Below are positions 1 to 64,000 of a DNA stretch of 64,000 nt, piece after piece. Source of the stretch: an uncultured bacterium (GTDB lineage Bacteria > Margulisbacteria > WOR-1 > JAKLHX01); NCBI GenBank assembly GCA_964603025.1, contig CAZRTO010000001.1, positions 8,428-72,427 of the forward strand, given 5' to 3'. Within the stretch, counting starts at the first letter, position 1. Every line of letters starts with the position of its first letter. Both the position numbers and the translations under genes were made by a program. The notes under the pieces were generated by a model. That model was not told where the DNA came from and did not search any database. It saw only the letters and a program-made list of their open reading frames with translations.

Positions 1-299
1 GGCTCAAGCTTGAACTTGACGCCTCTTTTCTCGAAAAATTCTATCGTGTCTGAATTTGAATAATTATGGAGCATGCTGAGCATGAAGAATGGATTTTTCA
101 TGTAATTGGCCGCGAAAGCTTTAAGATCGGTCTCGGCATTGGTCACGTTACAGCGCCCGTTGCCGCAAAGAAGCAGTTTTCTGCCGGCAGAGGGTCCTTT
201 TTCAAGGATAATGACCTTCTTCCCTCTTTCGGCTGCCCTGATCGCCGCGGTCATTCCGGCCGGACCGGCCCCTACTATGACAAGATCGTAATTGGACAT
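1..299 (-). CDS. FAD-dependent oxidoreductase, HI0933/YhiN-like family (N-terminal part; 3' end beyond window start)
   Basis: Minus-strand ATG at 299 overlaps the Maf stop by 1 nt (TGATG). Translation is MSNYDLVIVGAGPAGMTAAI...KLLLCGNGRCNVTN..., an FAD Rossmann GxGxxG plus the GRCNVTN motif typical of the HI0933 family. The frame stays open to coordinate 1, so it is absent from the ORF track. Confidence 0.7.
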   Translation of the reverse strand, partial: MSNYDLVIVGAGPAGMTAAIRAAERGKKVIILEKGPSAGRKLLLCGNGRCNVTNAETDLKAFAANYMKNPFFMLSMLHNYSNSDTIEFFEKRGVKFKLE

Positions 300-883
300 C
301 AGTCCGGCACCACCCCGTATTTTTTGAGTTCCGCGCAAAACCTGCTTAGAGGCAGCCCGACCACGTTGAAGTAATCTCCTGCTATTCCCTCCACCAGCAA
401 AGCCCCTTTCCCCTGTACCGCGAACGCGCCGGCCTTATCCATGGGCTCTCCCGTTCCGACGTACCATTTTATCTCCGCGGGAGACAGTTCTCTTATCTTC
501 ACCGAGGTCCTTACGGAGAACGAGGAACTCTTTCCAGTAACAGTATCAAGCACGGCCACCGAAGTCATGACGATCACGTTCTTGCCGCTGATTCTCCTGA
601 GCATTTTTTCTGCGGCTCCTGGGCCTGACGGTTTGCCGAGCATCCGCCCCGAGCAGAAAACCTCGGTATCCGCTGATATTATAATAGCGCCTGGATATTT
701 TGCGGCTATAGATCGAGCTTTTAGAATGGCCAGTTTTTTAAGGCCGGCCGGAGAATGAGGTATCCTTTGGGCTTTTTCGTCCAGCGCGTGATCGGCGAAC
801 CTTATGCGGCCCCCATAGATCCCGGAGATCATTTCTTTTCTTCTAGGCGATGAAGTGGCAAATACAGCTTTTTTCCTGGCCAT
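299..883 (-). CDS. maf: Maf-like nucleoside triphosphate pyrophosphatase (septum formation protein Maf)
   Basis: 194 aa. N-terminal SSPRR motif and a Maf family length and profile. Confidence 0.85.
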   Translation of the reverse strand: MARKKAVFATSSPRRKEMISGIYGGRIRFADHALDEKAQRIPHSPAGLKKLAILKARSIAAKYPGAIIISADTEVFCSGRMLGKPSGPGAAEKMLRRISGKNVIVMTSVAVLDTVTGKSSSFSVRTSVKIRELSPAEIKWYVGTGEPMDKAGAFAVQGKGALLVEGIAGDYFNVVGLPLSRFCAELKKYGVVPD

Positions 884-890
884 ATGAATG

Positions 891-1448
891 TCAGCCCCCG
901 TATCTGTTCATGAAGGCTATATCTTGGTGCGGCAGCCGCGCAGGCCTTTCCTTTTCGGCGGACACCTGTTTGTCCGACAATACAGGATCCATGGACGATG
1001 AATGTTTTCCGACTATTATCAGGGTTATGAGCCTGAAATTATCCGGTATAGCGAGTGCTGCTTTGGCCTTTGCCTCATCAAATCCCGCTATGGGATGCGC
1101 CACAAGCCCCATTTCTGTCGCTCTCAAAATAAGGAAGGCGGCTGATAGTCCCGAATCAAAAAGGTAGTATTCCCGTCCCTTTATGACGCAATCATCGTTC
1201 CTGTCGCAGAGAACGGCAATGATCATCGAGGCGTTCCTGGCCCATTCATTCCCCGCAGAAAAAACCCCGGACAAACCGGAAAGTGCGGAAGCATCATGAA
1301 CAAAAACGTATCTCCACGGTTGATTATTGAAACAGGAAGGGGCCAGAGAAGCGGCAGAGATAAGCGCTTGAAGAGTTTCGCCGGTAATGGCAGTCCTCTC
1401 AAGGGAGCGGTATGCCCTCCGTTGATCTATAGCGTCCCTTACTGTCAC
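891..1448 (-). CDS. nitroreductase family protein
   Basis: 185 aa. Nitroreductase-fold signature (RRAYRSL..., conserved FMN-binding region) and typical length. Confidence 0.7.
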   Translation of the reverse strand: MTVRDAIDQRRAYRSLERTAITGETLQALISAASLAPSCFNNQPWRYVFVHDASALSGLSGVFSAGNEWARNASMIIAVLCDRNDDCVIKGREYYLFDSGLSAAFLILRATEMGLVAHPIAGFDEAKAKAALAIPDNFRLITLIIVGKHSSSMDPVLSDKQVSAEKERPARLPHQDIAFMNRYGG

Positions 1449-4171
1449 GCTTTCTTGCCTTTCAGCCTTCGGACCAGTTTTTCAGCTTCGATAACGACAA
1501 ACCCCGCAAAACTTATCAGAACTATCTCGGCCCAGGCCAGCGGGCTTATCGGCCCGGTACCGAACATGGTGTTCATGACTGGCAGATAAGTGATAAGCGC
1601 TTGAGCCCCCACCATCAGGAATATGCCGATGAAGACTGTGCCGTTGGAAAAGAATCCTATGGAAAACGGGGACTTCTGGAACGACCGGCTGTTCAAAAGG
1701 TAGAAGACCTTCCCGATCACCAGCACGTTCAGGGCTATCGTACGCAGAACAGGTATGTCCATATCATATCTGAAGCCGACGATAAAATACATCAGATATA
1801 CGCTCCCAACAAGCAGGAGGGTGGAAACTACGGTCCTCATCGTGATATCAGGGGTGAAGATCGGGAGCCTGGAATCGTTGGGAGGGCGGAACATTATGTT
1901 CTCTTCTTTGGGCTCAAAAGCAAGCGGCATGCCCAAAAATATCGCGGTCATCATATTGCTCCACAATATCTGAAGCGGTGATATAGGGAGCGGCATGTTA
2001 AGTACTATGGCCACCATAAGGATCAAGCCTTCCGCCGCGTTCGTCGGAATTGTCCAGGCAATGAATTTCCTCAGGTTGTCGAACACGCCCCTCCCCTCCT
2101 CGACCGCGGCTTCTATGGAAGCAAAATTGTCGTCCGTAAGCACCATTTCGGCGGCTTCCTTGGCCACTTCCGTGCCGTCGCGCCCCATGGCTATTCCGAT
2201 ATTGGCCTGTTTGAGAGCCGGAGCATCGTTCACTCCGTCCCCTGTCATCGCGACCACATGTCCTTTTTTCTGAAGGGCTTTTACGATATGCAGCTTTTGT
2301 TCAGGGGATACCCTTGCGAACACGGATGTCATTTCGGCTCTTTCCGGGAATTCCATGTCGCTCCATCCGGCTATCTCAGTGCCGGTGGCGGCCTTGATTT
2401 CATCCGGGTCTTTTTCGAAACCGGCTTTGAGGCCCATCATTTTAGCGATGGCCCTTGCTGTTTCAATATGGTCCCCGGTGATCATTTTTACGATAATTCC
2501 GGCGTTGTGGCAGGATTGGATGGCCTTTACAGCTTCTTCACGCGGAGGATCGATCATCGCCTGGAACCCCAGAAAAACAAGGTCAGACTTAATATCCTCA
2601 TGATCTATCGCCCTCTTGTCGCCGGGAAACGGCTTTTTAGCCATCGCGATAACACGGAATCCTTTTCTTGCGAGGGTTTCGGCGGCCGCTAAAAATCCGG
2701 CGGCATCCATTACCTCTGACCCGACAGCGGATGAACATCTGGGAATTATGGCTTCGACAGACCCCTTGATATAGGCAACAGCGCCTTCCGTTCCGCTGTA
2801 TGAATGCAGCGTCGCCATATACCTGTTCTCAGATTCAAAAGGAATGACATCTATCCTTGCCGCCCTCTCTGTCAATGCTTCTCTTTCCATGATCCCGGAT
2901 TTTTCTGCCGACACCAGAAGCGCTCCTTCGGTCGGATCGCCGTGAACCGAATATACGCCTTCTTTTTCGGAAAGCCTTGAGTCATTGCACAAAGCACCGC
3001 AGGCAAGGCACTCCTCAAGCGCGGGATCCTCCTTATAGTCGACTTCGCGTTCTTCGTCAAATATCTTGCCGGCCGGAATATATCCCACCCCGGAAACCGT
3101 ATAGGTCTTGTTGCCGGCAAATATCTTTTGCACGGTCATTTTGTTCTCGGTAAGCGTCCCGGTCTTGTCCGAACAGATCACGGTCGTGCTCCCTAGCGTT
3201 TCCACCGCAGGAAGCCTCCTTATTATGGCCTTGCGCGCGGCCATGCGGGATACTCCTATGGCAAGGATGATAGTTACCGCGGCGGGAAGCCCTTCGGGTA
3301 TAGCGCCGACCGCAAGGGCCACTACTGCCATGAAGGATTCAAAGACCGGTTTGGAATACACAAAGGAACCCATAAAGAACGTGAATACCGAAACGCCTAT
3401 TATCGCCCAAAGGAGCGTCTTGCTGAACCTGGTGATCTTGGCCGTCAGTGGTGTTTCAAGCGTTTCCGAACTTTCCACCAGGTCTGATATCCTTCCCACC
3501 TCCGTTGCGTTCCCTGTAGCTGTGACCACAGCCTTACCTGATCCATGCGTTATCAGCGTGGAAGCATAAGCCATGCAATGCCTGTCGCCAAGAACGGCAT
3601 TTTCTTTAACGGGGGCCGGGGCCTTTTCCACTGAAAGGGATTCGCCGGTCAGCACGGATTCATTTATTTTGAGATCTTTGGCGGTTATTATCCTCATATC
3701 CGCGGACACTTTGTCTCCCGATGTAAGAACGATTATGTCCCCCGGAACGAGATCTTCGGAATTCACCGTATGCTTTGCTCCGTCCCTTATCACCGTCGCC
3801 TGCGAGATCATCGTCTTGGCCAGCGCCGCCAGCGCGTTCACCGCTTTTGATTCCTGCATATATCCTATAACGGCATTGACGAACACCACCCCGAAGATCA
3901 CCGAAGAGTCTATGAAGTGCTGCATGAACAGGGTCGCCGTGCCGGCGGCGATGAGCGTGTATATCATCGGCTGGTTGAACTGGGAAAGGAACATGAGGAT
4001 CGGGCTGTGCTGCTTCTTTTTCCTTATTATGTTAGGGCCGTGTTTCTCTTTTCTCTCAAAAGCCTCCTTTTCCGAAAGGCCTTTTTCGGGGTCCACATTC
4101 AGGTCGCCCAGCGCCTTGACCACATCGATATAGTGCCATGCCGATCCTGATATAAGAGATCTCTCAGTCAT
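1445..4171 (-). CDS. cation-transporting P-type ATPase (Ca2+/Mg2+ type, P2 family)
   Basis: 908 aa. Phosphorylation motif CSDKTGTLT, hinge motif [21 protein letters not shown], and roughly 10 TM segments. Confidence 0.9.
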
Positions 4172-4175
4172 GAGA

Positions 4176-4604
4176 TTATTTACCTATAAGAAAAAAGTCA
4201 AGGCCCGTCGTCTCGTCCACGACAACTTCACGGTGATATGCGATCATGATGAAGTTGCTTACATCATCTGTGTAAGGCTCACTATTTATCAATCCTCCGG
4301 TTGCCTCAAACGACGCGGGGAAATCCGTAGACGTAGAAAAATCCACGACTACATTGTAAGATCCGGGCTTAACGTTCAGGACCTCAAAAATCCCCGAGGA
4401 ATTTGAGGTCAATACAAAGGATTCCGGACCTGTGATAGTCACGGTCGCGGCTCGGGCAACAATATTCGTTGTGCTGCCATTGACCTTCCTAAAATATGTC
4501 ATTCCGTTTATATGGCCTGTTGTAGCTCCGGAAGTCCTGCAGCCGTATGAAGACAGAAGAATAGAAAAGAACAATAGAGACAATATGGTCGCTCTTAGCT
4601 TCAT
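4176..4604 (-). CDS. secreted/lipoprotein with carboxypeptidase-regulatory-like beta-sandwich domain (hypothetical)
   Basis: Start placed at MKLRATILSLLFF (ATG at 4604) with RBS AAAGGAGAGAGAA upstream. The track ORF extends into tRNA-His and was trimmed. Signal peptide present; GSYNVVVDF resembles the CarboxypepD_reg motif. Confidence 0.5.
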   Translation of the reverse strand: MKLRATILSLLFFSILLSSYGCRTSGATTGHINGMTYFRKVNGSTTNIVARAATVTITGPESFVLTSNSSGIFEVLNVKPGSYNVVVDFSTSTDFPASFEATGGLINSEPYTDDVSNFIMIAYHREVVVDETTGLDFFLIGK

Positions 4605-4638
4605 TTCTCTCTCCTTTCTAAATTCTCGGATTTCTGTC

Positions 4639-4717
4639 TGGGGTGGTCGACCGGACTCGAACCGGCAGCCTTCAGGGCCACAACCTGATGCTCTAACCAA
4701 ATTGAGCTACGACCACC
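4639..4717 (-). tRNA. tRNA-His (anticodon GTG) with encoded G-1 and CCA
   Basis: Reverse complement GGTGGTCGTAGCTCAATTTGGTTAGAGCATCAGGTTGTGGCCCTGAAGGCTGCCGGTTCGAGTCCGGTCGACCACCCCA. Anticodon loop TTGTGGC, an extra 5' G pairing with C73, and CCA encoded. Confidence 0.85.
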
Positions 4718-4780
4718 ATGCGCAAGGCGCCCTTGCTCCTTACTACTCACTCCTTAAGGAATAAGGAGCAAGGAGTAAGT

Positions 4781-4807
4781 GTTCAATTCCGCTTTGCGGA
4801 ATTGAAC
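4781..4807 (-). other. perfect 11-bp hairpin (gttcaattccg-ctttg-cggaattgaac) abutting 3' end of tRNA-Arg; probable processing/termination structure
   Basis: Exact inverted repeat read directly from the sequence. No U-tract follows on the minus strand. Confidence 0.5.
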
Positions 4808-4881
4808 CGTCCCCGGGGCGAATCGAACGCCCAACCTACAGCTTAGAAGGCTGTTGCTCTATCCAATTGAGCTACGGGGAC
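4808..4881 (-). tRNA. tRNA-Arg (anticodon TCT)
   Basis: Reverse complement GTCCCCGTAGCTCAATTGGATAGAGCAACAGCCTTCTAAGCTGTAGGTTGGGCGTTCGATTCGCCCCGGGGACG. Anticodon loop CTTCTAA. No encoded CCA. Confidence 0.85.
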
Positions 4882-4892
4882 ACAATTGAAAG

Positions 4893-4963
4893 AGCGGGCG
4901 ATGGGATTCGAACCCACGACCCCCTGCTTGGAAGGCAGGAGCTCTACCGCTGAGCTACACCCG
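4893..4963 (-). tRNA. tRNA-Gly (anticodon TCC)
   Basis: Reverse complement GCGGGTGTAGCTCAGCGGTAGAGCTCCTGCCTTCCAAGCAGGGGGTCGTGGGTTCGAATCCCATCGCCCGCT. Anticodon loop CTTCCAA. Confidence 0.85.
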
Positions 4964-4965
4964 CA

Positions 4966-5047
4966 TCTAGCTAATGGCTTATAGCTTATGGCTTATAGCC
5001 GGAAGATCATCGTCTATTATATTAGCTATATGCTATACGCCATTAGC
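4966..5047. repeat. palindromic inter-tRNA spacer element (imperfect ~18-bp inverted repeat plus 10-bp direct repeat ggcttatagc x2)
   Basis: gctaatggcttatagc (4969-4984) is complementary to gctatacgccattagc (5031-5046). ggcttatagc occurs at 4975-4984 and again at 4989-4998. Confidence 0.5.
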
Positions 5048-5057
5048 CATAAGCCAA

Positions 5058-5132
5058 ATCGGGGTGAGCCGATTCGAACGGCCGACCTCTCGCACCCCAA
5101 GCGAGTGCGCTAACCAAACTGCGCCACACCCC
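5058..5132 (-). tRNA. tRNA-Pro (anticodon GGG)
   Basis: Reverse complement CGGGGTGTGGCGCAGTTTGGTTAGCGCACTCGCTTGGGGTGCGAGAGGTCGGCCGTTCGAATCGGCTCACCCCGA. Anticodon loop TTGGGGT. Confidence 0.8.
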
Positions 5133-5268
5133 GTGAACGCCTTCGGCGTTAAGGAACAAGGAGCAAGGAATAAGGAGTAAGAACAAAATCAAATACTCCT
5201 ATTCAGCATTCCAACGCCTAAGCTATCATTAACAAGTATAACATGAGGATATTGGGTGGGATCATAGA

Positions 5269-5342
5269 ATCGGGGAGACAGGATTTGAACCTGCGGCCCC
5301 TTGCTCCCAAAGCAAGTGCTCTACCAAGCTGAGCTACTCCCC
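5269..5342 (-). tRNA. tRNA-Pro (anticodon TGG)
   Basis: Reverse complement CGGGGAGTAGCTCAGCTTGGTAGAGCACTTGCTTTGGGAGCAAGGGGCCGCAGGTTCAAATCCTGTCTCCCCGA. Anticodon loop TTTGGGA. Confidence 0.85.
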
Positions 5343-5468
5343 GTCATCTGAACCTGCGGCTCTCCCGCCAAAGGCGGGATGCTCTACCAAGCTGAGCTAC
5401 TCCCCGTCATCTGAACCTGCGGCTCTCCCGCCAAAGGCGGGATGCTCTACCAAGCTGAGCTACTCCCC
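5343..5468 (-). repeat. two exact tandem 63-nt copies of a 3'-truncated tRNA-Pro-like sequence (pseudo-tRNA repeats)
   Basis: Copy 1 spans 5343-5405 and copy 2 spans 5406-5468, both reading tcatctgaacctgcggctctcccgccaaaggcgggatgctctaccaagctgagctactccccg. They share the acceptor 5' strand, D-arm and part of the T-arm with the adjacent tRNA-Pro(TGG). The anticodon arm is replaced by a GC-rich hairpin, and the T-arm and acceptor 3' strand are missing. Confidence 0.65.
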
Positions 5469-5473
5469 GAAAT

Positions 5474-5509
5474 AAAAAACCGCGCTCTCATTATAACACG
5501 CGGTTTTTT
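5474..5509. terminator. bidirectional rho-independent terminator downstream of the repeat-protein gene
   Basis: aaaaaaccgcg-(14 nt loop)-cgcggtttttt. A GC stem flanked by an A-run and a T-run. Confidence 0.7.
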
Positions 5510-5532
5510 ATGCTTACTGTTACTGGGCAAAA

Positions 5533-6633
5533 TTATCTCAGAGAAACCCTCATTACAGGATATTTATCCGCAGATGACACATCAAAGATAAGCTTGTCAG
5601 GAACCGCCTCTTCCGGCATTACGAACACGTAAGCTGTCTGGAACGTTTCTGCCGGCATGAGCTCCTTTATGTCATCATTATCCGCCCAGTTTACCGGATT
5701 CTTTGCTATATTCTCCATGTAGTACACCCGGTTGGCATCGATCACCATCACCCTGTGATAGTCTCCGCCATACACAGCAGTGAAAGGATCTTTGTTCTTT
5801 ATCTCTACTGTTACAACATAGAATATCGTACCCGCCGGAGGCATGCCGCCCCTTGGATCGGAATTCTTTTTTTCAGCTTTGAGCACCCTAAACGCGGTGT
5901 GTCCGTTGTTCAACCAGGTGTCTACCGGACCTTCCAGCTCGGACAACTGAACGGCGGCTTTCCCCTTTGGGGCCGCTTTTGCCTGCTGCGCTTGATTACG
6001 CTGTATGTTCTGCCAATGCCTGACGACCCTTTGTTTTTCCGCCCGCAGAGCCCTGACGCGGGCTGAGTTCCCCTGAGCTCTGGCTGATGCTATCTGCGAG
6101 TCCAGCGTCTGGAGCCGGGCCCTTACTTCCGCCTGCGTGGACGGCAGCGGCGCGGCCGGCGTCTTGGCCGCAGGAGCGGCCGCCGGAGCCTTACCGCCTT
6201 TTTGTATGCTCTGCCAATGCCTGACGACCCTTTGTTTTTCCGCCTGCAGAGCCTTAACGCGGGCTGAGTTCCCCTGAGCTCTGGCTGATGCTATCTGCGA
6301 GTCCAGCGTCTGGAGCCGGGCCCTTACTTCCGCCTGCGTGGACGGCAGCGGCGCGGCCGGCGTCTTGGCCGCAGGAGCGGCCGCCGGAGCCTTACCGCCC
6401 TGCTGTATGGCCTTCCATCTGTTCAAGGTCCTTTGTTTTTCTGCCTGAAGCTCCTTGACCTTTGCGGTATTGCCCTGCGCCCTGTTAAAAGTGATCTTTG
6501 CATCCAAAAGCTTGATGTAGTCGGCAACTTCCTGCTGCGTAGGCTGTTTTGTCTGGGCTGAAACGGAGGCTATCATAAAGAGAGATAGTATTAGCGCCGC
6601 GGCAACACCTTTCGGGTCGTTTTTCTTTAACAT
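5533..6633 (-). CDS. secreted protein with Pro/Ala-rich linkers, tandem 67-aa helical repeats and a C-terminal DUF4352-like beta-sandwich domain (hypothetical)
   Basis: 366 aa. Signal peptide MLKKNDPKGVAAALILSLFMIASVSAQT. Repeated KAPAAAPAAKTPAAPLPSTQAEVRARLQTLDSQIASARAQGNSARVKALQAEKQRVVRHWQSIQKGG. RBS GGAGG upstream. Confidence 0.6.
   Translation of the reverse strand: MLKKNDPKGVAAALILSLFMIASVSAQTKQPTQQEVADYIKLLDAKITFNRAQGNTAKVKELQAEKQRTLNRWKAIQQGGKAPAAAPAAKTPAAPLPSTQAEVRARLQTLDSQIASARAQGNSARVKALQAEKQRVVRHWQSIQKGGKAPAAAPAAKTPAAPLPSTQAEVRARLQTLDSQIASARAQGNSARVRALRAEKQRVVRHWQNIQRNQAQQAKAAPKGKAAVQLSELEGPVDTWLNNGHTAFRVLKAEKKNSDPRGGMPPAGTIFYVVTVEIKNKDPFTAVYGGDYHRVMVIDANRVYYMENIAKNPVNWADNDDIKELMPAETFQTAYVFVMPEEAVPDKLIFDVSSADKYPVMRVSLR
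6002..6403. repeat. near-identical 201-bp tandem direct repeat (2 copies, plus a diverged third copy to ~6500) inside the secreted-protein gene
   Basis: Landmarks tgtatg(t/c)tctgccaatgcctgacgaccctttgtttttccgcc at 6002 and 6203, and ggctgagttcccctgagctc at 6061 and 6262, both offset by 201 bp. Confidence 0.85.
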
Positions 6634-6773
6634 CTTTTCGTGCCTCCTCGCATGCCAGGGATTATAAAGGATGTTGTAAATATAGCAAAGAGAGCTGTAT
6701 AAATCAACACTTGCCTTTACATGCTTCTATCGGCTTAAAGGCGGGAAAAATTGCATCAAATAATCAGAAGAAA

Positions 6774-6847
6774 TCGGGGCGGCGGGATTTGAACCCACGA
6801 CCTTTCGGTCCCGAACCGAACGCTCTACCAAGCTGAGCCACGCCCCG
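6774..6847 (-). tRNA. tRNA-Pro (anticodon CGG)
   Basis: Reverse complement CGGGGCGTGGCTCAGCTTGGTAGAGCGTTCGGTTCGGGACCGAAAGGTCGTGGGTTCAAATCCCGCCGCCCCGA. Anticodon loop TTCGGGA. Confidence 0.85.
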
Positions 6848-6864
6848 TTGTTAAAGTATCGATC

Positions 6865-7434
6865 TCAAAAAGAAGGGATATTATACGAAAATTTCTTATA
6901 ACCCGCCGGCACTTCGAACAATGAATCCGGCTGATCACCGAACTTTACGTTGCTAAGTTCCATTGACCACTTGCCGTCGACGGAAGACGTTTTCACGGGC
7001 ATCTGCATCCCCGAAGCCAGCCACTGATATATGGAATCCGTACGCCCCTCGGTCTTATATGAAACTTTATACTTGTCCGCCTTTATGCCGTTCACGGTCT
7101 CGGTCCCGAGCTTTTCCCTTTTTACCTCGTTGTCCATCTTCTGCACCATGCCCCTGGCCGAGTCCTCCGTAAAAGCCTGTTCCATATACATCTTTTGTTC
7201 AGGCATAAGTATCCAAACGGTCTTTTTGTCCATTCTTGATATGGTGACCGCCTGAGGATTTTCCATCCTGAATTTATCTCCGGCAAAGAACATCTTGCCT
7301 TTGAAAGAAGCGCCGCCCGATCTGCTGATGATCTCAGCCGAGAACTGCCTGTTGGCAGCCGTGGAGGAACATCCCGATATTATCACCGCGGAAATAATGA
7401 CAAGACATGCCGCCCAAACCGTTCTTTTGATCAT
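6865..7434 (-). CDS. lipoprotein, unknown function (LolA/DUF4412-like guess)
   Basis: 189 aa. Signal peptide with lipobox ISGC. Confidence 0.5.
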   Translation of the reverse strand: MIKRTVWAACLVIISAVIISGCSSTAANRQFSAEIISRSGGASFKGKMFFAGDKFRMENPQAVTISRMDKKTVWILMPEQKMYMEQAFTEDSARGMVQKMDNEVKREKLGTETVNGIKADKYKVSYKTEGRTDSIYQWLASGMQMPVKTSSVDGKWSMELSNVKFGDQPDSLFEVPAGYKKFSYNIPSF

Positions 7435-7462
7435 CTGCTCTCTCCTTTCGATGGATACTTCA

Positions 7463-8059
7463 TTATATCATCCGCAGGAGCTTTTTCAGCCTGCGGAAAG
7501 CCTGCCCCCTGTGAGACAAAAGGTTCTTTTGCCTTTCGGTCATCTGAGCAAAAGTCTTTGAATGTCCCGAAGGGATGAATACCGGATCATACCCGAACCC
7601 GCCGTCCCCCTGCATTTTAGAAGCGATCTTTCCGCGGCAGGCGCCTTTTACAATGATACACTTGCCCTTTGGATCGGCGAACGCCACAAAACATTGGAAG
7701 GCAGCCCCTCTGTCGCGCGACGGGACCGAGGCCATCACATCGAGCAGCTTCGCGCATAATCTTTCGGAGGTAACCGGAGGCCTTACGAACCTGGCGGACC
7801 TGACGCCCGGAGCCCCTTTCAAGGCTTTTACGCAAAGCCCCGAATCGTCAGAAACTGAAATGAGCCCGAACTTTTTAGCAGCGGCTTTTGCCTTTTTGGC
7901 CGCATTGCCGGCAAAAGTTGGCAGATCTTCTTTGACGCAAAGCCTCCCCTTTATGTCATCAAGAGACAATATCTTCAGGCCCTTGAGATCGAGCATCTTT
8001 TTTATCTCGCGGACCTTGTGCCTGTTGTTAGTTGCCAGCAGTATCTCTCTTAAGCGCAC
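7463..8059 (-). CDS. rdgB: non-canonical purine NTP pyrophosphatase (dITP/XTP pyrophosphatase) RdgB/HAM1
   Basis: 198 aa. Ham1 motifs NNRHKVREIK and GFGYDPVFIP...SHRG. Confidence 0.85.
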   Translation of the reverse strand: MRLREILLATNNRHKVREIKKMLDLKGLKILSLDDIKGRLCVKEDLPTFAGNAAKKAKAAAKKFGLISVSDDSGLCVKALKGAPGVRSARFVRPPVTSERLCAKLLDVMASVPSRDRGAAFQCFVAFADPKGKCIIVKGACRGKIASKMQGDGGFGYDPVFIPSGHSKTFAQMTERQKNLLSHRGQAFRRLKKLLRMI

Positions 8060-9308
8060 GATAAGCTATGTCTTTCCTGAAGTGCATATCATCAAATTTT
8101 ATATTGGAAACGGCACTGTATGCTGTATCCACCGCCTCTTTGACCGAGCTGCCCAGTCCGGTAACGCCAAGCACCCTGCCGCCGGAAGTGACCACATTGC
8201 AGCCGGCCAGGGATGTTCCCGCGTGAAAAATGACGGCGCCTGGCACTTTTCCGGCTTTGTCCAAACCTTCGATCAAATAGCCTGTCTTATATTTACCCGG
8301 ATATCCGCCGGAAGCCATCACAACGCAGGCGGCACAGCGGCTGTCCCATTCAATGGCCTTGCCTTCAAGACGCCCATCTATGACCGCTTCCATTATTTCC
8401 ACGAGATCTGTCTTTAATCTTGGTAGCACAGCCTGTGTCTCGGGGTCTCCGAAACGGGCGTTATATTCCAGCACCTTTGGCCCTGCGGGTGTGACCATTA
8501 TCCCCGCGTAAAGAACACCTTTATAAGGGCTGTCCTCTTTTCGCATGGCGCTTATGGTCGGCTCGAGTATTTCCTTTTGTACGCGGGAGAGCAGCTCCTT
8601 TGTCACTACAGGCGCCGGACTGTAAGCTCCCATTCCTCCGGTATTTGGCCCTTTGTCCCCATCAAACACCCTTTTGTGGTCCTGTGAAGATTCCATGGGG
8701 ACAATTGTCTTCCCATCGGTGAAACACAGTATCGAAGCTTCTTCCCCTTCAAGGAATTCTTCCACTATCATTCTCCTCCTTGACGCGGCAAAAGCATTGC
8801 CCTCCATTATCTCCTTAACGGCTGGCTCCGCCTCCTCAAAACTGGACACGATAAAAACCCCTTTGCCTGCGGCCAGCCCGTCTGCTTTTATGACAACCGG
8901 GTATTTTACGTTCCTCAGGTGCTTAACAGCTTCGTCCCTGTTATCAAATTCCTCATATCCGGCCGTGGGAATGCCGTATTTTTTCATGAGCTCCTTTGAG
9001 AATATCTTGCTGCTCTCTATGCGGGCGGCCTTTTCGGACGGCCCGAATATCCTGAGCCCTTTTTTCTCAAAGGCATCCACTATCCCCTCGGCCAGAAAGG
9101 CTTCCGGACCTACAACCGTCAGCCCGATATCTTGCCTTGACGCGAAATCCGCAAGATCATCAACGGTGTCTGCGTGCACAAGTTCGGCATACTCCGCTAT
9201 TCCGGCGTTGCCTGGGGAACAATAAAGGCGTTCGCATTTTTTGCTCTGCCTTATCTTCCAGCATAAAGCCGCTTCCCGTCCGCCTCCACCGATCACAAGT
9301 ATCTTCAT
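8028..9308 (-). CDS. purD: phosphoribosylamine--glycine ligase
   Basis: Start taken at MKILVIGGGGRE (ATG at 9308) with RBS AGGAGGG. This ATG overlaps the recJ stop as ATGA. ATP-grasp fold and PurD length. The track ORF carries a 20-aa upstream extension. Confidence 0.9.
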   Translation of the reverse strand: MKILVIGGGGREAALCWKIRQSKKCERLYCSPGNAGIAEYAELVHADTVDDLADFASRQDIGLTVVGPEAFLAEGIVDAFEKKGLRIFGPSEKAARIESSKIFSKELMKKYGIPTAGYEEFDNRDEAVKHLRNVKYPVVIKADGLAAGKGVFIVSSFEEAEPAVKEIMEGNAFAASRRRMIVEEFLEGEEASILCFTDGKTIVPMESSQDHKRVFDGDKGPNTGGMGAYSPAPVVTKELLSRVQKEILEPTISAMRKEDSPYKGVLYAGIMVTPAGPKVLEYNARFGDPETQAVLPRLKTDLVEIMEAVIDGRLEGKAIEWDSRCAACVVMASGGYPGKYKTGYLIEGLDKAGKVPGAVIFHAGTSLAGCNVVTSGGRVLGVTGLGSSVKEAVDTAYSAVSNIKFDDMHFRKDIAYRALKRDTAGN

Positions 9309-11014
9309 GGCTGCTGCGCCCTCCTTATATCGACGATCTGAGCCTGCGGCAGGACGAAACCGTCCCACTCATTGACCGAAAGGTTATAAGCGATATCGAC
9401 AAATGATCCTTTGTGTATCTCGTCAGCCAGACTTCCGAGACCAAAACCTATCGCATCCAGCAAAGTGCCGCCCCGCGATAGTTTAAGTTTGATATGGGCC
9501 CCTTTCGTGCCAACCTTGCCGCACGAGGAAACTTTCATTCCTTTGGTCATGAAAACCGGGTTGGGATTTCCCTGGCCGAACGGCGCGAGACGTTCGATCT
9601 CTCTTGCGAATTCGCACGACAGCTCCTCAGGCGCCGATTCCACGTCTATCCTTGTCTTGGGGACCAGTTCGTCAAAGGTGAACGCGCCTTCTATCTCCTT
9701 TGAAAGCCTGGCCCTCAGCTCTTCTATGGACCCTGAGGGCATTTCGAATCCTGCGGCATCTTTGTGCCCGCCGAAATCGGAGAATATGTCCTTGCATGAG
9801 AGCAAAAGCTTGTAGACATCAAAACCCTCTATGCTTCTGGCGGACCCCCTGCATACCCGTCCGGTATCGCTTATCAATATCGCAGGACGGTTGTATTTTT
9901 CGGAGATCCTGGATGCTACTATACCGATCACGCCGGGATGCCAGTTCTTGCCGGACAGCATTATAAGCTTTGTATTCTCCGGATCGGTGATTCTTGAGAA
10001 AACATCCTCTCCTATAAGGGTGCCGATCTGCTGCCTTTGGGAATTTACCAGATTTATCTCATCGGCTATCGATTTGGCTTTTTTGGGATCATCCTCAAGC
10101 AGCAACTTCAGGCTGAGCTCGGCATGTTTGAGCCTGCCGGGAGCGTTCAGTCTCGGAGCCAGCATAAAAGATATGTTCCTGGCGGTCACATCGCCGGATA
10201 TCCTTGCGGAGTTGAAAAGGTGTTTTACTCCGGCGCGTTTTTTTTCGTTTAGCAGACATATGCCGGAAACGGCAAGTATCCTGTTCTCCCCGGTCAAAGG
10301 CACGACATCAGCTATTGTGCCCAGCGCGGCAAGGTCCAGGAACTCTTTTATCTGCGATGAGTCCGTGAACCCGGCGGACCTTAAAAGCGCCCAGACGAAT
10401 TTAAACGCCACCCCCGCTCCCGCCAGGTCACGTGAAGCATGCCCCTGCTCCATTCTTTTGGGATCAACACAGGCGACCGCCGGAGGAAGTCTGTCCGGGA
10501 TGTTATGGTGATCGGTCACGACCACATCAATACCCAGGGAAGCTGCGTATTCTATCTCTTTTAAATTGCTTATTCCGCAATCGACCGTTATCAAAAGCTT
10601 TGTGCCTTGCATGGCGATCTTTTTGATGCCTTCCGCGTTAAGACCGTATCCTTCATCGTATCTGTGCGGTATATAGCAGCCCGCGTCAGAGCCCAGTTTG
10701 CGCAAGCCCAGCACCACTATAGAAGAACCCGTAACCCCGTCCGCGTCGTAGTCCCCCCAGACATATATCTTCTCTTTGGAACGGACGGCGTCCAGAACAC
10801 GGTCGACGGCTTTTTGCATGTCCGGGATCTCGAAAGGATCCCTTAAAAAAGAAAGTTTGGGCGCTAGAAAACGTTCTATATCTTCGTTTCGGTGTATGCC
10901 CCTGTTTATCAGTATCTGTGCGGTAGGTCTTGATATGCCGAACCTGGAGGCGATGTCTAGAGAGAGCCTTTCATCGCTTTTGTGGACGCTCCATCTGCGT
11001 TTCAAAAGGCTCAT
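9305..11014 (-). CDS. recJ: single-stranded-DNA-specific exonuclease RecJ
   Basis: 569 aa. DHH motif (VVTDHH) and DHHA1 region. Confidence 0.9.
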   Translation of the reverse strand: MSLLKRRWSVHKSDERLSLDIASRFGISRPTAQILINRGIHRNEDIERFLAPKLSFLRDPFEIPDMQKAVDRVLDAVRSKEKIYVWGDYDADGVTGSSIVVLGLRKLGSDAGCYIPHRYDEGYGLNAEGIKKIAMQGTKLLITVDCGISNLKEIEYAASLGIDVVVTDHHNIPDRLPPAVACVDPKRMEQGHASRDLAGAGVAFKFVWALLRSAGFTDSSQIKEFLDLAALGTIADVVPLTGENRILAVSGICLLNEKKRAGVKHLFNSARISGDVTARNISFMLAPRLNAPGRLKHAELSLKLLLEDDPKKAKSIADEINLVNSQRQQIGTLIGEDVFSRITDPENTKLIMLSGKNWHPGVIGIVASRISEKYNRPAILISDTGRVCRGSARSIEGFDVYKLLLSCKDIFSDFGGHKDAAGFEMPSGSIEELRARLSKEIEGAFTFDELVPKTRIDVESAPEELSCEFAREIERLAPFGQGNPNPVFMTKGMKVSSCGKVGTKGAHIKLKLSRGGTLLDAIGFGLGSLADEIHKGSFVDIAYNLSVNEWDGFVLPQAQIVDIRRAQQP

Positions 11015-11019
11015 CGGGC

Positions 11020-11487
11020 CTATCTTTTCTTTACAAGCATTAACTTCTGCCCGAACTCCACCGGCGATCCGTTCTCCACCAGTATCTTCGCGATCTTGCC
11101 GGAAATATCGGATTCGATCTCATTAAAAAGTTTCATCGCTTCAATTATGCAGACGATCTTGCCTTTTTCGATATCGTCTCCATCCTCGACATACGGAGGA
11201 CTGTCAGGTGAAGAAGCCCTGTAAAAAGTCCCCACCATGGGAGAAGTGATGGCAGTGAGCCCCTCTTCCTCCTGGTTCTTTGCGTCCGGTTTGTCCGACG
11301 GTTGATGCTGGGCCACCGCGTGCTGCGGGGCGACCGGGACGTGATGAAAACCCGTTTCCCTGCGGACCTCAACCCTGAAATCCCCTTTTTCGACGGAGAG
11401 CGCCGTAATGTCCGACTCTTCAACTATCTTTATGACTTTTTTGACGGTGTCAAAATCCATGCCGGCCTTTTCTTTGTTCTGGTCCAT
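11020..11487 (-). CDS. accB: acetyl-CoA carboxylase biotin carboxyl carrier protein
   Basis: 155 aa. Biotinyl-lysine motif IEAMKLFNEI and a Pro/Ala linker. Confidence 0.85.
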   Translation of the reverse strand: MDQNKEKAGMDFDTVKKVIKIVEESDITALSVEKGDFRVEVRRETGFHHVPVAPQHAVAQHQPSDKPDAKNQEEEGLTAITSPMVGTFYRASSPDSPPYVEDGDDIEKGKIVCIIEAMKLFNEIESDISGKIAKILVENGSPVEFGQKLMLVKKR

Positions 11488-11506
11488 TTATCCCTCCGTT
11501 CCGCGG

Positions 11507-12073
11507 CTACTGCTTAGCCCTTTCAACGTAGTTGCCGTTCCTTGTGTCGACCACTATACTGTCCCCGACATTTATGAACATAGGGACCTGAACCACCACT
11601 CCTGTCTCAAGAGTTGCCGGCTTCATCACGTTTGACACGCTGTTGCCTTTGAAAGCGGATCCCGTTTCGGTGACCTTGAGAGTAACTGAGGTGTCCATTT
11701 CCACTCCGAGTATCCTGCCGTTGTGGGAAACTACCTCTATAACATCCTGCTCGCGTATGTATTTGGGCACATCCCCCATAAGGTCCTCATTTATCGCGAC
11801 CTGTTCATATGTCTCCTGGTCCATAAAATGGTACTGATCGTCCTGTTTGTACAAATACTGCATATCCTTGCGTTCAACATGCGCGCGGTCGATCTTATCG
11901 TTGGACTTGAAGGTGCGCTCGATGGTGTTGCCGTTGTCGATGTTCTTCATCTTGACCCTTACGATGGCGCCGCCGCGCCCCATCTTTATGTGGTTATACT
12001 CGATCACGCTGAAGACCTGGTTCTCAAGTTCGACCGTTATCCCCGGCCGGAGTTCGGTAACTGGAATAGACAT
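11507..12073 (-). CDS. efp: elongation factor P
   Basis: Start at MSIPVTELRPG (ATG at 12073). KMGRGGAIVRVKMKN and KOW/OB domains. The track ORF has a 20-aa in-frame extension that contains the RBS. Confidence 0.9.
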   Translation of the reverse strand: MSIPVTELRPGITVELENQVFSVIEYNHIKMGRGGAIVRVKMKNIDNGNTIERTFKSNDKIDRAHVERKDMQYLYKQDDQYHFMDQETYEQVAINEDLMGDVPKYIREQDVIEVVSHNGRILGVEMDTSVTLKVTETGSAFKGNSVSNVMKPATLETGVVVQVPMFINVGDSIVVDTRNGNYVERAKQ

Positions 12074-12149
12074 TGTCTCTGATGTTCCCCCTCTTTTTTT
12101 AATTCTACTATAAAGGCGCTTTACGTTCAACAAGCGGGCACAGCCGTGT

Positions 12150-12776
12150 TTGACTTCATATACCGCTCATCGTAAAATTGTCCATATGACTACAGCCGTT
12201 CTGCTTATATCAAGCTTCCTGCTGGGATCGGTCCCATTCGGCCTGCTGATAGCAAGGATTAAAGGAGTAGATCTGGTCAGCACGGGCAGCGGCAATATAG
12301 GCGCGACCAATGTTTTCAGGTCCGTCGGAAAAGCCTTCGGGATAGCCGTGCTGCTGCTCGATATGTCAAAGGGCTACATCCCCGTAGCTGTGGCAGGAGC
12401 ACTATCACAGGACCATATTGTCATTATGCTGTGCGGAGCACTCTCGATAGCCGGACATATGTTCTCGCCGTTCATGAAGTTCAAAGGAGGCAAAGGCGTT
12501 GCAACGGGGCTCGGCGTTATATTTGCCATAGCACCAAGACTGTCTCTGCTTGCGTTCCTGCTCGGAATATCGATAATCGCACTGACTGGATATGTTTCCC
12601 TGGCTTCGGTAACGGGATCTCTGTTCTTAAGCATACTTATGATAAGGAGCGGACAGCCTCTGCCTTATGTATGGCTGGTGACAGTTATTACCGCTTTTGT
12701 GCTGATAAAACACATCCCCAATATGAAAAGACTGATGAACGGCACGGAAAACAAGATAAGCTGGAATAAAGAATGA
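12150..12776 (+). CDS. plsY: glycerol-3-phosphate acyltransferase PlsY
   Basis: PlsY motifs LGSVPFGLL and GSGNIGATNVFR. The real start may be the second Met, at 12186. Confidence 0.85.
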   Translation: MTSYTAHRKIVHMTTAVLLISSFLLGSVPFGLLIARIKGVDLVSTGSGNIGATNVFRSVGKAFGIAVLLLDMSKGYIPVAVAGALSQDHIVIMLCGALSIAGHMFSPFMKFKGGKGVATGLGVIFAIAPRLSLLAFLLGISIIALTGYVSLASVTGSLFLSILMIRSGQPLPYVWLVTVITAFVLIKHIPNMKRLMNGTENKISWNKE

Positions 12777-13768
12777 CAAAGATATCGGTAATAGGAGCCG
12801 GAGCCTGGGGAACCACGATGGCAAGCCATCTTGCGGAGAAAGGCTTTGACACCTTCATATGGGCCCTCGAAGAAAAAGTCGTGCTGAATATAAACGGCGC
12901 CAGGGAAAATAATATTTATCTTCCAGGCATCAGGCTGAGCAGCCGCCTAAAAGCCCTCAAGGATATCAAAGAGGCGCTCAAAGGAGCTGATCTGGCGGTG
13001 ATCGCCGTCCCTTCCAAGCATCTTAGAGCAACTTTGTCCCGAACGGAAGGTGCGATCGGAAAAAAAGTGCTTCTCCTTAGCCTGACAAAAGGCATCGAAA
13101 GGGGCACATTTAAAAGACCGTCGGAAATAATATCCGAATCAACCGGAAATACCAATGTCGCTGCGCTTTCCGGGCCTAACCTCTCGCTCGAGATAGCAAG
13201 GGGGCTGCCCGCGGCTTCGGTAGTGGCGGCAAAAGACCCTGCTGCGGCAAAAAAGATACAGGAGATGCTCTCTGGTCCTGCGTTCAGGGTATACACCAGT
13301 GACGACCTCCCAGGCGTTGAGGTCGGTGGCGCCATGAAAAACGTTGTGGCGCTTGCGGCCGGCATATCCGACGGCCTGAACCTGGGCAACAACGCAAAAT
13401 CAGCGCTTATCGTCAGAGGGCTGGCCGAAATAACAAGGCTGGGCCTTGCTCTCGGCGCCAGACAGGAAACATTTGCAGGGCTTTCGGGCATAGGCGATCT
13501 GATAACAACCTGCGAAAGCTCGCTTTCCAGGAACCATACGGTGGGCAAGGAACTGGCAAGAGGAAAAAAGATCAAAGAGCTGCTTCAAAACATGTCGGCA
13601 GTCCCCGAAGGAGTTGAAACAGCCGCATCAGCATTCGAACTGTCCAAGAAACTGGGGATAGATATGCCCATAACGGCGGAAGTCCATTCTGTAATATTTG
13701 AGGGCAAGGACCCTAAAGAAGCAATATCCGACCTCATGACCCGTCCCCACAAAAGCGAGGTATCCTGA
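12773..13768 (+). CDS. gpsA: NAD(P)H-dependent glycerol-3-phosphate dehydrogenase
   Basis: 331 aa. N-terminal ISVIGAGAWGT Rossmann fold. Overlaps the plsY stop, the common plsY-gpsA linkage. Confidence 0.9.
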   Translation: MTKISVIGAGAWGTTMASHLAEKGFDTFIWALEEKVVLNINGARENNIYLPGIRLSSRLKALKDIKEALKGADLAVIAVPSKHLRATLSRTEGAIGKKVLLLSLTKGIERGTFKRPSEIISESTGNTNVAALSGPNLSLEIARGLPAASVVAAKDPAAAKKIQEMLSGPAFRVYTSDDLPGVEVGGAMKNVVALAAGISDGLNLGNNAKSALIVRGLAEITRLGLALGARQETFAGLSGIGDLITTCESSLSRNHTVGKELARGKKIKELLQNMSAVPEGVETAASAFELSKKLGIDMPITAEVHSVIFEGKDPKEAISDLMTRPHKSEVS

Positions 13769-13833
13769 GATCCGTCTGAAATAACCTCCGTTTTTTGCCG
13801 ATATATATACAGTAGGGCATAAAGGAGGAAAAC

Positions 13834-14898
13834 ATGGCAAATTTGACGGCTTCTCAGCAGGCAATGGCCTCGCGGATAACCGCTTTCACATCGCACCACA
13901 TGATAAGAGGACAGCATAACGTTTTCCGTTCACTGGCAAGGGACATGGGACAAATGTCCAGACCGGATATTGTCCGAATCGGAGTTGAAAGCATCCGCGA
14001 ACCGGGAACGGATGTGGAGATCGACCCGTCAGCTAGGCTCGCGCGCCTGATATGCGAGTCGGAAACCTTGTCAAAACTCAAGCCCGGCTCCACCGCATGG
14101 GCATGGGACCAGATCGGAAGGGACCCCGCAGTACGCCCCACTGATTTCGGCAAGGCGGTCGCGGTATTCCAGGAAAGAAAAGCGGACCAGTTGCTGTTAA
14201 ATATTGACAGGACCCATAGGTCATGGATATCCATGCTAAAAAGCGACAATCTGATGGATGAATTGATGGCACTGCACAGAAATGTTCCGCAGGAAGTACA
14301 CGGGGCAACTGGCAACTGGATGGTCTGGGCGGCCAGGGCCAGGGATGGAGTTCAGGAACCTCTGACACATCAAGTGCACAGTTTTTCTAAATACCTTATG
14401 CAGCAGCTTAACAGGGCCCAAACCTGCATATCTCTGTTCGGGAACAACTACTCCACCATTCCCAGCATAGTCGCGCAAATAAGGACCCTGGGCAATGCCG
14501 TGGAGAAAGAAACGAATAAGATACTGTTGTCGGAGGCTCCTGATGAAGAAAGAGCCTATGCCAGGAACGTAAAAGCATCTGTATCCCATGCCATGGACAT
14601 CGCCGAAGCTTACATGAAATATCTGCCTACTGAGATACTGGTGTACTCAGCCGAGGCACCGGAAAACATGGGAGAGGCTGTTGACAGACTATTGGAAGAA
14701 CAGGCTCCCGATATCTCGTTCGCCGATATACTGAAACGCGCTGAAAAACGCGTAAGATGCCCCGGCGGGGATGCCGCAGCGGCAAAATGGTACGCTTTTT
14801 TTGATGAACTTATGCTCCGCGATGGGACTGAGGGATTGATGGGATCTTTTCCAAACAATCCGCTGATAGCAAGCTACACTGCGCTCAGACAGGAATAA
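13834..14898 (+). CDS. hypothetical protein (no recognisable domain)
   Basis: 354 aa with strong RBS AAAGGAGGAAAAC-ATG. No signal peptide or TM segments. No motif I can assign. Confidence 0.6.
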   Translation: MANLTASQQAMASRITAFTSHHMIRGQHNVFRSLARDMGQMSRPDIVRIGVESIREPGTDVEIDPSARLARLICESETLSKLKPGSTAWAWDQIGRDPAVRPTDFGKAVAVFQERKADQLLLNIDRTHRSWISMLKSDNLMDELMALHRNVPQEVHGATGNWMVWAARARDGVQEPLTHQVHSFSKYLMQQLNRAQTCISLFGNNYSTIPSIVAQIRTLGNAVEKETNKILLSEAPDEERAYARNVKASVSHAMDIAEAYMKYLPTEILVYSAEAPENMGEAVDRLLEEQAPDISFADILKRAEKRVRCPGGDAAAAKWYAFFDELMLRDGTEGLMGSFPNNPLIASYTALRQE

Positions 14899-14940
14899 GT
14901 GTACTTGTAAACGGTCCGCGGTCAAAGTAAACTGTTCTTT

Positions 14941-16011
14941 ATGGACACGGAAAAGGCAATGCTTGTCGGGGTAGAGCTTAAAAAGGACAGGTGCTCTATT
15001 GAACCGTCGATGAAAGAGCTGGCTCTCCTGGCAAAAACTGCCGGCGCGCAAATAATAGGCAGCATCACTCAAAGCCGCGAAAAACCCGACCAGAAATATT
15101 TTATCGGCGAAGGAAAGCTGGAAGAACTGGCGTCTGCCGTCGCCGAGTCAGAAGCCGATCTTGTGATATTTGACAATGAGCTCAGCCCCTCACAGGAAAG
15201 GAATCTTGAAGAACGCCTGGGCCTCAAAGTGATAGACCGCACGGAGCTTATCCTTGACATATTCGCCCAGCACGCGTCATCTCATGAAGGCCGTCTTCAG
15301 GTAGAACTGGCCCAGAACCAGTTCATGCTGACCAGGCTGTCCGGAAAAGGCATCATGCTATCCAGGCTGGGCGGCGGGATAGGCACTAGAGGGCCGGGCG
15401 AGACCAAGCTTGAAAAAGACAAAAGACGCATACGCTACAGGATATCGCTGCTCAAAAAAGATCTTGAGAACATAAGAAAAGCAAGGAATACCAGAAAGCA
15501 CACAAGGACCACCTCCGGGATCAAGAACATCTCAATAATAGGATATACGAACGCCGGCAAATCCACGCTCTTGAACTCTCTGACCAAGTCAACCGTGCTG
15601 GCCGAGGACAAGCTCTTTGCGACGCTGGATACGACCACCCGAAAACTGTATATCGCGGAAAACAAGAATGTTCTTTTATCCGATACCGTCGGCTTTATCC
15701 AAAAACTCCCCCATCAGCTCATCGACGCCTTCAAGGCCACTCTTGATGAAGTGGTCGATTCGGACATGCTTCTTCATGTGGTGGACGCTTCCAGCCCGGA
15801 CATGGAAAGGCAGATAGATTCGGTCTACAATGTGCTGGAAGAGCTCGGAGCGATAAGCAAACCGATGATAACCGTGTTCAACAAGGCCGATCTGTTGACA
15901 TCTCCAATAGAAAGAAGCATAGCGGAAAAGTACAGGCCAAGCGTAGTCGTCTCAGCCTACAAAAGGACCGGGCTCCAGCAATTGAAAGAAGCTATATCGA
16001 CCTCCCTATAG
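14941..16011 (+). CDS. hflX: GTPase HflX
   Basis: 356 aa. HflX N-domain, then G-domain motifs GYTNAGKST (G1) and DTVGF (G3), then NKAD. Confidence 0.85.
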
Positions 16012-17011
16012 AAGCGGCGACCGGTTTGAGCTCTTCCATCAGTTTTTCAAAATTATCAAAATTGAGCGTTTGCGACCCGTCCGACATCGCCTCTTCGGGA
16101 TTGGGGCACACCTCGAGGATGAGCCCGTCGGCCCCGGCCGCGACGGCGGCCTTGGCCATAGAAGATACCAGGCTTCTCTTGCCAACAGCATGGCTTGGAT
16201 CTATCACTATAGGAAGATGGCTGAGCTCTTTGATCACAGGCACCGCGCTGAGATCGAGAGTATTGCGGGTATAGGTCTCAAAAGTCCTTATGCCCCGTTC
16301 GCATAGCATTACGTCTTTGTTGCCTTCGCTCATGATATATTCCGCGGACATCAGCAGCTCCTCTATTGTCGCGGAAAGCCCTCTTTTAAGCAGGACCGGT
16401 TTCCTGGTCTTGCCGACCTCCTTAAGGAGGGAAAAATTCTGCATATTCCGGGCGCCTATCTGTATAACGTCCGCGTATTTCTCAACAAGGGCAACATCCC
16501 TGGTGTCCATGACCTCTGTCACCATAGGCAGACCTGTTTCTTTTCTGGCTTCGGCCAACAGCTTGAGCCCCTCTTCCCCCATCCCCTGGAAGCTGTAAGG
16601 TGACGTCCTGGGCTTGAAAGCTCCTCCGCGCAGCGCGGAAGCCCCGGATCTTTTAACCGCCCGCGCGGTAGATAATATCTGCTCCCTGCTTTCCACGGAA
16701 CACGGGCCGGCAAAAACGGCTATCTTCGCGCCGCTGCCGACCGGCACTTTTTTATCTATGGTAACGACCGTATCAAGAGGATGGAATTCCCTGCTCACAA
16801 GCTTATACGGCTTCCTGACATGTATTATCTGCGCTACCCCCGGCATTATGGAAATGGTCTCAAGCTGGATCGTTGACTTGTCTCCGATAGCACCGATAAT
16901 GCTCTGCTCGACCCCTTTGGACAGATGAACGCCAAAACCGTGTTTTTTAAGTTTTTCGATGACCTGATTGATCTCGTTCTCGGTCGCGCTGTGCTTCATC
17001 ACTATGATCAC
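15992..17011 (-). CDS. aroG: 3-deoxy-7-phosphoheptulonate (DAHP) synthase, type I-beta with N-terminal regulatory domain
   Basis: 339 aa. An N-terminal ~70-aa ferredoxin-like regulatory domain followed by a KDO8PS-like TIM barrel (GPCSVES, KRG). Confidence 0.8.
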
Positions 17012-17023
17012 GGAAGGCCCTCC

Positions 17024-17413
17024 TTAGCTCAGATAATAGTTGTTTTTGTTCTTTGCCGACAAGTCCGGTCTGAGTTTCCGGGCTTCGTCCAGATAAACGT
17101 GCTTGATCTTATCCTGAGATTTTTCGCTGTTGATCAAAAGCAGCACCCTTATGCATTTTTTAAGGCTTCCCTCAATATCGATCTCATTGGTGCACATAAG
17201 GGGAGTATAAAGCCATCCCATTTCCCTTGCGGCGATGGCCGGGAATTCTTTTGTCAGGTCGGACGTGACGGAAAATATCGCTGCGGCTATATCCTCCACC
17301 TTAATCTTGTTCACGGAGATGATCTTTTCAAGCAGCATCTCAGTTGCAAAGACTATAGCGTCCTTTTCGTTCTTTTTTACGGTTATAGCCCCTCTGACCC
17401 CGCGAGTCGCCAT
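17024..17413 (-). CDS. aroH: chorismate mutase, AroH class
   Basis: 129 aa. Close match to the Bacillus AroH pattern (RGVRGAITV..., ...KKCIRVLLLIN..., ...HVYLDEARKLRPDLS). Confidence 0.8.
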   Translation of the reverse strand: MATRGVRGAITVKKNEKDAIVFATEMLLEKIISVNKIKVEDIAAAIFSVTSDLTKEFPAIAAREMGWLYTPLMCTNEIDIEGSLKKCIRVLLLINSEKSQDKIKHVYLDEARKLRPDLSAKNKNNYYLS

Positions 17414-17414
17414 T

Positions 17415-18134
17415 TCAGCTTATTTCTCCTGATTTTATATTTATTATTTTACCATTTGCCGTTTCCAATAGCAATGAACCGTCGCTCTCAAGACCGACGG
17501 CCTTGCCTCTGAATTGACCGCCGGAAGCTGTGATATCAACCTCTCTTCCCAAAGTGTCTGAATGCTCCTCTACCTTTTTCAGCAGTTCGTCCCCTCTGCC
17601 GCGCTCGAGCATAATGATTAGCTCCTCCAAGGCAGGAAAATACTCCACCAGAAAGGCATCCTGTTCACACCTTTTCCCTGATCGCACGAGAACCGAGGTG
17701 GCCGTCCGCCTTATATCCTCCGGGAAATCAGCCTGTTCCGTATTTAAATTCAATCCGATGCCTATTATCAGCGCCCCTCCGCTTTGTTCAACAAGTATTC
17801 CTCCCGCCTTTTTATCTGCCAACATGACATCATTCGGCCATTTTATCGACGCTTTAAGCCCGGAAAGTTTCTCTATCGCGATGACGGCGGCAAGGGCCGC
17901 TGCGGGACAAAGCAATGATCGGCCCGGAGATTTCAAGTGGTCTTTAAGTATGACGGAAAGATAAAGCCCCGTACCGGGGGGCGAGAACCAGCTCCTGCCC
18001 ATCCTGCCCTTGCCTTTTGTCTGGGCCAGAGCTAGTACGGCCAGCCCGTCGGAATCCGGCCGGTCCAGGAGCGCCTTCGCGTACTCGTTGGTGGAGCCGA
18101 CCTCAGCCAGCCGTATGACGGTGTGGCCGATCAA
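17415..18134 (-). CDS. birA: biotin--[acetyl-CoA-carboxylase] ligase (group I BirA, no HTH)
   Basis: 239 aa. GKGRMGRSWFSPPGTGLYLS, the BPL catalytic motif. Confidence 0.8.
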   Translation of the reverse strand: MIGHTVIRLAEVGSTNEYAKALLDRPDSDGLAVLALAQTKGKGRMGRSWFSPPGTGLYLSVILKDHLKSPGRSLLCPAAALAAVIAIEKLSGLKASIKWPNDVMLADKKAGGILVEQSGGALIIGIGLNLNTEQADFPEDIRRTATSVLVRSGKRCEQDAFLVEYFPALEELIIMLERGRGDELLKKVEEHSDTLGREVDITASGGQFRGKAVGLESDGSLLLETANGKIINIKSGEIS

Positions 18135-18136
18135 GC

Positions 18137-19570
18137 CTAAAACTTTCCGGAAAGGGAAATGCTGAAAAGATCTGAATTTTCAACGGCAGCGTTAGGCTCC
18201 CGTTCGGTCCTGTAGCTGAAAGCAAGGTCCGAGTCCCTGCCGAGGGCGAACAGAAGCCCCCCTTCCAGGGTAAGCCTTGATCCGGGCTCTCCTTTGCCGA
18301 ATTTATAAGATGTCGAAAGGTCCAAAGCTCCCCTTCCAGTCAGGCTCAAGCTGTCGGCAATGGTCTTTTTTAGGCGCATGGACACGCGTCTTGCTCCGTT
18401 CGCGGCCGGTCTGTCAAAGGCGTCGTAGCCCAAAAAGCTCCACTGATCAAGAACATCTGGCTCGACAAGATATCCGGAGCCTGCAAGAGTAAAGTTCAGC
18501 CCTATATCCGTCCCGGAATTGAACAGATCGGTCATATCCAGGTCCTGAATGACGGCCATGCGGCTCTGCGTTATATCATGAAAAACACCGGCTTTTATCT
18601 GAGTGGAAGACCTCATATTGGCAAAAGGTCTCGAGACCAGCATGACAGATGGTTTAAGGTTTGTAACGGACGGGGCTGAAACATTAGGGTTCTGATAGAA
18701 ATAATCCCCCGCAAATGACAGCACCCCCGAGTTAAGAACGGCTATTTTATCAAAAGGCAGGGAAATTTTTCCGCTTATCCGGCTGACTCCCACCTGTCCC
18801 GGCGCTGACGGGTCCGAGGGATCGACCATATGGGCATAATACCCTATTTGTCCCTCAAGGAAATAAATTCTTGAAGAGAGGCTCATCCCGGGATAAGGTC
18901 TGTCATACACCCGTCCGTATTCCGAAGGGAATGCGGAAGCTCCGGAAAGATGGCGTTGAGGTCCGGGTCCATAAGCAGCCCTCAACAAGACCGGAACGCC
19001 CAAGTTCGCATGAAATTCGCTATCCACATCAATAAGGCGCGTGAGAAGGGCTTCTCCTCCTCCGTAAAACCCGCCGTCCATGGTATCCAAAGTAACCCTG
19101 ACCTTGCCCGCATTGTCCATATGTGAAAGCGCTGAGGCTATCAGCCGGTAGTTAAATGACGTCGTTTTCAGTCCTGATATCGACGACATAATGCGTGTCT
19201 CAAAAGCCCCTGAGAAAGAAATGCTGCCTGACGAAGGCTGTTTCATAACCCTGATCTCGGATTTGAGCTCCGAAGCCATCTTGTCAAAAGCGGCATACCC
19301 AAGGCTGTCGGCCATCTTCGCCAGAAATACCGCGGTCTCGTATCTTGTGAGAGGCTTTGTCCCTCGGAAAGTACCGTCCGGAAAACCCTGAGTGACCCCC
19401 ATGTTGACCAGTTTGTACACGGATGGAGCCGCCCAGTGCGAGTCCGGCATGTCACGGAACTTGAATTCTTCGGTGCCGCCCCCGGTCACCACCGGAAAAG
19501 ATTCCTGCGCAAATGCGCAAGACGCAAGGACCACTATCAGCATAACGGCATGCAACGATCTCTTCTTCAT
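18137..19570 (-). CDS. outer-membrane beta-barrel porin with N-terminal S-layer-homology (SLH) domain (OmpM/Slp-like)
   Basis: Start at MKKRSLHAV (ATG at 19570, RBS GGAGG). Signal peptide, an SLH motif WAAPSVYKLVNMGVTQGFPDGTFRGTKPLTRYETAVFLAKM, then a region of alternating hydrophobic residues ending in a C-terminal aromatic. Confidence 0.7.
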   Translation of the reverse strand: MKKRSLHAVMLIVVLASCAFAQESFPVVTGGGTEEFKFRDMPDSHWAAPSVYKLVNMGVTQGFPDGTFRGTKPLTRYETAVFLAKMADSLGYAAFDKMASELKSEIRVMKQPSSGSISFSGAFETRIMSSISGLKTTSFNYRLIASALSHMDNAGKVRVTLDTMDGGFYGGGEALLTRLIDVDSEFHANLGVPVLLRAAYGPGPQRHLSGASAFPSEYGRVYDRPYPGMSLSSRIYFLEGQIGYYAHMVDPSDPSAPGQVGVSRISGKISLPFDKIAVLNSGVLSFAGDYFYQNPNVSAPSVTNLKPSVMLVSRPFANMRSSTQIKAGVFHDITQSRMAVIQDLDMTDLFNSGTDIGLNFTLAGSGYLVEPDVLDQWSFLGYDAFDRPAANGARRVSMRLKKTIADSLSLTGRGALDLSTSYKFGKGEPGSRLTLEGGLLFALGRDSDLAFSYRTEREPNAAVENSDLFSISLSGKF

Positions 19571-19598
19571 AGAACGCTTACCTCCGATCAATAAGCTA

Positions 19599-20729
19599 TC
19601 AGCTCCCGTAGGCCTTCGATATTATTATGCGGGCAATATCAAAGACCGCCTTTGGATTGCTGATGCGGGATATTTTTTTCTTAAAAGCGGAATGGAACGA
19701 GGGCTTCAAAAAGTCCATGAGGCAGGTCCCGATCCTATTGATATCCCTGCAGATAACACCCACGCCGCTGTCAACCACATATTTCACATTCCCTTCTTCC
19801 TGTCCGGGAAGCCAGCTGGTTATTATCAGCGGAAGTTCTTTGGCAAGGGCTTCGGCTATAGAGCCCGGACCGGCCTTGGTTATGACAAGATCTGAAGCCC
19901 CCATGATATCAGGGACTTCATTGGTAAAGCCGTAAACCTTGATCGGGAACGGCAAAGCGGGAGAAGTCTTTTCAAGATCTCTTTTGAGCTTTTGGTTGCG
20001 CCCGGCGATAACTACCATTTGTATCCGCGGGGTCTCCCGGGCAATGAACTTTACGATCTTCTTCATGTTGCCCCCGCCCTCTCCACCGCCCATCAGCAGC
20101 ACCGTAAAAAGGTCCTGAGCCAACCCCATGTCGCGTCTCAGGATCTTCTTATCCCTTGTGCTTTTGATGAACTTGGGATCGATGGGCAATCCTATCACCT
20201 GTACCCTTGACTGATCGGCACCGTACTTAATACAGGCCAAACGGGCCTCTTCGGTGGCCACGATTATCCGGTCCGCTTCGTTGCAGACCCATGCCCTGTG
20301 CAGGCTCACCGGGTCGGTCACCACGGTAATGAGCGGAACAACGTGTCCGGCAAGCCCCATGGACCTTATGGTTATATGATTCAAAAGAGGATGAACGGAC
20401 ACGATAAGATCTGGTTTTCTTTTTGAGATGAGACGGGCAAGCTCCTTCTCGAGAAAAGGCCTTGCCATTTTTTCCATCTGCTGGACCTTTTTGATATCGT
20501 TGAACCAGTAATAGAGCATTCCCCACATCTTGGGAGAATACTTGATCACCGGAGCATAAAGCTTGGCAAGAATATTCAAAAACCCGCTGCATTCTGCAAA
20601 AACATCCACCATTTCCTGTACCGGCGGATCGTTCTTCTTTAGTTCCTCGACAGTCTTGATCAGCGCCGCGGCCGCGCTCCGGTGTCCGCCGCCCGTATCA
20701 GAAAAAAGGTATAGTATCTTTTTCTTCAT
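19599..20729 (-). CDS. MGDG-synthase-like / MurG-like glycosyltransferase family 28 (diacylglycerol glycosyltransferase)
   Basis: Start at MKKKILYLFSDTGGGHRSAA. GT28 N- and C-terminal domains. Confidence 0.7.
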   Translation of the reverse strand: MKKKILYLFSDTGGGHRSAAAALIKTVEELKKNDPPVQEMVDVFAECSGFLNILAKLYAPVIKYSPKMWGMLYYWFNDIKKVQQMEKMARPFLEKELARLISKRKPDLIVSVHPLLNHITIRSMGLAGHVVPLITVVTDPVSLHRAWVCNEADRIIVATEEARLACIKYGADQSRVQVIGLPIDPKFIKSTRDKKILRRDMGLAQDLFTVLLMGGGEGGGNMKKIVKFIARETPRIQMVVIAGRNQKLKRDLEKTSPALPFPIKVYGFTNEVPDIMGASDLVITKAGPGSIAEALAKELPLIITSWLPGQEEGNVKYVVDSGVGVICRDINRIGTCLMDFLKPSFHSAFKKKISRISNPKAVFDIARIIISKAYGS

Positions 20730-21718
20730 TTTTTGTAGCCTTCGGGGTGCTCTCTCATCCATGCCCAAGTGTCCGAAATGATCTTTTCAATATCGGAATT
20801 CTCGGCTTTCCAGCCGAGCTCAGAGAATATCTTTTCGGAGCTTGCTATCAGCGCCGGCGGGTCCCCGGGCCTCCGCGGGCACAGCAGAGCATCTATCTTT
20901 TTCCCCGTTACTTTCTCCGCTGCTGCAACTATCTCTTTTACGGAAAACCCCTTCTCGCTGCCGAGATTATAGATGGAGCTTTCGGCGCTGGGACCAAAAA
21001 GCTTTTTCAAGGCCAGTATATGGGCCCTTGCAAGGTCCTTTACATGTATATAGTCGCGTATGCATGTTCCGTCGCGTGTCGGATAATCCGAACCGAATAT
21101 CGATACGCTCTTGTTCTTTCCGGAAGCCGCGCAAAGCACCAGCGGGATGAGGTGGGTCTCCACCGACCTGTCCTCGCCCAGATCGTTGTCAAGATCGGCC
21201 CCCGAAGCATTGAAATATCTCAGGCTCACATACTTGATGCCGTAAGCAAGGTCATACCATTTTACATACTGCTCGACAATAAGCTTGGTCTCTCCGTAGG
21301 CATTTGAAGGGGCCAGCCTGGCGGATTCGGTCACGGGGATCTCGCTGGGCTCCCCGTAAACCGCAGCGGAAGAGGAAAAAACGAATCTTTTTACGTTAGT
21401 CTCGGCCATTGCATCCAAAAGATTGAAGCTTGCAAGGATGTTATTGGCAAAATACTTGGAAGGATCTGCCATCGACTCCGGGACTATAGTATAAGCGGCA
21501 AAATGAAGGACCGCGTCGAACTTCTCGCTACTCATAGCGGACAAAATATCCGACTTTTCCCTGAGGTCCCCCACTATAAGCTTGACGCCTTCCGGAATGG
21601 TCTGTTTATGGCCGCATGAAAGGTTATCAAAGATCACCACCTCAAAACCAGCTCTGCGAAGCTGGCGTACGGTCACGCCGCCTATGAAACCTGCTCCGCC
21701 GGTAACAAGTACCTTCAC
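20726..21718 (-). CDS. galE: UDP-glucose 4-epimerase
   Basis: 330 aa. VTGGAGFIGG Rossmann fold, YxxxK catalytic motif, SDR-extended. Confidence 0.85.
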   Translation of the reverse strand: MKVLVTGGAGFIGGVTVRQLRRAGFEVVIFDNLSCGHKQTIPEGVKLIVGDLREKSDILSAMSSEKFDAVLHFAAYTIVPESMADPSKYFANNILASFNLLDAMAETNVKRFVFSSSAAVYGEPSEIPVTESARLAPSNAYGETKLIVEQYVKWYDLAYGIKYVSLRYFNASGADLDNDLGEDRSVETHLIPLVLCAASGKNKSVSIFGSDYPTRDGTCIRDYIHVKDLARAHILALKKLFGPSAESSIYNLGSEKGFSVKEIVAAAEKVTGKKIDALLCPRRPGDPPALIASSEKIFSELGWKAENSDIEKIISDTWAWMREHPEGYKK

Positions 21719-22875
21719 GCCTTTTTCCTTTCTAGGACCGCCCTATAAACGGCTTCTATCCTGTCCCCTATGGCCTTCCAGTTGTATTTCTCCTCTACCA
21801 GGCGTCTTCCGTGGGTGCCCATGCTTTTTGCAAGTCCGGGATCCTTGAGAATCTTGACGATCGCGCCCGCGAGGGCCTGCGGATCGCGGGGTTCTACAAG
21901 CAGACCGTTCTTGCCTTCATCCATCACGTTGTTAACTCCGGGAATATTGGACGCGACCACGGGAGTGTAGCAGGACATCGCCTCCAATTGCACTATGCCG
22001 AAAGCTTCTAGCCTGTTGATGGACGGAAAGACGAACATAGCGCTCGTGGAATAGAGCTCGACCATCTCATCAATGTTGACCTTGCCTCGGAATTCTATAT
22101 GGTCCCTTACTCCCACCCGGTCTATATAGGATTCGACATGCGGCTTTTCCTCTCCTTCGCCGCAGATAACGAATTTTGCGTCCGGGACTTCCTTGAGCAC
22201 AAGAGGAATGGCATGTACCAGATAATCGATCCCCTTGTTGGCCGCGAGACGCCCGAGAAAAAGCACCTTCTTCCTGTCCCTTTTCTCTTCGGTGATCCCC
22301 TGTTTGGCCCTGGAAGCGTCAAACATCTCATAATGGATGCCTATGGGTATCGCGTGGTGGGGAAAATGCTTCATTACAGGTGAAGTGGAAGCATAGCTTT
22401 CGGTAGTGGTTATTATCGCGTCAACCCTGGGAAGCACCATTTTGGCATATAGATTTGTCAAGAACTCGACAGATCTGATAACGAATCGCGGCATCCTGAC
22501 CCCGAGGAACTTTTCAGACATGGTGGTATCACAGTGATAGGTAACGACATGGGGTATCTTGAGCCTGTCACGCACAGCTCTCGTAAAGCCGAACGACGGA
22601 CAGTGCGTATGCACAAGGTCAAAGCCATCAAGCATCTTTAGATTGAACTCCAAAGACACCGGCAGATACACAAAGTTCATCGCGTTGAGACGCTTTATGG
22701 TTATACCGTCCGATCTTTCTTCGGACGGAGCTCCTGCCTCTTTCGGGACATTATTCGTGATCACCGTCACATCGTGACCTCTTGAAGCAAGCTCCACAGA
22801 AAGGTCTTTCACATATTTTTCCGTGCCTCCGAAATGCGGAAAAAAATACGGGACAAGCATGGCTATCTTCATCAC
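21715..22875 (-). CDS. glycosyltransferase family 4
   Basis: 386 aa. GT4 EX7E-type C-terminal domain and a Glyco_trans_4 N-terminal domain. Confidence 0.8.
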   Translation of the reverse strand: MMKIAMLVPYFFPHFGGTEKYVKDLSVELASRGHDVTVITNNVPKEAGAPSEERSDGITIKRLNAMNFVYLPVSLEFNLKMLDGFDLVHTHCPSFGFTRAVRDRLKIPHVVTYHCDTTMSEKFLGVRMPRFVIRSVEFLTNLYAKMVLPRVDAIITTTESYASTSPVMKHFPHHAIPIGIHYEMFDASRAKQGITEEKRDRKKVLFLGRLAANKGIDYLVHAIPLVLKEVPDAKFVICGEGEEKPHVESYIDRVGVRDHIEFRGKVNIDEMVELYSTSAMFVFPSINRLEAFGIVQLEAMSCYTPVVASNIPGVNNVMDEGKNGLLVEPRDPQALAGAIVKILKDPGLAKSMGTHGRRLVEEKYNWKAIGDRIEAVYRAVLERKKA

Positions 22876-22889
22876 GGGTCTCCTTTCTT

Positions 22890-25274
22890 TTAGCGGACAC
22901 TCCTGTAATAGAATTTTCTCTGGGCGGATTCATATAGCGGATCACAGGACGATATCCGCCTAAAATGCTCCAGAGCTTCTTTGGGCCGTTTTGTTTTCAA
23001 CAGGATCTGGGAAAGGTTGTAATTCGCGGAATTCAGATTTTTATCCGATCTGAGGGCCGACAAAAAGCTCTTTTCCGCGCCTTCCAGGTCGCCCTTGAGC
23101 GCCTGCAAAACACCTGCGTTGTTCAGGTACACCGGATGGGCGGAATCTTCTATCATAAGATTGGAGACCAAAAGCCGGGCTTTTTCCGTATCCTTGTTGC
23201 GCATATGCACTACCGCAAGGTTGTTCTGGGCAGCGAACAGCCCGGGATCCAGCTGGGAAGCCAGCGTAAAATCATCCTCGGCCTCTTTTACCTTATCCTT
23301 CATGAACTTCTCAAACCCGGAATTGTTCTGTCCCTGGCCGAAAGTGACCGACATAAGGTCCTCGTCATCCGATCTGTGGCGCCGGCCGTCCCTGCCCCAT
23401 ACTGCCTTCACGGTACCGGAATCCAGGTCGATCACAGCGGCTAGCGCCTTGTTCCTGACGGAAGCAGGGTCCGTGTTGTTCAAGTATTTTACCCTTGCGT
23501 CAAGGGATTCGAATTCCATATCCTGAGAAAGAACTTTTTCGTATAACCCAACGGATTCGGATATCAGCCCGAACGCTTCCTTGCAGCTGCCAGCCTGCGA
23601 CCAGGATATCTTTTCTGTGTCCGGGTCATCGGTCTTGTACTCGAGCATTTTTTCGAACTGCAGCAAGGCCAGATCATAGCGCCCCTGCTCCTTGAATATA
23701 ACCCCCATGAGCCTGTGGGAGGCTACAGCCCGGGTCGTGTCTTTCAGTGCGTTCTGAAGCGCTCTGGCCGCCGGATCAAGAGAGCCTCTTTTGAAAAGCA
23801 GTCTTGCAAGGTCCAGATTAAGCCCTATCCTCCAGGGATCTTGCTGTATTTTTGACCTTATCAGGGATATTTCTCTGTCAAGCTCCTTCTCGGAAACCTG
23901 TCTGTATCTGTCTTGCAGGTCCTCGTCAAAAGGTCTGAGCTTAAGTGCGGACCGCAAAGCATCCTTTGCCCTGTTGAGTATCTCTATCTTAGTATAAGCC
24001 TCCGCCAGTATCCTGTAGCCGTCAAAATTGCCGCTGTCCTTTTGGACCAGTTCTTCGGCCAGGGTTATAGCCTTGCGGTTGTCGCCGGCAACAAGAAAAG
24101 ATTCGGCCAGCACAAGGCACGGCTCGATCATGTTAGGCTCTGTCTTCAGTATCTCCCGGCATTTTTTTTCTATCTCCCGGCTTTCCGAAGGATCCAGTTT
24201 GAGTACGGCCATATACTGGGACATGGCTTCCTTTGTTTTCCCCTTTGAGAAATTAAGGTCTCCCAGGCTTTTCCTGGCCAGAGCCTGACCCGGGTAGAGT
24301 TCCAGTATTTTTTTGTACCCCATGGCACACCTGTCGGCCAGGGACGGGTCCATTTTTTCAAGGCTGCTGAACAGCTCTGCGGATTCCGAATATGCCCCCT
24401 GATCCATCAGGCACTGCGCAAGAAGGAACATTGCGTCCCTCTCATCGGGATAGGTCTGCAGCAGTCTGCGCAGAGAAGATACCACCGACTGGTTCTTTTT
24501 TGGATCGAGCTTTAAAACCCTGGCAAGCTCCGTAACGGCTTTTGCGGGCTTGAGACATCTTACATAGACTTCCGCGAGCTGTTCATGCACGAACGTGCTG
24601 TTGGGATTCATGCGGGCCAGTTCCTCGATCTTTTGGGTCACTTCGCTTATGACCTCCGGATCGTCGTCAAGCATCTGAGCGTAACGCTGAGCGGCGCTCT
24701 CGTGGTTGGAAAGCCTGATGTACAGCTCTCCCAGGGCCCTGAGCGCCCGCTTGCTGGACGGATGCATGGAAACGATCTTTTCATAGAGGTTCACGGCATC
24801 CGCGTAACGCTCCTTTTCCATATAAGCGCCCGCCAAAGATTCCAAAAGGTTTTCATCTATTTTTCCGGTTTCAAGCGCTTTTTCAAGCAGGGAGATCGCC
24901 CCGTCAACCTTGCCTATCTTAAGATAAAGCCGGCCGAATTTGTTGTATATGGCGGCCGTCTCCGGGGACAGCTCAACAAGCTCTTCAAGCTCTAGGATGG
25001 CGGAATCTATATCTCCCTGGAGAATATAAAAATCCACCAGCGCCAGGCGCGCCTGCACATTCTCGATATTATCCGATATATGTTCTTCAAAATTGACCAG
25101 GATGTCCGGCACGATCCTTGGTGAAAAGACCGCGGAAAGCCGGAAATACCTGAGAGATTCCTTGTAATTGCCCTCTTTCAAAAGACAGGCCCCCATGATC
25201 CTGTTAAGCCCCGGATCTTTGGGGTTCTTTTTAAGGGACCTTTTTGTTTCTTCGATCGACAGCACCGGCGGCAT
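22890..25274 (-). CDS. tetratricopeptide-repeat (TPR) protein
   Basis: 794 aa composed of many TPR-like helical repeats. Confidence 0.75.
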   Translation of the reverse strand: MPPVLSIEETKRSLKKNPKDPGLNRIMGACLLKEGNYKESLRYFRLSAVFSPRIVPDILVNFEEHISDNIENVQARLALVDFYILQGDIDSAILELEELVELSPETAAIYNKFGRLYLKIGKVDGAISLLEKALETGKIDENLLESLAGAYMEKERYADAVNLYEKIVSMHPSSKRALRALGELYIRLSNHESAAQRYAQMLDDDPEVISEVTQKIEELARMNPNSTFVHEQLAEVYVRCLKPAKAVTELARVLKLDPKKNQSVVSSLRRLLQTYPDERDAMFLLAQCLMDQGAYSESAELFSSLEKMDPSLADRCAMGYKKILELYPGQALARKSLGDLNFSKGKTKEAMSQYMAVLKLDPSESREIEKKCREILKTEPNMIEPCLVLAESFLVAGDNRKAITLAEELVQKDSGNFDGYRILAEAYTKIEILNRAKDALRSALKLRPFDEDLQDRYRQVSEKELDREISLIRSKIQQDPWRIGLNLDLARLLFKRGSLDPAARALQNALKDTTRAVASHRLMGVIFKEQGRYDLALLQFEKMLEYKTDDPDTEKISWSQAGSCKEAFGLISESVGLYEKVLSQDMEFESLDARVKYLNNTDPASVRNKALAAVIDLDSGTVKAVWGRDGRRHRSDDEDLMSVTFGQGQNNSGFEKFMKDKVKEAEDDFTLASQLDPGLFAAQNNLAVVHMRNKDTEKARLLVSNLMIEDSAHPVYLNNAGVLQALKGDLEGAEKSFLSALRSDKNLNSANYNLSQILLKTKRPKEALEHFRRISSCDPLYESAQRKFYYRSVR

Positions 25275-26347
25275 TAGCGTCTTGCCTCCCTATAAATAAG
25301 AATTATACCAAACAAAGCGACAAGTGCCGGGGGGAACCAGGCCGCTGCCAGAGGTGATATCATGCCTCCCCGTCCCATCGAACGGAAAACCGAAGCAAAA
25401 ACATAAAAGCTGAAGACTATGACCACGGATATGACAAAGCCCCACGATTTACCGGCTCTCTGGGCCGGGATGCTCAGCGGTATACCCAGGAGCGCGAATA
25501 CCAGTGTGGTAGACGGAATAGAGAACTTCATGAAGAGATCAGTGGCCAGAGCCGCGGTGCTTACCCCTCCCCTGTCCATCTGGGCTATCAGCGCCTTGAG
25601 CTCGGCGCTGTTCATTTCGTCCGTCGTCTTCTGCTGCGAAAATCGCATAACGTCCTCTTCCACCAGTATGTCCGCCTCGGCAAACGCGGCCTCATACTTG
25701 AGGCTCCCTGTCTCGTCAAAGCTGTGTATGACCCCGTCGGTGAGCTTCCACTTGCCGCCGTCAGGCACAGCCTTTTTGGCGGTTATTATCCTGGGGAACG
25801 GAGCTCCGGTAAGCTCATACACCATCACTTCCTCAAGCACCGAGTTCCTGTTGGACACCCTGCGGACGTAGTAATGCCTTCCGAACGAATCTTTGAAGAA
25901 CACGTTCTCCTTGATATCCGTGACGGGTTGTTTGTATATTATCTGCCGTATGATCCCGTCCGATATCTTGTTGGTGAGAGGGACCAGGGACTCATTTGTG
26001 AAAAAAGCCATAACGCTTATGGCTATCGATATCAGGACCACCGGAACGGTTATCCTGAAAAAGCTGATCCCCGACGTCCTCATCGCCGCCAGCTCATTCT
26101 CCCGGGACAGCCTCCCGAGCACCAGAGCCGCGGCAAAGAGGAACGAAACGGGGAACGTGAGTACCATTATTGCCGGTAATTTGTATATTATGAGCCGAAC
26201 GATCGCCCAGACGGGTATGCCCTTGTTGATGATCATATCGACGAAGGTAAAGAGCAGATCCGTCGTCATGATCAGGACAAAGCCCGCAATGCCCAGCAAA
26301 AAAGGAGAAACCAGTTCGCCGGCCAAATAACGGTCAAGGATTTTCAT
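25274..26347 (-). CDS. LPS export ABC transporter permease, LptF/LptG (YjgP/YjgQ) family
   Basis: 357 aa. MKILDRYLAGE start, six TM segments and a periplasmic beta-jellyroll insert. Confidence 0.8.
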   Translation of the reverse strand: MKILDRYLAGELVSPFLLGIAGFVLIMTTDLLFTFVDMIINKGIPVWAIVRLIIYKLPAIMVLTFPVSFLFAAALVLGRLSRENELAAMRTSGISFFRITVPVVLISIAISVMAFFTNESLVPLTNKISDGIIRQIIYKQPVTDIKENVFFKDSFGRHYYVRRVSNRNSVLEEVMVYELTGAPFPRIITAKKAVPDGGKWKLTDGVIHSFDETGSLKYEAAFAEADILVEEDVMRFSQQKTTDEMNSAELKALIAQMDRGGVSTAALATDLFMKFSIPSTTLVFALLGIPLSIPAQRAGKSWGFVISVVIVFSFYVFASVFRSMGRGGMISPLAAAWFPPALVALFGIILIYREARR

Positions 26348-26544
26348 TGAAAGTCAGCTTCTCTTTGCCGCCTTTTCTCTCGTTTTATTGCCTGAGCAAG
26401 TTCTCTTCTTTTTTTCTGAGAAGGTTTTTCGTAGAACTCTCTTCTTTTCATTTCCTCGAGCAAACCTTCTTTTCTCAGCTTGCTCTTGAATTTTCTCAGG
26501 GCCTTGTCGATAGGTTCATCCCTTCGGACCTCTATCCTAGTCAA
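26344..26544 (-). CDS. rpsU: 30S ribosomal protein S21
   Basis: 66 aa. TTG start with RBS AAGGGAGGG. Basic C-terminal tail. Confidence 0.85.
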   Translation of the reverse strand: MTRIEVRRDEPIDKALRKFKSKLRKEGLLEEMKRREFYEKPSQKKRRELAQAIKREKRRQREADFQ

Positions 26545-26584
26545 AAATATCCCTCCCTTTTTATATGATCTTTAAGCATTTTCC

Positions 26585-26929
26585 CTAGCCGGGGGGCCAA
26601 AACATCTGACGTCCGGCCAGGAGGTGAAAATGCAGGTGGTCCACGGTCTGACCTCCTGCGCTTCCGGAATTGGCCACCACGCGGAACCCGTTGCTGAAGG
26701 CCCCGGAAGTATCCTTACTAATGATAGCATTTATCGCGGCAAATATTTCGGCAAATACGCCGGGATCGGCGGCTTTTTCCACGCCGCCTATGTGCTTAAC
26801 GGGTATAACCACTATATGCACCGGAGCCTGAGGGTTTATATCACGGAAGGCCACGGTGTTTTCGTCCCTGTGGACGATATCGGACTGTAAAGAACCCGAG
26901 GCTATCCTGCAAAATATGCAATCACTCAT
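26585..26929 (-). CDS. HIT-family (histidine triad) nucleotide hydrolase
   Basis: 114 aa. Histidine-triad motif HxHxHxx (DHLHFHLLAG). Confidence 0.8.
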   Translation of the reverse strand: MSDCIFCRIASGSLQSDIVHRDENTVAFRDINPQAPVHIVVIPVKHIGGVEKAADPGVFAEIFAAINAIISKDTSGAFSNGFRVVANSGSAGGQTVDHLHFHLLAGRQMFWPPG

Positions 26930-27605
26930 CAGGCCCTTCCCCTTTTTCCTTTTTACTGCAGGGCGACTCGTACTTGAGACAGCACAGGAATTTACCGCAG
27001 AGCCCGCAGATCTTGGACTGGTTTATGGCTATCCCCTGCTCTTTCAGCATTTTTACCGATACGTGCGGAAACTCGACGAGAAAAGACGCGCAGCAGACCT
27101 TTCTTCCGCATGGGCCTATGCCTGATTTAAGACGCGCCTGTTCGCGGGGGCCCAGCGAATGGAGCTCTATCTTGCGACCCGATTGCGCTGACAGGTCTTT
27201 GGTAAACTGACGGCTGGAAAAAGTCTTTTTCGGGTCCAGGACCTTGTAGTAATAGATGACCTTGCTCTCGTCAAAAAGCAGCTCTGTCTCCAGTATCCTT
27301 ATAGGAAGGTCCAGTTCCGCTATTTTTTTCTTCGCGTCAGCCGCTGCCGCCTTCTCCTTTTCCTGGAGGGCAGAGGCCTTTTGTACATCGTCCGGCGTGG
27401 CATAGCGGACGACCTTTTTCAGTTTGATCTCTGCCCCTATATGCAGCTGTTTTTCACAGATCATTTTGACGATCCTGCCATATTCCAGCCCGCGGCCGGT
27501 CTCAGCCACGACATAGCTGCCGATGTTAAGAGAATCCTCTTTATAGCCGGTAATGGGTATGGTATTGCCGAATTTTCTGAACATTATGCCGAGCATTTTA
27601 TCCAA
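26922..27605 (-). CDS. ricT: PSP1/RicT (YaaT)-family protein
   Basis: 227 aa. C-terminal cysteine pattern CGRKVCCASF...CGLCGKFLCCLKYE. Lies in the holB-yaaT synteny known from Firmicutes. Confidence 0.7.
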   Translation of the reverse strand: MDKMLGIMFRKFGNTIPITGYKEDSLNIGSYVVAETGRGLEYGRIVKMICEKQLHIGAEIKLKKVVRYATPDDVQKASALQEKEKAAAADAKKKIAELDLPIRILETELLFDESKVIYYYKVLDPKKTFSSRQFTKDLSAQSGRKIELHSLGPREQARLKSGIGPCGRKVCCASFLVEFPHVSVKMLKEQGIAINQSKICGLCGKFLCCLKYESPCSKKEKGEGPDE

Positions 27606-28387
27606 CCTCCCAGACTAAGGACCATTCGGTCCATAAGTATCTTTATATTCGCGTTCTTTTTCAGGTCTTTTATCGCGGACATTACGATCCTCGCCTTAGG
27701 AATCTCCCCCTTGCCGAAAAAATGCAGAACAAGGGCCTTCAACCTGTCCTCCGCCTCCTGTCTTTCGTTCTCTTTAGGAAGCCTGGCCAGATCGGACGAG
27801 AACATAAGAAGTGAAGGGATATCATATCCCTTGGGCAGTTCGCACTCCGCCTGCGCGTCCTTGGGCTGGTTAGCGAAGACTATTTTTTGGCATCTGGACA
27901 GGACCGTTTTAGGGATATTGTCCGACGACGCGATAAGGATGAACACAACCCCTTGCGGCGGTTCCTCCAGGACCTTTAAAAAACTGTTGGCCGCAGCGTC
28001 CTCAATGCAGTCGGCGTCAACTATTCTTATCACCAGGGATCTCCCCTCCACAGGACCCAGCTTTACACGCTCCTTGAGGTCACGCACCGCATCTATCTTG
28101 ATTATCCTTTTTTTGCCCTCGGGAAGAAGCGTTATAAAATCCGGATGTGTCCCGGAAGCTATTTTTTTACAGCTGAGGCAGGTCCCGCAGGCCTCTCCGC
28201 AGTTGAGCAGCCTGGCAAACTCTTCGGCAAAAGCGGACATCTCACCGATATCCTGCCCCTGAAAAAGATACGCGCAGGCGACTTTCGAGGCTGCGTGCGC
28301 CCCCAAAAGCATTTTTTTCGCGCGAGGCTCTCCTTTTATCAGATCAAAGACCATTGATGTGTAGATTATAACACGGCTGAAAATCAA
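27584..28387 (-). CDS. holB: DNA polymerase III subunit delta'
   Basis: AAA+ clamp-loader fold with AYLFQGQ, a Zn-module CxxC...CxxC, and SRC. The start is uncertain; it could be Met13 at 28351. Confidence 0.75.
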   Translation of the reverse strand: MIFSRVIIYTSMVFDLIKGEPRAKKMLLGAHAASKVACAYLFQGQDIGEMSAFAEEFARLLNCGEACGTCLSCKKIASGTHPDFITLLPEGKKRIIKIDAVRDLKERVKLGPVEGRSLVIRIVDADCIEDAAANSFLKVLEEPPQGVVFILIASSDNIPKTVLSRCQKIVFANQPKDAQAECELPKGYDIPSLLMFSSDLARLPKENERQEAEDRLKALVLHFFGKGEIPKARIVMSAIKDLKKNANIKILMDRMVLSLGGWIKCSA

Positions 28388-28408
28388 AACCAGCCTTGGG
28401 GAAGAGCC

Positions 28409-30577
28409 TCATTTGACATATGAGACCCTGTAGACATCGTAAACATCCGAAAGCTTGCGTATGGCCGCCATGATCTGCTTGAGATGATCGACACTGGTGA
28501 CATCAATGACTATATTGATAAGGGCCGTCGAGCCGCGCGCGGTCTTGACCTCAACGGCATCAATATTGGTCCTGGTCTCGGATATCTGGGCCATCACGTC
28601 CTTTAAAAGCCCCACCCGGTCAAAAGCCTCTACATCTATTCCGACCGGATAGGTCTCGACACCGTCACTGTCCCATTCTATTTTCACCAGATTGAGGTTC
28701 TGCTCGTTTTCCTTTGCGACATTGGGACAATCGGCCCTGTGCACCGATACTCCGCGACCCTTGGTGACAAATCCGACTATCTCATCGCCCGGAAGCGGAT
28801 AACAACACTTGGAAAGTCTGGTCAGGATATTTTCCATCCCCACGACCCTGACACCGCCCCGATGCTTCTTTGCCTTCTGCTGCAGGCTTTTGGCTTTTGC
28901 GGTCTCCTGTTCGTGAGGTGTGAGCACTTTCTCCTGTTCAAGGGTCTTTCTTATAAGCCGAACGGCCTGGGAAAAGCTTAATTCCCCGCTTCCTATCAGC
29001 GCGCAAAGATCGTCAAAAGAGTCCGCCCCGGCCTGCGCGAGAAAGCCGTCGGGACTTATTTTTGATATCGTTTCGCCCATATCGAGGCCGAACCTGTCAA
29101 ATTCCTCTTCGAGCATCATCCGCCCCCTGGCTATATGCTCTTCCCTCTTTTCTTTCTTGAACCACTGCTTTATCTTGTTCCTTGTGCCGGAAGTGCGCAC
29201 AAATTTAAGCCAGTCTATCCTGGGCGATTCTTTGGAAGAAGTGAGTATCTGCACTATGTCCCCGTTGTTGAGGGTATAGTCAAGAGGGACTATATGTCCG
29301 TTCACCTTTGCGCCCACGCACTTGTGCCCGACTGCAGTATGCACATGGTATGCAAAATCCACGGGTGTGGACCCGACCGGAAGGTCGTACACATCCCCCT
29401 TGGGCGAGTAGACAAAGACCTCGTCCATAAAAAAATCTATTTTTACGTTCTCCAGGAAATCCTTGGCGCTCTTTACCTCTTTTTGATAGTCCAGCATCTC
29501 CCTTATCCAGGAAAGCTTTTTATCGAATGTCTCGTCGCTTGAAGCCCCTTCCTTATATTTCCAGTGGGCAGCTATGCCGTACTCGGCCATCCGATGCATC
29601 TGCTTGGTCCTTATCTGTATCTCCACCGGCTTGCCGCTGCCCCCCATTACGGTGGTATGCAACGTCTGATAGCCGTTGGGTTTTGGCAGGGCTATGAAAT
29701 CCCTGAACCTGCCCGGTACGGGCTTCCACATGGAGTGAACTATGCCCAGCACCGCATAGCAATCCTTTATGCTTTCCACGATCACTCTTATGGCGATAAG
29801 GTCGTAGATATCATCAAATTCCACGTTCTTTTGAACTAGTTTGTTGTATATGCTGTAAAAATGTTTAGAACGCCCTGTTATCTGGGTGGCTATGCCGACT
29901 TTTGTGAGCGCGTCCCTTACCTTGTCTATGAACTCAGAGATATATCTTTCGCGCTCCTCCTTTTTTTCGGCCACGAGCTCCTTTATCTTCAGGTATTGAT
30001 CAGGCTCAAGGTAATAAAAAGCAAGGTCTTCAAGCTCCCACTTAAGCTTCCACATGCCCAGCCTGTGGGCCAGCGGAGCATAGATCTCCATGGTCTCTTT
30101 TGCGACATCCTTTTGCCTGTCCGGAGGAAGATATATGAGAGTCTGCATATTGTGCAGCCTGTCGGCGAGCTTTATAAGTATTATTCTCAGGTCCTGCGCC
30201 ATGGCGACGAACATCTTCCTGAAGTTCTCCGCCTGGCGTTCTTCCTTGGTCTCGAAGGACAGCTTTCCCAGCTTGGTGACGCCCATCACAAGCCTGCGCA
30301 CCTGTTCCCCGAACTCCTGCCTTATTAGCTCCTCGGAAACGTGGCCGTCCTCTACCGCATCGTGCAACAATGCCGCCACTATGGAGTGAGTGTCCTGCTC
30401 AAGATCGGCAAGTATCTCCGCGACGGCGATAGGATGAGTGATGAACGGTTCGCCAGAAAGCCTGCTCTGCCCTTCGTGGGCGGCTGAAGCGAAATCAGCC
30501 GCTTTTTTGACAATTTCTAAATCGGCCTGAGGATCGTACTTTATTATCTTTTCAACAAGGTTTTCTGTCTGGACCAT
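28409..30577 (-). CDS. rel: bifunctional (p)ppGpp synthetase/hydrolase Rel/SpoT
   Basis: 722 aa. HD, synthetase, TGS and ACT domains in order. Confidence 0.9.
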   Translation of the reverse strand: MVQTENLVEKIIKYDPQADLEIVKKAADFASAAHEGQSRLSGEPFITHPIAVAEILADLEQDTHSIVAALLHDAVEDGHVSEELIRQEFGEQVRRLVMGVTKLGKLSFETKEERQAENFRKMFVAMAQDLRIILIKLADRLHNMQTLIYLPPDRQKDVAKETMEIYAPLAHRLGMWKLKWELEDLAFYYLEPDQYLKIKELVAEKKEERERYISEFIDKVRDALTKVGIATQITGRSKHFYSIYNKLVQKNVEFDDIYDLIAIRVIVESIKDCYAVLGIVHSMWKPVPGRFRDFIALPKPNGYQTLHTTVMGGSGKPVEIQIRTKQMHRMAEYGIAAHWKYKEGASSDETFDKKLSWIREMLDYQKEVKSAKDFLENVKIDFFMDEVFVYSPKGDVYDLPVGSTPVDFAYHVHTAVGHKCVGAKVNGHIVPLDYTLNNGDIVQILTSSKESPRIDWLKFVRTSGTRNKIKQWFKKEKREEHIARGRMMLEEEFDRFGLDMGETISKISPDGFLAQAGADSFDDLCALIGSGELSFSQAVRLIRKTLEQEKVLTPHEQETAKAKSLQQKAKKHRGGVRVVGMENILTRLSKCCYPLPGDEIVGFVTKGRGVSVHRADCPNVAKENEQNLNLVKIEWDSDGVETYPVGIDVEAFDRVGLLKDVMAQISETRTNIDAVEVKTARGSTALINIVIDVTSVDHLKQIMAAIRKLSDVYDVYRVSYVK

Positions 30578-30586
30578 TTAAAATGT

Positions 30587-31285
30587 TCACATCCCTCGCC
30601 GGGAAAAACCGCCGGTCCTTCTCCCCATAACGCCTATCCCCGGCGGGATCGCGCTCCTTTTTCTATGGTCATAGCGGTTCTGCGAGGAATGGGAAGAACT
30701 GGATGAATGCTGGGACTGCGACTGTCTGGATCCGACAAGTTTTGAGGCAAGCCAGATCTTCGAGGACATTTCTATGCTTGTCATGACCTCCAGGGCTTCT
30801 TCTATGGTGGCCGCGGCGGCGAACACACCGTAACCTTTTATGACGGCAGCATAAGGATTGGCGGACAAGGATGAAGACATCACTGACTTTAAGATCTCCG
30901 ACTGGTCGCCGATCTGGCGCGGCTTGATGATCGAAAGCCCCTGGGGAAAGAATGCCTGCCCTTTTGAATCCTGCGGCAGGATCTTGTTCTCGGTAACGCA
31001 GAGCGCCAGGGCATTTGGCAGGTGGGCATGCACCACTGCAGAGTGTCTCGAAGCGGCGTATATCGCCCTATGTACCGGAAGGTCCCGGGACGCGATACCG
31101 TCCGAAGGGGAGGTGCCTTCCAGAGGAACTTCCAGCAGGTCCTCCTTATTAAGGCTTGAGAGCATCGCCAGCCTTGAGGTTATTATAATGCCGCCTTCCT
31201 GCCTTACGCTGATATTTCCGCTGTGGGAATCGTTGCAGCCGCTCGCGAACAGGATCTCTCCGGTCTTTTTGAACCTTTCGAACAT
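30587..31285 (-). CDS. class II aldolase/adducin-family protein (with unusual Ser/Gln/His-rich C-terminal tail)
   Basis: 232 aa. Zn-binding HAH motif on a class II aldolase scaffold, plus a ~45-aa low-complexity tail. Confidence 0.75.
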   Translation of the reverse strand: MFERFKKTGEILFASGCNDSHSGNISVRQEGGIIITSRLAMLSSLNKEDLLEVPLEGTSPSDGIASRDLPVHRAIYAASRHSAVVHAHLPNALALCVTENKILPQDSKGQAFFPQGLSIIKPRQIGDQSEILKSVMSSSLSANPYAAVIKGYGVFAAAATIEEALEVMTSIEMSSKIWLASKLVGSRQSQSQHSSSSSHSSQNRYDHRKRSAIPPGIGVMGRRTGGFSRRGM

Positions 31286-31290
31286 GTCAG

Positions 31291-32226
31291 TTACTCCTTC
31301 CCCGGGAACAGATTATTTTCAAGACCGCCGAAACTCGCACATTGCCGTATATGGGAATACCTTGCTATTATCTCGTCTTTTGTGAGCGTTCTCATCCTCT
31401 CAAGAGAGAAATCCTCGACATTGAAAGAGGCCATAACACAGCCGACGATGACCGCTTTTCTCAGGCTTTCCTCGTCGGCTTTTGCAACGGCTGAGAGATA
31501 TCCGATAAAACCTCCGGCAAAAGTGTCGCCCGCGCCAGTGGGATCGGTCAAAAGGTCCTGAGGGAATGACGGCGCGGAAAAACTGGAACCTTTGGAAAAA
31601 AGTAGGGCTCCATGCTCCCCTTTTTTGATTATAACATAACGGCAGCCCATTCCCAGTATCAGCGAGGCGGCCTTTATAAGGTTGGGGTCGTCCGAAATTT
31701 GCCTGGCCTCCATTTCGTTGAGTATCATCACATCAAGCCTTGGGATCAGCTTTAAAAGAGTATCTTTTTTATTCTCTATCCAATAGTTCATTGTATCGGC
31801 TGCTATCATGCTCGGCTTATCAAGCTGTTCTATTATGTGCATCTGTATGTCAGGATCGAGATTGGCCAAAAGCACATGGGAACACGATCTGTGGGCAGGA
31901 CTTAATTTCGGGTCGAATTCCGAGAGCACGTTGAGGTCGGTCCTGACGGTATGCGCGGTGTTCATGTCATATTCGTAAAAACCTTCCCAGTGGAAAGTTT
32001 TGCCTTCCTTTACTTCCAGCCCCGAAAGTCCTATGCCGCGGGACCTTAGAAAATCGGAATGCTCGGCAGGAAAATCACGGCCTACCGCTCCCAGCAGTTC
32101 TACAGGGGCAAAAAAGCTGGCCGATACGCCGGCATGGACGGCGGAACCTCCCAGGGCCATCTTTCTCCGGCCGAACGGGGTCTTAAGATCGTCAAGAGCC
32201 ATTGAGCCTGCTACAAGAACGCTCAT
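31291..32226 (-). CDS. PfkB-family carbohydrate/nucleoside kinase
   Basis: DPTGAGDTF motif on a ribokinase-like fold. Start at MSVLVAG (ATG at 32226), immediately after the proS stop. Confidence 0.8.
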   Translation of the reverse strand: MSVLVAGSMALDDLKTPFGRRKMALGGSAVHAGVSASFFAPVELLGAVGRDFPAEHSDFLRSRGIGLSGLEVKEGKTFHWEGFYEYDMNTAHTVRTDLNVLSEFDPKLSPAHRSCSHVLLANLDPDIQMHIIEQLDKPSMIAADTMNYWIENKKDTLLKLIPRLDVMILNEMEARQISDDPNLIKAASLILGMGCRYVIIKKGEHGALLFSKGSSFSAPSFPQDLLTDPTGAGDTFAGGFIGYLSAVAKADEESLRKAVIVGCVMASFNVEDFSLERMRTLTKDEIIARYSHIRQCASFGGLENNLFPGKE

Positions 32227-32227
32227 A

Positions 32228-33502
32228 TCAGAGGGCTTTCCTGCCAAAATAAGGTTTGAGTATCTCAAGGTCCTTAACCGCATCAGGCGGGATCAATAGT
32301 TTTTCCCCGGACCCGCGGAAAGAGACCTCCACCTTGCCTTCGGCAAGGGTTTTGCCCAGGACCACTTTTACCGGGATGCCTATCAGATCGATGTCCTTGA
32401 ATTTGACGCCCGCCCGTTCATCCCTGTCATCCAAAAGGACCTCAAGCCCAGACCTCTCAAGCTCCTCATAAAGTTGACCGGCGGTCTTTGACTGTAGAGG
32501 ATCGGACATGTTCACTGGCACGAGAGCGAGCTTGAAAGGGGCTATCTGTATAGGCCATATCATTCCGCTTTGATCATGGTTCTGCTCTATGGCGGCCGAA
32601 GCCGTCCTGCCGACACCTATGCCGTAGCATCCCATGACGTAGGGTTTTCTGGTCCCGGTCTCGTCCAAATACTCCGCGGACATGGAAGAGGAATATTTTT
32701 CTCCGAGCTGGAATATGTGCCCCACCTCTATGCCGCGCTCAATCTTTAAGACGCCGCCGCTGCACTTGGGGCAGGAATTATCCGTTTCTATGCGCGAAAG
32801 CTCTTTGGAAACGGCGTACGGACAATCGGTACAGTAGACTATCTCATCCTCTCCGGTCTGTGCAGTCACCATATATTCTTGTGAGAATCCTCCTCCTATG
32901 GCACCCGGATCAGCGTCCACCACCCGGTATTTAAGTCCGCAGCTGTCAAATATACGACTGTACGCCGCCGCCATCTTTTCATAGCTCTTCTTCAACCCGG
33001 CTGAGTCCCGGTCAAAGCTGTAACAATCCTTCATAATGAACTCCCGGCCGCGCATCAGGCCGAATCTGGGCCTGATCTCATCCCTGAACTTGGTCTGTAT
33101 CTGATACAGCATCAAAGGAAGCTCTTTGTACGATGAAACGTTGTTCCTCACCAGGTCGGTTATGACCTCTTCGTGCGTCGGCCCAAGGCAAAAGTCGCGT
33201 TCATGCCTGTCTTTCATCCTGAGGAGTTCCTTGCCGTAAACATCCCAGCGCCCGGTCTGTTTCCAAAGCTCGGCCGGCTGCACCGAAGGAAGAAGGACTT
33301 CCTGCGCGCCAGCCGCATCCATCTCCCTTCTTATTATGTTCTCGACGTTCCTTATCACCCTCCATCCGAGCGGAAGATAGGAGTAAATGCCCGCCGCCAG
33401 TTTTCGTATATATCCGCCGCGCAGCATCAGTTTATGGCTGATCACTTCGGCTTCGGAAGGATCATCCCTCAGTGTCGGGACAAGCAGTGCCGTCATTTTC
33501 AT
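32228..33502 (-). CDS. proS: proline--tRNA ligase (bacterial type lacking INS editing domain; Cys4 insertion)
   Basis: Start at [14 protein letters not shown] (ATG at 33502, RBS AGGAG). Class II aaRS motifs 1 to 3, the sequence CTDCPYAVS...CPKCSG where the INS domain would normally sit, and a C-terminal anticodon-binding domain. Confidence 0.9.
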
Positions 33503-33518
33503 GGCAATTCTCCTGGTT

Positions 33519-35567
33519 CTACACGGGTATTTTTGAAAGGTCCGCGTATTGTTCAAAAAGGTCCCTTATCTGCGACAGAAGCGCCAGCCTGTTCCTCTTT
33601 AGGCCTGGGTCTTCGTGCATGACAAGGACCTTCTCAAAAAATACAGCCAGCGGCCCGGCGATCGGCGCCAGCTCTTTGAGGGCGGCGGCGTGTTCAAGCG
33701 CATCGGCTTTTGACCGGAAAGCGTCCTTAACGGACAAATAAGAGGCGTACAGCTTTTTTTCTTCGTCTTCAACGAACATTGAAGGATCCGCAGGAGAAAG
33801 AGCTTCCCTGGGACAGATCCTCTTAACCCTGTCCGCGGATACGGCAACATCCCTGAGCCACCCCTGGGACAGCGCGTTCTTTATTTCAAAAGCCCTGCAA
33901 TATGAGTCGGTAAATATATCGGCGCTGGCGAGCACGGATTCGGCTATCTCCCGCCCGGAGCCGTCGTTCTCGAGCACCGCCCTGAACCTCTGAAGGATGA
34001 AATCCGAGGCTTTTTCTCTGAGAGAAGGCTCTCCGCCGGACAGCTCGAAGGCCTTTTCCAGCACGCGTGAAAGAGAGAGCCTCATATTGCCGCCGAGCAT
34101 GATGGCCACGATCCCCTGGGCGCTCCTTCTAAGCGCGTATGGATCCTCGGACCCGGTGGGAACTATGCCGGCAGAAAAACAGGAAGCTATCGTATCAAAA
34201 CGGTCGCTGAGCCCCAGGATGGCCCCCTCAATGCTGACCGGAAGCTCATCCCCGGCGAATGCCGGAAGATACTGTTCCATCAATGCAAGGGCTACGGCGG
34301 GATCCTCTCCAGCGGCCAGAGCGTAGCAACGCCCCATGACTCCCGCGAGAGACGGAAATTCGCCGACAAGATGGGTCGCGAGGTCGAACTTGGCAAGCTC
34401 CGCGGCCTTTCGGGCCTTCATAGCAACGGATCCGTCAGCGCCAAGCTGATCCGCTATAAAACCGCACAGCTCCCTCATCCGGAGCGTCTTGTCCATCATT
34501 GTGCCGGCTTTTTCCAGGTATGTTATCTTTTTGGTCTTTTCAACATAATGGGATACAGGGTGCTTTAGGTCCTCATCATAGAAAAATTTCGCGTCAGCGA
34601 GCCTGGCGTTCACCACCTGCTCATACCCGGCCGATATTTCCCGGAAATCGCGGCCGTCGGCAATAATAAAGAATGTATTGCTGCCCTGAACGGGAAAACA
34701 TTTCTGCTGTTTTTTTATCACGGTCGATATGACCTCCTGAGGGATGGCTCCGCACAGCTCTCTTTTATACATGCCCTTGAGGACGCGCGGGTCCTCGACC
34801 AGGTCCGACACTTCGGCGATCAGCTCCGGATCGGGCGAGAGCCCTTTTTCCCCGTGATCCAGAGCGCCGGCTATATTTTTCTCTATCATTTCTTTTCTTG
34901 TCCGGTTCTCGGCTATCACACCCAGACCTTTTAGGAATTTTTTATACTCCTCGACCGTTTTGCCACGGAATTTTGCCTTTTTGCCTTCCGATAACGCCCT
35001 GTGGGACGGGACATCCTCTCCGGAAACGATCCCCGCGGCCTCGCATGGGAGCGGTTTACCCCCGAAAAAAGCCGAGATGTAATGTATCGGTCTTATGAAA
35101 GAATGATCCCCCTTGCCCCATTTCATCGATATGGGCAGATACGCCGACGAGAGAAGCTCCGCGGCCGCGGTCTTTAGGACCTCCTCCGACGGGAGTCCTT
35201 TTTCATCTTTTATGGCGAAAACATATTCTACATTGTTCACTTTTTCAAGTATAAGTCCGTCCAAAGAGACCCCTTTGGACGCCGCAAAAGCCTGGGCCGT
35301 TTTTGTGGGGGTGCCATCCTTGGAAAAAGCCTTTTCCTTTGACGGGCCCTTTATCTTAAGCTGAGCATCCGGCTGCATTGCCGGAACATCCGTCGCGGAG
35401 ATTATTATCCTGCGCATGGTGCCGAACACTTCTATACGCCCTGATGTAAGGCGCTTTTGTGCAAGCAGTTTTTCCGCTTTGGCGGCGAGATCCGAGAACA
35501 TGGGCTGCAGGAACCTGGCGGGAATCTCTTCGGTGCCTATTTCAATTATAAGGTCCTTAAGCTGCAT
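33519..35567 (-). CDS. glyS: glycine--tRNA ligase beta subunit
   Basis: 682 aa. [17 protein letters not shown]-terminus and GlyS family length. Confidence 0.9.
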
Positions 35568-35622
35568 CTTTTTGCTCCCAACAGAATATTATCACAATAC
35601 GGAATGGCTTTTTTCGCCCTTA

Positions 35623-36966
35623 TCAGTAAAATATGGACATAAGCTGGTCGAGCATATCCTCAAAGCCCACTTTTTCATAAGTGCCCTGCTTCAGGAAGTC
35701 GTTAACGGCGTCGATCTTTGCGATAGCTTCGTCTATTTTGGGGTTGCTTCCTTTTACATAAGCCCCTATGTTTATCAGGTCTTCCGCTTCGGAATATCTG
35801 GCCAGGACTTCCCTTAATTTGCCGGCCGCTTCTTTGTGTTCGTCAGAAACAAGGTTGGACATTATCCTGCTTACGCTCGGCAAGATGTCTATCGACGGGT
35901 AATGGTTCTTTGCGGCAAGGGCCCTGGAAAGTATGATGTGCCCGTCGAGTATGCTTCTAGACTGATCGGCGATCGGCTCGTTGAAATCGTCCCCTTCCAC
36001 TAGTATCGTATAAAAAGCCGTTATGGATCCTTTTTCGGAAGTACCGGACCGCTCCATCAGTTTTGGGAGCATCGCAAATACCGACGGGGTATATCCTCTG
36101 GTCGTCGGCGGCTCTCCCGAAGCAAGCCCCACGTCCCTTTGGGCGTAAGCGAACCTTGTCGTTGAATCCATCATAAAGATGACCTTCATGCCCTGGTCCC
36201 TGAAGTACTCCGCGATAGCCGTGGCTACAAAGGAAGCCTTTAACCTGATAAGAGGAGGCTGGTCCGAAGTGGCCACCACCACCACGGATTTTTGCAACCC
36301 TTCCTCTCCTAGAGACTCTTCGATAAAATCCCTCACTTCCCTGCCCCGCTCTCCGATGAGCGCGATAACGTTAACATCAGCCTCAGCGTTCCTTGCGATC
36401 ATGCCCATTAGGGTGGATTTGCCGACGCCTGAACCTGCGAATATCCCCATTCGCTGCCCGCGGCCTATGGTGAGCAATCCGTCTATGGCGCGGACGCCTA
36501 CCCTCAGGATCTCGGTTACTCTGGGACGCTTCACGGGATCCGGAGGGTCCGCATCCATGGGACGCTCTTCTTCCGACAAAAGAGGTCCCTTGTCATCTAT
36601 TGGTTGGCCAAGACCGTTAAGTACTCGCCCAAGCACCTGCTGGCCTACTTTTACTTTCAGGGGATGCCCGGCGGCAAGCACTTCCGAACCCGGGGATATT
36701 CCGGCGGTGGTACCCAAAGGCATGAGCAGAACGCGGCCTTCTTTAAAACCTACGACCTCCGCATAGGTCTGAGATTTTCCCTTTTCCACGCTGATAACAC
36801 AGAGGTCGCCGATGGACACTCCCTGCACCTGCGCCTCGAGTATAAGACCGACCACCTGAATGACCTTGCCTATGACCCTGACCGAATCAGCCTGTTCTAC
36901 CGCGCGGTGGTACTTCTCAAAGTCTATCGTAAATTCTTCGCTGGGAGCGGTTTCAGTCTGAATCAC
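35623..36966 (-). CDS. fliI: flagellum-specific ATP synthase FliI
   Basis: 447 aa. Walker A GSGVGKST on an F1/T3SS ATPase fold. Confidence 0.9.
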
Positions 36967-37720
36967 TGTCCTGCGCCTTCCCTATGGCCTGTTCGATAAG
37001 AGAAAGTTTTGTCGATATTCTGGCATCAACAAAGCCCAGATTTGTCTCTATTACGCATCCCCCCGGGTCCACCTGGCTGTCTTCCAATATGGAGAGGTTC
37101 TTTACTCCGTCAACTATCCCCGCGAGCCTGTCTTTGTAGTCCTTGATGGAATCAATGTCGTCTCGGTTGACCTTTACGATGACGGTCTCCCTGTCACTTA
37201 CCCTGTTTATAGCCTCGGCTACGATATTCATCACGACCTCTTTATTGGTGGACACTTCCGTCCTTATGATCTGTTCCGCTATTTTGAGGGCTAGTCTTGC
37301 TATCTCATTTTCGGAATCTTTTACGATCTTCTTCCTTTGCTTTATCGCGTCGTTCAGCGTCTCCATTGCCTGGTTTATTATGTCCGATATCTGCGACTGC
37401 CCTTCTCTCCTGCCTTCTTCCAGGCCTTCCTCCCTGGCAGATGCTCTGAGCGCTTCCGCTTCCGCCTGGGCGTTGGATATTATATCCTGAGACTCGGATT
37501 GCGCCTGTTCTATTATCTTTGAGGCTTTTTCGTACGAGGACTCGACCATATCTTCACCGCCGGACACGTCCTCCATGAGGCTGTCCTGATCGGGCTGAAC
37601 AATATCGTCTGCCGGCACGTCCTCCTGCTGTACATAGGAAACGGCCTGCGGCCTAGGAGAAGCATGCCCTACGTCAAGGTAGCCTTTCTCGATTATCTTG
37701 CTTTTCTTTATCAGTGCCAT
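36953..37720 (-). CDS. fliH: flagellar assembly protein FliH
   Basis: 255 aa. Charged coiled region [21 protein letters not shown] and a FliH C-terminal domain. Confidence 0.75.
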
Positions 37721-37722
37721 TA

Positions 37723-38265
37723 TCAGTTCAAAGCCATCCTTTCAAGCCTTCCGGAAAGTATCTTCACCACGGACTCTTTAACCTGCTCCCGGACCGGAGG
37801 GTTCTTGAGGGACTTGAGCATCCTCTCAAGATCGGACCTTCTTTCGGTCATAAAAGACAGGACTTCCTTGCGCTGCACTTCAGGCAACACGGAAAGCACG
37901 AAAGCTACCACCCAGACCCTTTCCGCCGAAAGGGCAGCGGCTATTTTTCTGGGCTGCGAATAAAAAAGTATGTCATACGGGCTCCTCGGTGATTCCTGGA
38001 CGGGAGCCTTATCCTGTGCGCCGGTCGGAGTATACGGTTTTTTCTCGGCGACCGGAGCGGCCTTTGCCGAAGGAAGCGTCATGAAGCCGGAAAATTCCTC
38101 AAGCACCGAGCTGATCAGCTCCGGGGACGGGGCCGGAAGATTGTTCATGCCTGATGTTATCGCATCGGACAGATCCTCCGGAAGGAACTTGAGTATCTCC
38201 GACGAGATCTCCGTTCCTAACAAAGAGAGAAGTATAGTGGCTTTTTGTCTTCCGGTGAGAACCAT
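37723..38265 (-). CDS. fliG: flagellar motor switch protein FliG, short form (N- and middle-domain only)
   Basis: 180 aa. FliG_N motif LTGRQKATILLSLLG. A FliG_M-like segment PRKIAAALSAERVWVVAFVLSVLPEVQRKEVLSFM. No C-terminal torque domain. The ORF is bounded tightly by the fliF stop and the fliH start. Confidence 0.65.
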   Translation of the reverse strand: MVLTGRQKATILLSLLGTEISSEILKFLPEDLSDAITSGMNNLPAPSPELISSVLEEFSGFMTLPSAKAAPVAEKKPYTPTGAQDKAPVQESPRSPYDILFYSQPRKIAAALSAERVWVVAFVLSVLPEVQRKEVLSFMTERRSDLERMLKSLKNPPVREQVKESVVKILSGRLERMALN

Positions 38266-39812
38266 TACTGCTTATTCTCCTCTTCTTCCGTCAGCCATTT
38301 TTCTATGAGTTTGGCCACCTTTTCCGGGGACCTGGCGACGGTGTTCCTTACCTGGTCAACCGCCGACGGTGCCGCAGCCCCTCTGGAAAGAGGGACCGTT
38401 TTTCCGGGAACAGGACGATTTGGTTTTTTCTTGCCTCTCCTGCGGATGATCCTTCCGAGTATCAACAGCAACAGGAATCCTCCGCCTCCCCACAACACTG
38501 CGGGATTGGCCTGCCGCAAGGCCGAAACTATCATAACGACCGGTCCTGCGGTATCCGACACAACAGCCTCCTCGGTAGATGAGGGTTCGGGGGTCGAGAT
38601 CGCTCCTCCTATGGTTTCCGGTCTCGCTGCCGTCGCATAATGGAACGGCACCTGCCTTATAACTATTCTGTCCCCCCTAAGGCTGTTATATGGGAGTGCC
38701 GAAGCCACCATATCCGACGTGGTCTTTTTTAGCTGTTCGGTCAGGTTAAAACGGTTGTCAACAAGGATTATCACCGTCATCTTGGTAATGCTCTCGTTGA
38801 AAAGCTCTATTTCGGTCTTCTTTGTATCGGCAGGCCGTTTCTTCCTTCCGGGCGCTTCATAGTCCTCGATATCCAGGCTCACCTTTACCAATATGCTGTT
38901 CGGCGGATAGAACCTGTTCACTATTGTCTGCGCCTTGGAAGAAAGAGTGTTCTCCATTTCTTCTTTTGCCTTCAAAGCCGCCAGGGCTTTTTCCTCCGGT
39001 GTTTTCGGGAGCATCTTTTCCGTGCTCACGGTCTCGACCTCTTTGGTCGGGAGCTGAGCTTCTGGCTGTTCCGGCATTTTTGCCGGCTTTATCACGTCGA
39101 ACCTGTCCTCTTTTTCCTGCGGAAATATGGGAGGAACTGAAGCGGCCTCCGGCGTAACGGCCTCCGGGCCTGTGAGTATGTTGCCGTAAATATCTACTAT
39201 GCTCACGTTCTCGGGCCTGAGGTTCTCGACGCTGTGGGACACAAGACGCACGATACCGTTCACCTGTTCCCTGGAAAGCCTTCTCCCGACCTTGAGCTGA
39301 AGGAGGACCGAAGCGGTTACTGGGACCTGGGTCACCTCAAAAAGAGTGGTCTGAGGCATCACTATCTGAACCCGGGCATCCTGCACAGCATCTATCTTCT
39401 TTATAGTTCGGGCCAGCTCTCCTGATATCGCCCTGACAAGCTGTATGCGTCTGTCAAAATCCGTCGTCCCTAACCGTGATTCATTGAAGATCTCCCAGCC
39501 TACAGAGCCCCCTACCGGAAGGTTTTTCTGCGCAAGCCCCAGCCTGGCTTCGTCAGCTTTGTCCTTGGGAACAGCGACCGATGTGCCGCCATCCTTTATC
39601 TGATACGGGATCTTTTGCTCTTTCAGCTGGGCCACAACATCCGCGGAATCTTTCAGTTCAAGATTGGAATATATCACCACATAACCGGAATAAGGGTCCC
39701 TGACGCCGCACGACCTTAAGAAGCCCAGCACAAATACAAGCGCGATAACGACGACAACGGACGCCATTATCAACAGCCGTCTGGCTTCAGATCCCGCTAC
39801 CGCTGATCCCAT
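38265..39812 (-). CDS. fliF: flagellar M-ring protein FliF
   Basis: 515 aa. N-terminal TM segment and YscJ/FliF periplasmic domains. Confidence 0.85.
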   Translation of the reverse strand: MGSAVAGSEARRLLIMASVVVVIALVFVLGFLRSCGVRDPYSGYVVIYSNLELKDSADVVAQLKEQKIPYQIKDGGTSVAVPKDKADEARLGLAQKNLPVGGSVGWEIFNESRLGTTDFDRRIQLVRAISGELARTIKKIDAVQDARVQIVMPQTTLFEVTQVPVTASVLLQLKVGRRLSREQVNGIVRLVSHSVENLRPENVSIVDIYGNILTGPEAVTPEAASVPPIFPQEKEDRFDVIKPAKMPEQPEAQLPTKEVETVSTEKMLPKTPEEKALAALKAKEEMENTLSSKAQTIVNRFYPPNSILVKVSLDIEDYEAPGRKKRPADTKKTEIELFNESITKMTVIILVDNRFNLTEQLKKTTSDMVASALPYNSLRGDRIVIRQVPFHYATAARPETIGGAISTPEPSSTEEAVVSDTAGPVVMIVSALRQANPAVLWGGGGFLLLLILGRIIRRRGKKKPNRPVPGKTVPLSRGAAAPSAVDQVRNTVARSPEKVAKLIEKWLTEEEENKQ

Positions 39813-39837
39813 TCATCACTCTCCCTTTTTACCAGCA

Positions 39838-40188
39838 TTATATCTGCATCTGGGTCATTTCTTTGAAAGTGTTCACCGCGGAGGTCACTACCGCCACGGC
39901 AAGCTGCACGGAAAGGTTCATTTTGGAGGTCGCGATCATCACATCGGAAAGCTCCGCCTTGCCTTCAACGAACTGCTGTATCAGCATATTTGTATCGTGT
40001 TCCATCCTGCTCACGCCTTCCAGTGAATCAACGGCCTTCTGGAGCACATCGTCAAACGTGCGTATCTGCCTGAACTCTTCTCCGGCAGGCGGCTGCTGGG
40101 GTACCGATACGGGAGCTGGCAGCGTTTCTCCTGGCCCGAGTATCTGGGCCAGCAGGTTCGGGTCTATCCGTCCTATGGATTCAACCAT
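39838..40188 (-). CDS. fliE: flagellar hook-basal body complex protein FliE
   Basis: 116 aa. FliE C-terminal motif ...SKMNLSVQLAVAVVTSAVNTFKEM. Confidence 0.75.
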   Translation of the reverse strand: MVESIGRIDPNLLAQILGPGETLPAPVSVPQQPPAGEEFRQIRTFDDVLQKAVDSLEGVSRMEHDTNMLIQQFVEGKAELSDVMIATSKMNLSVQLAVAVVTSAVNTFKEMTQMQI

Positions 40189-40212
40189 TGATCCCTCCTC
40201 ATCTTACCGCGC

Positions 40213-40656
40213 TTACTGTATCTGAAGCGTATCGTTCCCCATTTTTTTCGTAGCATTAAGAACGGCTATATTCGCTTCGTAAAGCTTGCTGGAATAGACC
40301 ATATCGGCCATCTCCGTCGGAAGCGAAACGTTAGGCAGCGTGACATAGCCGTTCTCATCCGCATCGGGATGTCCTGGATTGAATACCTTGGGCATAGGGG
40401 CGGAATAATCGTCCACAGCTCTTGCCGTCACGCCACCTGACACCGGTCTGTCGGCCCGTCCCTGAGCCCTGTCAAGCACAGAGGAAAAAGATTCCATCGG
40501 GGTCTCGGAATATACGACCGTTTTTTTCACGTACGGCGTCCCGTCCGAGGTCCTTGTTGTGTTTATATTGGCAATATTGCTGGCTATGACCTCCATATGC
40601 AGGCGCTGGGCCTGTATGGCCGATGCCGATATATCGAACGCATTACGTAGGCTCAC
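40213..40656 (-). CDS. flgC: flagellar basal-body rod protein FlgC
   Basis: 147 aa. N-terminal rod motif SNIANINTTRT and a conserved FlgC C-terminus. Confidence 0.9.
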   Translation of the reverse strand: MSLRNAFDISASAIQAQRLHMEVIASNIANINTTRTSDGTPYVKKTVVYSETPMESFSSVLDRAQGRADRPVSGGVTARAVDDYSAPMPKVFNPGHPDADENGYVTLPNVSLPTEMADMVYSSKLYEANIAVLNATKKMGNDTLQIQ

Positions 40657-40659
40657 CCG

Positions 40660-40962
40660 TTATTTCCTCCCCTGTGAGATAACGGTCCTTAATATCGCGA
40701 GTTTTGAGGACATGAGCTTTAGATATGCGGCATGCCGGCCGCTGTTCTTTGCCTGTTCCGCCATTTCTTCTTCAAGATTGACCCCCGGAGACTCCCTGCG
40801 TTCAACGGCCCTTCCCAGCACTTTATCGAACTTCTGGGGAACATAGCCGGGAGTGTTGGCGTTAGCGATATTATGCGCTATTATCTCGTGGGTCTTGGTG
40901 GCCGCCGTGATCCCTTTCTCAAGAGAAGTCATTGTAGGATCAAAAATGCCGTCAACCATCAA
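40660..40962 (-). CDS. flgB: flagellar basal-body rod protein FlgB
   Basis: 100 aa. HNIANANTPGY rod motif. Confidence 0.85.
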   Translation of the reverse strand: MMVDGIFDPTMTSLEKGITAATKTHEIIAHNIANANTPGYVPQKFDKVLGRAVERRESPGVNLEEEMAEQAKNSGRHAAYLKLMSSKLAILRTVISQGRK

Positions 40963-40978
40963 ATGCTCCTGCCTTCCT

Positions 40979-41737
40979 TTACTTCAGCTTTTCTTTGAGA
41001 TGCGTGATCGCCCTGGATATAAGACGGTTCACCTTGCTGCGGGAAAGCTTAAGCTCCGCGGCGATCTCTTTCTGGCTCACGCTTTTCCGGAAGAACATTT
41101 CAAGCGCGGTCCTCTCAAGCTTCGGCAGCTCTTTTATCTCTCTGTTGAGCCTTTCCTGCAGTTCCGAAGCTTCGGAATCCTCTACCTGGGTCCTTTCCCC
41201 GGATACCTGAACTTCAGTATTCTCTGTAAGCTGTTCCAGGGAGACAAGATACATCAGCGCAGAAGCCGATACTATCTTTTGTATCTTTGACACGGCGGAC
41301 TTGAATTCGCCTTCGCTGAGCTTTTTCTTTTCCAGCATCTTAGCGTCCTTTTTGGACATTCCGGACTGCTCTTTGCCTTTCAGGACCGCGGAATAACCTT
41401 TTTTAGCCAGATCGCGCACCATGACCTGTATCCTGTAAGGCACCGGATTATAGCATTTGAGTCCGTCGAGTATCTCTCCTCTTACGCGGTACGAGGCATA
41501 AGTCTCGAATTTTACGCCCCTTTTAGGATCAAAATTATCCCAGGCTTTCATCAGCCCCACCATGCCGTCGCTCACGAGATCGTTATAATCTATGTTGGGC
41601 GGAAGTCCCTTGCCGGAGATCATGGAAGCTATGGAATGCACCAGGGGCATATATGCCTCCATTGCCACAGGAGGCCTGAAAGTCGTCTGCTGGGCCGCCG
41701 TTTTTTTGTTCTTTTTGGCTATCTTCATCGCTGACAT
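40979..41737 (-). CDS. fliA: RNA polymerase sigma factor FliA (sigma-28)
   Basis: 252 aa. Sigma-70 regions 2, 3 and 4 (YASYRVRGEILD...; region 4 HTH SQKEIAAELKLSRSKV). Embedded in flagellar genes. Confidence 0.8.
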   Translation of the reverse strand: MSAMKIAKKNKKTAAQQTTFRPPVAMEAYMPLVHSIASMISGKGLPPNIDYNDLVSDGMVGLMKAWDNFDPKRGVKFETYASYRVRGEILDGLKCYNPVPYRIQVMVRDLAKKGYSAVLKGKEQSGMSKKDAKMLEKKKLSEGEFKSAVSKIQKIVSASALMYLVSLEQLTENTEVQVSGERTQVEDSEASELQERLNREIKELPKLERTALEMFFRKSVSQKEIAAELKLSRSKVNRLISRAITHLKEKLK

Positions 41738-41738
41738 A

Positions 41739-42065
41739 TCACATCCCTCTCAAATCACCGCCGGACATCTTAGCTTCCTTGGCTATACTCTCCTCCACAA
41801 GCCGGTTAAGGCCAAAAACATCGCTCTCCGCAAGCTGTCTGATCATTTCATCAGTGAGCATGTCCGAGTATAAACTGTTGTTAATATTATCATCTAACAT
41901 GTCGTTCTTCCACTGGTTCTTGAAAATTTCCTTTAACATCCCCTGCAAAAATACCGATGAGAACGCAGCGGCATATTCTTTGCTTGTTGCGTTCTGTCCT
42001 CCCGGCGCAGACATGCCGACTGGAGCATCCGGCACAGCCCCTATGGGAGGCAAATACATAGACAT
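41739..42065 (-). CDS. flgJ: rod-binding protein (FlgJ N-terminal-domain-like, no muramidase domain)
   Basis: 108 aa. FLQGMLKEIF...LYSDMLTDEMIRQLAESDVFGL matches the Rod-binding profile. Confidence 0.55.
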   Translation of the reverse strand: MSMYLPPIGAVPDAPVGMSAPGGQNATSKEYAAAFSSVFLQGMLKEIFKNQWKNDMLDDNINNSLYSDMLTDEMIRQLAESDVFGLNRLVEESIAKEAKMSGGDLRGM

Positions 42066-42066
42066 G

Positions 42067-43254
42067 CTACATCACCTCTATTTCGGTATTCATGGCTCCC
42101 GAAGCTTTTATTGCCTGCAGTATGGCTATAAGCTCCCTAGAAGAAGCTCCTATTGCGTTCAGGCTCCTTATAAGATCCCCGAGCGTGGCTCCGCCGCCGA
42201 CTTCGCTCAAAGGCCTGCTCTGTTCCGTAACTGAAAGGCTCTGCGCCGGAGAAAGTCCGGAGAGCATGTCGCGGCTGGACGGTTCGGCCACCGTAACCGT
42301 AATATGCCCGAAGGTAACCGCGACAGGAGCGATCCTGACATTTTCACCTATAACAACAGTACCGGTCCTCTCGTTTATAACGACCTTTGCCCTGACATCA
42401 GGGACTACCGTAAGGTTCTCAACCCTTGAGATAAGATCAACTATATCCTCCCCTATGGCGGCCGCTACTACTATGGTCGACGGATCTTCAGCCTTCGCAT
42501 CCATGCCGGCCTGGGCTATCGTATAGGCAACCCTCGAAGCGGTAGTAAAATCGGGTTCGTTCAATACCACTGAAAAGAAAGATGATGTGCCCACTCCGGA
42601 CAAAAAAGCCTCTTCGGTAAGAGCCACCGAGGAGACCGACTCAAAATTAGCGTATACTTCCCTTTCGACTATGGCCCCGTTGGGTATCTTGCCCGAGGTC
42701 GATACTTCCGAACCGACGGAAGGAGCCCCGGGAACATGGACGCTCCCGACCGATAAAGGCCCCTGAGCCACGGCATAAACATTATTGTCCGCTCCCTGCA
42801 AAGGTGTCAGGAGAAGCGTACCGCCCCTCAAGCTTGTCGCATCCCCCAGCGATGACACTGTCACATCGATCCTCTTCCCGGGCTTAGAAAAAGCCGGCAG
42901 ATTCGCGGTGACCATCACGGCGGCAACATTTTTGGATTTGAACTCCTGGGCTCTCGGGACGTTGGCCATGTTATAGATCGGATTTGTCCCTGAGGTATTG
43001 AGCGGTGACGGTCCCTGAAGCCCCATGCGGGTCAAGAGGTTCGTAAGGGCCTGCTTCGTGAATTCGGTCTGCTGGCTGTCGCCCGTGTGCCTTAGGCCTA
43101 CCACAAGACCGAATCCCATCAGCTGGTTGTCCCTGACCTCGCGTATTGAAGCTATGTCTTTTATCCTGACGGCAGGCGACTGAGCATGGATCTGGCCTGC
43201 ACAGATCAAGACCGCCGAACAAACAAAAAGAAAAAAAGCCAGCTTATTTTTCAA
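42067..43254 (-). CDS. flgI: flagellar P-ring protein FlgI
   Basis: 395 aa. Signal peptide and the FlgI family N-terminus (VRIKDIASIREVRDNQLMGFGLVVGL). Confidence 0.9.
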   Translation of the reverse strand: MKNKLAFFLFVCSAVLICAGQIHAQSPAVRIKDIASIREVRDNQLMGFGLVVGLRHTGDSQQTEFTKQALTNLLTRMGLQGPSPLNTSGTNPIYNMANVPRAQEFKSKNVAAVMVTANLPAFSKPGKRIDVTVSSLGDATSLRGGTLLLTPLQGADNNVYAVAQGPLSVGSVHVPGAPSVGSEVSTSGKIPNGAIVEREVYANFESVSSVALTEEAFLSGVGTSSFFSVVLNEPDFTTASRVAYTIAQAGMDAKAEDPSTIVVAAAIGEDIVDLISRVENLTVVPDVRAKVVINERTGTVVIGENVRIAPVAVTFGHITVTVAEPSSRDMLSGLSPAQSLSVTEQSRPLSEVGGGATLGDLIRSLNAIGASSRELIAILQAIKASGAMNTEIEVM

Positions 43255-43267
43255 TCTCGCCTTCTCC

Positions 43268-43855
43268 TTAAAATATGAAGTTCAGCACTCTCATCAGGAT
43301 GCCGGGGGATGATGATTCTCCGACTGCCCCCGTACCCTTTACGGACACTTCCGCATTTGCGACCTGATAAGAATAGACCGTGTTCCATGAAGTTATGTCC
43401 TTCGGACGGATCATGCCTGATATCCTGATCTCCTGTTTTTCCTCGTTCACCGACACTTTGTGCATTCCGTCTATCACGAGATTTCCGTCCGGCATCACTT
43501 CCCTGACAGTTACGGCAACCGTGGCCAGCACGTTGCTGGAACGCGTGGTCGAACCGGAACCTTTGAAAGCCTGGCTCCTCGATCCCTGCAAGCCTGCGGA
43601 AGGAGCGATCGTTCCCTGAAGTTTTTGTATGGTATGCGAAAAACTGGCTCCAAGGCTGTCCTGGTTCTGCGTGTCGGTGCCCGCCCTCTGTACGGCCGAT
43701 GTGCTCTCAACTATCAGGACCATTATTACATCCCCTGCTTTGTAAGGCTTTTGTACCACGAAGGGGGAAGAGCTGTTCTCTATCCAGAGAGAGGATGAAA
43801 AAACAGCGGAGTTCATGAGCATCAGCATGCAAAACAACGCGGCAAATATCCTCAT
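43268..43855 (-). CDS. flgH: flagellar L-ring lipoprotein FlgH
   Basis: 195 aa. Signal peptide and FlgH-like core (SLW..., GDVIMVLIVE...). Confidence 0.8.
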   Translation of the reverse strand: MRIFAALFCMLMLMNSAVFSSSLWIENSSSPFVVQKPYKAGDVIMVLIVESTSAVQRAGTDTQNQDSLGASFSHTIQKLQGTIAPSAGLQGSRSQAFKGSGSTTRSSNVLATVAVTVREVMPDGNLVIDGMHKVSVNEEKQEIRISGMIRPKDITSWNTVYSYQVANAEVSVKGTGAVGESSSPGILMRVLNFIF

Positions 43856-43860
43856 ATCAT

Positions 43861-44223
43861 CTACTCCAACACTTTTTTTATTTTGTTGTTCTCGTCCACA
43901 AGGACCACTTTTGTCTTGAACTTCACGGCGCTTTCTTCGTCCACCAATCCGTAGGATATTACTATTATCAGGTCGTTAACAACTCCCATTCGCGCGGCCC
44001 CCCCGTTCAGGCAAACGGTCCCTGATCCTTTTGGGCCTTCTATCAAATAGGTTTCAAATCGCTGCCCGTTGGTCACGTTAACGACCTGGACCTTTTCTCC
44101 TGACAGCATCCCGGAAGCGTCCAAAAGCTCCCGGTCAACGGTAAGAGAGCCTTCGTAATCTATACAGGCCTCGGTAACCCTTAGCCTGTGTATCTTTGAA
44201 AGGCATAACTGCCTGAGTATCAT
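43861..44223 (-). CDS. panD: aspartate 1-decarboxylase (pyruvoyl-dependent)
   Basis: 120 aa. KIHRLRVTEACIDYEGSLTVD (Gly-Ser self-cleavage site) and ...GAARMGVVNDLIIVISY. Confidence 0.85.
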   Translation of the reverse strand: MILRQLCLSKIHRLRVTEACIDYEGSLTVDRELLDASGMLSGEKVQVVNVTNGQRFETYLIEGPKGSGTVCLNGGAARMGVVNDLIIVISYGLVDEESAVKFKTKVVLVDENNKIKKVLE

Positions 44224-44945
44224 ATTGCCTCCACCTCCCCGGTCCCTACAACCCTTCCGTCAACTATCTTTTTCGATCCAGGGTTCCTAACCCTTATATT
44301 AGCATTGATATGGCCGTCTTCAAGCGCCACGCCCCTTACCTTGACCAGAATGCCGTTCGAGCTCTTAAAAAGCGTGACCGTATCTCCTTTTTTTACCGCC
44401 GGCACTTCTTTGGGCATCCAGTCCAAAACAAGTCCTCCCCTGGATATCATGGTGGAAGCCTGCCTTCCCAGTGCTTTTTTAGCGTCGACGAGATAGTTGG
44501 ACGGAAGATGCGTCACGTCCCTTTCGGAATATCCGATGTTCTTAGAGGTAAAAATATCTCCCTGGCGTATCCTTGAAGTAGCGACCACAACATTCCTGAA
44601 TATCCTGATAGAAGTCCTTAGATTGACCCTTTCCTTTAACTGCGCGCCGGAATACAGTTCTATCGGGACGACAACATCACCGGAAAGCGCCAGGTTCTCC
44701 GGATAAGCTATCCTCATCTCCATACCGGCAGATGCGGGAATCCTGCCGGTCTCACGGAAAGAGATCTCTACCCTGGCCTTATCAAGAAAAGGCGACCGTC
44801 TCACGATCTCGCTCTTCACCAGGGTTTCAAACCTTGCAAGATCCTCGCTGGAGGAATATACCGTACCGGAAAAAACCGCAGAAAAGACCAGACAAGCCGC
44901 CAACAATGCGGCGAGAAAACCTCCCTTAACGGAAATAGCCTTCAA
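44220..44945 (-). CDS. flgA: flagellar basal-body P-ring formation chaperone FlgA
   Basis: 241 aa. Signal peptide and a SAF/FlgA C-terminal domain. Confidence 0.75.
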   Translation of the reverse strand: MKAISVKGGFLAALLAACLVFSAVFSGTVYSSSEDLARFETLVKSEIVRRSPFLDKARVEISFRETGRIPASAGMEMRIAYPENLALSGDVVVPIELYSGAQLKERVNLRTSIRIFRNVVVATSRIRQGDIFTSKNIGYSERDVTHLPSNYLVDAKKALGRQASTMISRGGLVLDWMPKEVPAVKKGDTVTLFKSSNGILVKVRGVALEDGHINANIRVRNPGSKKIVDGRVVGTGEVEAI

Positions 44946-44949
44946 TTGC

Positions 44950-45756
44950 TCATCCTTTCATCTGTATTGCCGAAGTGACCATCTGTTCATAGCTCTGTAT
45001 AGCCTTGGTGACCGTATCAAAAACCCGCTGTATCATGACCATGCGCATCATTTCCGATATCACGTCAACATTGGCCTGCTCAAGGGCTGACTGCTGTATG
45101 GCACCAAAACCGGTTTGTCCGGGCGTCCCGAAAATAGGGTCTCCCGAGGCTTCGGTCTGTGCGTACAGGTTCTGTCCAAGGCTCTTCAGTCCGGACGGAT
45201 TTGAGAACTTGGCAAGATTGATCTGTCCTATCTCGTTCAGCTCCAAAGAGTCGTCGATTGAAACAAGGACAGTCCCGTCGAAACGGATAAGGACGCTGGT
45301 GGTGCCGTCGGGAAATATTATCGGCGGGTCGAGCAGCCTTCCGTTAGGGTCTACCATGTTGCCTGCGTTGTCCGAATGAAAGTTCCCGGCCCTGCTGTAG
45401 GCTGTAGTTCCGTCCGGCATCCTTAGCTGGAAGAAACCCTCTCCCTGGATAGCCACATCGAGAGGGTTGTTGGTTATTTCGATCGTTCCCTGTGAAAAAT
45501 CCTTCGGAGTGCCGACCACCCTGACACCCAGCCCGGACTCGACCCTGTTCTTTGCATTACCTATGTCTTCCCGGCGGTCAAAAGCATCGTCGAGATAATT
45601 GGCAAAGTCCTTGTTCACATAGAACATGCTCTCTTTTTCAACTCTGCCCTTTTTAAAAGCTACCGTTTTGGAGTTGGCCAGGTTATTGGTTATATTGGAC
45701 ATCTCCTCCTCAAAGGTGTTGAGCCCGGTGGCCGCAATATACAAAGGTTGGAACAT
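44950..45756 (-). CDS. flgG: flagellar basal-body rod protein FlgG (distal rod)
   Basis: 268 aa. Rod N- and C-terminal motifs (MSNITNNLANSKT, ...MIQRVFDTVTKAIQS). Confidence 0.85.
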   Translation of the reverse strand: MFQPLYIAATGLNTFEEEMSNITNNLANSKTVAFKKGRVEKESMFYVNKDFANYLDDAFDRREDIGNAKNRVESGLGVRVVGTPKDFSQGTIEITNNPLDVAIQGEGFFQLRMPDGTTAYSRAGNFHSDNAGNMVDPNGRLLDPPIIFPDGTTSVLIRFDGTVLVSIDDSLELNEIGQINLAKFSNPSGLKSLGQNLYAQTEASGDPIFGTPGQTGFGAIQQSALEQANVDVISEMMRMVMIQRVFDTVTKAIQSYEQMVTSAIQMKG

Positions 45757-45777
45757 GGTCGGGCACCTCCTATGCTT

Positions 45778-46533
45778 TTATTGGACGGGCCTTCCTATCT
45801 CTATTATCTTCTGCATATCAGCTTCTCTGTTCTTTATTATCTTGGCCGCCAGTTCGTAAGACCTCTGGGTTGTAATGAGATTCGTCATTTCGTTTATTAT
45901 GCTCACGTTGGACGATTCGATAAAACCTTGAGCGATGGTCGGGCTCTCATCTTCTTCATACACGACCCCTTGCTGAGGCGACTTAAAAAAAGAATTGTTC
46001 ACCGAAACAAGAGAGGACGGATCCCTGAATTTCACCACCCTTATCTTGTCCACTTCAACATCATCTACCAGCAGCGCCCCATTCCTTGAAACTTCAAACT
46101 TTGAGCCTGGAGCTATCGATATCGGACCGGACCGTCCCATTACGGGAAAATTGCCCGAGGAAGTCAAAAGCCTGCCGTCTTCGTTGATGTAAAAACGCCC
46201 GTCCCTGGTAAAGAACTCTCCTTCCCGGGAAAGCACGACAAAATATCCGTCACCCCCTATCGCCATGTCGGTGTTCGATCCGGTCTTGAACATGGCCCCG
46301 TACCTCATATCGTTGTATGAACCGGTTACTTTAGGGATCGCCATAAATGAGGTCCCCCTGTTCTCCTCGGACCTTGTGGCGTTCTCGAGAGCAAGAGGAA
46401 ATGAGGTCGCAACGACATCGGACTTTCTGTAACCCGGCGTCTGGGCGTTGGCTACGTTATTCATCAGCATCTTGGCCTTCATTTCGGAAGTCTCAAGAGC
46501 GTTTTTGCCTATCTCAAGTATCCTGTCGGCCAT
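45778..46533 (-). CDS. flgF: flagellar basal-body rod protein FlgF (proximal rod)
   Basis: 251 aa. NNVANAQTPGYRK rod motif and a conserved C-terminus. Confidence 0.8.
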   Translation of the reverse strand: MADRILEIGKNALETSEMKAKMLMNNVANAQTPGYRKSDVVATSFPLALENATRSEENRGTSFMAIPKVTGSYNDMRYGAMFKTGSNTDMAIGGDGYFVVLSREGEFFTRDGRFYINEDGRLLTSSGNFPVMGRSGPISIAPGSKFEVSRNGALLVDDVEVDKIRVVKFRDPSSLVSVNNSFFKSPQQGVVYEEDESPTIAQGFIESSNVSIINEMTNLITTQRSYELAAKIIKNREADMQKIIEIGRPVQ

Positions 46534-46564
46534 TAATGCCTCCGCCTGAGTTTAAGTTATATTT

Positions 46565-46592
46565 ATTATACACAAAGACGCGGAAAAAGCAA
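46565..46592 (-). promoter_or_regulatory. putative sigma-70-type promoter for flgF operon (TTGCTT-16-TATAAT) containing TTTTTCCGC spacer motif
   Basis: Read on the minus strand as ttgctttttccgcgtctttgtgtataat. Confidence 0.4.
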
Positions 46593-46630
46593 CGTTTTTT
46601 TCTTGGAAAAAATCGCGAGGCCTGTATATA

Positions 46631-46987
46631 TCACTGTTTCAGTTTACTGTACAGTTTTTTCTTCTTTTCGGCCATTTTGTCCAATTGATAGACGTAAAAA
46701 AGAACTTCGGCCACGAGAGTATATAGTTCAGCGGGTATCTGAGCATCAAGCTCAAGCTTCGAAAGCAGCTCTGCCAGCTTTGGATTTTCGTAAAGGGGGA
46801 TCTCATTCTCGTCGGCGATACGGAGTATTTCGTCAGCCACCACCCCCCTGCCGGATGCCAGCACAAGCGGCGCCGCATCCTTTTCCACATCATACCTGAG
46901 CGCGATGGCGGTGCGTTTTTTCTCGCCGGATTCCTCCAGCTGGTCCTTTTTCTTTATGTTCTTCAGGGCTTCTTTGATCTCTGCCAT
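46631..46987 (-). CDS. FlhB C-terminal-domain-like protein (YlqH-type)
   Basis: 118 aa. Matches the C-terminal cytoplasmic domain of FlhB/YscU (…PLVLASGRGVVADEILRIADENEIPLYENPKLAELL…). Confidence 0.7.
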   Translation of the reverse strand: MAEIKEALKNIKKKDQLEESGEKKRTAIALRYDVEKDAAPLVLASGRGVVADEILRIADENEIPLYENPKLAELLSKLELDAQIPAELYTLVAEVLFYVYQLDKMAEKKKKLYSKLKQ

Positions 46988-46988
46988 T

Positions 46989-48332
46989 TTATATCGTGCT
47001 ATCTATCCTGAAAAGCCTTTCCAAACCGAGCAAAGGTATCAGGAACGGTTTAATGCTGCACATCGTCTTGTTGACCCGCGACTGGCACTCTTCGACATTA
47101 TACCCTTTTTCGGAGAGCTTCCTTTTCAGGTTCACGCTTTCCGAATCGCACAGTCTTTTTGTGTCCTCTTCTTCCGTGTTAAAGAGCATCTTGACATTAT
47201 TATCCCTTACGATCACCGATACCACCATTTTCCCCAGCGCCTCGGTCTCAAGCCCTATGGCAATGTGCGTATCATTCATGTCGACCGCGTTCTTTCTTTT
47301 TGGGTCCTGTTTTACGATTATCTCCACGCTTGAAGGCGGGGTCAGCATGTTGTTAGGTATCTGATAATAAAGGTAGTCGTCCTGCTGCCCCATGTAGCTC
47401 TTGGATGCCCGCTGGCTTAGTATGGCCTGCGAAGTAAGGTTCTCCAAAAGGTCTCCGAGTTTTTTGGATGCGGCGATCACGGCTGACCTGGCGGCTTCGT
47501 TCTCAGGCGTGGCCGCGGCTTCTTTGGACAGGGCCCGGTTCTGTATACCGTCCAGAAGAGAATTGAGGGCCCTGATGTCGTTCATCAGATCGTCACGCCC
47601 TATCGCCGAGCTCCCCTCCGTGCCGAACTTATATTTTTTCGGCAGGTCCTCTATTATCGCCGAGAATTGCCCTATCAGCGATGTTATCTGAGATAAAAGT
47701 GCTGGAGGAAATGATGAAGCGTTCATCTGTATGGAGGCCGAGAGCTGGGCAAGAGAACTGTTGAGAGCCGAAAGCTGGCCGGTCACGTTCGGGGTCTCTG
47801 AAAGCTGGTTGGACAGCATTTTTACGGCCTCGGACGAATTCGTTATGCCTTTTGTGAGCAGGACCATGGCGGCCTCCTGGGTACTGGAGGATTTATTGGT
47901 CCCCTCCGTCATGGCCATGGCTTTTATAAAGTTCTCGCGGCTCAGCTCCACGCCGAACCTGAGCATAAGCGATGCCAGCTTAACATTGGCTTCTGTCGAA
48001 GGGATATTTATGGAAGTAAGGTGTGATGTAACATCGTTTACGGTAAGTTCCCTGACCGCCTGAGAAGCCGTTGTCGTTGAAGCAGAAGCGGTGGCCGTGG
48101 CTGCAGATGTCGAGGACTGCGCCGCAACTGACTGAGAAGCCTGAGTGGACGATGCCGCCTGGCTAGAGGACTGCGAAGATGCCGATTGGCTGGCAGACTG
48201 GGAAGAAGACGAGGTGGTTTGCTGAGTCTGGGTCTGTGTTTCCTGTTGCGTCTGGCTCTGGGATTTTGTCTGTGGCCATATCACCGGCTTGCCCGGATGT
48301 ATGCCGCCCGCGGAAGTTTGAAGATCGGCCAT
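46989..48332 (-). CDS. fliK: flagellar hook-length control protein FliK (Gln/Ser/Thr-rich)
   Basis: 447 aa. C-terminal Flg_hook-like segment (IAIGLETEALGKMVVSVIVRDNNVKMLFNTEEEDTKRLCDSESVNLKRKLSEKGYNV) and a low-complexity Q/S/T-rich N-terminal half. Confidence 0.65.
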   Translation of the reverse strand: MADLQTSAGGIHPGKPVIWPQTKSQSQTQQETQTQTQQTTSSSSQSASQSASSQSSSQAASSTQASQSVAAQSSTSAATATASASTTTASQAVRELTVNDVTSHLTSINIPSTEANVKLASLMLRFGVELSRENFIKAMAMTEGTNKSSSTQEAAMVLLTKGITNSSEAVKMLSNQLSETPNVTGQLSALNSSLAQLSASIQMNASSFPPALLSQITSLIGQFSAIIEDLPKKYKFGTEGSSAIGRDDLMNDIRALNSLLDGIQNRALSKEAAATPENEAARSAVIAASKKLGDLLENLTSQAILSQRASKSYMGQQDDYLYYQIPNNMLTPPSSVEIIVKQDPKRKNAVDMNDTHIAIGLETEALGKMVVSVIVRDNNVKMLFNTEEEDTKRLCDSESVNLKRKLSEKGYNVEECQSRVNKTMCSIKPFLIPLLGLERLFRIDSTI

Positions 48333-48350
48333 TGGTCACACCTCCACAAA

Positions 48351-48380
48351 ATGATATATTCACGGGCGGAAAAAGTCAAC
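48351..48380 (-). promoter_or_regulatory. putative sigma-70-type promoter for fliK (TTGACT-16/18-TATATC/TATCAT) containing TTTTTCCGC spacer motif
   Basis: Read on the minus strand as ttgactttttccgcccgtgaatatatcat, with RBS GGAGG before the ATG. Confidence 0.4.
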
Positions 48381-48450
48381 TTTTGGGAATATCGCACCCG
48401 TATATTGTATATATCGTGTATATCAATGGCAAACTTGCGGGAACCGATGA

Positions 48451-49176
48451 TTATTTCTGGGGCTTTGCCTGTGTCTTGGCTTTGGCATCTTCTTGAGCCG
48501 GCTGCTTGGCCTTGTCGGCGGCTGCTTGATCTCCCGCAGCGGCTTCGGCTGCAGGCGCTTCGGCGGCACCAACTTCTATAGAGGCCGCATCCGCAGTGGC
48601 TGCTGGAGCAGCTTCCTCTTCGGTCGGAGAGCTGACTATGGCCACCGGTTCGTCTTTTGGGGTAAGAATGGTCACGCCCTGAGGAGGCACTATACCAGAA
48701 ACGTGGATGGATTCCCCTATCTTCAGAGGGGACACGTCTACCTTGATCTTGTCGGGAATATTACCCGGAAGACATTTAACCTCAAGCTGTCTCATCGAGT
48801 GTACGAGTATGCCGCCCTCAAGCTTCACGCCTTCCGGCTCTCCGACAAACTCGATAGCGACCTTGGTCCTTATTTCCTCCTGCATATTGATCTTCAGAAA
48901 ATCTATATGCATAACCTGATCGGTCATGAAATCGGTCTGCAGATCGTGAGCGAGCACCGGTATGGATTGGGACCCTTTCTGGTCCTTTACCACAAGTGAT
49001 ATCAACGCGTTCTTGTTGGCCCCTTTGGAAAAAAGCGAGGAGAACTTCTTTCTGTCAACCTCTATGTTCAGCGGCTCCATACCCTGTCCGTAAACAACGG
49101 CAGGGATGCCCCCGCGCCCGCGGACCCTATTGCTTTTTTCGTTCCTTAGCGCTACTTCAAGATCAAGATTTTGCAT
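48451..49176 (-). CDS. rplY: 50S ribosomal protein L25 / general stress protein Ctc, with Ala/Glu-rich C-terminal extension
   Basis: 241 aa. L25 N-terminus (RGRGGIPAVVYG) and an AEAPAAEAAAG-type tail. Confidence 0.85.
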   Translation of the reverse strand: MQNLDLEVALRNEKSNRVRGRGGIPAVVYGQGMEPLNIEVDRKKFSSLFSKGANKNALISLVVKDQKGSQSIPVLAHDLQTDFMTDQVMHIDFLKINMQEEIRTKVAIEFVGEPEGVKLEGGILVHSMRQLEVKCLPGNIPDKIKVDVSPLKIGESIHVSGIVPPQGVTILTPKDEPVAIVSSPTEEEAAPAATADAASIEVGAAEAPAAEAAAGDQAAADKAKQPAQEDAKAKTQAKPQK

Positions 49177-49185
49177 ACGTTCTAA

Positions 49186-49500
49186 TTATAACTCGATTTT
49201 CCTGAAAAAACAACTTCTGTTGCCGGTATGGCAGGCCGGCCCGGTCTGCTTTATCTTGAGGAGGACGGCATCAGCATCACAGTCATAGTATATTTCCATG
49301 ACTTCCTGAATATTGCCTGAAGTCTCCCCTTTCATCCAGTATTTTTGCCTGCTTCTGCTCCAATACCAGGCCTTTCTGTCCTTTATGGTCCTCTCCAAAG
49401 ATTCTTTGTTCATATAAGCCAGCATCAGGACCTCATTTGTCTCATGGTCCTGCGCTATTGCCGGTATCAAGCCGTCCTTGTCAAATTTAAATTCCTGCAT
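49186..49500 (-). CDS. hisI: phosphoribosyl-AMP cyclohydrolase
   Basis: 104 aa. PRA-CH motifs (WMKGETSGN..., C..D.D.....C). Confidence 0.85.
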
Positions 49501-49520
49501 AAATATTCTCCGCGTCAGAT

Positions 49521-52500
49521 CTATTGTTCAGTCCTGGCAAATTCTATCCAGGCGCTGCCTGGCCCCGTTATCCGCTCAATGTTGCTGATCAGCTCCTGGC
49601 CGATGCGGGTGCCGTAGCTTTCGGACGCTGATACTATTTTATCACCGATATGTATATATGTGTCTTCTTCACCCTTGAACATGGCAAGAACGCTCTTCAG
49701 GTTCACAAGATCTTCCTGTCTGACCGAAGAAGACAACCTGATGTGTATGCTTCTTTTGGCGGATGTTTCCTCCAAAAGCTCGGCGGAATCAACAATGACC
49801 TGGGCTTCGTCATTCCTGAAATCCACTTTGCCTTTTATCACAAGGGCCGCGTCCTCCGAAAGCAGGAAGGACACTTTTTCATAGGTCTTGGGAAAAAAGA
49901 CCACGGCGACCGATCCCGTCAGGTCCTCTACCTGGGCGATCATCATCTGATCGTTCTTGCGCGTAGTGACCTTTCTTAGGTTCTTAAGGAGCCCTCCGAT
50001 GACCACGCTGGACCCCGCACCTTTTTCCGCTACCTCTCCCGCTCTGCATGTCGTGCGCATCAAAAGCTGCTCGCTTATGCTATGGAGAGGATGGTCCGAA
50101 AGATAGATCCCCAAAAGCTCCTTTTCCATGCGCAGCAGCTGGTCTTTTGGGAACTCCTCGGCATCATCCCCTGGAGCAGAAGCTGTCTCAGCCGACCTGA
50201 ACATGTCCTTATCGGAAAAAAGCGCGGCCTGTTTGGAGGAGGAACGGCCGTTCTTGCTGCTCCTTGAGAGCTCGCCTTCATACGAAGAAAGCAATCCCGC
50301 CCTTGTGCGGCCGAGGCCGTCAAAGGCCCCGCATTTGATGAGGCTTTCAAGGACCTTTTTATTTACCAGACGGTTGTCTATTCTGTCCGCAAAATCCCTG
50401 AACGACTTGAAAGGCCCGTCCTTTTTTCTGGACTCGAGGATGGAGTCTATGGCTCCGTAGCCCACGTTCTTGACGGCGGCCAGAGCGAATCTGATCCCTC
50501 CTTCCACCGGCATGAATTCCTTGTGGCTCTCATTTATGTCCGGCGGAAGCACCTTGATGCCCATTTTTCCCGACTCGGCAATGTAAAAACTGACCTTGTC
50601 GGTATCTCCCACAGCCGAGGTAAGCAGCGCCGCCATGAATTCCACCGGGTAATTAGCCTTCAGATAGGCTGTCTGATAGGATATCATTGCATACGCCGTG
50701 CTGTGGGATTTGTTGAACCCGTAACCAGCGAATTTTTCGCACAGGTCAAAGAGCTCCCTAGCCTTGACCTCCGGGAAACCTTTTTTTACTGCGCCGCTGA
50801 CGAACTTTTCACGCTGTTTTGCCATTTCAAGAGGATTTTTCTTCCCCATGGCATATCGCAGGACATCGGCCTCTCCCATGGTGAACCCGGCTATGGCGCT
50901 GGCTATCTGCATGACCTGCTCCTGATAAAGTATCACGCCGTACGTTTCTTCAAGTATCGGCTCGAGCTCCTTTAGTTCGTACGAAACTTTGTTGAGCCCT
51001 TTTTTTCTGTTGACAAAATCCTCAACCATGCCGCTCTCAAGAGGGCCCGGGCGGTAAAGCGCAAGAAGCGCTATTATATCCTCGAACCTGGACGGCTGAA
51101 GGTTCTTTATGAGAGCCCTCATCCCCTGACCTTCCAGCTGGAATATCCCTATGGTATCGCCCCTGGACAGAAGCTCATATGTCTTCTCGTCATCCAGAGG
51201 AAGTTTCTTCATATCAAGTTTTTTTTCGCGGATCTTTTCTATCAGTTCGACCGCTCTCGCTATCATGGTCAGGTTCCTGAGCCCCAGAAAATCCATCTTG
51301 AGCAGGCCGATCTTTTCTATCTCTTTCATGGCATATTGAGTAACGATCTGGTCATCGCCGGAAAGCTGCAGGGGAACGTACTCCGACAGGGGCTTCTGCG
51401 ATATGACCACCCCCGCGGCATGCACCGAAGCATGTCTGCTGAGCCCCTCGAGGGTCTTTGCGGTATCTATGAGGTTCTTTACGTTCGAGTCTGAAGAATA
51501 GGCTGTCTTGAACTCCTTCACCTCGGAAAGCGCTTTGTCTATCGAAGCGTCGGGAGAAGCGGGGATCATTTTTGCTATGCGGTCCACTTCAGCCAGGGGG
51601 ACCCTCAGGACGCGTCCGACATCCCTTATGGCCCCTCGCGCCGCCATGGTGCCGAAAGTGATGATCTGGGCAACGTGGTCAGCGCCGTATTTGCGGCAGA
51701 CATAGTCTATGACCTCCTGCCTGCGCTCATAGCAGAAATCCGTATCTATATCAGGCATCGTCACGCGTTCGATGTTCAGGAATCTCTCGAATATCAGGTT
51801 ATACCTGAGAGGATCTATATCCGTTATGCCTGTGGCGTAGGATACTATACTTCCGGCTGCCGACCCTCTGCCCGGACCTACCTCTATATCTTTGCTTTTG
51901 GCGTAATTTATGAAATCCTGGACGACCAGAAAGAACGGCGCATATCCCATCTTTTCTATGACAGAGAGCTCATAGCGCACTCGTTCCTCTACCTCGCGCG
52001 AAGGATCCGGGCCGTACCTTTTTCGGACACCTTTCTCCACGAGTTCCTGCAGGAAGGACATGTGAGTATGCCCCTCGGGTACCGGAAAATCCGGAAAGTG
52101 AAGTTTGCCGGTCTCAAGTTCAAAATTACATTTCCCGGCGATCTCAACCGTATTATCCAGCGCCGATTCCATCTCCCCGAAAATAGCCGACATCTCTTCG
52201 GCGGACTTGAGATAAAATTCCTCACCGGAAAATCTCATCCTGGTCTCGTCATCATACGTGCGGCCGGTCCCGATACACATCAGGACGTCCTGAGCCCTTG
52301 CATCTTCACGCTTCGTATAATGGGAGTCGTTTGTGGCCACGAGAGGAATGCCCAGGGTCTTCGACATCTCCGCGAGTTTTTTTAATACTGCCGTCTGTTC
52401 AGGTATCCCGTTGTCCATCACCTCAAGGTAAAAATCCCCGGAGAACCTTTCTTTGAACCATTTGGCGCAAGACAGGGCTTCCTCTTCTTTTCCGGAAAGG

Positions 52501-52949
52501 ATCAAAGAAGGTATCTGGCCGGCCAGGCAGCCGCTCAATACGACCAGGTCTTTTCCGTATCTTTCGAGAAGTTCCCTGTCAACACGGGGCTTTTGATAAA
52601 AGCCCTCGGTATTTGAATGCGTGACGAGGGAAAGCATGTTGCGGTAGCCCAAGGCGCTCTTTGCCAGCACCGTGAGATGATAAGGAGACCGGTCCTCCCG
52701 CGTCTCCTTATCAAATCGTGTGCGCGGGGCAAGATACATCTCGCAGCCTATTATCGGTTTGATGCCGGCTTTTTTGGCAGCCAGATAGAACTTGACCGCG
52801 CAACACATATTGCCGTGGTCGGTCACGGCAACGGACTCCATCCCGAGCTCTTTGGTCCTCTTTATGATGTCGTCCAGCCTGCTGGCACCGTCCAACAGGC
52901 TGAATTCGCTGTGAACATGCAGATGGACAAAATCCCTGGACCGGATCAT
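49521..52949 (-). CDS. dnaE: DNA polymerase III subunit alpha
   Basis: 1142 aa. PHP domain at the N-terminus, then polymerase core, HhH and OB domains. Confidence 0.95.
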
Positions 52950-52950
52950 T

Positions 52951-53094
52951 TTACTTCGCCGCCCCTATTTTGAACATCTTGGTACCGCAGGTCGAGCACA
53001 CACCGCTCACGGCCGGTTTGCCGTTCTTCAGGGTGACTTCCTGGGCATCCTTCATTTCTTTTTTAGATTTGCACTTAACGCAATAAGCTTCCAC
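52951..53094 (-). CDS. small zinc-ribbon protein (47 aa; CxxC...CxxC)
   Basis: GTG start preceded by RBS AGGGGG at a 10-nt spacing. Translation is (M)EAYCVKCKSKKEMKDAQEVTLKNGKPAVSGVCSTCGTKMFKIGAAK. Absent from the track because it is under 60 aa. Sits between carB and dnaE. Confidence 0.55.
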   Translation of the reverse strand: MEAYCVKCKSKKEMKDAQEVTLKNGKPAVSGVCSTCGTKMFKIGAAK

Positions 53095-53154
53095 TACAAG
53101 ATCACCCCCTTATCTATTTCCCGAGTTGATTATGCGGACAATACTAAGCTTATA

Positions 53155-56100
53155 CTACAAAAAGTATTCTTGCAAGGGTTTTACGAGAAGGTCGTTTTTC
53201 TTAAGGGATTCAACAGCGCTTGCCAGGGCCGAGGCGCCGGATATGGTCGTGACCACAAGTATGTTCTTCATTAGCGCTTCTCTTCTTATATGGAACTCGT
53301 CCTCTCTGGATCCTTTGCCCATAGGAGTGTTTATAACATACTGTATCTTGCCCGACTTGATCTCGTCGACTATATTGGGCCGCCCCTCGCTCACTTTGTT
53401 AACCCTGCGCACGGAGACCCCGCTCCTTCCAAGGGAGTTGGCCGTGCCCTCGGTGGCCACTATCTCAAATCCCAAAAGCGAGAAGTTCTTGGCTATCGGG
53501 ACCACGCTGCGCTTATCCTTGTCCTTGACGGAAATGAATACCGAACCTGACACCGGAAGCTTCTCTCCGGCGCCGAGCTGGGCCTTGGCAAAAGCCTCTC
53601 CGAACCTGTTTGAGAGGCCCATGACCTCTCCCGTGGATCTCATCTCCGGCCCCAGTATTATGTCCTGCTTGGAGAACTTGATAAAAGGGAGTACGGCCTC
53701 TTTGACCGAGATATGCTCTGGCGAAGGCTCTTTGACCCCCAGGCTTTTCAGCGTCTTGCCTCCCATCACCCTGGCAGCTAATTTAGCCCAGGGAATGCCG
53801 GTAGCCTTGCTCACAAAAGGGACCGTCCTTGAAGCGCGCGGATTGACCTCAAGAACATACACTCTGTCGTTCTTATATGCGTACTGAACGTTCATGAGCC
53901 CTACGACCTTCAGTTTCCTGGCCATCAACTTGGTGTATTCCTTTATCTTCTCGATGGTCTCGGAACCGAGAGAATACGGAGGAAGAACGCATGCGCTGTC
54001 GCCGCTGTGTATACCGGCTTCCTCGATGTGTTCCATTATGCCGGCAATGACCACTTCTTTGCCGTCAGCGACGCAGTCGACATCTATCTCGACGGCATCT
54101 TCAAGGAACTGATCTATCAGCACGGGATGGTCCGGAGATACTTCTGCGGCTTTTTTCATATAATCTCTCAGCATGCTCTCGTCATAAACTATCTGCATTG
54201 CGCGGCCTCCCAGCACGTAGGAAGGCCTGACCAGCACCGGATAGCCCACCCTTGCCGCTATGATCACCGCATCTTCGACGGACATCGCGCTGCCGTTACT
54301 TGGCCTCGGGATATCCAGTTTGGCGAGCAGCTTTTCAAACCTTTTCCTGTCCTCGGCTATATCTATCGAATCAGAGGATGTCCCGAGAAGCCTGACCCCG
54401 GCTTTTTCCAGCGGAACGGAAAGCTTTAGAGGTGTCTGCCCTCCCAGCTGCACTATCACCCCGTAAGGTCTTTCCTTTTCTACTATGTTCATGACGTCTT
54501 CAAAGGTCATGGGCTCGAAATAAAGCCTGTCGGAAGTGTCGTAGTCGGTCGAGACCGTTTCCGGATTGCAGTTGACCATGATCGTTTCAAATCCGTCATT
54601 CTTCAGTGCGAACGCGGCATGGACACAGCAGTAGTCGAACTCTATCCCCTGGCCTATCCGGTTCGGGCCGCCGCCGAGTATCATTATCTTGGGCCTTTCA
54701 CACGGCATGACCTCATCCTCTTTTTCGTAAGTGGAATAGTAATACGGAGTATATGATTCAAATTCGGCCGCGCACGTATCAACGGTCTTGTAGACAGGGA
54801 TTATACCGTCAGACACCCTTTTAGATCGGATGTCCTGCTCGGCCATACCGCGCAATTTGGCTATCTGGGCATCGGAAAAGCCGTAGCGCTTGGCCTCTTT
54901 CAGCAGCTGCGCATCAAGATCCCCTGCGGAAGCTATCTTCTTCTCCATCTCGACTATCTGCAAGATATTGTCCAGGAACCACTTATTGATCCCGCTCAGC
55001 TTGCAGATCTCTTCGATCGACATACCGGATTTCAAGGCGTATTTTATGTAGTAGAGCCGTTCGCTGCCGGGGACTTTTATCTTGACTCGCACTTCTTCCG
55101 GATCGGGCCCTTTTATGTCACTGTGTGCTCCTGAATATATCGACAGCTGCACGTTGTCCCGGCCGCCGCTCCCGCCACCGGATGCTCCTTTAGGGTCGTC
55201 AAGTCCGCACACTCCAGTTTCCAGAGACCTCAGGGCTTTTTGCAGGGATTCTTTGAACGTCCTGCCGATCGCCATGGCCTCTCCGACCGATTTCATCTGG
55301 GTGCCCAGCACCGGATCGGTCCCCGGGAATTTCTCAAAGTTAAAACGCGGGATCTTTGTGACCACATAATCTATGGAAGGCTCGAAAGATGCCGGGGTCT
55401 TTTTTGTTATGTCGTTGGGGATCTCGTCAAGCGTATACCCCACCGCGAGCTTGGCCGCTATTTTCGCGATCGGGAACCCGGTCGCTTTTGAAGCCAGAGC
55501 CGAAGACCTGGACACGCGGGGGTTCATCTCTATTATCACTACCCTGCCGTTCTCCGGATGTACGGCGAACTGGACGTTGGAGCCCCCGGTATCAACTCCT
55601 ATCTCCCTCATAACGGCAATGGAATGGTCGCGCAGTCTCTGATATTCTTTGTCGGTAAGGGTCTGCGCCGGAGCGACCGTGATGCTGTCGCCGGTGTGTA
55701 TGCCCATGGGGTCCAGGTTCTCTATCGGACAGATTATGACAACGTTATCCTTGAGGTCCCTCATCACCTCAAGCTCATATTCTTTCCAGCCGATGAGGGA
55801 CTCTTCTATAAGCACCTGTTTGATCGGACTTAGAAAAAGTCCGTGAGATATCTTTTCCTTCAGCTCTTCGGTATTGTACACTATCCCGCCGCCGGCACCT
55901 CCGAGAGTAAAGGCTGGCCGCAGTATGGCGGGGAATCCGATCTCTTCTATTACCCCTAGAGCTTCTTCAACGCTGTAAACATTCCTGCTCTTTGGGAGCT
56001 CAAGGCCGATATTTTGCATGGCGTCCTTGAAGAGCTGCCGGTCTTCGGCTTTTTTTATGGCCTCAAGACTGGCGCCTATGAGCTTGACGCCGTATTTCTT

Positions 56101-56424
56101 CAGGACTCCTCTTTCGGCCAAGGCTACCGTGGTGTTCAGTCCGGTCTGGCCGCCTATCGTGGGAAGTATAGCATCCGGACGTTCTGCGGAAATGATCTTT
56201 TCGACTATTTCCGGGGTTATCGGCTCAATATATGTCCTGTCCGCGAACTCGGGATCGGTCATGACCGTAGCAGGATTGCTGTTCACAAGGACTACTTTGT
56301 AGCCTTCTTCCTTGAGAGCTTTGCACGCCTGTGTGCCTGAGTAGTCGAATTCGCAAGCCTGCCCGATAACTATGGGCCCCGAGCCGATGAGGAGGATCTT
56401 TTTGATATCGGTTCTTTTGGGCAT
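53155..56424 (-). CDS. carB: carbamoyl-phosphate synthase large subunit
   Basis: 1089 aa. Duplicated ATP-grasp halves and an MGS-like C-terminal domain. Confidence 0.95.
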
Positions 56425-56464
56425 TCTAAAATTTGATTATAACACGAGGCCTGCCAGGCATGTT

Positions 56465-56500
56465 GCGGTATTTCTTCAAATATTCGGCAATATAGTGTAT
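56465..56500 (+). promoter_or_regulatory. putative sigma-70 promoter (TTCAAA-17-TATAAT, TG-extended) for the 473-aa hypothetical gene
   Basis: ttcaaatattcggcaatatagtgtataat, followed about 25 nt later by RBS AAAGGGGAAGGT-ATG. Confidence 0.45.
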
Positions 56501-56524
56501 AATCCTAGTTCAAAAGGGGAAGGT

Positions 56525-57946
56525 ATGCCCATAGAAGGAATGCCCGGTTCTAACCAACAGGCCGCTTTCGGCGCCGCTGGCGGCGTGGCAGCCACAGGTT
56601 TTGACCGGATCTTCGGCAAGGACAAAAAAGACCAGCCTATCGACCCCGAAGTTCAGGCGAAATTCAAGAACGCCCTTGTAGATATGATCAGCACCGATGC
56701 CGCCCCCGTGGTCGACACAAAAAGAGAACGAAAACCCATGGAAGAACAGATGCTCTATCAGGAAGAACTAAAGCGCATATCAGATCACCGGCTCGGAGAA
56801 GTGGTCAGGCCGGCCGAAAAAAAGCCCAGGGAAAAACAGCAGGCCGAGCAGAATGAAAGAAGCGCCGAAGGGACCGAAGAGGACCAGCAGGGAGCCGCAG
56901 CCGAGTACATGAGCACCGCGGACCGGCTTAAGAGCGTGGAAGAGGACCTTCTGAAGAACTATATAGCCCTGAGCGCAAAAAGGATCGTGGGAAGGCCCAA
57001 GGACGCCATGGAAGGCGTGAAGATCGATCTCGGAGCCCTGAAAAACCAGCTTCTCGTCCGCGGGTTCAAGATGGACGACTTCGATTATCTAGACCAGAGA
57101 GCATCGGAACTGATGAAGGAAAGCTTCCTCACTTTGATCAAGGACAAGTTCACAAAATCCCCGGAAACCCCTCTGGAAATGGCCGAGTGGATACTAAACT
57201 CCAAACGCGGGAAAACCGTGGCGGAGCTGCTGGCGCTTTTTGAAAAGGACTCTCTCAGTATCCGCGAAAAGGAAGAGCTTCTCAGGACTTTCGAGATCCC
57301 CGATCTTGTGCAGATCGCGTCTTACATGCGCCTTGACATCGACGCCTGGATGAACATCCTGCAGAAGGAAAGCGTAAGGATACAAAGCCTTGAAGGGGCT
57401 GATGTGTTCTTCCATATACTTGAACTGCCGAAGATGGAAGAGATCTCCGTGGTCACGGACAATTTCAGGCTTTCCCAGATGGAATATATGATGGAAGACA
57501 GTCTGACCAAAAAATTCGGACTTTTTTTCAAACTGGCTCAACTCAGCAACGAGCTGCAGCTGCGCGGCATAAGCAGGGATACGCTGGAGGAGATAAAGAC
57601 ACAGGCAAGGAAAATAGCCTGGATCAAGACGATAGCCTCCCTGAAAGAGATACATCTAAACAGGATACTCACCACATCATCCATGGAATTCCTAAGGTCT
57701 TCGAGAAAGATAGAAAAACTTACCAAGCGAGCGAAAAAGCTCGGCTACGACATCCCGCAGGAAGGCATAAAATGGATAGAGACCGGACTTACAAAGCTAG
57801 GGCTGGACACCGCCAAATACAAGCTCGAACTTATGCGGTCGCTACAAAAGATAAGCTTCGATCCGAAAAGGGACGACGACATCAAGAGGCTGTCGAAGAT
57901 CATCGCCTCGCTGGCAAAGAAGCTGCCGACTAATCCAACCCCATGA
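56525..57946 (+). CDS. hypothetical protein (Gly/Ala-rich then Lys/Glu-rich N-terminus; alpha-helical C-terminal ~350 aa)
   Basis: Start at MPIEGMPGSNQQ (ATG at 56525) with RBS AAAGGGGAAGG. The track ORF start at 56372 would overlap the divergent carB start. No recognisable domain. Confidence 0.55.
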   Translation: MPIEGMPGSNQQAAFGAAGGVAATGFDRIFGKDKKDQPIDPEVQAKFKNALVDMISTDAAPVVDTKRERKPMEEQMLYQEELKRISDHRLGEVVRPAEKKPREKQQAEQNERSAEGTEEDQQGAAAEYMSTADRLKSVEEDLLKNYIALSAKRIVGRPKDAMEGVKIDLGALKNQLLVRGFKMDDFDYLDQRASELMKESFLTLIKDKFTKSPETPLEMAEWILNSKRGKTVAELLALFEKDSLSIREKEELLRTFEIPDLVQIASYMRLDIDAWMNILQKESVRIQSLEGADVFFHILELPKMEEISVVTDNFRLSQMEYMMEDSLTKKFGLFFKLAQLSNELQLRGISRDTLEEIKTQARKIAWIKTIASLKEIHLNRILTTSSMEFLRSSRKIEKLTKRAKKLGYDIPQEGIKWIETGLTKLGLDTAKYKLELMRSLQKISFDPKRDDDIKRLSKIIASLAKKLPTNPTP

Positions 57947-58670
57947 CCTTGTGCGACTGAGGAATAACAAGTACGTTCTTTAGTCTGCGTTTTGCCACCG
58001 AATGGAAAGAAAGGCACTGTTCCGGGGTGGGCACCGATTTAAATCCTCTTGAGGGGGACGCCGGCTGCAGAACAAGAAATATTGATTCATCCCCGGACGC
58101 GATCAGAGAGCTCATATCGTCTATTTCCTGAACGGTAGTGTTCTTTGAAAAGACCGCCTTCACAAATACGTCCTTCAACATGGCTGTCTCAAGGAACTTA
58201 GAGTGCTCATTCCTATAGTCGCCGCATTTTGTCGCGCTTGGGAGCTTGTAGTCCATGGCTATGATATCCACAAGTTCTATCACCTCTTCCAGCCTGTCCG
58301 GGAGCGTCCCGTTCGTCTCCAGATATTTCGGGATCCTGATAAGAGGAAGTAGCTCTTTGAGAAAGTCCACCTGTAGAAGAGGCTCTCCCCCCGTCAGGCT
58401 CACTGAATGGAAAGGGTTCAGTCCCTGCGCGTAATCCGCGACCGTTGCGGCAACAGCTTCTGCTGACACGGGATTATTGAGCCTGATGACAGAATCCTTT
58501 TTCTTTACGGCGCAGAACTGTTCGATCTCTTTGGATGGTGATCTCGGGGTGTCACAGTAATCACACGACAGGTTGCACCCTGAAAATCTCAAGAATACCT
58601 GGCGCTGCCCGATATACCTGCCCTCGCCCTGAATGCTCTGAAAGATCGAGGACAGGTACGCATCCTTCAT
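57930..58670 (-). CDS. queE: 7-carboxy-7-deazaguanine synthase (radical SAM)
   Basis: 246 aa. CxxxCxxC radical-SAM cluster motif (SGCNLSCDYCDTP) and QueE-type N-terminus. Confidence 0.85.
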   Translation of the reverse strand: MKDAYLSSIFQSIQGEGRYIGQRQVFLRFSGCNLSCDYCDTPRSPSKEIEQFCAVKKKDSVIRLNNPVSAEAVAATVADYAQGLNPFHSVSLTGGEPLLQVDFLKELLPLIRIPKYLETNGTLPDRLEEVIELVDIIAMDYKLPSATKCGDYRNEHSKFLETAMLKDVFVKAVFSKNTTVQEIDDMSSLIASGDESIFLVLQPASPSRGFKSVPTPEQCLSFHSVAKRRLKNVLVIPQSHKVMGLD

Positions 58671-59359
58671 CTGCTGATCTCTTTTGAGACCACTTCTCCC
58701 CTTCTGCCGGGAGCCAGAATAACGGCCCCACCGGATGTGAGCTTCAACCCGGCGGCATTGCCGACCTTGACGAATAATTTGTTATCGGCCGTCCAGGTCC
58801 TTTCATCTCCGGGAAAAGCCATCCCCTTAAACACGCTTTTGCCGTCGGCCTCTACCAAAAGCCACGTTCTTTCGATTATTTCAGCGCGGACCTCAAAGGT
58901 CCCGGTCTGGCCATCCGCCACCTGGACTGGGGCTCCCGCACGCACGGAGGAGTTCCTGAGCGAGCCCAGCAAAAATCCCGCAAAAGAGAAAAGTCCCGCT
59001 ATGATCACTATCAAGCCCACGGAAACTGCCATCGTTTTGAACAGCTTAGCCCCGTCGAAAACCTTTGTCTTTTTGACCGCTGGCGCGACAGGGGCTTCGG
59101 TCTTGACCTTGTCTTTTTTGTTCTTCCTGGAAAGCTCAGATATGAGCGGTGACGGATCTATCCCCAAAAAATCAGAGTAAACGCGCATGAACCCTTTGAG
59201 GACCACATCCCCCGGGATCTTATCGAAGTCTTCCTCCTCTATGGCCTTGAGGTAGGCCTGAGATATTTTAGTCTCCTTTGAAGCTTTTTCGATGGATATT
59301 TTTTTCGCGGTCCTTGAATCCCTGAATGCCTTGCCGATCGCATGTTTTTCCTCTTTCAT
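58667..59359 (-). CDS. rodZ: cytoskeleton protein RodZ-like (HTH + TM + DUF4115)
   Basis: 230 aa. N-terminal XRE-like HTH, a single TM segment, and a C-terminal DUF4115-like beta domain. Confidence 0.7.
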   Translation of the reverse strand: MKEEKHAIGKAFRDSRTAKKISIEKASKETKISQAYLKAIEEEDFDKIPGDVVLKGFMRVYSDFLGIDPSPLISELSRKNKKDKVKTEAPVAPAVKKTKVFDGAKLFKTMAVSVGLIVIIAGLFSFAGFLLGSLRNSSVRAGAPVQVADGQTGTFEVRAEIIERTWLLVEADGKSVFKGMAFPGDERTWTADNKLFVKVGNAAGLKLTSGGAVILAPGRRGEVVSKEISR

Positions 59360-59943
59360 ACAGTATCCTCCGTGGCGTTTCTTTGTTCCAGTTCGGCAAG
59401 AGTACCTGCCGAATCCGATCCGTCTTCCAGAGGGGGCAGCTCGCTAAGATCATGCAGGCCAAAATGCTTAAGGAACTCTACGGTCGTTCCGTAAAGTATG
59501 GGGCGGCCAACGGAATCCGACCGGCCGCACTCCTTGATAAGTCTCTTTTCAAGCAGGGTCTTTATGACCCCGTCGCACAATACACCCCTGATCCTCTCGA
59601 CCTCCGACCTGGCTATGGGCTGTTTGTAGGCTATTATCGACAGCGTTTCCATGGACTGCTGGGAAAGGGATACGGATACCGGGCTCTTGAGGAACTTCTC
59701 TATATAACCGCTGTATCTGGGCCTTGTAGCGAGAAGATATCCGTTCGCCAGCTTAATTATCTGCAACCCCCTGGCCTCGTAAGAGCCCGACAGGTCATCC
59801 ACGGCGCGTTGTATCACATCCCTGCCGAGCTGAGAGACATCATCGAGATCATCCACAGACAACGGCCTCTTCGAAACAAAAAGCAGGGATTCCACGGCGT
59901 TCCTGGCGTCCTCATATGCTATTGCATTGCTCTGGTCCGTCAT
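59356..59943 (-). CDS. scpB: segregation and condensation protein B
   Basis: 195 aa. Tandem winged-helix ScpB profile. Confidence 0.85.
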   Translation of the reverse strand: MTDQSNAIAYEDARNAVESLLFVSKRPLSVDDLDDVSQLGRDVIQRAVDDLSGSYEARGLQIIKLANGYLLATRPRYSGYIEKFLKSPVSVSLSQQSMETLSIIAYKQPIARSEVERIRGVLCDGVIKTLLEKRLIKECGRSDSVGRPILYGTTVEFLKHFGLHDLSELPPLEDGSDSAGTLAELEQRNATEDTV

Positions 59944-60752
59944 TCCCGCGCCTCCGAGGAGGAAAAGATCACGATCTGACCGAAAAATCCGTCCTGTTTG
60001 AGCGCTATTTTTTTCAGCCTAATAAGCTCCAGCACCGCCAGGAAGGTGACTATTATCTCTATTCTGGTCTTGGTCCTGAACAGCGACTCAAAACCGATCG
60101 GCCCCGAAGAGGCTTTGAGCTTGTCCGAAATATCCCTGACCTTGTCTTCCACGGTTATCAATTCATCGACGATCTCAAACCCTTCTTTTTTCTCGCTGGC
60201 CTCGGCCCACACCCTGCGGAAAGCCTCCACAAGGTCTGAAACGCCCACATCCTTAAGAAAATACTGCTTTTGTCTGTCCGCCGCCGGATCCAGGCGGAAA
60301 CGGTGGAATACTTTTGAGAACTCGTCTTTTTTACGCCGGAGAAAGACCGCCATTTTCTTAAAAACTCGGTATTGGGAGACATGATCCACAAGAGATGTCT
60401 CTAACTCCTCGATCTCTTCCTCTTCATCCTCTACCGGCAGCAATTTTTTGGACTTGCTCTCCATAAGATATGACACCACCAGCAGGAATTCGGAGGAACA
60501 ATCAAGATCCAGGGCCCGCGACAGGGACAGATATTCCAGGTACTGTGACGTGACCGAAAAAAGCGAGATATCGCAGATATCCACTGCCTCGTTCTCTATC
60601 AACGAAAGCAGCGCCTCAAAATGACCTTCATAGCCGGGAAGCGTCACGTTAAAGCGGCTGAGATTGCCGACCGCAGGAGAACCCTGGGCGGGAGATATAT
60701 CCTGGGAAAGCGGCAGTGATGCGGTCTCTACCGTTTGCTGGATCATTTCCAT
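59940..60752 (-). CDS. scpA: segregation and condensation protein A
   Basis: 270 aa. ScpA/kleisin family, immediately upstream of scpB. Confidence 0.8.
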   Translation of the reverse strand: MEMIQQTVETASLPLSQDISPAQGSPAVGNLSRFNVTLPGYEGHFEALLSLIENEAVDICDISLFSVTSQYLEYLSLSRALDLDCSSEFLLVVSYLMESKSKKLLPVEDEEEEIEELETSLVDHVSQYRVFKKMAVFLRRKKDEFSKVFHRFRLDPAADRQKQYFLKDVGVSDLVEAFRRVWAEASEKKEGFEIVDELITVEDKVRDISDKLKASSGPIGFESLFRTKTRIEIIVTFLAVLELIRLKKIALKQDGFFGQIVIFSSSEARE

Positions 60753-60755
60753 TTT

Positions 60756-61733
60756 TTAGGATATCCCCATTAGTTTTTTTGCCTCGGACATGGTCCCGCG
60801 GGCCACTGAAGAAGCTTTTTCCATGCCGCGCGCAAGCATTTTCTCTATTATACTTGGGTCGGACTCAAGTTCAAGCCTTTTTTTATGTATATCCCTGAGA
60901 GATGCAACAACAGCGGACGAAAGGTTCTTTTTGCATTCGGTACATCCTATAGCGCCGGATCTGCACAGGTCCCCTATCTGTCCGCATGACGGCGCAGAAT
61001 ATATCCTGTGGTAAGCGTACACGGCGCAGATCTCCGGATGGCCCGGGTCGCTCTTCCTTATCCTGGCGGGGTCCGTGATCATTGCGGAGATCTTTTTTTC
61101 TATGACCGCCGGAGCGTCGGATATGGCAATAGTATTCCCGTATGTTTTGCTCATCTTTCGGCCGTCAAGACCGGGCATTACAGGAACTTCGGTCATCAGC
61201 TCTTTTGGAACCGGAAAAAGCTCTCCGTACAGATTGTTGAAACGGCGCGCTATCTCCCTGGTGAGCTCAAGGTGAGGCAGCTGGTCCTGTCCGACAGGAA
61301 CGAGATCGGCCTTATAGATCATTATGTCCGCAGCCTGCAGGACCGGATAACCGAGGAACCCGTAGGTCCCCAGGTCCACTCCCTTGAGTTCGTCTATCTT
61401 GCTCTTATATGTAGGGACCCTTTCAAGCCAGGAAAGAGGGGTTATCATCGAAAGCATCAGATGCAATTCGCAGTGTTCGGGAACGTCGGACTGGACAAAT
61501 ATCGTGCACTTGTCCGGGTCCAGCCCGGCAGAAACCAGGTCCACGGCAAGCTGAAAGATATTTTCCTTGAGCTCGCGGGTGTTCATATATCCTGTGGTGA
61601 GCGCGTGCAGGTCCGCGATCTCAAAAAATGATTCGTGCTTATCCTGCAGCTTCACCCAGTTTTGAAGAGCGCCGATCAGATTGCCAAGGTGCAGGCGGCC
61701 GGACGGTTGGATACCGGACAATATGCGAGACAT
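60756..61733 (-). CDS. trpS: tryptophan--tRNA ligase
   Basis: 325 aa. Class I aaRS motifs HIGH-like (GRLHLGN) and KMSKT. Confidence 0.9.
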   Translation of the reverse strand: MSRILSGIQPSGRLHLGNLIGALQNWVKLQDKHESFFEIADLHALTTGYMNTRELKENIFQLAVDLVSAGLDPDKCTIFVQSDVPEHCELHLMLSMITPLSWLERVPTYKSKIDELKGVDLGTYGFLGYPVLQAADIMIYKADLVPVGQDQLPHLELTREIARRFNNLYGELFPVPKELMTEVPVMPGLDGRKMSKTYGNTIAISDAPAVIEKKISAMITDPARIRKSDPGHPEICAVYAYHRIYSAPSCGQIGDLCRSGAIGCTECKKNLSSAVVASLRDIHKKRLELESDPSIIEKMLARGMEKASSVARGTMSEAKKLMGIS

Positions 61734-61748
61734 TTGGAGAAAATTATA

Positions 61749-63446
61749 TCACAGGTCCGGAGCTGCATTCAAATTTCTAAGAGCGAACTCGACTACATCC
61801 TTGAACACCGGCGCCGCCACCGAAGCTCCCCATATCGAGGATTTAGGTTCATCCACTACAACGACCACGGCCACCCTGGGATCCGATGCCGGCGCATAGC
61901 CGACTATTGAAGCGATATATCTGCGCTCCGTATATCCTTTGCCGGGGACCGGTTTTTGAGCGGTGCCGGTCTTGACCGCGACAGAAAATCCGTCGATCTT
62001 GGCCTTGTGTCCGGTCCCTCTTTTCATATAGGCGACGCCTTTCATAAGTTCCGTTGCCTTTTGGGCGGCAGATTCGGATACCGCCCTCCCGAGCGACTGT
62101 TCCGGCTCGGACCTGACTATCGCGCCATCAGGGCTTTCTATCCTTCTGACCAGTCTCGGCTTCATCCTGATCCCGCGGTTCCCTATAGCGGCGACCGCGG
62201 ATACAAGCTGCAGGGGCGTGACCGCGATCGTCTGACCGAAAGATATTGTGGCCAGATCGCTCTCGTGCCACCTGGACGGAGAAAACAGCAACCCCGGTTG
62301 TTCGCCGGGAAAACCAACTCCCGTATAAGCGCCGAAACCGAATTTCTTGATATGATCATAGAATTTTTGCCTCCCGAGTTTGATCCCTATGTAAGCTGTC
62401 CCGGTATTCAATGATTCGGCGATCACGTCCGCAAGGTCCTTGAACGGGCGGTCCATTTTGAGCGCGTGCGAATTTTTTACGGTTATCCCTCCGATCTTCA
62501 GCTCTTCAGGGGTCGGGATGACACTGTCGGGAGAAACAAGCCCTTCCTCTATGCCGGCGGCGGCGGTAATGACCTTGAAAGTGGACCCGGGTTCGTATAT
62601 GTCCGTAACAGGCGAAAGTTTCCAGCGCTGCGAAGGATATTTTGAGTATTCGTTAGGATCAAAATCCGGCCAGCCAGCGATCGCCAGTATATCCCCGCTC
62701 CTTACATCCATGACGATTATCGAGCCTGACAGAGCTCCGCTGCCGACGACGGCGGACTCGATCTGTCTTTGGGCAAAATATTGTACCGGCTCGTCTATGG
62801 TCAAAAAGACGTTCATGCCGTCCTCGGGAGCGGTTATCTGCCTTGAGACCGCCGAGAAGATCTCCCTGCCGGAGGGGTCCCGTTCGAACACATACCTGCC
62901 GGGTTTTCCGAGAAGATGCTTTTCCATGGCGAGTTCCATACCCGAAAGTCCTTTATTATCCAGGCCCGCGAAGCCCACAAGCTGGGATGCCAGCCTGCCT
63001 TTAGGGTACACTCTCTTTTTCTCCGGAGTTATATCTATGCCCGTGGTCCCTATCGCGGCTATTTTTTCAGCGAACGCTTTTTCAGCTTTTCTTCTCAGCC
63101 AGAAATTCGATCCAGCGGCGAATCGCTCCCTTATCAGGCGCTCATTCTGCCTGTCGGCTTCTATCAGCAGGCGGATGATCTCTCCTTTGTTCCTGATCGC
63201 ACGAGGCCTGACATAAACAGACCATTTTTCCACCGAAGTAGCCAGGATATTCCCGTTCCGGTCGAATATATCCCCGCGGTCCGGCAGGAGTTCTACGGCC
63301 CTCAATCTCTGGTCCGAAGAAAGCTCCCTGAAAAAAGAATGCTTTATCACCTGAAGATAAAAAAGCCTGGCTATGAGAAAGCAGAAAGCCGCCACAAAAA
63401 TGAACAACAGCACGTTTATCCTTGATGGGTCTTTTTTCATGATCAC
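61749..63446 (-). CDS. penicillin-binding protein 2 / peptidoglycan D,D-transpeptidase (FtsI/PBP2 class)
   Basis: 565 aa. N-terminal TM anchor and dimerisation domain, then transpeptidase motifs STFK and KTG. Confidence 0.85.
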   Translation of the reverse strand: MIMKKDPSRINVLLFIFVAAFCFLIARLFYLQVIKHSFFRELSSDQRLRAVELLPDRGDIFDRNGNILATSVEKWSVYVRPRAIRNKGEIIRLLIEADRQNERLIRERFAAGSNFWLRRKAEKAFAEKIAAIGTTGIDITPEKKRVYPKGRLASQLVGFAGLDNKGLSGMELAMEKHLLGKPGRYVFERDPSGREIFSAVSRQITAPEDGMNVFLTIDEPVQYFAQRQIESAVVGSGALSGSIIVMDVRSGDILAIAGWPDFDPNEYSKYPSQRWKLSPVTDIYEPGSTFKVITAAAGIEEGLVSPDSVIPTPEELKIGGITVKNSHALKMDRPFKDLADVIAESLNTGTAYIGIKLGRQKFYDHIKKFGFGAYTGVGFPGEQPGLLFSPSRWHESDLATISFGQTIAVTPLQLVSAVAAIGNRGIRMKPRLVRRIESPDGAIVRSEPEQSLGRAVSESAAQKATELMKGVAYMKRGTGHKAKIDGFSVAVKTGTAQKPVPGKGYTERRYIASIVGYAPASDPRVAVVVVVDEPKSSIWGASVAAPVFKDVVEFALRNLNAAPDL

Positions 63447-64000
63447 CGGTTACCGCCCATCATCTCAACAAGCGCCATCTCAAGCGTTATGCGAGGCGCC
63501 GACGAGGAGTATTTTACTGCGATATCAGCCAAGCCGAGTATGTCCACAGCCCTCACAAGATCATCGAGAGAGTAAAGAGAGGACCCCTCCAGGCAGCGTT
63601 CGTAATAATAGGGGTTCATCCCTAGAGACTGTATTATCCGGCTGTCAGGCATATTTGTTGATTTAAAGGCCTTTATCATGAGATAAGGCCTGATCCTGGA
63701 GGCAAGCCGGCCTATCAGGACGTGAGGGGGCTGTTTTGACCGGAGAGCGCTGTCCAGCGCTCTGAGAGCTCCGTTCAGATCGCGACCGGCGACAGCGTTC
63801 TCAAGCGCAAATGCCCCGAGTTCGGAGGACACTGCCAGAGCTTTTATGTCGTCCTTGCTTATGTCCCCGCGGCCTTCCGTATAAGCAGCCAACTTTTCGA
63901 TCTCGCTGGCAAGCTGCCTGAGCGACGGACCGGACATCTCGTTAAGCAGGGCTGCCGCTTCAGCGGTTATGGACCTGCCCCGTTCCCTGGCCATAGAAAC
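63443..64000 (-). CDS. holA: DNA polymerase III subunit delta (C-terminal part; 5' end beyond window end)
   Basis: The frame stays open to coordinate 64000. C-terminal helical domain of delta. It sits in the holA-(PBP)-trpS-scpAB context. Confidence 0.65.
   Translation of the reverse strand, partial: VSMARERGRSITAEAAALLNEMSGPSLRQLASEIEKLAAYTEGRGDISKDDIKALAVSSELGAFALENAVAGRDLNGALRALDSALRSKQPPHVLIGRLASRIRPYLMIKAFKSTNMPDSRIIQSLGMNPYYYERCLEGSSLYSLDDLVRAVDILGLADIAVKYSSSAPRITLEMALVEMMGGNR

What the first reader, a model, noticed from the sequence alone, without database searches (positions are those of the whole stretch)
5343..5468. Two exact tandem 63-nt copies of a 3'-truncated tRNA-Pro-like sequence directly upstream of tRNA-Pro(TGG)
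Each copy reproduces the 5' acceptor strand, the D-arm (CGGGGAGTAGCTCAGCTTGGTAGAGCA) and part of the T-stem of the adjacent tRNA-Pro(TGG). The anticodon arm is replaced by a GC-rich hairpin (TCCCGCC-TTTG-GCGGGA), and the T-loop and 3' acceptor strand are missing. The copies are identical to each other and abut the real tRNA with no spacer. A bidirectional terminator lies immediately upstream. Partial tRNA duplications usually mark integration scars of mobile elements, but no integrase or cargo genes are nearby, and the retained half is the 5' half, which is atypical for att sites. They would be transcribed as a structured leader of the tRNA-Pro(TGG)-Pro(GGG)-Gly-Arg-His array. I cannot tell apart a tRNA-derived small-RNA precursor, a decoy, or a slipped-strand duplication.
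Basis: seen in the sequence. Interest (0 to 1): 0.55.

Follow-up and report, generated by a model that had tools for sequence, protein, structure and literature searches.

The report
Truncated tRNA-Pro copies in leader
Two identical 63-base stubs of a proline tRNA gene lie in front of the intact gene in an uncultured bacterium; they are most likely degenerate leftovers of a partial gene duplication whose copy number varies between relatives, so the finding is real but fairly ordinary.

Summary
On the minus strand, two identical 63-nt units (5469..5407 and 5406..5344) lie head to tail directly 5' of tRNA-Pro(UGG) (5343..5270). Each unit matches tRNA positions 1-58 and then has 5 unrelated nt. 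The 3' T-stem strand and the 3' acceptor strand are missing. The 17-nt anticodon arm is replaced by the perfect hairpin TCCCGCC-TTT-GGCGGGA. Neither ARAGORN nor Rfam scores the units as tRNAs.

Syntenic contigs, probably from Candidatus Margulisiibacteriota, put the units in context:
- A 98%-related strain has the same two units.
- A sister lineage has homologous 81-nt units with the same truncation point and a different but still perfect hairpin, in 2 or 1 copies.
- Its closest relatives have none.
- A more distant lineage keeps only the last 18 nt.

An invariant CGTG(T/C)TATAAT in the loop of the upstream terminator hairpin is probably the tRNA promoter. That would make the units a transcribed 5' leader.

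Best reading: a degenerate partial tandem duplication of the tRNA gene that expands and contracts by unequal recombination and is removed by RNase P. It mirrors the E. coli tyrT 3' repeats. A functional role, as a folding competitor or as a small-RNA source, is not excluded.

The parts
5474..5509 (-). Terminator-type hairpin of the upstream DUF4352-protein gene: AAAAAACCGCG, a 14-nt loop, then CGCGGTTTTTT. The loop carries the extended -10 element TGTTATAAT (5498..5490). This is the probable promoter of tRNA-Pro(UGG). The inferred start is near 5484-5482, inside the 3' arm of the hairpin.
   Evidence: The sequence was read and the terminator-like site was flagged. CGTG(T/C)TATAAT is invariant in all 12 syntenic loci, including L023, where the hairpin itself is absent. 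Promoter use and the start site are inferred, not shown.
5407..5469 (-). Distal 63-nt truncated tRNA-Pro unit, made of:
- acceptor 5' strand, 5469-5463
- D-arm, 5460-5444
- GC hairpin, 5442-5426
- T-stem 5' strand GCAGG, 5420-5416
- TTCAGAT, 5415-5409
- GA, 5408-5407
   Evidence: Supported. It is not called by ARAGORN or by Rfam at E<=10 in the 3.5-kb scan.
5344..5406 (-). Proximal 63-nt unit, identical to the distal one. Its GC hairpin is at 5379-5363. It abuts position +1 of the real tRNA.
   Evidence: Supported. The Rfam tRNA model gives a 3'-truncated match to model positions 1-58, at 19.6 bits against a gathering score of 29.
5270..5343 (-). Intact tRNA-Pro(UGG), the parent of the units. 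It holds the only copy of the 3' T-stem and acceptor strands (CCTGTCTCCCCGA) in the window.
   Evidence: Called by ARAGORN and by the Rfam tRNA model at 69.3 bits. CCTGTCTCCCCGA has a single exact match in the window.
4639..5133 (-). The rest of the tRNA array: Pro(GGG), Gly(UCC), Arg(UCU) and His(GUG). A second extended -10-like element, TGTTATACT (5243..5235), lies between Pro(UGG) and Pro(GGG). The downstream tRNAs may therefore have their own promoter.
   Evidence: The tRNAs are supported. TG(T/A)TATACT is conserved in L001, L003, L010 and L022. Promoter function is inferred.

Best explanation
The two units are degenerate, non-functional partial copies (pseudogene stubs) of tRNA-Pro(UGG).

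**Proposed history (inferred)**
1. An ancestor of this lineage duplicated in tandem the segment from just upstream of the tRNA to its T-loop. Alternatively, it made a full tandem copy that later lost its last 16 nt and the spacer.
2. The upstream copy lacks the 3' T-stem and acceptor strands, so it cannot become a tRNA. Its anticodon arm decayed into a perfect GC palindrome.
3. The tracts that still match the tRNA (nt 1-27 and 47-58) are kept identical to the functional gene 63-126 nt away. Gene conversion or recent re-duplication would explain this.
4. Unequal crossing-over or replication slippage between these direct repeats adds and removes whole units. Relatives therefore carry 2, 1 or 0 units, and copies within one genome are identical.

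**Proposed fate of the transcript (inferred)**
5. The stubs lie downstream of the conserved TGnTATAAT promoter in the terminator loop. They would be transcribed as the 5' leader of the tRNA-Pro(UGG) precursor.
6. RNase P would cut them off at +1 of the real tRNA, and they would then be degraded.

**Shown versus inferred**
- Shown: the anatomy, the homology, the copy-number variation and the conservation of the promoter motif.
- Inferred: transcription, processing, gene conversion and the absence of a dedicated function.
For: - **Exact periodic repeat.** Period 63, 100% identity over 153 nt.
- **Truncated tRNA.** A unit aligns to tRNA model positions 1-58 only and scores below threshold.
- **No partner strand.** No second copy of the 3' strands exists in the window.
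- **Variable copy number.** Loci with near-identical flanks differ: L003 and L005 have 2 units of 81 nt, L004 has 1, and L010 and L022 have 0.
- **Absent in other relatives.** L024, L008 and L023 have 0 units.
- **Decay.** L006 and L007 keep only the last 18 nt, GGTCGCAGGTTTATACAT.
- **Tolerance of damage.** The 81-nt units carry a 20-nt perfect palindrome inserted in the D-loop.
- **Concerted pattern.** Strain L001 has GACGA instead of GATGA in both copies.
- **Uneven divergence.** The tRNA-matching tracts show 0 differences. The hairpin and the 5-nt tail differ heavily between the 63-nt and 81-nt units.
- **Ordinary context.** The neighbouring genes are housekeeping genes.
- **Known mirror-image precedent.** The E. 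coli tyrT-tyrV locus has 3.1 tandem 178-bp units, each carrying the 3' end of tRNA-Tyr.
Against: - The element persists at the same position, with the same truncation point, in two lineages whose neighbouring proteins are only 72-74% identical. Adjacent spacers in those lineages are essentially unalignable.
- In both lineages the replaced arm is a perfect hairpin with a shared CGCC-N3-GGCG core. The outer pairs changed on both strands together: TCCCGCC/GGCGGGA against GTCGCC/GGCGAC. This suggests constraint on structure. DNA-level template switching that perfects a palindrome is an alternative.
- Gene conversion is inferred, not demonstrated.
- Only two distinct unit types and one remnant are available, so selection cannot be tested.
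Confidence: 0.6

Rival explanations
1. The units are a functional structured leader, an acceptor-less tRNA mimic. Two versions are possible:
- **Cis-acting folding competitor.** Each unit offers a free copy of the acceptor 5' strand and the T-stem 5' strand. These can capture the single 3' strand of the real tRNA and so tune RNase P maturation of tRNA-Pro(UGG).
- **Source of a small RNA.** After cleavage the units persist as a stable tRNA-like small RNA, as reported for RttR from the E. coli tyrT repeats. That report is from my own knowledge; the annotation was seen.
For: - **Competing folds.** In precursor folds, the native cloverleaf (-88.9 kcal/mol) and folds in which the 3' acceptor strand pairs with the distal unit (-89.6, and -89.9 for the unconstrained minimum) have nearly the same energy. 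The same holds for the 81-nt precursors.
- **Selective retention.** The units keep exactly the strands whose partners are missing, plus the D-arm. The self-contained anticodon arm became a stronger hairpin with coordinated changes on both arms between lineages.
- **Persistence.** The element persists across lineages with saturated spacer divergence.
- **Recurrence.** In L008 other tRNA genes (Pro(CGG), Gly, Arg) are also preceded by units that start with the tRNA's own first 10-12 nt and hold hairpins with compensatory changes.
Against: - The units are absent from the closest relatives of the 81-nt carriers and from several other lineages. They are reduced to 18 nt in L006. They are therefore dispensable.
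- A 20-nt insertion in the D-loop is tolerated.
- No Rfam family matches.
- Fold z-scores of the units alone are unremarkable: -1.0 for one unit and -1.7 for two.
- No expression data are available.
Confidence: 0.22
2. The units are a scar of a mobile element. One version is a remnant of an integrative element that entered at the T-loop of tRNA-Pro(UGG) and carried its own tRNA 5' part. The other is the footprint of a small element with terminal inverted repeats that inserts into tRNA genes with long target-site duplications.
For: - The truncation lies in the T-loop, a classic crossover site of tRNA-targeting tyrosine integrases (my own knowledge).
- Relatives carry large serine recombinase genes right after tRNA-His (L004) and right after tRNA-Pro(UGG) (L023).
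- L008 has small hairpin elements flanked by 11-13-nt duplicates of tRNA 5' ends.
Against: - No integrase and no cargo lie near the site in the window.
- Integrative elements displace 3' fragments, and the fragments flank the element. Here 5' fragments abut each other with only 5 nt between them.
- The supposed insert contains 12-14 nt of the tRNA's own T-arm, so it is gene-derived, not foreign.
- The L008 motif TCGACARGCTC is absent from the window beyond chance.
- The recombinase elements in relatives sit on the 3' side of the tRNAs.
- Neither the unit hairpin pattern nor the unit-to-tRNA junction pattern is found in viral contigs.
Confidence: 0.1
3. The duplication is an assembly artefact: a repeat unrolled or collapsed by a short-read assembler, with a true copy number of 1 or another value.
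For: - The copies are 100% identical.
- Contigs from several samples break at or before this region.
- The 1 versus 2 difference between L004 and L003/L005 could be a collapse.
Against: - A unit-to-unit junction (tail, then 27 nt, then hairpin, more than 36 nt) can only be assembled if reads contain it.
- Two independent assemblies from different samples give two units. They differ by a SNP that is present in both copies.
- The 81-nt homologue is assembled as two units in two JGI samples.
- Loci with zero units cannot arise by collapse, so real variation exists.
Confidence: 0.04

Closest known systems
E. coli tyrT-tyrV locus: tandem 178-bp repeats carrying the 3' end of tRNA-Tyr (annotated rttR small RNA and tpr)
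   Same: Both are tandem repeat units that each contain a partial copy of the adjacent tRNA gene. Both lie in the same transcription unit. The standard explanation is unequal recombination. This was checked here: period 178, 3.1 copies, 95% matches, starting inside tyrV.
   Different: - The E. coli units hold the 3' end (T-stem 3' strand, acceptor 3' strand and CCA) and lie downstream of the tRNA. Here the units hold the 5' 58 nt and lie upstream, in the leader.
- The E. coli units are longer and 5% diverged.
- A processed RNA (RttR) is annotated in E. coli. Nothing comparable is known here.
tRNA pseudogenes left by tandem duplication and random loss (organelle genomes)
   Same: Both are partial or degenerate tRNA copies next to the functional gene. 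They are generated by tandem duplication and slipped-strand events and decay at different rates in related lineages. The papers surfaced concern this model.
   Different: That model concerns mitochondrial and plastid genomes. It involves whole-gene duplication followed by loss, not in-register stubs with variable copy number inside a bacterial tRNA leader.
Partial tRNA duplicates at attL/attR sites of integrative elements
   Same: Both involve a direct repeat of part of a tRNA gene next to the intact gene. The break point in the T-loop is a known crossover sublocation (my own knowledge).
   Different: att duplicates are 3' fragments. They are separated from the tRNA by the whole element and accompanied by an integrase. 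Here 5' fragments are adjacent, no element is present, and the anticodon arm has been replaced.
tRNA-like structural mimics (tmRNA tRNA-like domain, YrlA, mascRNA)
   Same: These are also RNAs that keep some tRNA modules and lack a normal anticodon arm.
   Different: Those mimics keep the acceptor stem and T-arm, which are the parts recognised by RNase P, the CCA-adding enzyme and EF-Tu. The units here lack exactly those helices. YrlA matches only at 15 bits against a gathering score of 69.
Leader units upstream of tRNA-Pro(CGG), Gly and Arg in the related contig L008
   Same: These are also one or two tandem units of about 63-108 nt. Each starts with the first 10-12 nt of the downstream tRNA and contains a stable hairpin, in the same clade.
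   Different: The L008 units share a TCGACAGGCTC / GAGCTTGTCGA motif pair and show no tRNA similarity beyond nt 11. They look like small elements with terminal inverted repeats and 11-13-bp target duplications. The window's units keep tRNA nt 1-27 and 47-58 and lack that motif.

Membership tests
Bona fide tRNA gene | Complete cloverleaf with a 7-bp acceptor stem and a T-arm, scoring above detector thresholds | tested here: not met
   ARAGORN does not call the units. The Rfam tRNA model gives no hit at E<=10 in the 3.5-kb scan. In the 132-nt scan it gives only a 3'-truncated match to model positions 1-58, at 19.6 bits against a gathering score of 29. The 3' strands are absent.
Bona fide tRNA gene | Seven-membered anticodon loop with U33 | tested here: not met
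   The 17-nt arm TCCCG-CCTTTGG-CGGGA has C at position 33. It closes to a 7-bp stem with a 3-nt loop in the predicted fold.
Partial tandem duplication of a gene (variable-number repeat / pseudogene stubs) | Head-to-tail units that match the adjacent parent gene | tested here: met
   Period 63, 100% identity, 2.4 copies running into the tRNA. The units match the tRNA over nt 1-27 and 47-58.
Partial tandem duplication of a gene (variable-number repeat / pseudogene stubs) | In-register copy-number differences between close relatives | tested here: met
   Loci with near-identical flanks carry 2, 1 or 0 units. The 1 versus 2 difference could be an assembly collapse. The 0 versus 1 or more difference cannot.
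Partial tandem duplication of a gene (variable-number repeat / pseudogene stubs) | Dispensability and decay in some lineages | tested here: met
   An 18-nt remnant is found in L006 and L007. L008, L023 and L024 have no units. The 81-nt units carry a 20-nt insertion in the D-loop.
att-site scar of a tRNA-targeting integrative element | Integrase or recombinase and cargo between or beside the repeats | tested here: not met
   Every ORF within about 5 kb on either side is a housekeeping or conserved hypothetical gene. The units abut each other.
att-site scar of a tRNA-targeting integrative element | The duplicated fragment is the 3' part of the tRNA | tested here: not met
   The units hold the 5' 58 nt. 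The 3' strands occur once only.
Intrinsic terminator or attenuator in the leader | GC-rich hairpin followed directly by a U-run | tested here: not met
   The unit hairpin is followed by GAGCCGCAGG. The scan finds no terminator-like site inside the units.
CRISPR array (27-nt repeats and 36-nt spacers by geometry) | Unique spacers between the repeats | tested here: not met
   The two 36-nt intervals are identical and partly derived from the tRNA.
Any described RNA family (Rfam 15) | Match at or above the family's gathering score | tested here: not met
   Only sub-threshold matches: tRNA 19.6 against 29, YrlA 15.3 against 69, sot0042 14.5 against 88.
Split or trans-assembled tRNA half | A separately encoded 3' half with complementary acceptor and T-stem strands | tested here: inconclusive
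   No such half exists in the 64-kb window; CCTGTCTCCCCGA has only the real tRNA as an exact match. The rest of the genome could not be searched.

The most novel reading that the evidence does not exclude
The stubs would be a maintained tRNA half-mimic in the 5' leader. It keeps the acceptor 5' strand, the D-arm and the T-stem 5' strand, with a locked hairpin in place of the anticodon arm. It would compete with the real 5' half for the single 3' strand of the precursor. The number of units would then set how much mature tRNA-Pro(UGG) is made, acting as a copy-number-variable folding switch. Alternatively, the released leader would act as a stable tRNA-derived small RNA. Together with the L008 units that begin with the 5' ends of tRNA-Pro(CGG), Gly and Arg, this would define a clade-wide class of self-mimicking tRNA leaders.
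Probability: 0.18. Interest if true: 0.6.

Novelty: new variant of a known kind. Interest (0 to 1): 0.3.

Why it matters
If the ordinary reading is right, this is a clean bacterial example of a partial tRNA gene duplication caught at several stages: 2, 1 and 0 copies, and an 18-nt remnant. It is the 5' mirror image of the classic E. coli tyrT 3' repeats. It is also a practical warning. Such stubs break short-read assemblies, and they can be mistaken for att sites or pseudo-tRNAs in annotation.

If the units are maintained, they would be an unusual cis element. The predicted precursor folds show that the leader competes on equal energetic terms for the tRNA's acceptor 3' strand. The number of units could then tune maturation of the only tRNA-Pro(UGG) gene seen in the window. 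That idea is directly testable with RNase P assays on precursors carrying 0, 1 or 2 units.

The promoter embedded in a terminator loop, conserved across the clade, is a neat side result.

Tried and rejected
1. **Bona fide or cryptic tRNA.** Rejected by ARAGORN and Rfam.
2. **Coding potential.** Both unit lengths, 63 and 81, are multiples of 3. However, no ORF spans the window's units, because the GATGA tail gives stop codons. The open frames in L003 are not conserved.
3. **Split-tRNA partner.** No second CCTGTCTCCCCGA-like 3' half exists in the window.
4. **Other copies of the hairpin in the window.** None.
5. **Phage or attP origin.** The unit hairpin pattern and the unit-to-tRNA junction pattern find nothing in viral contigs.
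6. **Wider distribution.**
   - The junction pattern GCAGGTT-N4-10-CGGGGAGTRGCKCAGC was scanned in 185,579 species-representative genomes and in the JGI metagenome contigs.
   - Among the clade's loci these scans returned only the L005 contig.
   - The hits in Acidobacteria, Chloroflexota and Sphingomonas are a bare GCAGGTT in a tRNA-Pro leader, about or below the number expected by chance (my estimate).
   - One hit lies in coding sequence.
7. **TAAAACGGGGAGT in L003-L005.** This sequence at 6841/6760 matches the 81-nt unit junction, but it lies inside the serine recombinase coding region. I take it as coincidence.
8. **CCCGCC-N3-GGCGGG hairpins in L023.** They share the stem with the unit hairpin, but they belong to 158-nt perfect inverted repeats that flank a recombinase gene. 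They are unrelated to the units.
9. **L008 motif TCGACARGCTC.** It is not in the window beyond chance.
10. **Further relatives.** Ten contigs carry the identical DUF4412 protein, but all except the one that duplicates L002 break before the site.
11. **Literature.** Four full-text searches found no description of such 5' stubs in bacteria. They returned only organelle papers on duplication and loss.
12. **Formal covariation statistics.** Not attempted, because only two unit types exist.

Full report
**1. The observation**

All six tRNA genes of the window are on the minus strand. Read 5'->3' on that strand, the locus is laid out as follows:

| Feature | Minus-strand coordinates |
|---|---|
| End of a 366-aa DUF4352-type secreted protein gene | 6633..5533 |
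| Hairpin AAAAAACCGCG, 14-nt loop, CGCGGTTTTTT | 5509..5474 |
| Unit 1 | 5469..5407 |
| Unit 2 | 5406..5344 |
| tRNA-Pro(UGG) | 5343..5270 |
| tRNA-Pro(GGG), Gly(UCC), Arg(UCU), His(GUG) | 5133..4639 |

- Tandem Repeats Finder gives period 63, 2.4 copies and 100% matches at 5317-5469.
- The first 27 nt of the tRNA occur three times exactly, against 0.00 expected.
- The hairpin TCCCGCCTTTGGCGGGA occurs only in the two units.

The feature is therefore real and far beyond chance.

**2. Anatomy**

Aligned to the real tRNA, each unit has these parts:
- tRNA nt 1-27, which are the acceptor 5' strand, the D-arm and nt 26-27;
- a 17-nt replacement of the 17-nt anticodon arm;
- GAGCC, where the tRNA has GGGCC;
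- the T-stem 5' strand GCAGG;
- TTCAGAT, where the T-loop reads TTCAAAT;
- GA.

Equivalently, a unit is the 74-nt tRNA minus 11 nt: the 3' T-stem strand and the 3' acceptor strand.

Rfam's tRNA model aligns a unit to model positions 1-58 of 71, at 19.6 bits against a gathering score of 29, and only when the 132-nt stretch is scanned alone. ARAGORN and the wider Rfam scan do not call the units. The replacement arm is predicted to fold as a 7-bp GC stem with a 3-nt loop. No ORF spans the units. No second copy of the missing 3' strands exists in the window.

**3. Context**

- The neighbours are ordinary chromosomal genes: Maf, a nitroreductase and a P-type ATPase on one side, and a DUF4352 protein, tRNA-Pro(CGG), DUF4412, a Ham1-like protein, PurD, RecJ, AccB and EF-P on the other.
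- There is no integrase.
- Homologues of the adjacent proteins come from metagenomes. Two of them, P0008 and P0015, which are 56-64% identical to the window's proteins, are named by NCBI as Candidatus Margulisiibacteriota.
- All retrieved loci share the synteny RecJ, PurD, Ham1-like, DUF4412, tRNA-Pro(CGG), DUF4352 protein, tRNA array.

**4. Relatives**

| Locus | Neighbour protein identity | State upstream of tRNA-Pro(UGG) |
|---|---|---|
| L001 (other sample) | 98% | Two 63-nt units, both with GACGA instead of GATGA |
| L002 (third sample) | 91% | Contig ends 30 nt into the first unit, just past the leader-to-unit junction |
| L003, L005 | 74% | Two identical 81-nt units |
| L004 (same protein, other sample) | 74% | One 81-nt unit |
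| L022 | 73% | No unit; flanks almost identical to L003 |
| L010 | 71% | No unit; flanks almost identical to L003 |
| L024 | 60% | No unit |
| L006, L007 (two samples) | 58% | Only GGTCGCAGGTTTATACAT directly before the tRNA |
| L008 | 56% | No unit |
| L023 | 52% | No unit |

The 81-nt unit is clearly homologous to the 63-nt unit:
- It has the same tRNA nt 1-27, but a 20-nt perfect palindrome, CCTGCCTGCCGGCAGGCAGG, is inserted in the D-loop.
- Its anticodon arm is replaced by GTCGCC-TCA-GGCGAC.
- It ends at the same point: GCAGGTTCA followed by 5 nt (TAAAA).

The L006/L007 remnant corresponds to the T-stem 5' strand plus 7 nt, with the same spacing as the end of a unit.

Scans of 185,579 species-representative genomes, of the JGI contigs and of viral contigs found no further carriers. 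The element is therefore confined to a narrow clade and older than the split between the 63-nt and 81-nt lineages. It varies in copy number and has been lost repeatedly.

**5. Pattern of divergence**

Between the window and L003, the spacer from Pro(UGG) to Pro(GGG) is essentially unalignable. The real tRNAs differ only by one compensated pair in the anticodon stem.

Within the units, the tracts that match the tRNA show no difference from the functional gene in either lineage. The hairpin, one base of the variable region and the 5-nt tail differ substantially. Neutral decay without homogenisation cannot produce this. Either gene conversion from the adjacent gene or selection is needed.

Both hairpins are perfect and share a CGCC-N3-GGCG core. 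Their outer pairs differ on both strands together. This is the main argument for a structural constraint. With only two unit types it is not statistically testable, and template switching that perfects a palindrome at the DNA level is an alternative.

**6. Transcription**

CGTG(T/C)TATAAT is invariant in all 12 loci. The rest of the hairpin loop varies, and L023 lacks the hairpin altogether. This is an extended -10 element, at 5498..5490 in the window, followed by the GC-rich 3' arm of the hairpin.

I infer that it is the promoter of tRNA-Pro(UGG), starting near 5484-5482. The tRNA transcript would then lack the 5' arm of the terminator and would not terminate itself. The units would be the 5' leader, to be removed by RNase P at +1 of the real tRNA.

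A second conserved element, TG(T/A)TATACT (5243..5235), suggests that Pro(GGG), Gly, Arg and His have their own promoter. These points are inferences from sequence. The simple promoter scan did not list either site, because it requires a -35 match.

**7. Folding**

Taken alone, the units are not unusually stable: z = -1.0 for one unit and -1.7 for two. In the inferred precursor (5483..5270) the competing folds have nearly the same energy:

| Fold | Energy (kcal/mol) |
|---|---|
| Native cloverleaf | -88.9 |
| 3' acceptor strand paired with the distal unit's acceptor 5' strand | -89.6 |
| Unconstrained minimum | -89.9 |

The same holds for the precursors with one and two 81-nt units. The leader can therefore in principle compete for the tRNA's 3' strand. 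Whether it does so in vivo is unknown.

**8. Interpretation**

The simplest account that covers everything is a degenerate partial tandem duplication of tRNA-Pro(UGG).
- A tandem duplication that spans the 5' boundary of a tRNA gene and ends inside it leaves an intact gene preceded by a 5' stub. Such an event is tolerated, whereas a duplication wholly inside the gene is not.
- The direct repeats (27 nt, or 14 + 13 nt) then allow gain and loss in register.
- This explains identical copies within a genome, the shared SNP in both L001 copies, the 2/1/0 series and the 18-nt remnant.

The mirror-image precedent is the E. coli tyrT-tyrV locus. I verified there 3.1 tandem 178-bp units, each carrying the 3' end of tRNA-Tyr and annotated as rttR/tpr.

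My estimates for the explanations are:

| Explanation | Estimate |
|---|---|
| Degenerate partial tandem duplication | about 0.6 |
| Maintained functional leader (folding competitor or small-RNA source) | about 0.2 |
| Mobile-element scar | about 0.1 |
| Assembly artefact | a few percent |

The functional reading rests on persistence, the perfect hairpins and the isoenergetic folds. Dispensability in close relatives argues against it. The mobile-element reading suffers from the wrong half of the tRNA, the absence of cargo and the gene-derived interior of the units. The artefact reading is contradicted by independent assemblies that contain the unit-to-unit junction.

**9. Comparison and novelty**

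The units are not tRNAs, not att scars, not terminators, not a CRISPR array and not a member of any Rfam family (see the membership tests). They are a new variant of a known kind, namely partial tRNA gene repeats. Three things are unusual: they are 5' stubs inside the leader, they carry a hairpin in place of the anticodon arm, and they can be followed through several evolutionary states in an uncultured phylum. Interest is modest.

**10. Limits**

- Only two unit types and one remnant could be recovered. Most contigs of this species break at tRNA-Pro(CGG) or in the 201-nt repeat of the neighbouring gene.
- Copy numbers come from short-read assemblies.
- No expression data were available.
- The literature searches found no description of such 5' stubs in bacteria, but the library lacks most older subscription papers.

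Noticed in passing
L008 2706-2833, 4209-4408 and 4484-4577 (related Margulisiibacteriota contig): Other tRNA genes are preceded by units that begin with the tRNA's own first 10-12 nt. There are two units (64 and 63 nt) before tRNA-Pro(CGG), two before tRNA-Gly and one before tRNA-Arg. All share a hairpin whose loop, TCGACAGGCTC, is complementary to the unit's tail, GAGCTTGTCGA. The stems differ by compensatory changes. The duplicated tRNA piece always ends at nt +10 to +12 and is 11-13 nt long. This looks like target-site duplication by a small inverted-repeat element that targets tRNA genes. The sister contig L006 lacks the units but has the same tails right before the tRNAs.
   Followed up: partly
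window 5474-5509 (minus strand), and all 12 syntenic loci: The terminator hairpin of the upstream gene carries an invariant extended -10 element, CGTG(T/C)TATAAT, in its loop. The terminator and the probable tRNA promoter therefore overlap. A transcript started there would contain only the 3' arm of the hairpin.
   Followed up: partly
window 5235-5243 (minus strand): A second extended -10-like element, TGTTATACT, lies between tRNA-Pro(UGG) and tRNA-Pro(GGG). It is conserved as TG(T/A)TATACT in L001, L003, L010 and L022. It is absent from L006 and L008, where the two tRNAs are 1 nt apart.
   Followed up: partly
window 4720-4800, 4968-5056 and 5145-5190: The spacers of the tRNA array are built from 7-nt repeats (TAAGGAG, AAGGAAC, TAGCTTA, AGCCATA). 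These form long near-perfect hairpins. Similar hairpins flank tRNA-His in L008. The Pro(UGG)-Pro(GGG) spacer is 136 nt here but 46 nt and unrelated in strain L001, whose neighbouring protein is 98% identical.
   Followed up: no
window 6000-6447, inside ORF 5533-6633 (minus strand): A 201-nt tandem repeat (2.0-2.2 copies, 91-97% identical) lies inside the DUF1090/DUF4352-type secreted protein gene. Homologues are 366-369 aa or about 299-318 aa long, so the repeat number probably varies. Many short-read contigs of this species end here.
   Followed up: no
L004 5485-7524 (and L003, L005); L023 1413-2999: Large serine recombinase genes lie directly after tRNA-His in the sister species and directly after tRNA-Pro(UGG) in L023. 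Their reading frames run antisense into the tRNA genes. In L023 the gene is flanked by 158-nt perfect inverted repeats that begin at the tRNA 3' end. This could be an invertible or mobile segment, or a palindromic assembly artefact. No such element is present in the window.
   Followed up: partly
L003 5198-5217 and 5279-5298; L008 4836-4862: A perfect 20-nt palindrome, CCTGCCTGCCGGCAGGCAGG, is inserted in the D-loop of the 81-nt units. A similar GCCTGCCGG-N-GGGCAGGC palindrome lies after tRNA-His in L008. This may be a small dispersed palindromic element in this clade.
   Followed up: no

Follow-up and report, generated by a model that had tools for sequence, protein, structure and literature searches.

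An open reading frame (ORF) lies between gpsA and hflX in the 64,000-nucleotide stretch of DNA analysed here (the window). What this gene encodes, how it is expressed and why it sits beside hflX are questions raised by an original prediction, which could not annotate the product, placed a sigma-28-like -10 element upstream of it and suggested that it is co-transcribed with hflX.

Results

The ORF encodes a protein restricted to one clade

By Pfam, the neighbours of the ORF are plsY, gpsA and hflX. The ORF and the interval that contains it are defined by the following features.

12773..13768, plus strand: gpsA, the conserved left flank (Pfam NAD_Gly3P_dh_N, E 1.6e-46; NAD_Gly3P_dh_C, E 5.5e-55)
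13769..14940, plus strand: the whole clade-specific module between gpsA and hflX, consisting of a putative alternative-type promoter, the cargo gene and a putative dedicated hflX promoter
13834..14898, plus strand: the cargo gene (the ORF), 1065 nt with stop, 354 aa; type I allele of a clade-restricted family
14941..16011, plus strand: hflX, the conserved right flank (Pfam GTP-bdg_N, GTP-bdg_M, MMR_HSR1)

Re-derivation from the sequence returned the same frame as the original prediction, and likewise the strong ribosome-binding site (AAAGGAGG at 13821-13828), which is also conserved among relatives, and the 42-nt gap that separates the ORF (spacer 14899-14940) from the hflX ATG at 14941. The ORF is a genuine protein-coding gene under constraint. 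Its family comprises only 10 protein clusters, across which the frame is intact at 350-362 aa with identity down to 30%, and the alignment holds 54 invariant columns. The ratio dN/dS is 0.116 in comparison with locus L001, 0.27 in comparison with L005 and 0.055-0.27 among near-identical pairs.

The encoded protein has a pI of 6.0 and, as predicted, no transmembrane segment; its Kyte-Doolittle profile peaks at 0.85 in a 19-residue window. No motif had been placed in it before, and library and fold searches also gave it no annotation, nor did they return a clear remote homologue with a housekeeping function. There was no match in Pfam (best E 0.15) or NCBIfam, and nothing significant in PHROGs (E at least 0.09), in PADLOC (E 0.034) or among PDB sequences, where phmmer and searches with 7- and 10-sequence profiles of the family gave E values of at least 0.002 and covered at most 85 residues. 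Matches to GST_C_4, BRIC1, globin, CheA P1 and ZorA, with E from 0.002 upward, were under curated cutoffs, spanned at most 95 residues and were rejected. A match to the protein P0010 (E 1.9e-5), a eukaryote-like FAD oxidase of 1984 aa, was likewise not accepted as homology; the similarity is confined to a 43-residue stretch that occurs once per unit of a fourfold repeat.

An AF2 model of the protein (pLDDT 78.5) is all-alpha, with 22 helices, and Foldseek retrieved nothing for it from PDB and BFVD at E ≤ 1e-3; the model was built from 6 sequences only, so this lack of a fold match could partly reflect model error. The best explanation is that the predicted protein is a soluble, all-helical member of a new family. 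Invariant polar residues include R43, D92, Q93, R96, R126, H128, D138, N139, H252, E267, E281, R306 and C309, and these are common to both of the allele types described below. Because so many are invariant in both types, they make an enzyme, or a protein that binds a particular ligand or partner, more likely than a purely structural protein.

Contents of the gpsA-hflX interval differ between relatives

Every member of the family comes from a single clade of Candidatus Margulisiibacteriota, within which HflX is 74-98% identical; among named organisms, the closest HflX relatives are in Margulisiibacteriota and Saganbacteria. The GTDB scan for further family loci yielded a single locus (L007), as did the metagenome scan (a JGI contig). 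In every genome carrying the ORF it adjoins hflX on the same strand. This adjacency does not extend to all relatives: in the sister lineages L015 and L017 the gpsA stop abuts the hflX start with nothing between them, and L016 and L019 hold other genes at this position. The module itself was found in the window, in L001-L010 and in L016, L018 and L019, and is missing from L015 and L017. The cargo gene is restricted to one clade and probably non-essential.

Between L004 and L008 the flanking DNA is ~90% identical and HflX 96% identical, while the ORFs share 37% identity as proteins and ~45% as DNA. The boundaries of this divergence are sharp, and pS is 0.79 in the ORF versus 0.38 in hflX. Similarly, the proteins P0006 and P0133 are 33% identical and the corresponding HflX proteins 98% identical. 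Two strongly divergent allele types of the ORF (type I and type II) exist, of which the window carries type I, and the ORF evolves ~10x faster than HflX. Entirely different genes stand behind the same upstream element in two further loci: an unrelated 260-aa gene in L019 (hhalign probability against the ORF family, 0.1%) and, behind TGAAAT-N16-CGATGTAT, an alanine-dehydrogenase-like (AlaDH-like) gene in L016. GC3 is 0.35-0.45 in the cargo versus 0.50-0.60 in the flanks (L004, L008 and L019).

These data show exchange of the cargo, with sharp boundaries and deviant GC3. With conserved flanks on both sides, DNA of relatives can replace it by double crossover, and we infer that recombination is the mechanism. 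Since synonymous sites are saturated, the cargo alleles are older than the flanks. We found no flanking direct or inverted repeats common to the loci and rejected integron- or transposon-like borders of the cargo; neither an integrase nor attC/attI was found beside the interval, where the neighbours are all housekeeping genes. The compared DNA consists of metagenome assemblies throughout, and chimeric contigs could in principle account for divergent alleles, although several alleles recur on independent contigs. Only one of the sampled loci is, we presume, from an anaerobic-digester metagenome.

A conserved promoter-like element precedes the ORF

The original prediction had pointed to GCCGATAT at 13797-13804, 30 nt before the ATG, as a sigma-28-like -10 element with a weak -35 region. 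Comparison of the loci redefines the element as TGAAAT-N16-CGATATAT, at 13777-13806.

13777..13782, plus strand: -35-like hexamer TGAAAT, the same in every orthologous locus, in L016 and at the second site in L013
13783..13798, plus strand: spacer, variable in sequence but always exactly 16 nt long in the matches; pyrimidine-rich (CCTCC plus a T-run)
13799..13806, plus strand: -10-like element CGATATAT, which holds the conserved core of GCCGATAT
13812..13833, plus strand: predicted 5′ UTR of ~22 nt, its transcription start site (TSS) placed from sequence; the stretch from the -10 element to the ribosome-binding site is conserved

Neither TGAAAT nor CGATATATA varies among 7 orthologous loci, which makes the element a phylogenetic footprint; the supposedly weak -35 region is this same TGAAAT. 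The proposed -10 kept its position and its CGATAT core, which is present also in L019 and at the L013 second site; L016 differs in having CGATGTAT, with the core CGATGT. The two bases before the core, GC in the original prediction, are not conserved and read GC, CC, AT, CT or GT. As a 14-base pattern, TGAAAT-N16-CGATATAT has 2 copies in 83,148 nt of genome, compared with 0 in 30 shuffles. The second exact copy, again with CGATATAT, is at L013 1226-1255, in the same genome, and the gene behind it is unannotated. When one mismatch was allowed, matches in the 259 kb of compared DNA were found only at the gpsA-hflX interval and at the L013 second site.

Promoters read by sigma-28 (FliA, or SigD of B. 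subtilis) have the consensus TAAA-N15-GCCGATAT (PMC5200910, PMC2532724), for which TAAAGTTT-N11-GCCGATAA is another published form (PMC7286023). The element has exactly the N15 spacing (GAAA-N15-nnCGATAT), the same distance from the -35 AAA block to the CGA core as in sigma-28/SigD promoters, and its tetramer GAAA matches TAAA at three of four positions. It also contains the CGA core of the sigma-28 -10 sequence GCCGATA[AT], the GC of which is not conserved here. It differs in that sigma-28/SigD promoters have T where the invariant TGAAAT has G, and the GC before CGATAT is kept only in their consensus. Its geometry nevertheless appears to fit sigma-28/SigD promoters best. We infer from the sequence that the element acts as a promoter, with a TSS near 13811-13813.

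Copies of GCCGATAW are more frequent in the window than expected (12 versus 4.9), but nearly all lie inside coding sequence with no -35 partner and therefore provide no evidence for a regulon. A match to the sigma-28 pattern within flgF (46333-46307, minus strand) was also set aside, because it is intragenic and the relaxed pattern shows no enrichment.

The intergenic region between gpsA and the ORF was also examined as RNA. At the gathering threshold, Rfam finds only tRNAs in the window; RNAalifold gives the region -3.4 kcal/mol (covariation term, -0.12), and single-sequence z-scores run from +0.4 to -2.2. With Rfam empty, a weak consensus fold and no terminator called, the reading of this conserved block as a terminator or riboswitch was rejected. 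In all 7 clade loci folded, the minimum-free-energy structure pairs the spacer (CCTCC plus the T-run) with the Shine-Dalgarno (SD) sequence, but the duplex is no better than those formed by composition-matched shuffled spacers (p 0.02-0.99). In IS10/Tn10, read-through transcripts are subject to 'fold-back inhibition'. Here, similarly, sequence upstream of the promoter's own TSS can pair with the SD of the cargo, such that gpsA read-through RNA would be poorly translated and promoter-started RNA freely; in contrast to IS10/Tn10, the pairing lacks statistical support, and insulation of the cargo by anti-SD fold-back is left as a side hypothesis.

The window also encodes a FliA/WhiG-family sigma factor

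The sigma-28 factor that had been noted in the window is confirmed, by its best NCBIfam match and its PDB relatives, as a member of the FliA/WhiG family.

40979..41737, minus strand: FliA/WhiG-family sigma factor, inside a flagellar cluster; best NCBIfam match FliA_WhiG

The FliA_WhiG score is 141.9 bits, under the NCBIfam cutoff of 189.6. The best PDB relatives are the WhiG complexes 6pfv/6pfj and then FliA (E 1e-22 to 1e-17); the alignments are full-length, and a large gap separates these WhiG/FliA-type relatives from other sigma factors. The genome therefore encodes a FliA-family sigma, which is a candidate for the trans-acting factor of TGAAAT-N16-CGATATAT.

The flagellar operons in the window consist of early genes with canonical sigma-70-like promoters, and none of those inspected uses the TGAAAT-N16 element. 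Nor was the element found before recognisable flagellar or chemotaxis genes in the DNA compared, in which the 83 kb of genome holds flagellar genes of the early class only. Conserved canonical sigma-70 promoters are found in the same loci for plsY (TTGACT-N17-TA(A/G)AAT), efp, fliK, flgF and hflX.

A putative promoter abuts the hflX start codon

14905..14933, plus strand: putative sigma-70-type promoter dedicated to hflX (TTGTAA at 14905-14910, 17-nt spacer, TAAACT at 14928-14933)

This sequence, TTGTAA-N17-TAAACT, ends 7 nt before the hflX ATG. In 7 loci, irrespective of the cargo, CTTGTAA and GTA(A/G)A(C/A)T are invariant and the distance between them is constant; L016 shares this layout. 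hflX has no SD sequence, and its mRNA is thus probably near-leaderless, with a TSS at about 14940. The conservation suggests that TTGTAA-N17-TAAACT acts as hflX's own promoter, in which case expression of hflX would be independent of co-transcription. The co-transcription with the ORF that had been thought probable would therefore not be needed for hflX, although, with no terminator found between the two genes, read-through from the ORF may still occur. TGAAAT-N16-CGAT[AG]TAT and this putative near-leaderless hflX promoter may both have persisted in lineages between which HflX is only 65% identical.

Discussion

These observations provide the basis for a model in which a module of three parts lies between gpsA and hflX, with the ORF as its exchangeable cargo, an explanation that we consider probable. 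The first part would be a conserved non-sigma-70 promoter, TGAAAT-N16-CGATATAT, most likely read by the FliA/WhiG-family sigma encoded 26 kb away. The second is the cargo gene with its strong ribosome-binding site, and the third a sigma-70-type promoter 7 nt before the hflX start, which would restore independent, near-leaderless expression of hflX. We propose that insertion of the module cut hflX off from an ancestral plsY-gpsA-hflX operon, and that double crossover via the flanks then placed the two allele types, the 260-aa gene and the AlaDH-like gene behind one promoter. More tentatively, we speculate that the gpsA-hflX junction is a long-lived, integrase-free 'expression socket' with fixed promoters and swapped, unrelated cargo, in which a family with a new fold is kept as two ancient alleles by diversifying or frequency-dependent selection and the upstream promoter marks a small regulon, wider than motility, of a divergent FliA/WhiG sigma.

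Several other explanations were weighed against this model. The ORF could be a late-class flagellar (sigma-28) gene that forms a two-gene operon with hflX under its promoter, which would tie ribosome rescue to motility. Such an operon would agree with the sigma-28-like geometry and invariant CGATAT core, with the FliA/WhiG-family sigma and flagellar genes of the window, and with the lack of a terminator between the ORF and hflX. We nonetheless regard it as unlikely: a conserved putative sigma-70-type promoter of its own precedes hflX, which has no SD; genes unrelated to the ORF, one of them for an AlaDH-like enzyme, stand behind the same promoter; sister lineages do without the ORF; and none of the window's flagellar operons uses the motif.

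It is rather more doubtful that the promoter is read by some other alternative sigma, of the ECF or heat-shock type, and that the position belongs to a stress regulon fitting the biology of hflX and clpB. ECF promoters of the SigW type (B. subtilis) have the form TGAAAC-N16-CGTA; sigma-32 recognises CTTGAAA at -35 and CCCCATnT at -10, and in E. coli hflX belongs to the heat-shock genes. The element resembles SigW promoters in being bipartite, with a 16-nt spacer, a -35 match of 5/6 and a -10 that starts with CG, yet the ECF hallmarks AAC (-35) and CGT (-10) are replaced by invariant AAT and CGA, and no ECF sigma/anti-sigma pair was seen nearby. CTGAAA/TTGAAA likewise recalls the sigma-32 -35, but the sigma-32 -10 requires C at the invariant G and the spacing exceeds that of sigma-32 promoters by 1-2 nt. 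A third, weak site at L013 7172-7135 (minus strand), CTTGAAAG-N17-CGATATCT, precedes an operon of two unknown genes followed by clpB; it has 2 mismatches, for which the shuffle expectation is 1.8, and was rejected as within chance expectation. That hflX itself appears to be served by a sigma-70-type promoter also argues against this reading.

There is little reason to regard the element as an unusual housekeeping (sigma-70) promoter or a regulator binding site. CTGAAA matches TTGACA at 4/6 positions (TTGAAA in L008, 5/6), and the AT-rich hexamers GATATA, TATATA and TATACA follow the -35, but the best reading, CTGAAA-N18-GATATA, is without the conserved final T, and the better hexamers are 20-24 nt away. 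A simple sigma-70 scan did not call the element, and the sigma-70 promoters of plsY, efp, fliK, flgF and hflX in the same loci are canonical. Moreover, the invariant C, G and A of CGAT are not needed by sigma-70, and the element is not palindromic, unlike the typical site of a dimeric regulator.

The constant position of the ORF beside hflX, on the same strand wherever it is present, would be expected of a dedicated HflX partner such as a ribosome-associated factor. This is very improbable, however, given that sister lineages keep hflX without the ORF, that unrelated genes replace it in L019 and L016, that it evolves ~10x faster than HflX and that the two genes have separate putative promoters. 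Finally, although the ORF has no homologues beyond a tiny clade and no domain, a spurious or decaying frame is effectively refuted by the intact frame of 350-362 aa and 54 invariant columns over 10 clusters, dN/dS well below 1, the strong conserved ribosome-binding site and the confident helical model.

If the model of a module with exchangeable cargo is correct, it would define a promoter motif for an alternative sigma, probably of the FliA/WhiG type, in the sister group of Cyanobacteria and in a candidate phylum without a cultured representative. It would also be a clear case in which a conserved promoter acts as a fixed socket and its cargo is exchanged with no site-specific recombinase, bearing on how accessory genes get wired into regulons, and an example of an operon insertion compensated by the gain, in hflX, of a promoter abutting the start codon. 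The cargo itself would represent a new, compact protein family for which PDB and BFVD contain no detectable fold relative and which evolves ~10x faster than its neighbours. The practical impact is limited, as the clade is rare and the family has 10 protein clusters.

Two kinds of known loci resemble this arrangement. In the integron platform, a fixed promoter, Pc, expresses exchangeable promoterless cassettes, and the gpsA-hflX module similarly combines a fixed promoter with interchangeable cargo that has none of its own. It differs in having a single cassette position and no integrase, attI, attC or flanking repeats, and its exchange is presumably homologous rather than site-specific. Hypervariable or replaceable loci between core genes, such as those for flagellin and O-antigen, are exchanged by homologous recombination through their flanks. 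They share with the module conserved flanks, sharp divergence boundaries, alleles older than the flanks and deviant GC3 in the cargo; flagellin diversity has been reviewed (PMC7018530). In contrast to these loci, the module carries one cytoplasmic gene in place of a surface structure, the promoter is retained in the conserved flank, and wholly unrelated genes occupy the same socket.

A small protein family encoded between gpsA and hflX

The gpsA-hflX junction of the window is occupied by an ORF for which the originally predicted reading frame, RBS, -10-like sequence and 42-nt distance from the stop codon to the hflX ATG proved right when checked on the sequence.

Features of the plsY-hflX region
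12186 (probable start), + strand: plsY (Pfam)
12773-13768, + strand: gpsA (Pfam)
13797-13804, + strand: GCCGATAT, originally predicted -10 (read from sequence)
13821-13828, + strand: AAAGGAGG, RBS of the ORF (read from sequence)
13834-14898, + strand: ORF, ATG at 13834, 1065-nt frame, 354 aa
14905-14910, + strand: TTGTAA of an hflX promoter-like element
14928-14933, + strand: TAAACT of the same element
14941-16011, + strand: hflX, ATG at 14941 (Pfam)

The maximum Kyte-Doolittle value of the product (0.85 over 19 residues) and its pI of 6.0 indicate a soluble protein; neither Pfam (best E 0.15) nor NCBIfam gave a match, and PDB sequences matched only at E of at least 0.12, in keeping with the earlier view that the protein has no placeable motif and no transmembrane segment. 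Six family clusters were found when 5.8 billion proteins were searched by word index, and exhaustive HMMER screening of 1.84 billion representatives gained a single genuine relative, P0009; a fourfold repeated FAD-oxidase-like protein was discarded as spurious, the match covering only 43 residues per repeat. After a profile search the family comprises 10 clusters of 350-362 aa; 54 columns are invariant, many with polar residues, and they include the recognisable motifs TAWAWDQIGR, SVSHAMDIA, LPTE[IV]LVYS and RxxCPxG. The dN/dS of the ORF is 0.116 against relative L001, close to the 0.10 of neighbouring genes, 0.27 against L005 and 0.055-0.27 in near-identical pairs. The ORF is a real gene of a tiny new protein family. 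Its ten sequences form two deep types, I (the window and P0002-P0006) and II (P0009 and P0131-P0133), and since polar residues are invariant in both, our preferred reading is an enzyme or a protein with a specific binding role, the expression of which would be tied to an alternative sigma factor.

A conserved sigma-28-like element precedes the ORF

To define the upstream element, we aligned the gpsA-ORF intergenic regions of seven loci with ORF identities down to about 31%. In all seven, an invariant TGAAAT is followed by a spacer that is variable in sequence and fixed at 16 nt, by an invariant CGATATATA, and by a conserved stretch reaching from there to the RBS. The -10-like element of the original prediction is thus real and sigma-28-like and has a conserved core, except that the 'GC' of GCCGATAT is not fixed (GC, CC, AT, CT or GT across loci); the -35 region, formerly judged weak, coincides with the invariant TGAAAT. 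The published SigD/sigma-28 consensus is TAAA-N15-GCCGATAT (PMC5200910, PMC2532724), with TAAAGTTT-N11-GCCGATAA as another published form (PMC7286023). The ORF element, GAAA-N15-nnCGATAT, has the same geometry as the former, and on this geometry and the presence of a FliA/WhiG-family sigma factor we call it sigma-28-like. A sigma-70 reading of the element gives CTGAAA-N18-GATATA, in which the final T is missing, and a sigma-70 scan did not call it. As a control for promoter class, plsY in the same loci has a conserved canonical TTGACT-N17-TA(A/G)AAT, and fliK (48379-48351, -; TTGACT-N17-TATCAT) and flgF (46592-46565, -; TTGCTT-N16-TATAAT) have sigma-70-like promoters; the sigma-70 promoters of this lineage therefore look ordinary, and that of the ORF appears to belong to another class. 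ECF SigW-like promoters read TGAAAC-N16-CGTA and sigma-32 promoters CTTGAAA...CCCCATnT; the spacing or the -35 fits these in part, but the invariant AAT and CGA disagree with both.

A sigma-28 factor had been predicted in the window, and the gene is present within the early flagellar operon (the fliK, flgF, flgG, flgA, flgH, flgI, flgB, flgC, fliE, fliF, fliG, fliH, fliI cluster).

Sigma factor gene
40979-41737, - strand: FliA/WhiG-family sigma factor, between a 108-aa ORF (41739-42065) and flgB

Its best family is FliA_WhiG (NCBIfam, 141.9 bits), a score under the cutoff of 189.6 that marks it as a divergent member. The closest solved relatives are 6pfv/6pfj, which we take to be WhiG complexes, then FliA, with SigF, RpoS and RpoD far behind. 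Within this cluster, the string TTG(A)CTTTTTCCGC lies directly at the -35 and just after it in both the fliK and the flgF promoter and could be a site for a shared regulator. In addition, fliG (37723-38265, -) encodes a product of just 180 aa with matches to FliG_N and to part of FliG_M. As fliF (38265-39812) and fliH (36953-37720) hem the gene in, the C-terminal torque-generating domain cannot be accommodated there; the gene may be truncated or split, or the genome may have another fliG at a different place.

The ORF is exchangeable cargo

What this analysis chiefly adds to the original prediction is a conserved promoter socket in which the ORF sits as interchangeable cargo. The ORF diverges much faster than its neighbours, being 33-70% identical where HflX is 74-82% identical. 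In the extreme case, HflX subclade D, members share 95-98% HflX identity and hold both type I and type II. Between loci L004 and L008, DNA identity is about 90% in the flanks, about 45% exactly over the ORF (37% protein identity), and recovers at the spacer; pS is 0.79 for the ORF, indicating saturated synonymous sites, and 0.38 for hflX, so the ORF alleles are older than their flanks. The HflX of L019 falls within the clade, and there the identical promoter, GCTGAAAT-N16-CGATATATACACAGAGGGGTATA, precedes a 260-aa gene that is unrelated (hhalign probability 0.1%). In the window, L001 and L005, cargo and flanks have equal GC3; the cargo is far lower than the flanks in L004 (0.385 versus about 0.56), L008 (0.454 versus 0.60) and L019 (0.349 versus about 0.51). 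No integrase, att-like repeats or mobile-element genes were found at the compared loci; given this and the conserved flanks, the most economical mechanism would be a swap of cargo by double crossover through the flanks.

The named relatives closest to the window HflX (60-65% identity) come without exception from MAGs of Candidatus Margulisiibacteriota or Saganbacteria, and one neighbourhood recurs in every ORF-bearing genome.

Gene neighbourhood of the slot
Left, - strand: recJ, biotin-carrier protein gene, efp
Centre, + strand: plsY, gpsA, ORF, hflX
Beyond hflX, - strand: DAHP synthase, chorismate mutase, birA, SLH-protein gene

Lineages one step further out (HflX 65-68% identical) keep this neighbourhood but differ in what the slot contains. 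L015 and L017 have an empty slot, with a gpsA-hflX gap of only about 1-2 nt, and L016, from a more distant Margulisiibacteriota lineage, has an alanine-dehydrogenase/PNT-like gene (3699-4964, +; TIGR00518, 306.9 bits, under the 391.85 cutoff) behind the same promoter type, TGAAAT-N16-CGATGTAT. The ORF therefore belongs to a stretch that was inserted in an ancestral plsY-gpsA-hflX operon.

The cargo-hflX spacer contains an invariant CTTGTAA, 17 nt and then TAAACT (TAGAAT in L019, TAAGAT in L016), stopping 7-8 nt short of the hflX ATG or GTG (7 nt in the window). As it also lacks a Shine-Dalgarno (SD) sequence for hflX, the hflX mRNA may be leaderless or near-leaderless in this clade. Such a promoter would restore independent hflX expression after the insertion parted hflX from gpsA. 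The proposed co-transcription with hflX is weakened accordingly by this conserved element, although no terminator was found between cargo and hflX, so read-through from the cargo promoter is possible. The original interpretation is thus upheld in part, and flagellar-regulon membership of the ORF would be a possibility.

Further copies of the motif

Two further loci of the same genome, L011 (left) and L013 (right), extend the window by about 19 kb, to 83,148 nt. This DNA has exactly two copies of TGAAAT-N16-CGATATAT, as against none in 30 shuffles (mean 0.03 at up to one mismatch). The second copy (L013 1226-1255, +), intergenic and about 8 kb past the right end of the window, is directed at an unannotated 179-aa gene (L013 1358-1897) with no Pfam, PHROG or PADLOC match. 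Across the 259 kb fetched, matches with up to one mismatch are confined to cargo-bearing slots and this second site, all with a spacer of 16. A third, weaker site (L013 7172-7135, -; CTTGAAAG-N17-CGATATCT, two mismatches, within chance) heads an operon in which two unannotated genes, of 433 and 249 aa, precede clpB, and would matter if the sigma factor proves stress-related. GCCGATAW occurs 12 times in the window versus 4.9 expected from dinucleotide shuffles; nearly all copies lie within coding sequence (e.g. 14722-14729, inside the ORF), so Ala-Asp-Ile codons rather than promoters probably explain the excess. L011, an independent assembly (148-kb contig), breaks near window position 5100, inside a cluster of five tRNA genes (4642-6847, -).

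The CCTCC and T-run of the pyrimidine-rich spacer are missing from the second L013 site and from L016, so TGAAAT and CGAT[AG]TAT suffice to define the motif. The native spacer-SD duplex did not outperform those of shuffled spacers (p 0.02-0.99), and the consensus-fold covariation term of the intergenic region was only -0.12. In minimum-free-energy folds the spacer pairs with the cargo SD in 7/7 clade loci (L008 and L019 show matching changes), and the modelled probability that the SD is unpaired is 0.12-0.57 in read-through RNA versus 0.52-0.97 in promoter-initiated RNA (8/8 loci, L016 included). As a side hypothesis, the CCTCC/T-run may serve as an SD-masking arm in read-through RNA.

What the first reader, a model, noticed from the sequence alone, without database searches (positions are those of the whole stretch)
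37723..38265. FliG is only 180 aa: N and middle domains present, the C-terminal torque-generating domain absent
The ORF between fliF and fliH carries the FliG_N signature LTGRQKATILLSLLG and a FliG_M-like segment. It ends after 180 residues, where canonical FliG runs to about 330. Its flanks leave no room for the missing part. The fliF stop overlaps the fliG ATG by 1 nt, and the fliH ATG follows 2 nt after the fliG stop. FliH is full length and no alternative minus-strand frame of 60 aa or more exists in that stretch. FliG_C carries the charged ridge that contacts MotA. Three explanations fit: the C-domain is a separate gene elsewhere, the motor uses a different stator-rotor interface, or the basal body is a non-rotating secretion/adhesion structure. 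Any of these would be unusual.
Basis: partly seen in the sequence, partly recalled or inferred. Interest (0 to 1): 0.62.

Follow-up and report, generated by a model that had tools for sequence, protein, structure and literature searches.

The report
Phylum-wide FliG lacking its torque domain
The flagellar rotor protein FliG in this genome, and across the Margulisbacteria/Saganbacteria phylum, is a conserved half-size version that keeps the parts that anchor it to the motor ring but lacks the part that normally receives the turning force, so these machines either do not rotate or get their torque some other way.

Summary
ORF 37723-38265(-) encodes a 180-aa FliG wedged between fliF (1-nt overlap) and fliH (2-nt gap).

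Profile and fold comparisons show three parts:
- the first half of FliG_N, which is the FliF-binding ARM module;
- a free-evolving linker;
- a complete FliG_M, ending at helix MC.

There is no FliG_C.

It is not an artefact. The identical protein lies on 7 independent contigs, and dN/dS is about 0.1. Short FliGs of 149-206 aa sit at the same operon position in every one of the more than 35 lineages examined: Saganbacteria/WOR-1, Riflemargulisbacteria, Termititenax and others. About 60 short-form clusters at 50% identity were found.

No FliG_C, FliM, FliN or MotAB is encoded in about 830 kb of flanking DNA.

A published KEGG inventory (PMC6349859) reports near-complete flagellar and chemotaxis gene sets in Riflemargulisbacteria. 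In Saganbacteria it reports only the export gate, rod, rings, ATPase and FliN. That paper flagged FliG only as "check_length".

Best reading: a ring-bound adaptor that cannot itself take torque. In the window's Saganbacteria-side lineage the machine is probably a non-propulsive basal body or exporter.

I could not test genome-wide whether a C-domain is encoded elsewhere. This is a new variant of a known kind.

The parts
37723..38265 (-). fliG' : 180-aa short FliG (stop codon 37723-37725)
38077..38265 (-). N-module, residues 1-63: four-helix ARM-like module, equal to the first half of FliG_N; predicted FliF C-terminus binding site
37981..38076 (-). Linker, residues 64-95: disordered, variable in length and sequence; replaces the second half of FliG_N
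   Evidence: AF2 pLDDT 56-64. No conserved columns. pN 0.41-0.49, near neutral.
37726..37980 (-). M-module, residues 96-180: six-helix FliG_M (ARM_M plus a helix at the position of helix MC). The invariant 'ALSAER' lies where canonical FliG has EHPQ
38265..39812 (-). fliF (515 aa), MS-ring protein; its stop overlaps the fliG' ATG by 1 nt
   Evidence: Pfam YscJ_FliF 3.7e-61.
38268..38342 (-). FliF C-terminal 25 residues '...SPEKVAKLIEKWLTEEEENKQ': the conserved FliG_N-binding helix
   Evidence: Conserved as NPE[KR][IV]A.LL[KR].WL[ST]E in all Margulis/Sagan loci, and similar to E. coli 'DPRVVALVIRQWINNDHE'.
36953..37720 (-). fliH (255 aa); ATG lies 2 nt after the fliG' stop
   Evidence: Pfam FliH 4.9e-22.
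35623..36966 (-). fliI, export ATPase; last gene of the cluster in this clade (no fliJ follows; glyS is next)
   Evidence: Pfam ATP-synt_ab 1.8e-90 and T3SS_ATPase_C. The FliJ profile finds nothing in the window.
39838..40962 (-). fliE (39838-40188), flgC (40213-40656), flgB (40660-40962): proximal rod
   Evidence: Pfam.
40979..41737 (-). FliA/WhiG-type sigma factor inside the operon
   Evidence: NCBIfam TIGR02479 at 2.5e-41; best family but below the cut-off.
41739..42065 (-). FlgJ-N-like rod-binding protein (108 aa, no muramidase domain)
   Evidence: Pfam Rod-binding 0.0027. NCBIfam FlgJ 2.9e-6.
42067..44945 (-). flgI (42067-43254), flgH (43268-43855), panD (43861-44223), flgA (44220-44945): P and L rings and their chaperone, with an embedded aspartate decarboxylase gene
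   Evidence: Pfam.
44950..46533 (-). flgG (44950-45756) and a flgF-like distal/proximal rod gene (45778-46533)
   Evidence: Pfam. phmmer against E. coli FlgE/F/G.
46631..46987 (-). flhX-like: stand-alone FlhB C-terminal subdomain (118 aa)
   Evidence: Pfam Bac_export_2 6.4e-21, model positions 261-335 of 335. NCBIfam flhB_rel.
46989..48332 (-). fliK-like hook-length control protein (447 aa), first gene of the cluster. Sigma-70-like promoters lie upstream at 48351-48432
   Evidence: Pfam Flg_hook 3.8e-8. Promoter scan.

Best explanation
This is the genuine, functional FliG of the organism. It is a two-module protein kept by purifying selection throughout the Margulisbacteria/Saganbacteria phylum.

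Shown:
- It has the first, FliF-binding half of FliG_N, a free linker, and a complete FliG_M that stops at helix MC.
- The stator-facing C-terminal domain is absent from the protein, from the operon and from all flanking DNA examined.
- The FliF C-terminal helix that FliG_N normally clamps is conserved.

Inferred mechanism:
- The N-module holds the protein on the cytoplasmic face of the MS ring, one copy per FliF.
- The M-module presents the surface that in canonical motors binds FliM. Here it probably binds a FliM- or FliN/FliY-type partner, which in turn docks the FliH-FliI export ATPase.
- The protein therefore acts as an assembly and export adaptor. It cannot itself receive torque from MotA.

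For the window's own Saganbacteria-side lineage, a published gene inventory finds the export gate, rod, L/P rings, ATPase and FliN. It finds no FliM, hook-filament junction, filament cap, FliL or FlhF/G. I infer that the apparatus there is a non-propulsive, flagellum-derived basal body or type III exporter.
For: Real and constrained:
- The identical protein is on 7 contigs.
- dN/dS is about 0.08-0.11. The N-module is almost frozen and the linker is near neutral.
- There are 22 relatives of 170-185 aa.
- 22 GTDB species carry 149-188 aa forms at the same position, whereas Planctomycetota hits are 330-355 aa with EHPQ.
- About 62 of the best 150 hits in a 1.84-billion-protein library are short forms.
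- The architecture is also present in Riflemargulisbacteria, Termititenax persephonae and other lineages.

Architecture:
- hhalign and the PDB profile search.
- AF2 mean pLDDT 87.
- All 68 family members match Pfam FliG_M and 67 match FliG_N. The 6 weak FliG_C matches fall on the same residues as stronger FliG_N or FliG_M matches and add no extra domain.

Partner sites:
- The FliF C-terminal helix is conserved.
- The Glu of EHPQ is nearly invariant (at least 90% of 68 sequences). Most short forms keep E[RK]PQ.

Nothing nearby supplies the missing parts:
- No FliG_C, FliM, FliN, MotA or MotB was found in about 830 kb of Margulis/Sagan DNA including the window.
- Pfam scans of about 55 window ORFs found none either.

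Reduced set in Saganbacteria (PMC6349859 Supplementary Data 2):
- FlhA/B, FliPQR, FliH/I/J, FliN, FliF, FliE, FlgB/C/G/H/I/A are present in most of 26 genomes.
- FliM, FlgK, FlgL, FliD, FlgM, FlgN, FliL, FlhF, FlhG and FliW are absent in all 26.

Further erosion in some lineages:
- No fliJ in the window clade.
- No fliH or fliI next to fliG' in L045.

From my own knowledge of Salmonella/E. coli genetics: the N and M parts of FliG suffice for flagellar assembly, while C-terminal lesions give paralysed motors.
Against: - The same short FliG occurs in Riflemargulisbacteria. Their published inventory is a near-complete flagellar and chemotaxis set: FliM, FliN, FliL, FlgE, FlgK/L, FliD, FlgM/N, FliW, FlhF/G and Che proteins. 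The authors call them motile by polar flagella.
- One such assembly, GCA_003242895.1, carries a cheW-cheA-cheY-cheX-cheX operon. It also has a CheY-like regulator right after fliJ.
- So lack of FliG_C does not by itself show a non-rotating machine.
- The operon keeps a FliA-type sigma factor, FliK and FlhX. These are typical of hook and filament assembly control.
- KEGG HMM absences can be false negatives. FliG and FliK are scored absent in all Saganbacteria although divergent forms exist.
- MotA and MotB are not in the published tables.
- I could not place the window's organism among the published genomes, and I could not search any complete genome.
Confidence: 0.5

Rival explanations
1. The flagellum rotates normally, and the torque-receiving domain is supplied in trans. 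The supplier would be a separately encoded FliG_C or FliG_MC protein, or a second full-length FliG, located elsewhere in the genome. It would stack on the M-module of the short FliG and on FliM. Under this reading the short FliG is the anchoring half of a split or duplicated rotor protein.
For: - Riflemargulisbacteria carry the same short FliG but have near-complete flagellar and chemotaxis gene sets. They also have a che operon in the same assembly.
- The published table scores K02410 FliG as 'reliable' in three Riflemargulis genomes and 'check_length' in two. That could reflect a second hit.
- A stand-alone FliG_MC paralogue exists in nature: Planctomycetota locus L033 has fliG followed by a 252-aa protein that matches my FliG_C profile at 6.9e-50.
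- The short protein ends at helix MC, the natural hinge between M and C.
- From my own knowledge: ARM_C-ARM_M stacking in canonical rings occurs between neighbouring subunits, so a non-covalent C-module is structurally plausible.
Against: - No such gene lies next to fliG' in any of the more than 35 lineages examined, although split genes usually stay adjacent.
- There is no FliG_C signal in about 830 kb of related DNA.
- None of the canonical FliGs closest to the short-family profile carried a Margulis/Sagan name.
- Saganbacteria lack FliM, junction and cap genes in the published inventory.
- The EHPQ motif is degraded in the window clade and in Riflemargulisbacteria.
Confidence: 0.3
2. The flagellum rotates, but no FliG_C exists anywhere in the genome. 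Torque would enter the rotor through a different interface. That interface could be a lineage-specific protein, or the stator could act directly on the M-module or on FliM/FliN.
For: - The combination (full flagellar and che gene sets in Riflemargulisbacteria) with the universal absence of FliG_C at the fliG locus.
- Riflemargulisbacteria conserve a CheY-like regulator plus a 174-180 aa HEAT-repeat protein directly after fliJ in two genera.
- The M-module has a conserved charged fifth helix.
Against: - From established knowledge: every characterised flagellar motor uses the FliG_C charged ridge to contact MotA, so the prior is low.
- The HEAT protein shows no significant similarity to FliG (hhalign probability 1%). 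Its best NCBIfam match is CpcF/NblB-type HEAT-repeat families, below their cut-offs. It is absent from the window clade.
- No conserved charged surface is shared by all short-FliG subfamilies.
Confidence: 0.1
3. The short ORF is an assembly or frameshift artefact, or a decaying pseudogene remnant of a normal fliG.
For: At first sight only: it is half the usual length and misses the NCBIfam full-length cut-off.
Against: - The identical protein is found in 7 independent assemblies.
- Start and stop are tightly coupled to fliF and fliH.
- The architecture is conserved from 99% down to about 22% identity across four classes.
- dN/dS is about 0.1, with domain-specific constraint.
- The AF2 fold is confident.
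Confidence: 0.01

Closest known systems
Canonical FliG (Salmonella/E. coli 331 aa; T. maritima, A. aeolicus, H. pylori structures 8umd, 3hjl, 5tdy, 4fq0)
   Same: - Same gene position between fliF and fliH.
- Homologous N-terminal FliF-binding ARM module and FliG_M fold.
- The FliF C-terminal partner helix is conserved.
   Different: - It lacks the second half of FliG_N and the whole FliG_C (ARM_C plus the six-helix torque domain).
- EHPQ is changed to E[RK]PQ in most relatives and to AERVW in the window.
- It scores far below the full-length equivalog cut-off (41.8 against 226.7 bits).
Engineered or spontaneous FliG C-terminal lesions in Salmonella/E. coli (Mot- 'paralysed' mutants; recalled from the literature, not checked here)
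   Same: N and M are retained while C is lost or damaged. In the model organisms this permits assembly but abolishes torque.
   Different: Here the truncation is natural, ancient, phylum-wide and under purifying selection. It is not a laboratory allele.
Injectisome adaptor SctK, which links the membrane ring to the SctQ pods of a non-rotating type III secretion system
   Same: The proposed role is the same: a small helical adaptor between the inner-membrane ring and a FliM/FliN-like cytoplasmic platform in a machine that need not rotate.
Buchnera-type non-motile flagellar basal bodies used as exporters (recalled from the literature)
   Same: A reduced flagellar gene set without a propulsive filament. 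Basal body and export apparatus are retained.
   Different: As far as I recall, Buchnera keeps a full-length FliG. Here the torque domain itself is gone, and the state is shared by free-living lineages.
FliG paralogues (spirochaete FliG1/FliG2; the 252-aa FliG_MC gene next to fliG in Planctomycetota locus L033)
   Same: They show that partial or duplicated FliG proteins can coexist in one flagellar system.
   Different: Those paralogues keep FliG_C and accompany a full-length FliG. The protein here lacks C, and no full-length copy was seen.
MgtE N-terminal domain (PF03448)
   Different: There are no CBS or transporter domains. FliG matches are far better, and the context is flagellar.

Membership tests
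FliG (flagellar rotor/switch protein) | N-terminal domain that binds the FliF C-terminus (PF14842) | tested here: met
FliG (flagellar rotor/switch protein) | Middle domain ARM_M (PF14841) | tested here: met
FliG (flagellar rotor/switch protein) | EHPQR FliM-binding motif in the middle domain | tested here: inconclusive
   The window has AERVW at that position. The Glu is nearly invariant (at least 90% of 68 sequences). 23 or more short representatives have E[RK]PQ. Riflemargulisbacteria have NEK[PF]R[IV]Q. No FliM sequence was available for testing.
FliG (flagellar rotor/switch protein) | C-terminal domain with the charged torque helix that contacts MotA (PF01706) | tested here: not met
   No Pfam FliG_C match. 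hhalign probability to that region is 2%. My own FliG_C profile gives only E 2.9. The weak FliG_C hits in 6 of 68 relatives fall on the same residues as stronger FliG_N or FliG_M matches and add no extra domain. The protein ends at helix MC, with fliH 2 nt downstream.
FliG (flagellar rotor/switch protein) | Encoded between fliF and fliH in the basal-body operon | tested here: met
   The same position is seen in every related locus, except that fliH is not adjacent in L045.
FliG (flagellar rotor/switch protein) | Full-length equivalog score (TIGR00207 cut-off 226.7 bits) | tested here: not met
   41.8 bits.
Complete motile flagellar system | Stator MotA/MotB, C-ring FliM/FliN, hook, junction, filament and cap genes in the same genome | not testable with these tools
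   None of these genes is in the 64-kb window or in any +/-10 kb flank. Whole genomes could not be searched. A published inventory gives a near-complete set for Riflemargulisbacteria and a reduced set for Saganbacteria; MotAB are not tabulated.
Injectisome SctK adaptor | SctK fold or sequence family | tested here: not met

The most novel reading that the evidence does not exclude
No FliG_C domain exists anywhere in these genomes. At least the Riflemargulisbacteria nevertheless swim with rotating flagella; they carry the same short FliG together with near-complete flagellar and chemotaxis gene sets. The rotor-stator interface, thought universal in bacterial flagella, would then have been replaced in a whole phylum by an unknown component.
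Probability: 0.12. Interest if true: 0.95.

Novelty: new variant of a known kind. Interest (0 to 1): 0.66.

Why it matters
The contact between the FliG C-terminal domain and MotA is regarded as the universal site of torque generation in bacterial flagella. Here a whole phylum, sister to the Cyanobacteria/Melainabacteria group, has a FliG without that domain. The phylum includes lineages published as "motile by polar flagella".

Each possible resolution is informative:
- A split rotor protein would show that torque can pass through a non-covalent M-C junction.
- A replaced interface would overturn a textbook generalisation.
- A non-rotating basal body would be a second route from flagellum to secretion or structural machine, independent of the injectisome. 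The short FliG would play the adaptor role that SctK plays there.

There is also a practical lesson. KEGG or Pfam presence/absence calls such as "FliG present, check_length" have been read as evidence of motility in these MAGs. That reading may be wrong.

Tried and rejected
1. Apparent FliF-FliG fusion in L023 (643-aa open frame). Rejected: a run of N lies just upstream of the fliG' ATG.

2. Extra FlgD_ig-like ORF in L013 as a lead to a hook locus. It is an orphan with no relatives in 5.8 billion proteins. That search was wasted.

3. HEAT-repeat protein after the CheY-like gene in Riflemargulisbacteria as a disguised FliG_C. hhalign probability is 1%, and its best NCBIfam match is CpcF-like HEAT repeats, below the cut-off.

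4. Pfam FliG_C hits in 6 of 68 family members. They fall on the same residues as stronger FliG_N or FliG_M matches and add no extra domain.

6. Looking for a second flagellar locus, by several routes:
- +/-10 kb flanks in more than 35 lineages;
- extending the window's left end (housekeeping genes only);
- the right end (protein not on record);
- a CheY-seeded homologue search, which found a che operon in the same Riflemargulis assembly but no motor genes.

7. Canonical FliGs nearest to the short-family profile. None carried a Margulis/Sagan name. P0150 looks like a fragment of a normal FliG.

8. A sigma-28 consensus promoter search in the window gave 0 matches. This is uninformative.

9. Literature searches for a described short FliG found nothing. 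The Termititenax genome paper is not held.

Full report
**What is in the sequence**

The minus-strand ORF 37723..38265 encodes 180 residues starting MVLTGRQKATILLSLLG. The fliF ORF (38265..39812) ends in TAA, and the last A of that stop is the A of the fliG ATG (junction shown). The fliH ATG (37720) lies two bases after the fliG stop. No other minus-strand ORF of 40 aa or more lies in the interval.

Pfam finds FliG_N (1e-11; residues 3-59, only model positions 2-58 of 104) and FliG_M (1.8e-9). It finds no FliG_C. FliF, FliH and FliI are normal. The NCBIfam full-length FliG model scores 41.8 bits against a cut-off of 226.7.

**Anatomy**

A 22-sequence family alignment shows three regions:
- a conserved N-terminal block of about 63 residues;
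- a 30-residue stretch with no conserved columns;
- a conserved C-terminal block of about 85 residues containing the invariant string ALSAER.

A profile of the family aligns colinearly with Salmonella FliG residues 3-154, with T. maritima FliG_N from the FliF_C:FliG_N complex, and with H. pylori FliG_M (query residues 99-179).

hhalign of 41 short sequences against E. coli plus six Planctomycetota FliGs gives one significant alignment. Residues 1-175 align to canonical 1-184 of 331 (probability 98.5%, E 1.5e-15). The FliG_C region aligns at only 2% probability.

With a 68-sequence alignment, AlphaFold gives mean pLDDT 87:
- four helices at residues 5-62;
- a low-confidence linker at 63-95;
- six helices at 96-179, with pLDDT 91-98.

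I attribute the FliG_C hit to the shared ARM-like fold. Sequence, colinearity and the motif position all assign module 2 to FliG_M.

The protein is therefore the first half of FliG_N, a linker that replaces the second half of FliG_N, and a complete FliG_M that ends at helix MC. The invariant ALSAER sits exactly where canonical FliG has the FliM-binding EHPQ.

**Not an artefact, not a pseudogene**

The identical 180-aa protein is called on seven contigs from different ENA and Logan assemblies. Against relatives at about 77% identity, synonymous sites are saturated while pN differs sharply by region:
- 0.01-0.04 in the N-module;
- 0.12-0.16 in the M-module;
- 0.41-0.49 in the linker.

Overall dN/dS is about 0.08-0.11.

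**Distribution**

- A homologue search found 22 proteins, all 170-185 aa. The named ones come from Margulisiibacteriota and Saganbacteria.
- A scan of one genome per GTDB species found 22 Margulisiibacteriota/Saganbacteria (WOR-1) genomes. Every one has a short FliG of 149-188 aa. The only other hits were six Planctomycetota FliGs of 330-355 aa with EHPQ.
- A search of 1.84 billion representatives gave 817 hits. About 62 of the best 150 are 140-200 aa, mostly end-to-end matches. Canonical proteins of about 330 aa start only at E of about 1e-12.
- Named members include Ca. Margulisbacteria GWD2_39_127 (Riflemargulisbacteria) and Ca. Termititenax persephonae GBR75573.1, which is annotated simply as FliG and is 168 aa.
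- All 68 members of a broad alignment match Pfam FliG_M, and 67 match FliG_N. Six weak FliG_C matches fall on the same residues as stronger FliG_N or FliG_M matches and add no extra domain.
- At the EHPQ position most short forms have E[RK]PQ. The window clade has AERxx. Riflemargulisbacteria have NEK[PF]R[IV]Q. The Glu is nearly invariant.

An apparent FliF-FliG fusion in L023 turned out to be a run of N.

**Context**

In the window the gene lies in a single minus-strand operon:

fliK - flhX (stand-alone FlhB C-subdomain) - flgF - flgG - flgA - panD - flgH - flgI - flgJ-N-like - fliA-type sigma - flgB - flgC - fliE - fliF - fliG' - fliH - fliI

Ribosomal protein L25 and DnaE lie upstream, and glyS lies downstream. 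The same cluster recurs in every related locus, with small variations:
- fliJ follows fliI except in the window clade;
- fliH and fliI are not adjacent in L045;
- fliK and flhX are not upstream in Termititenax.

The FliF C-terminus (...NPE[KR][IV]A.LL[KR].WL[ST]E) is conserved and resembles the E. coli FliG-binding helix.

E. coli flagellar and chemotaxis proteins and a FliG_C profile were searched against six-frame ORFs of the window and all Margulis/Sagan loci, about 830 kb with some redundancy. Only the cluster genes were found. There was no FliM, FliN, FliPQR, FlhA, MotA, MotB, FlgD, FlgK, FlgL or FliG_C. Pfam scans of about 55 window ORFs agree.

**The rest of the genome**

I could not search whole genomes, so this section rests on the literature plus one lucky jump.

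Supplementary Data 2 and 4 of Matheus Carnevali et al. 2019 (PMC6349859) tabulate KEGG-HMM calls for 46 genomes.

The five Riflemargulisbacteria have:
- FlhA/B, FliOPQR, FliH/I/J, FliM, FliN, FliF, rod and ring proteins;
- FlgE, FliK, FlgD, FlgK, FlgL, FliD, FlgM, FlgN, FliA, FlhF, FlhG, FliL, FliW;
- CheC/D/R/B/W/Y and MCPs.

Their FliG is scored 'check_length' in two genomes and 'reliable' in three.

The 26 Saganbacteria have FlhA/B, FliP/Q/R, FliH/I/J, FliN, FliF, FliE, FlgB/C/G/H/I/A and FliA. FliM, FlgK, FlgL, FliD, FlgM, FlgN, FliL, FliW, FlhF and FlhG are '#N/A' in all 26. FliG and FliK are also '#N/A', which I know to be false negatives because divergent forms exist in those genomes' cluster. 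The absences must therefore be read with care.

MotA and MotB are not tabulated. [quoted passage not shown] They do not comment on FliG length.

Independently, a search seeded with the CheY-like regulator that follows fliJ in Riflemargulisbacteria led to a second contig of the same assembly, GCA_003242895.1. That contig carries cheW - Hpt/P2 protein - cheA - cheY - cheX - cheX.

Other papers list flagellins, and FlgV within FlhF/FlhG superoperons, in 'Margulisbacteria' without naming lineages.

**Interpretation**

Firmly shown:
- This is a conserved, functional FliG derivative that keeps a FliF-binding module and the FliG_M module.
- It has no stator-facing domain.
- That state is ancestral to the phylum.

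Inferred:
- It sits on the MS ring through the conserved FliF C-terminal helix.
- It presents the FliG_M face to a FliM- or FliN/FliY-type partner, and so supports the cytoplasmic export platform.
- From my own knowledge of Salmonella/E. coli genetics, this matches the finding that N and M suffice for assembly, whereas C is specifically the torque domain.

What the machine does as a whole is unresolved. By FliG' similarity the window lies on the Saganbacteria side: 53% identity to a named Saganbacteria protein, against about 30% or less for Riflemargulis and Termititenax members in the broad alignment.

For that side, several things point to a non-propulsive basal body or type III exporter:
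- the published reduced gene set;
- the loss of fliJ next to fliI;
- a degraded EHPQ motif.

I give this reading 0.5.

Against generalising it: the same short FliG serves Riflemargulisbacteria, which appear fully equipped for flagellar chemotaxis.
- For them a C-domain supplied in trans is the conservative answer (0.3 overall). The 252-aa FliG_MC paralogue next to fliG in Planctomycetota L033 shows that such proteins exist.
- However, no such gene is ever adjacent in Margulis/Sagan loci.
- A truly different rotor-stator interface is the radical alternative (0.1).

**Novelty**

I found no paper that describes or discusses a FliG lacking FliG_C in these or any other lineages. The nearest trace is the unexplained 'check_length' flag in PMC6349859 and the plain 'FliG' annotation of the 168-aa Termititenax protein. 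The Termititenax genome paper could not be read.

I file the finding as a new variant of a known kind. It is a FliG by descent, position and two of its three domains. It fails the defining torque-domain feature.

Noticed in passing
window 43861-44223 (-); also L005, L011, L012, L025, L042, L051 and the ERZ27296333 contig: An aspartate 1-decarboxylase gene (panD, Pfam 1e-44) sits inside the flagellar operon between flgA and flgH. This odd insertion is conserved across the window clade, some Saganbacteria and Riflemargulisbacteria. It is absent from the divergent Saganbacteria clade.
   Followed up: partly
window 46631-46987 (-): A stand-alone 118-aa FlhB C-terminal subdomain lies immediately downstream of fliK in nearly all related loci. 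It has no NPTH cleavage site. It matches TIGR00789 flhB_rel and resembles H. pylori FlhX and B. subtilis YlqH.
   Followed up: partly
window 35567-35623; compare L025 12610-13089: fliJ is missing after fliI in the window clade, where glyS follows directly. A well-conserved FliJ (KFKY..VLKVREIKEKKEQEKFAEK) follows fliI in the divergent Saganbacteria clade, Riflemargulisbacteria and Termititenax. The FliJ profile finds nothing anywhere in the 64-kb window.
   Followed up: yes
L042 13631-14536; L051 10001-10905: In two Riflemargulisbacteria genera, fliJ is followed by a CheY-like response regulator and then a 174-180 aa HEAT-repeat protein. The regulator is 118 aa, matches E. coli CheY at 1.5e-17, and is 76% identical to Chloroflexota CheY. 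This is a conserved pair of unknown role at the end of the basal-body operon.
   Followed up: partly
L050 6224-11441 (GCA_003242895.1, QKMY01000024.1): A chemotaxis operon lies in the same Riflemargulis assembly that carries the short FliG: cheW - 394-aa Hpt/P2 protein - cheA - cheY - cheX - cheX. Its CheY is 85% identical to the regulator at the end of the flagellar cluster.
   Followed up: partly
L033 10001-11824 (Planctomycetota MAG VRUG01000007.1): A normal 336-aa fliG is followed directly by a 252-aa FliG paralogue. The paralogue matches the FliG_C profile at 6.9e-50 and E. coli FliG at 1.3e-14, so it looks like an M+C-only FliG. fliH and fliI come after it.
   Followed up: no
L045 10001-11665 (GCA_038916385.1): In this divergent lineage the cluster stops at fliG' (184 aa, no Pfam hit on record). 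Next come an unknown 348-aa gene on the opposite strand and folA/thyA. fliH and fliI are not adjacent.
   Followed up: no
window 41739-42065 (-): The FlgJ-like gene is only the N-terminal rod-binding part (108 aa) with no muramidase domain. The motif FLAIFYKELLK is conserved in relatives.
   Followed up: partly
L053 13399-14972 (Ca. Termititenax persephonae): Downstream of fliJ lie two unannotated secreted proteins: a 229-aa protein with a signal peptide that looks like a beta-barrel, and a 287-aa lipoprotein. fliK, flhX and flgF are not upstream of the cluster in this genome.
   Followed up: no
window 13834-14898 (+) and 56372-57946 (+): Two long ORFs (354 and 524 aa) have no Pfam match at E of 0.001 or better. 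The second overlaps the 5' end of the carB-like gene on the other strand and may be spurious.
   Followed up: no
window 38900-39200 (fliF residues about 215-330): FliF carries a long Pro/Glu/Lys-rich, low-complexity insertion between its YscJ_FliF domain and the weakly matching C-terminal ring domain. Total FliF length varies from 481 to 576 aa among relatives.
   Followed up: no
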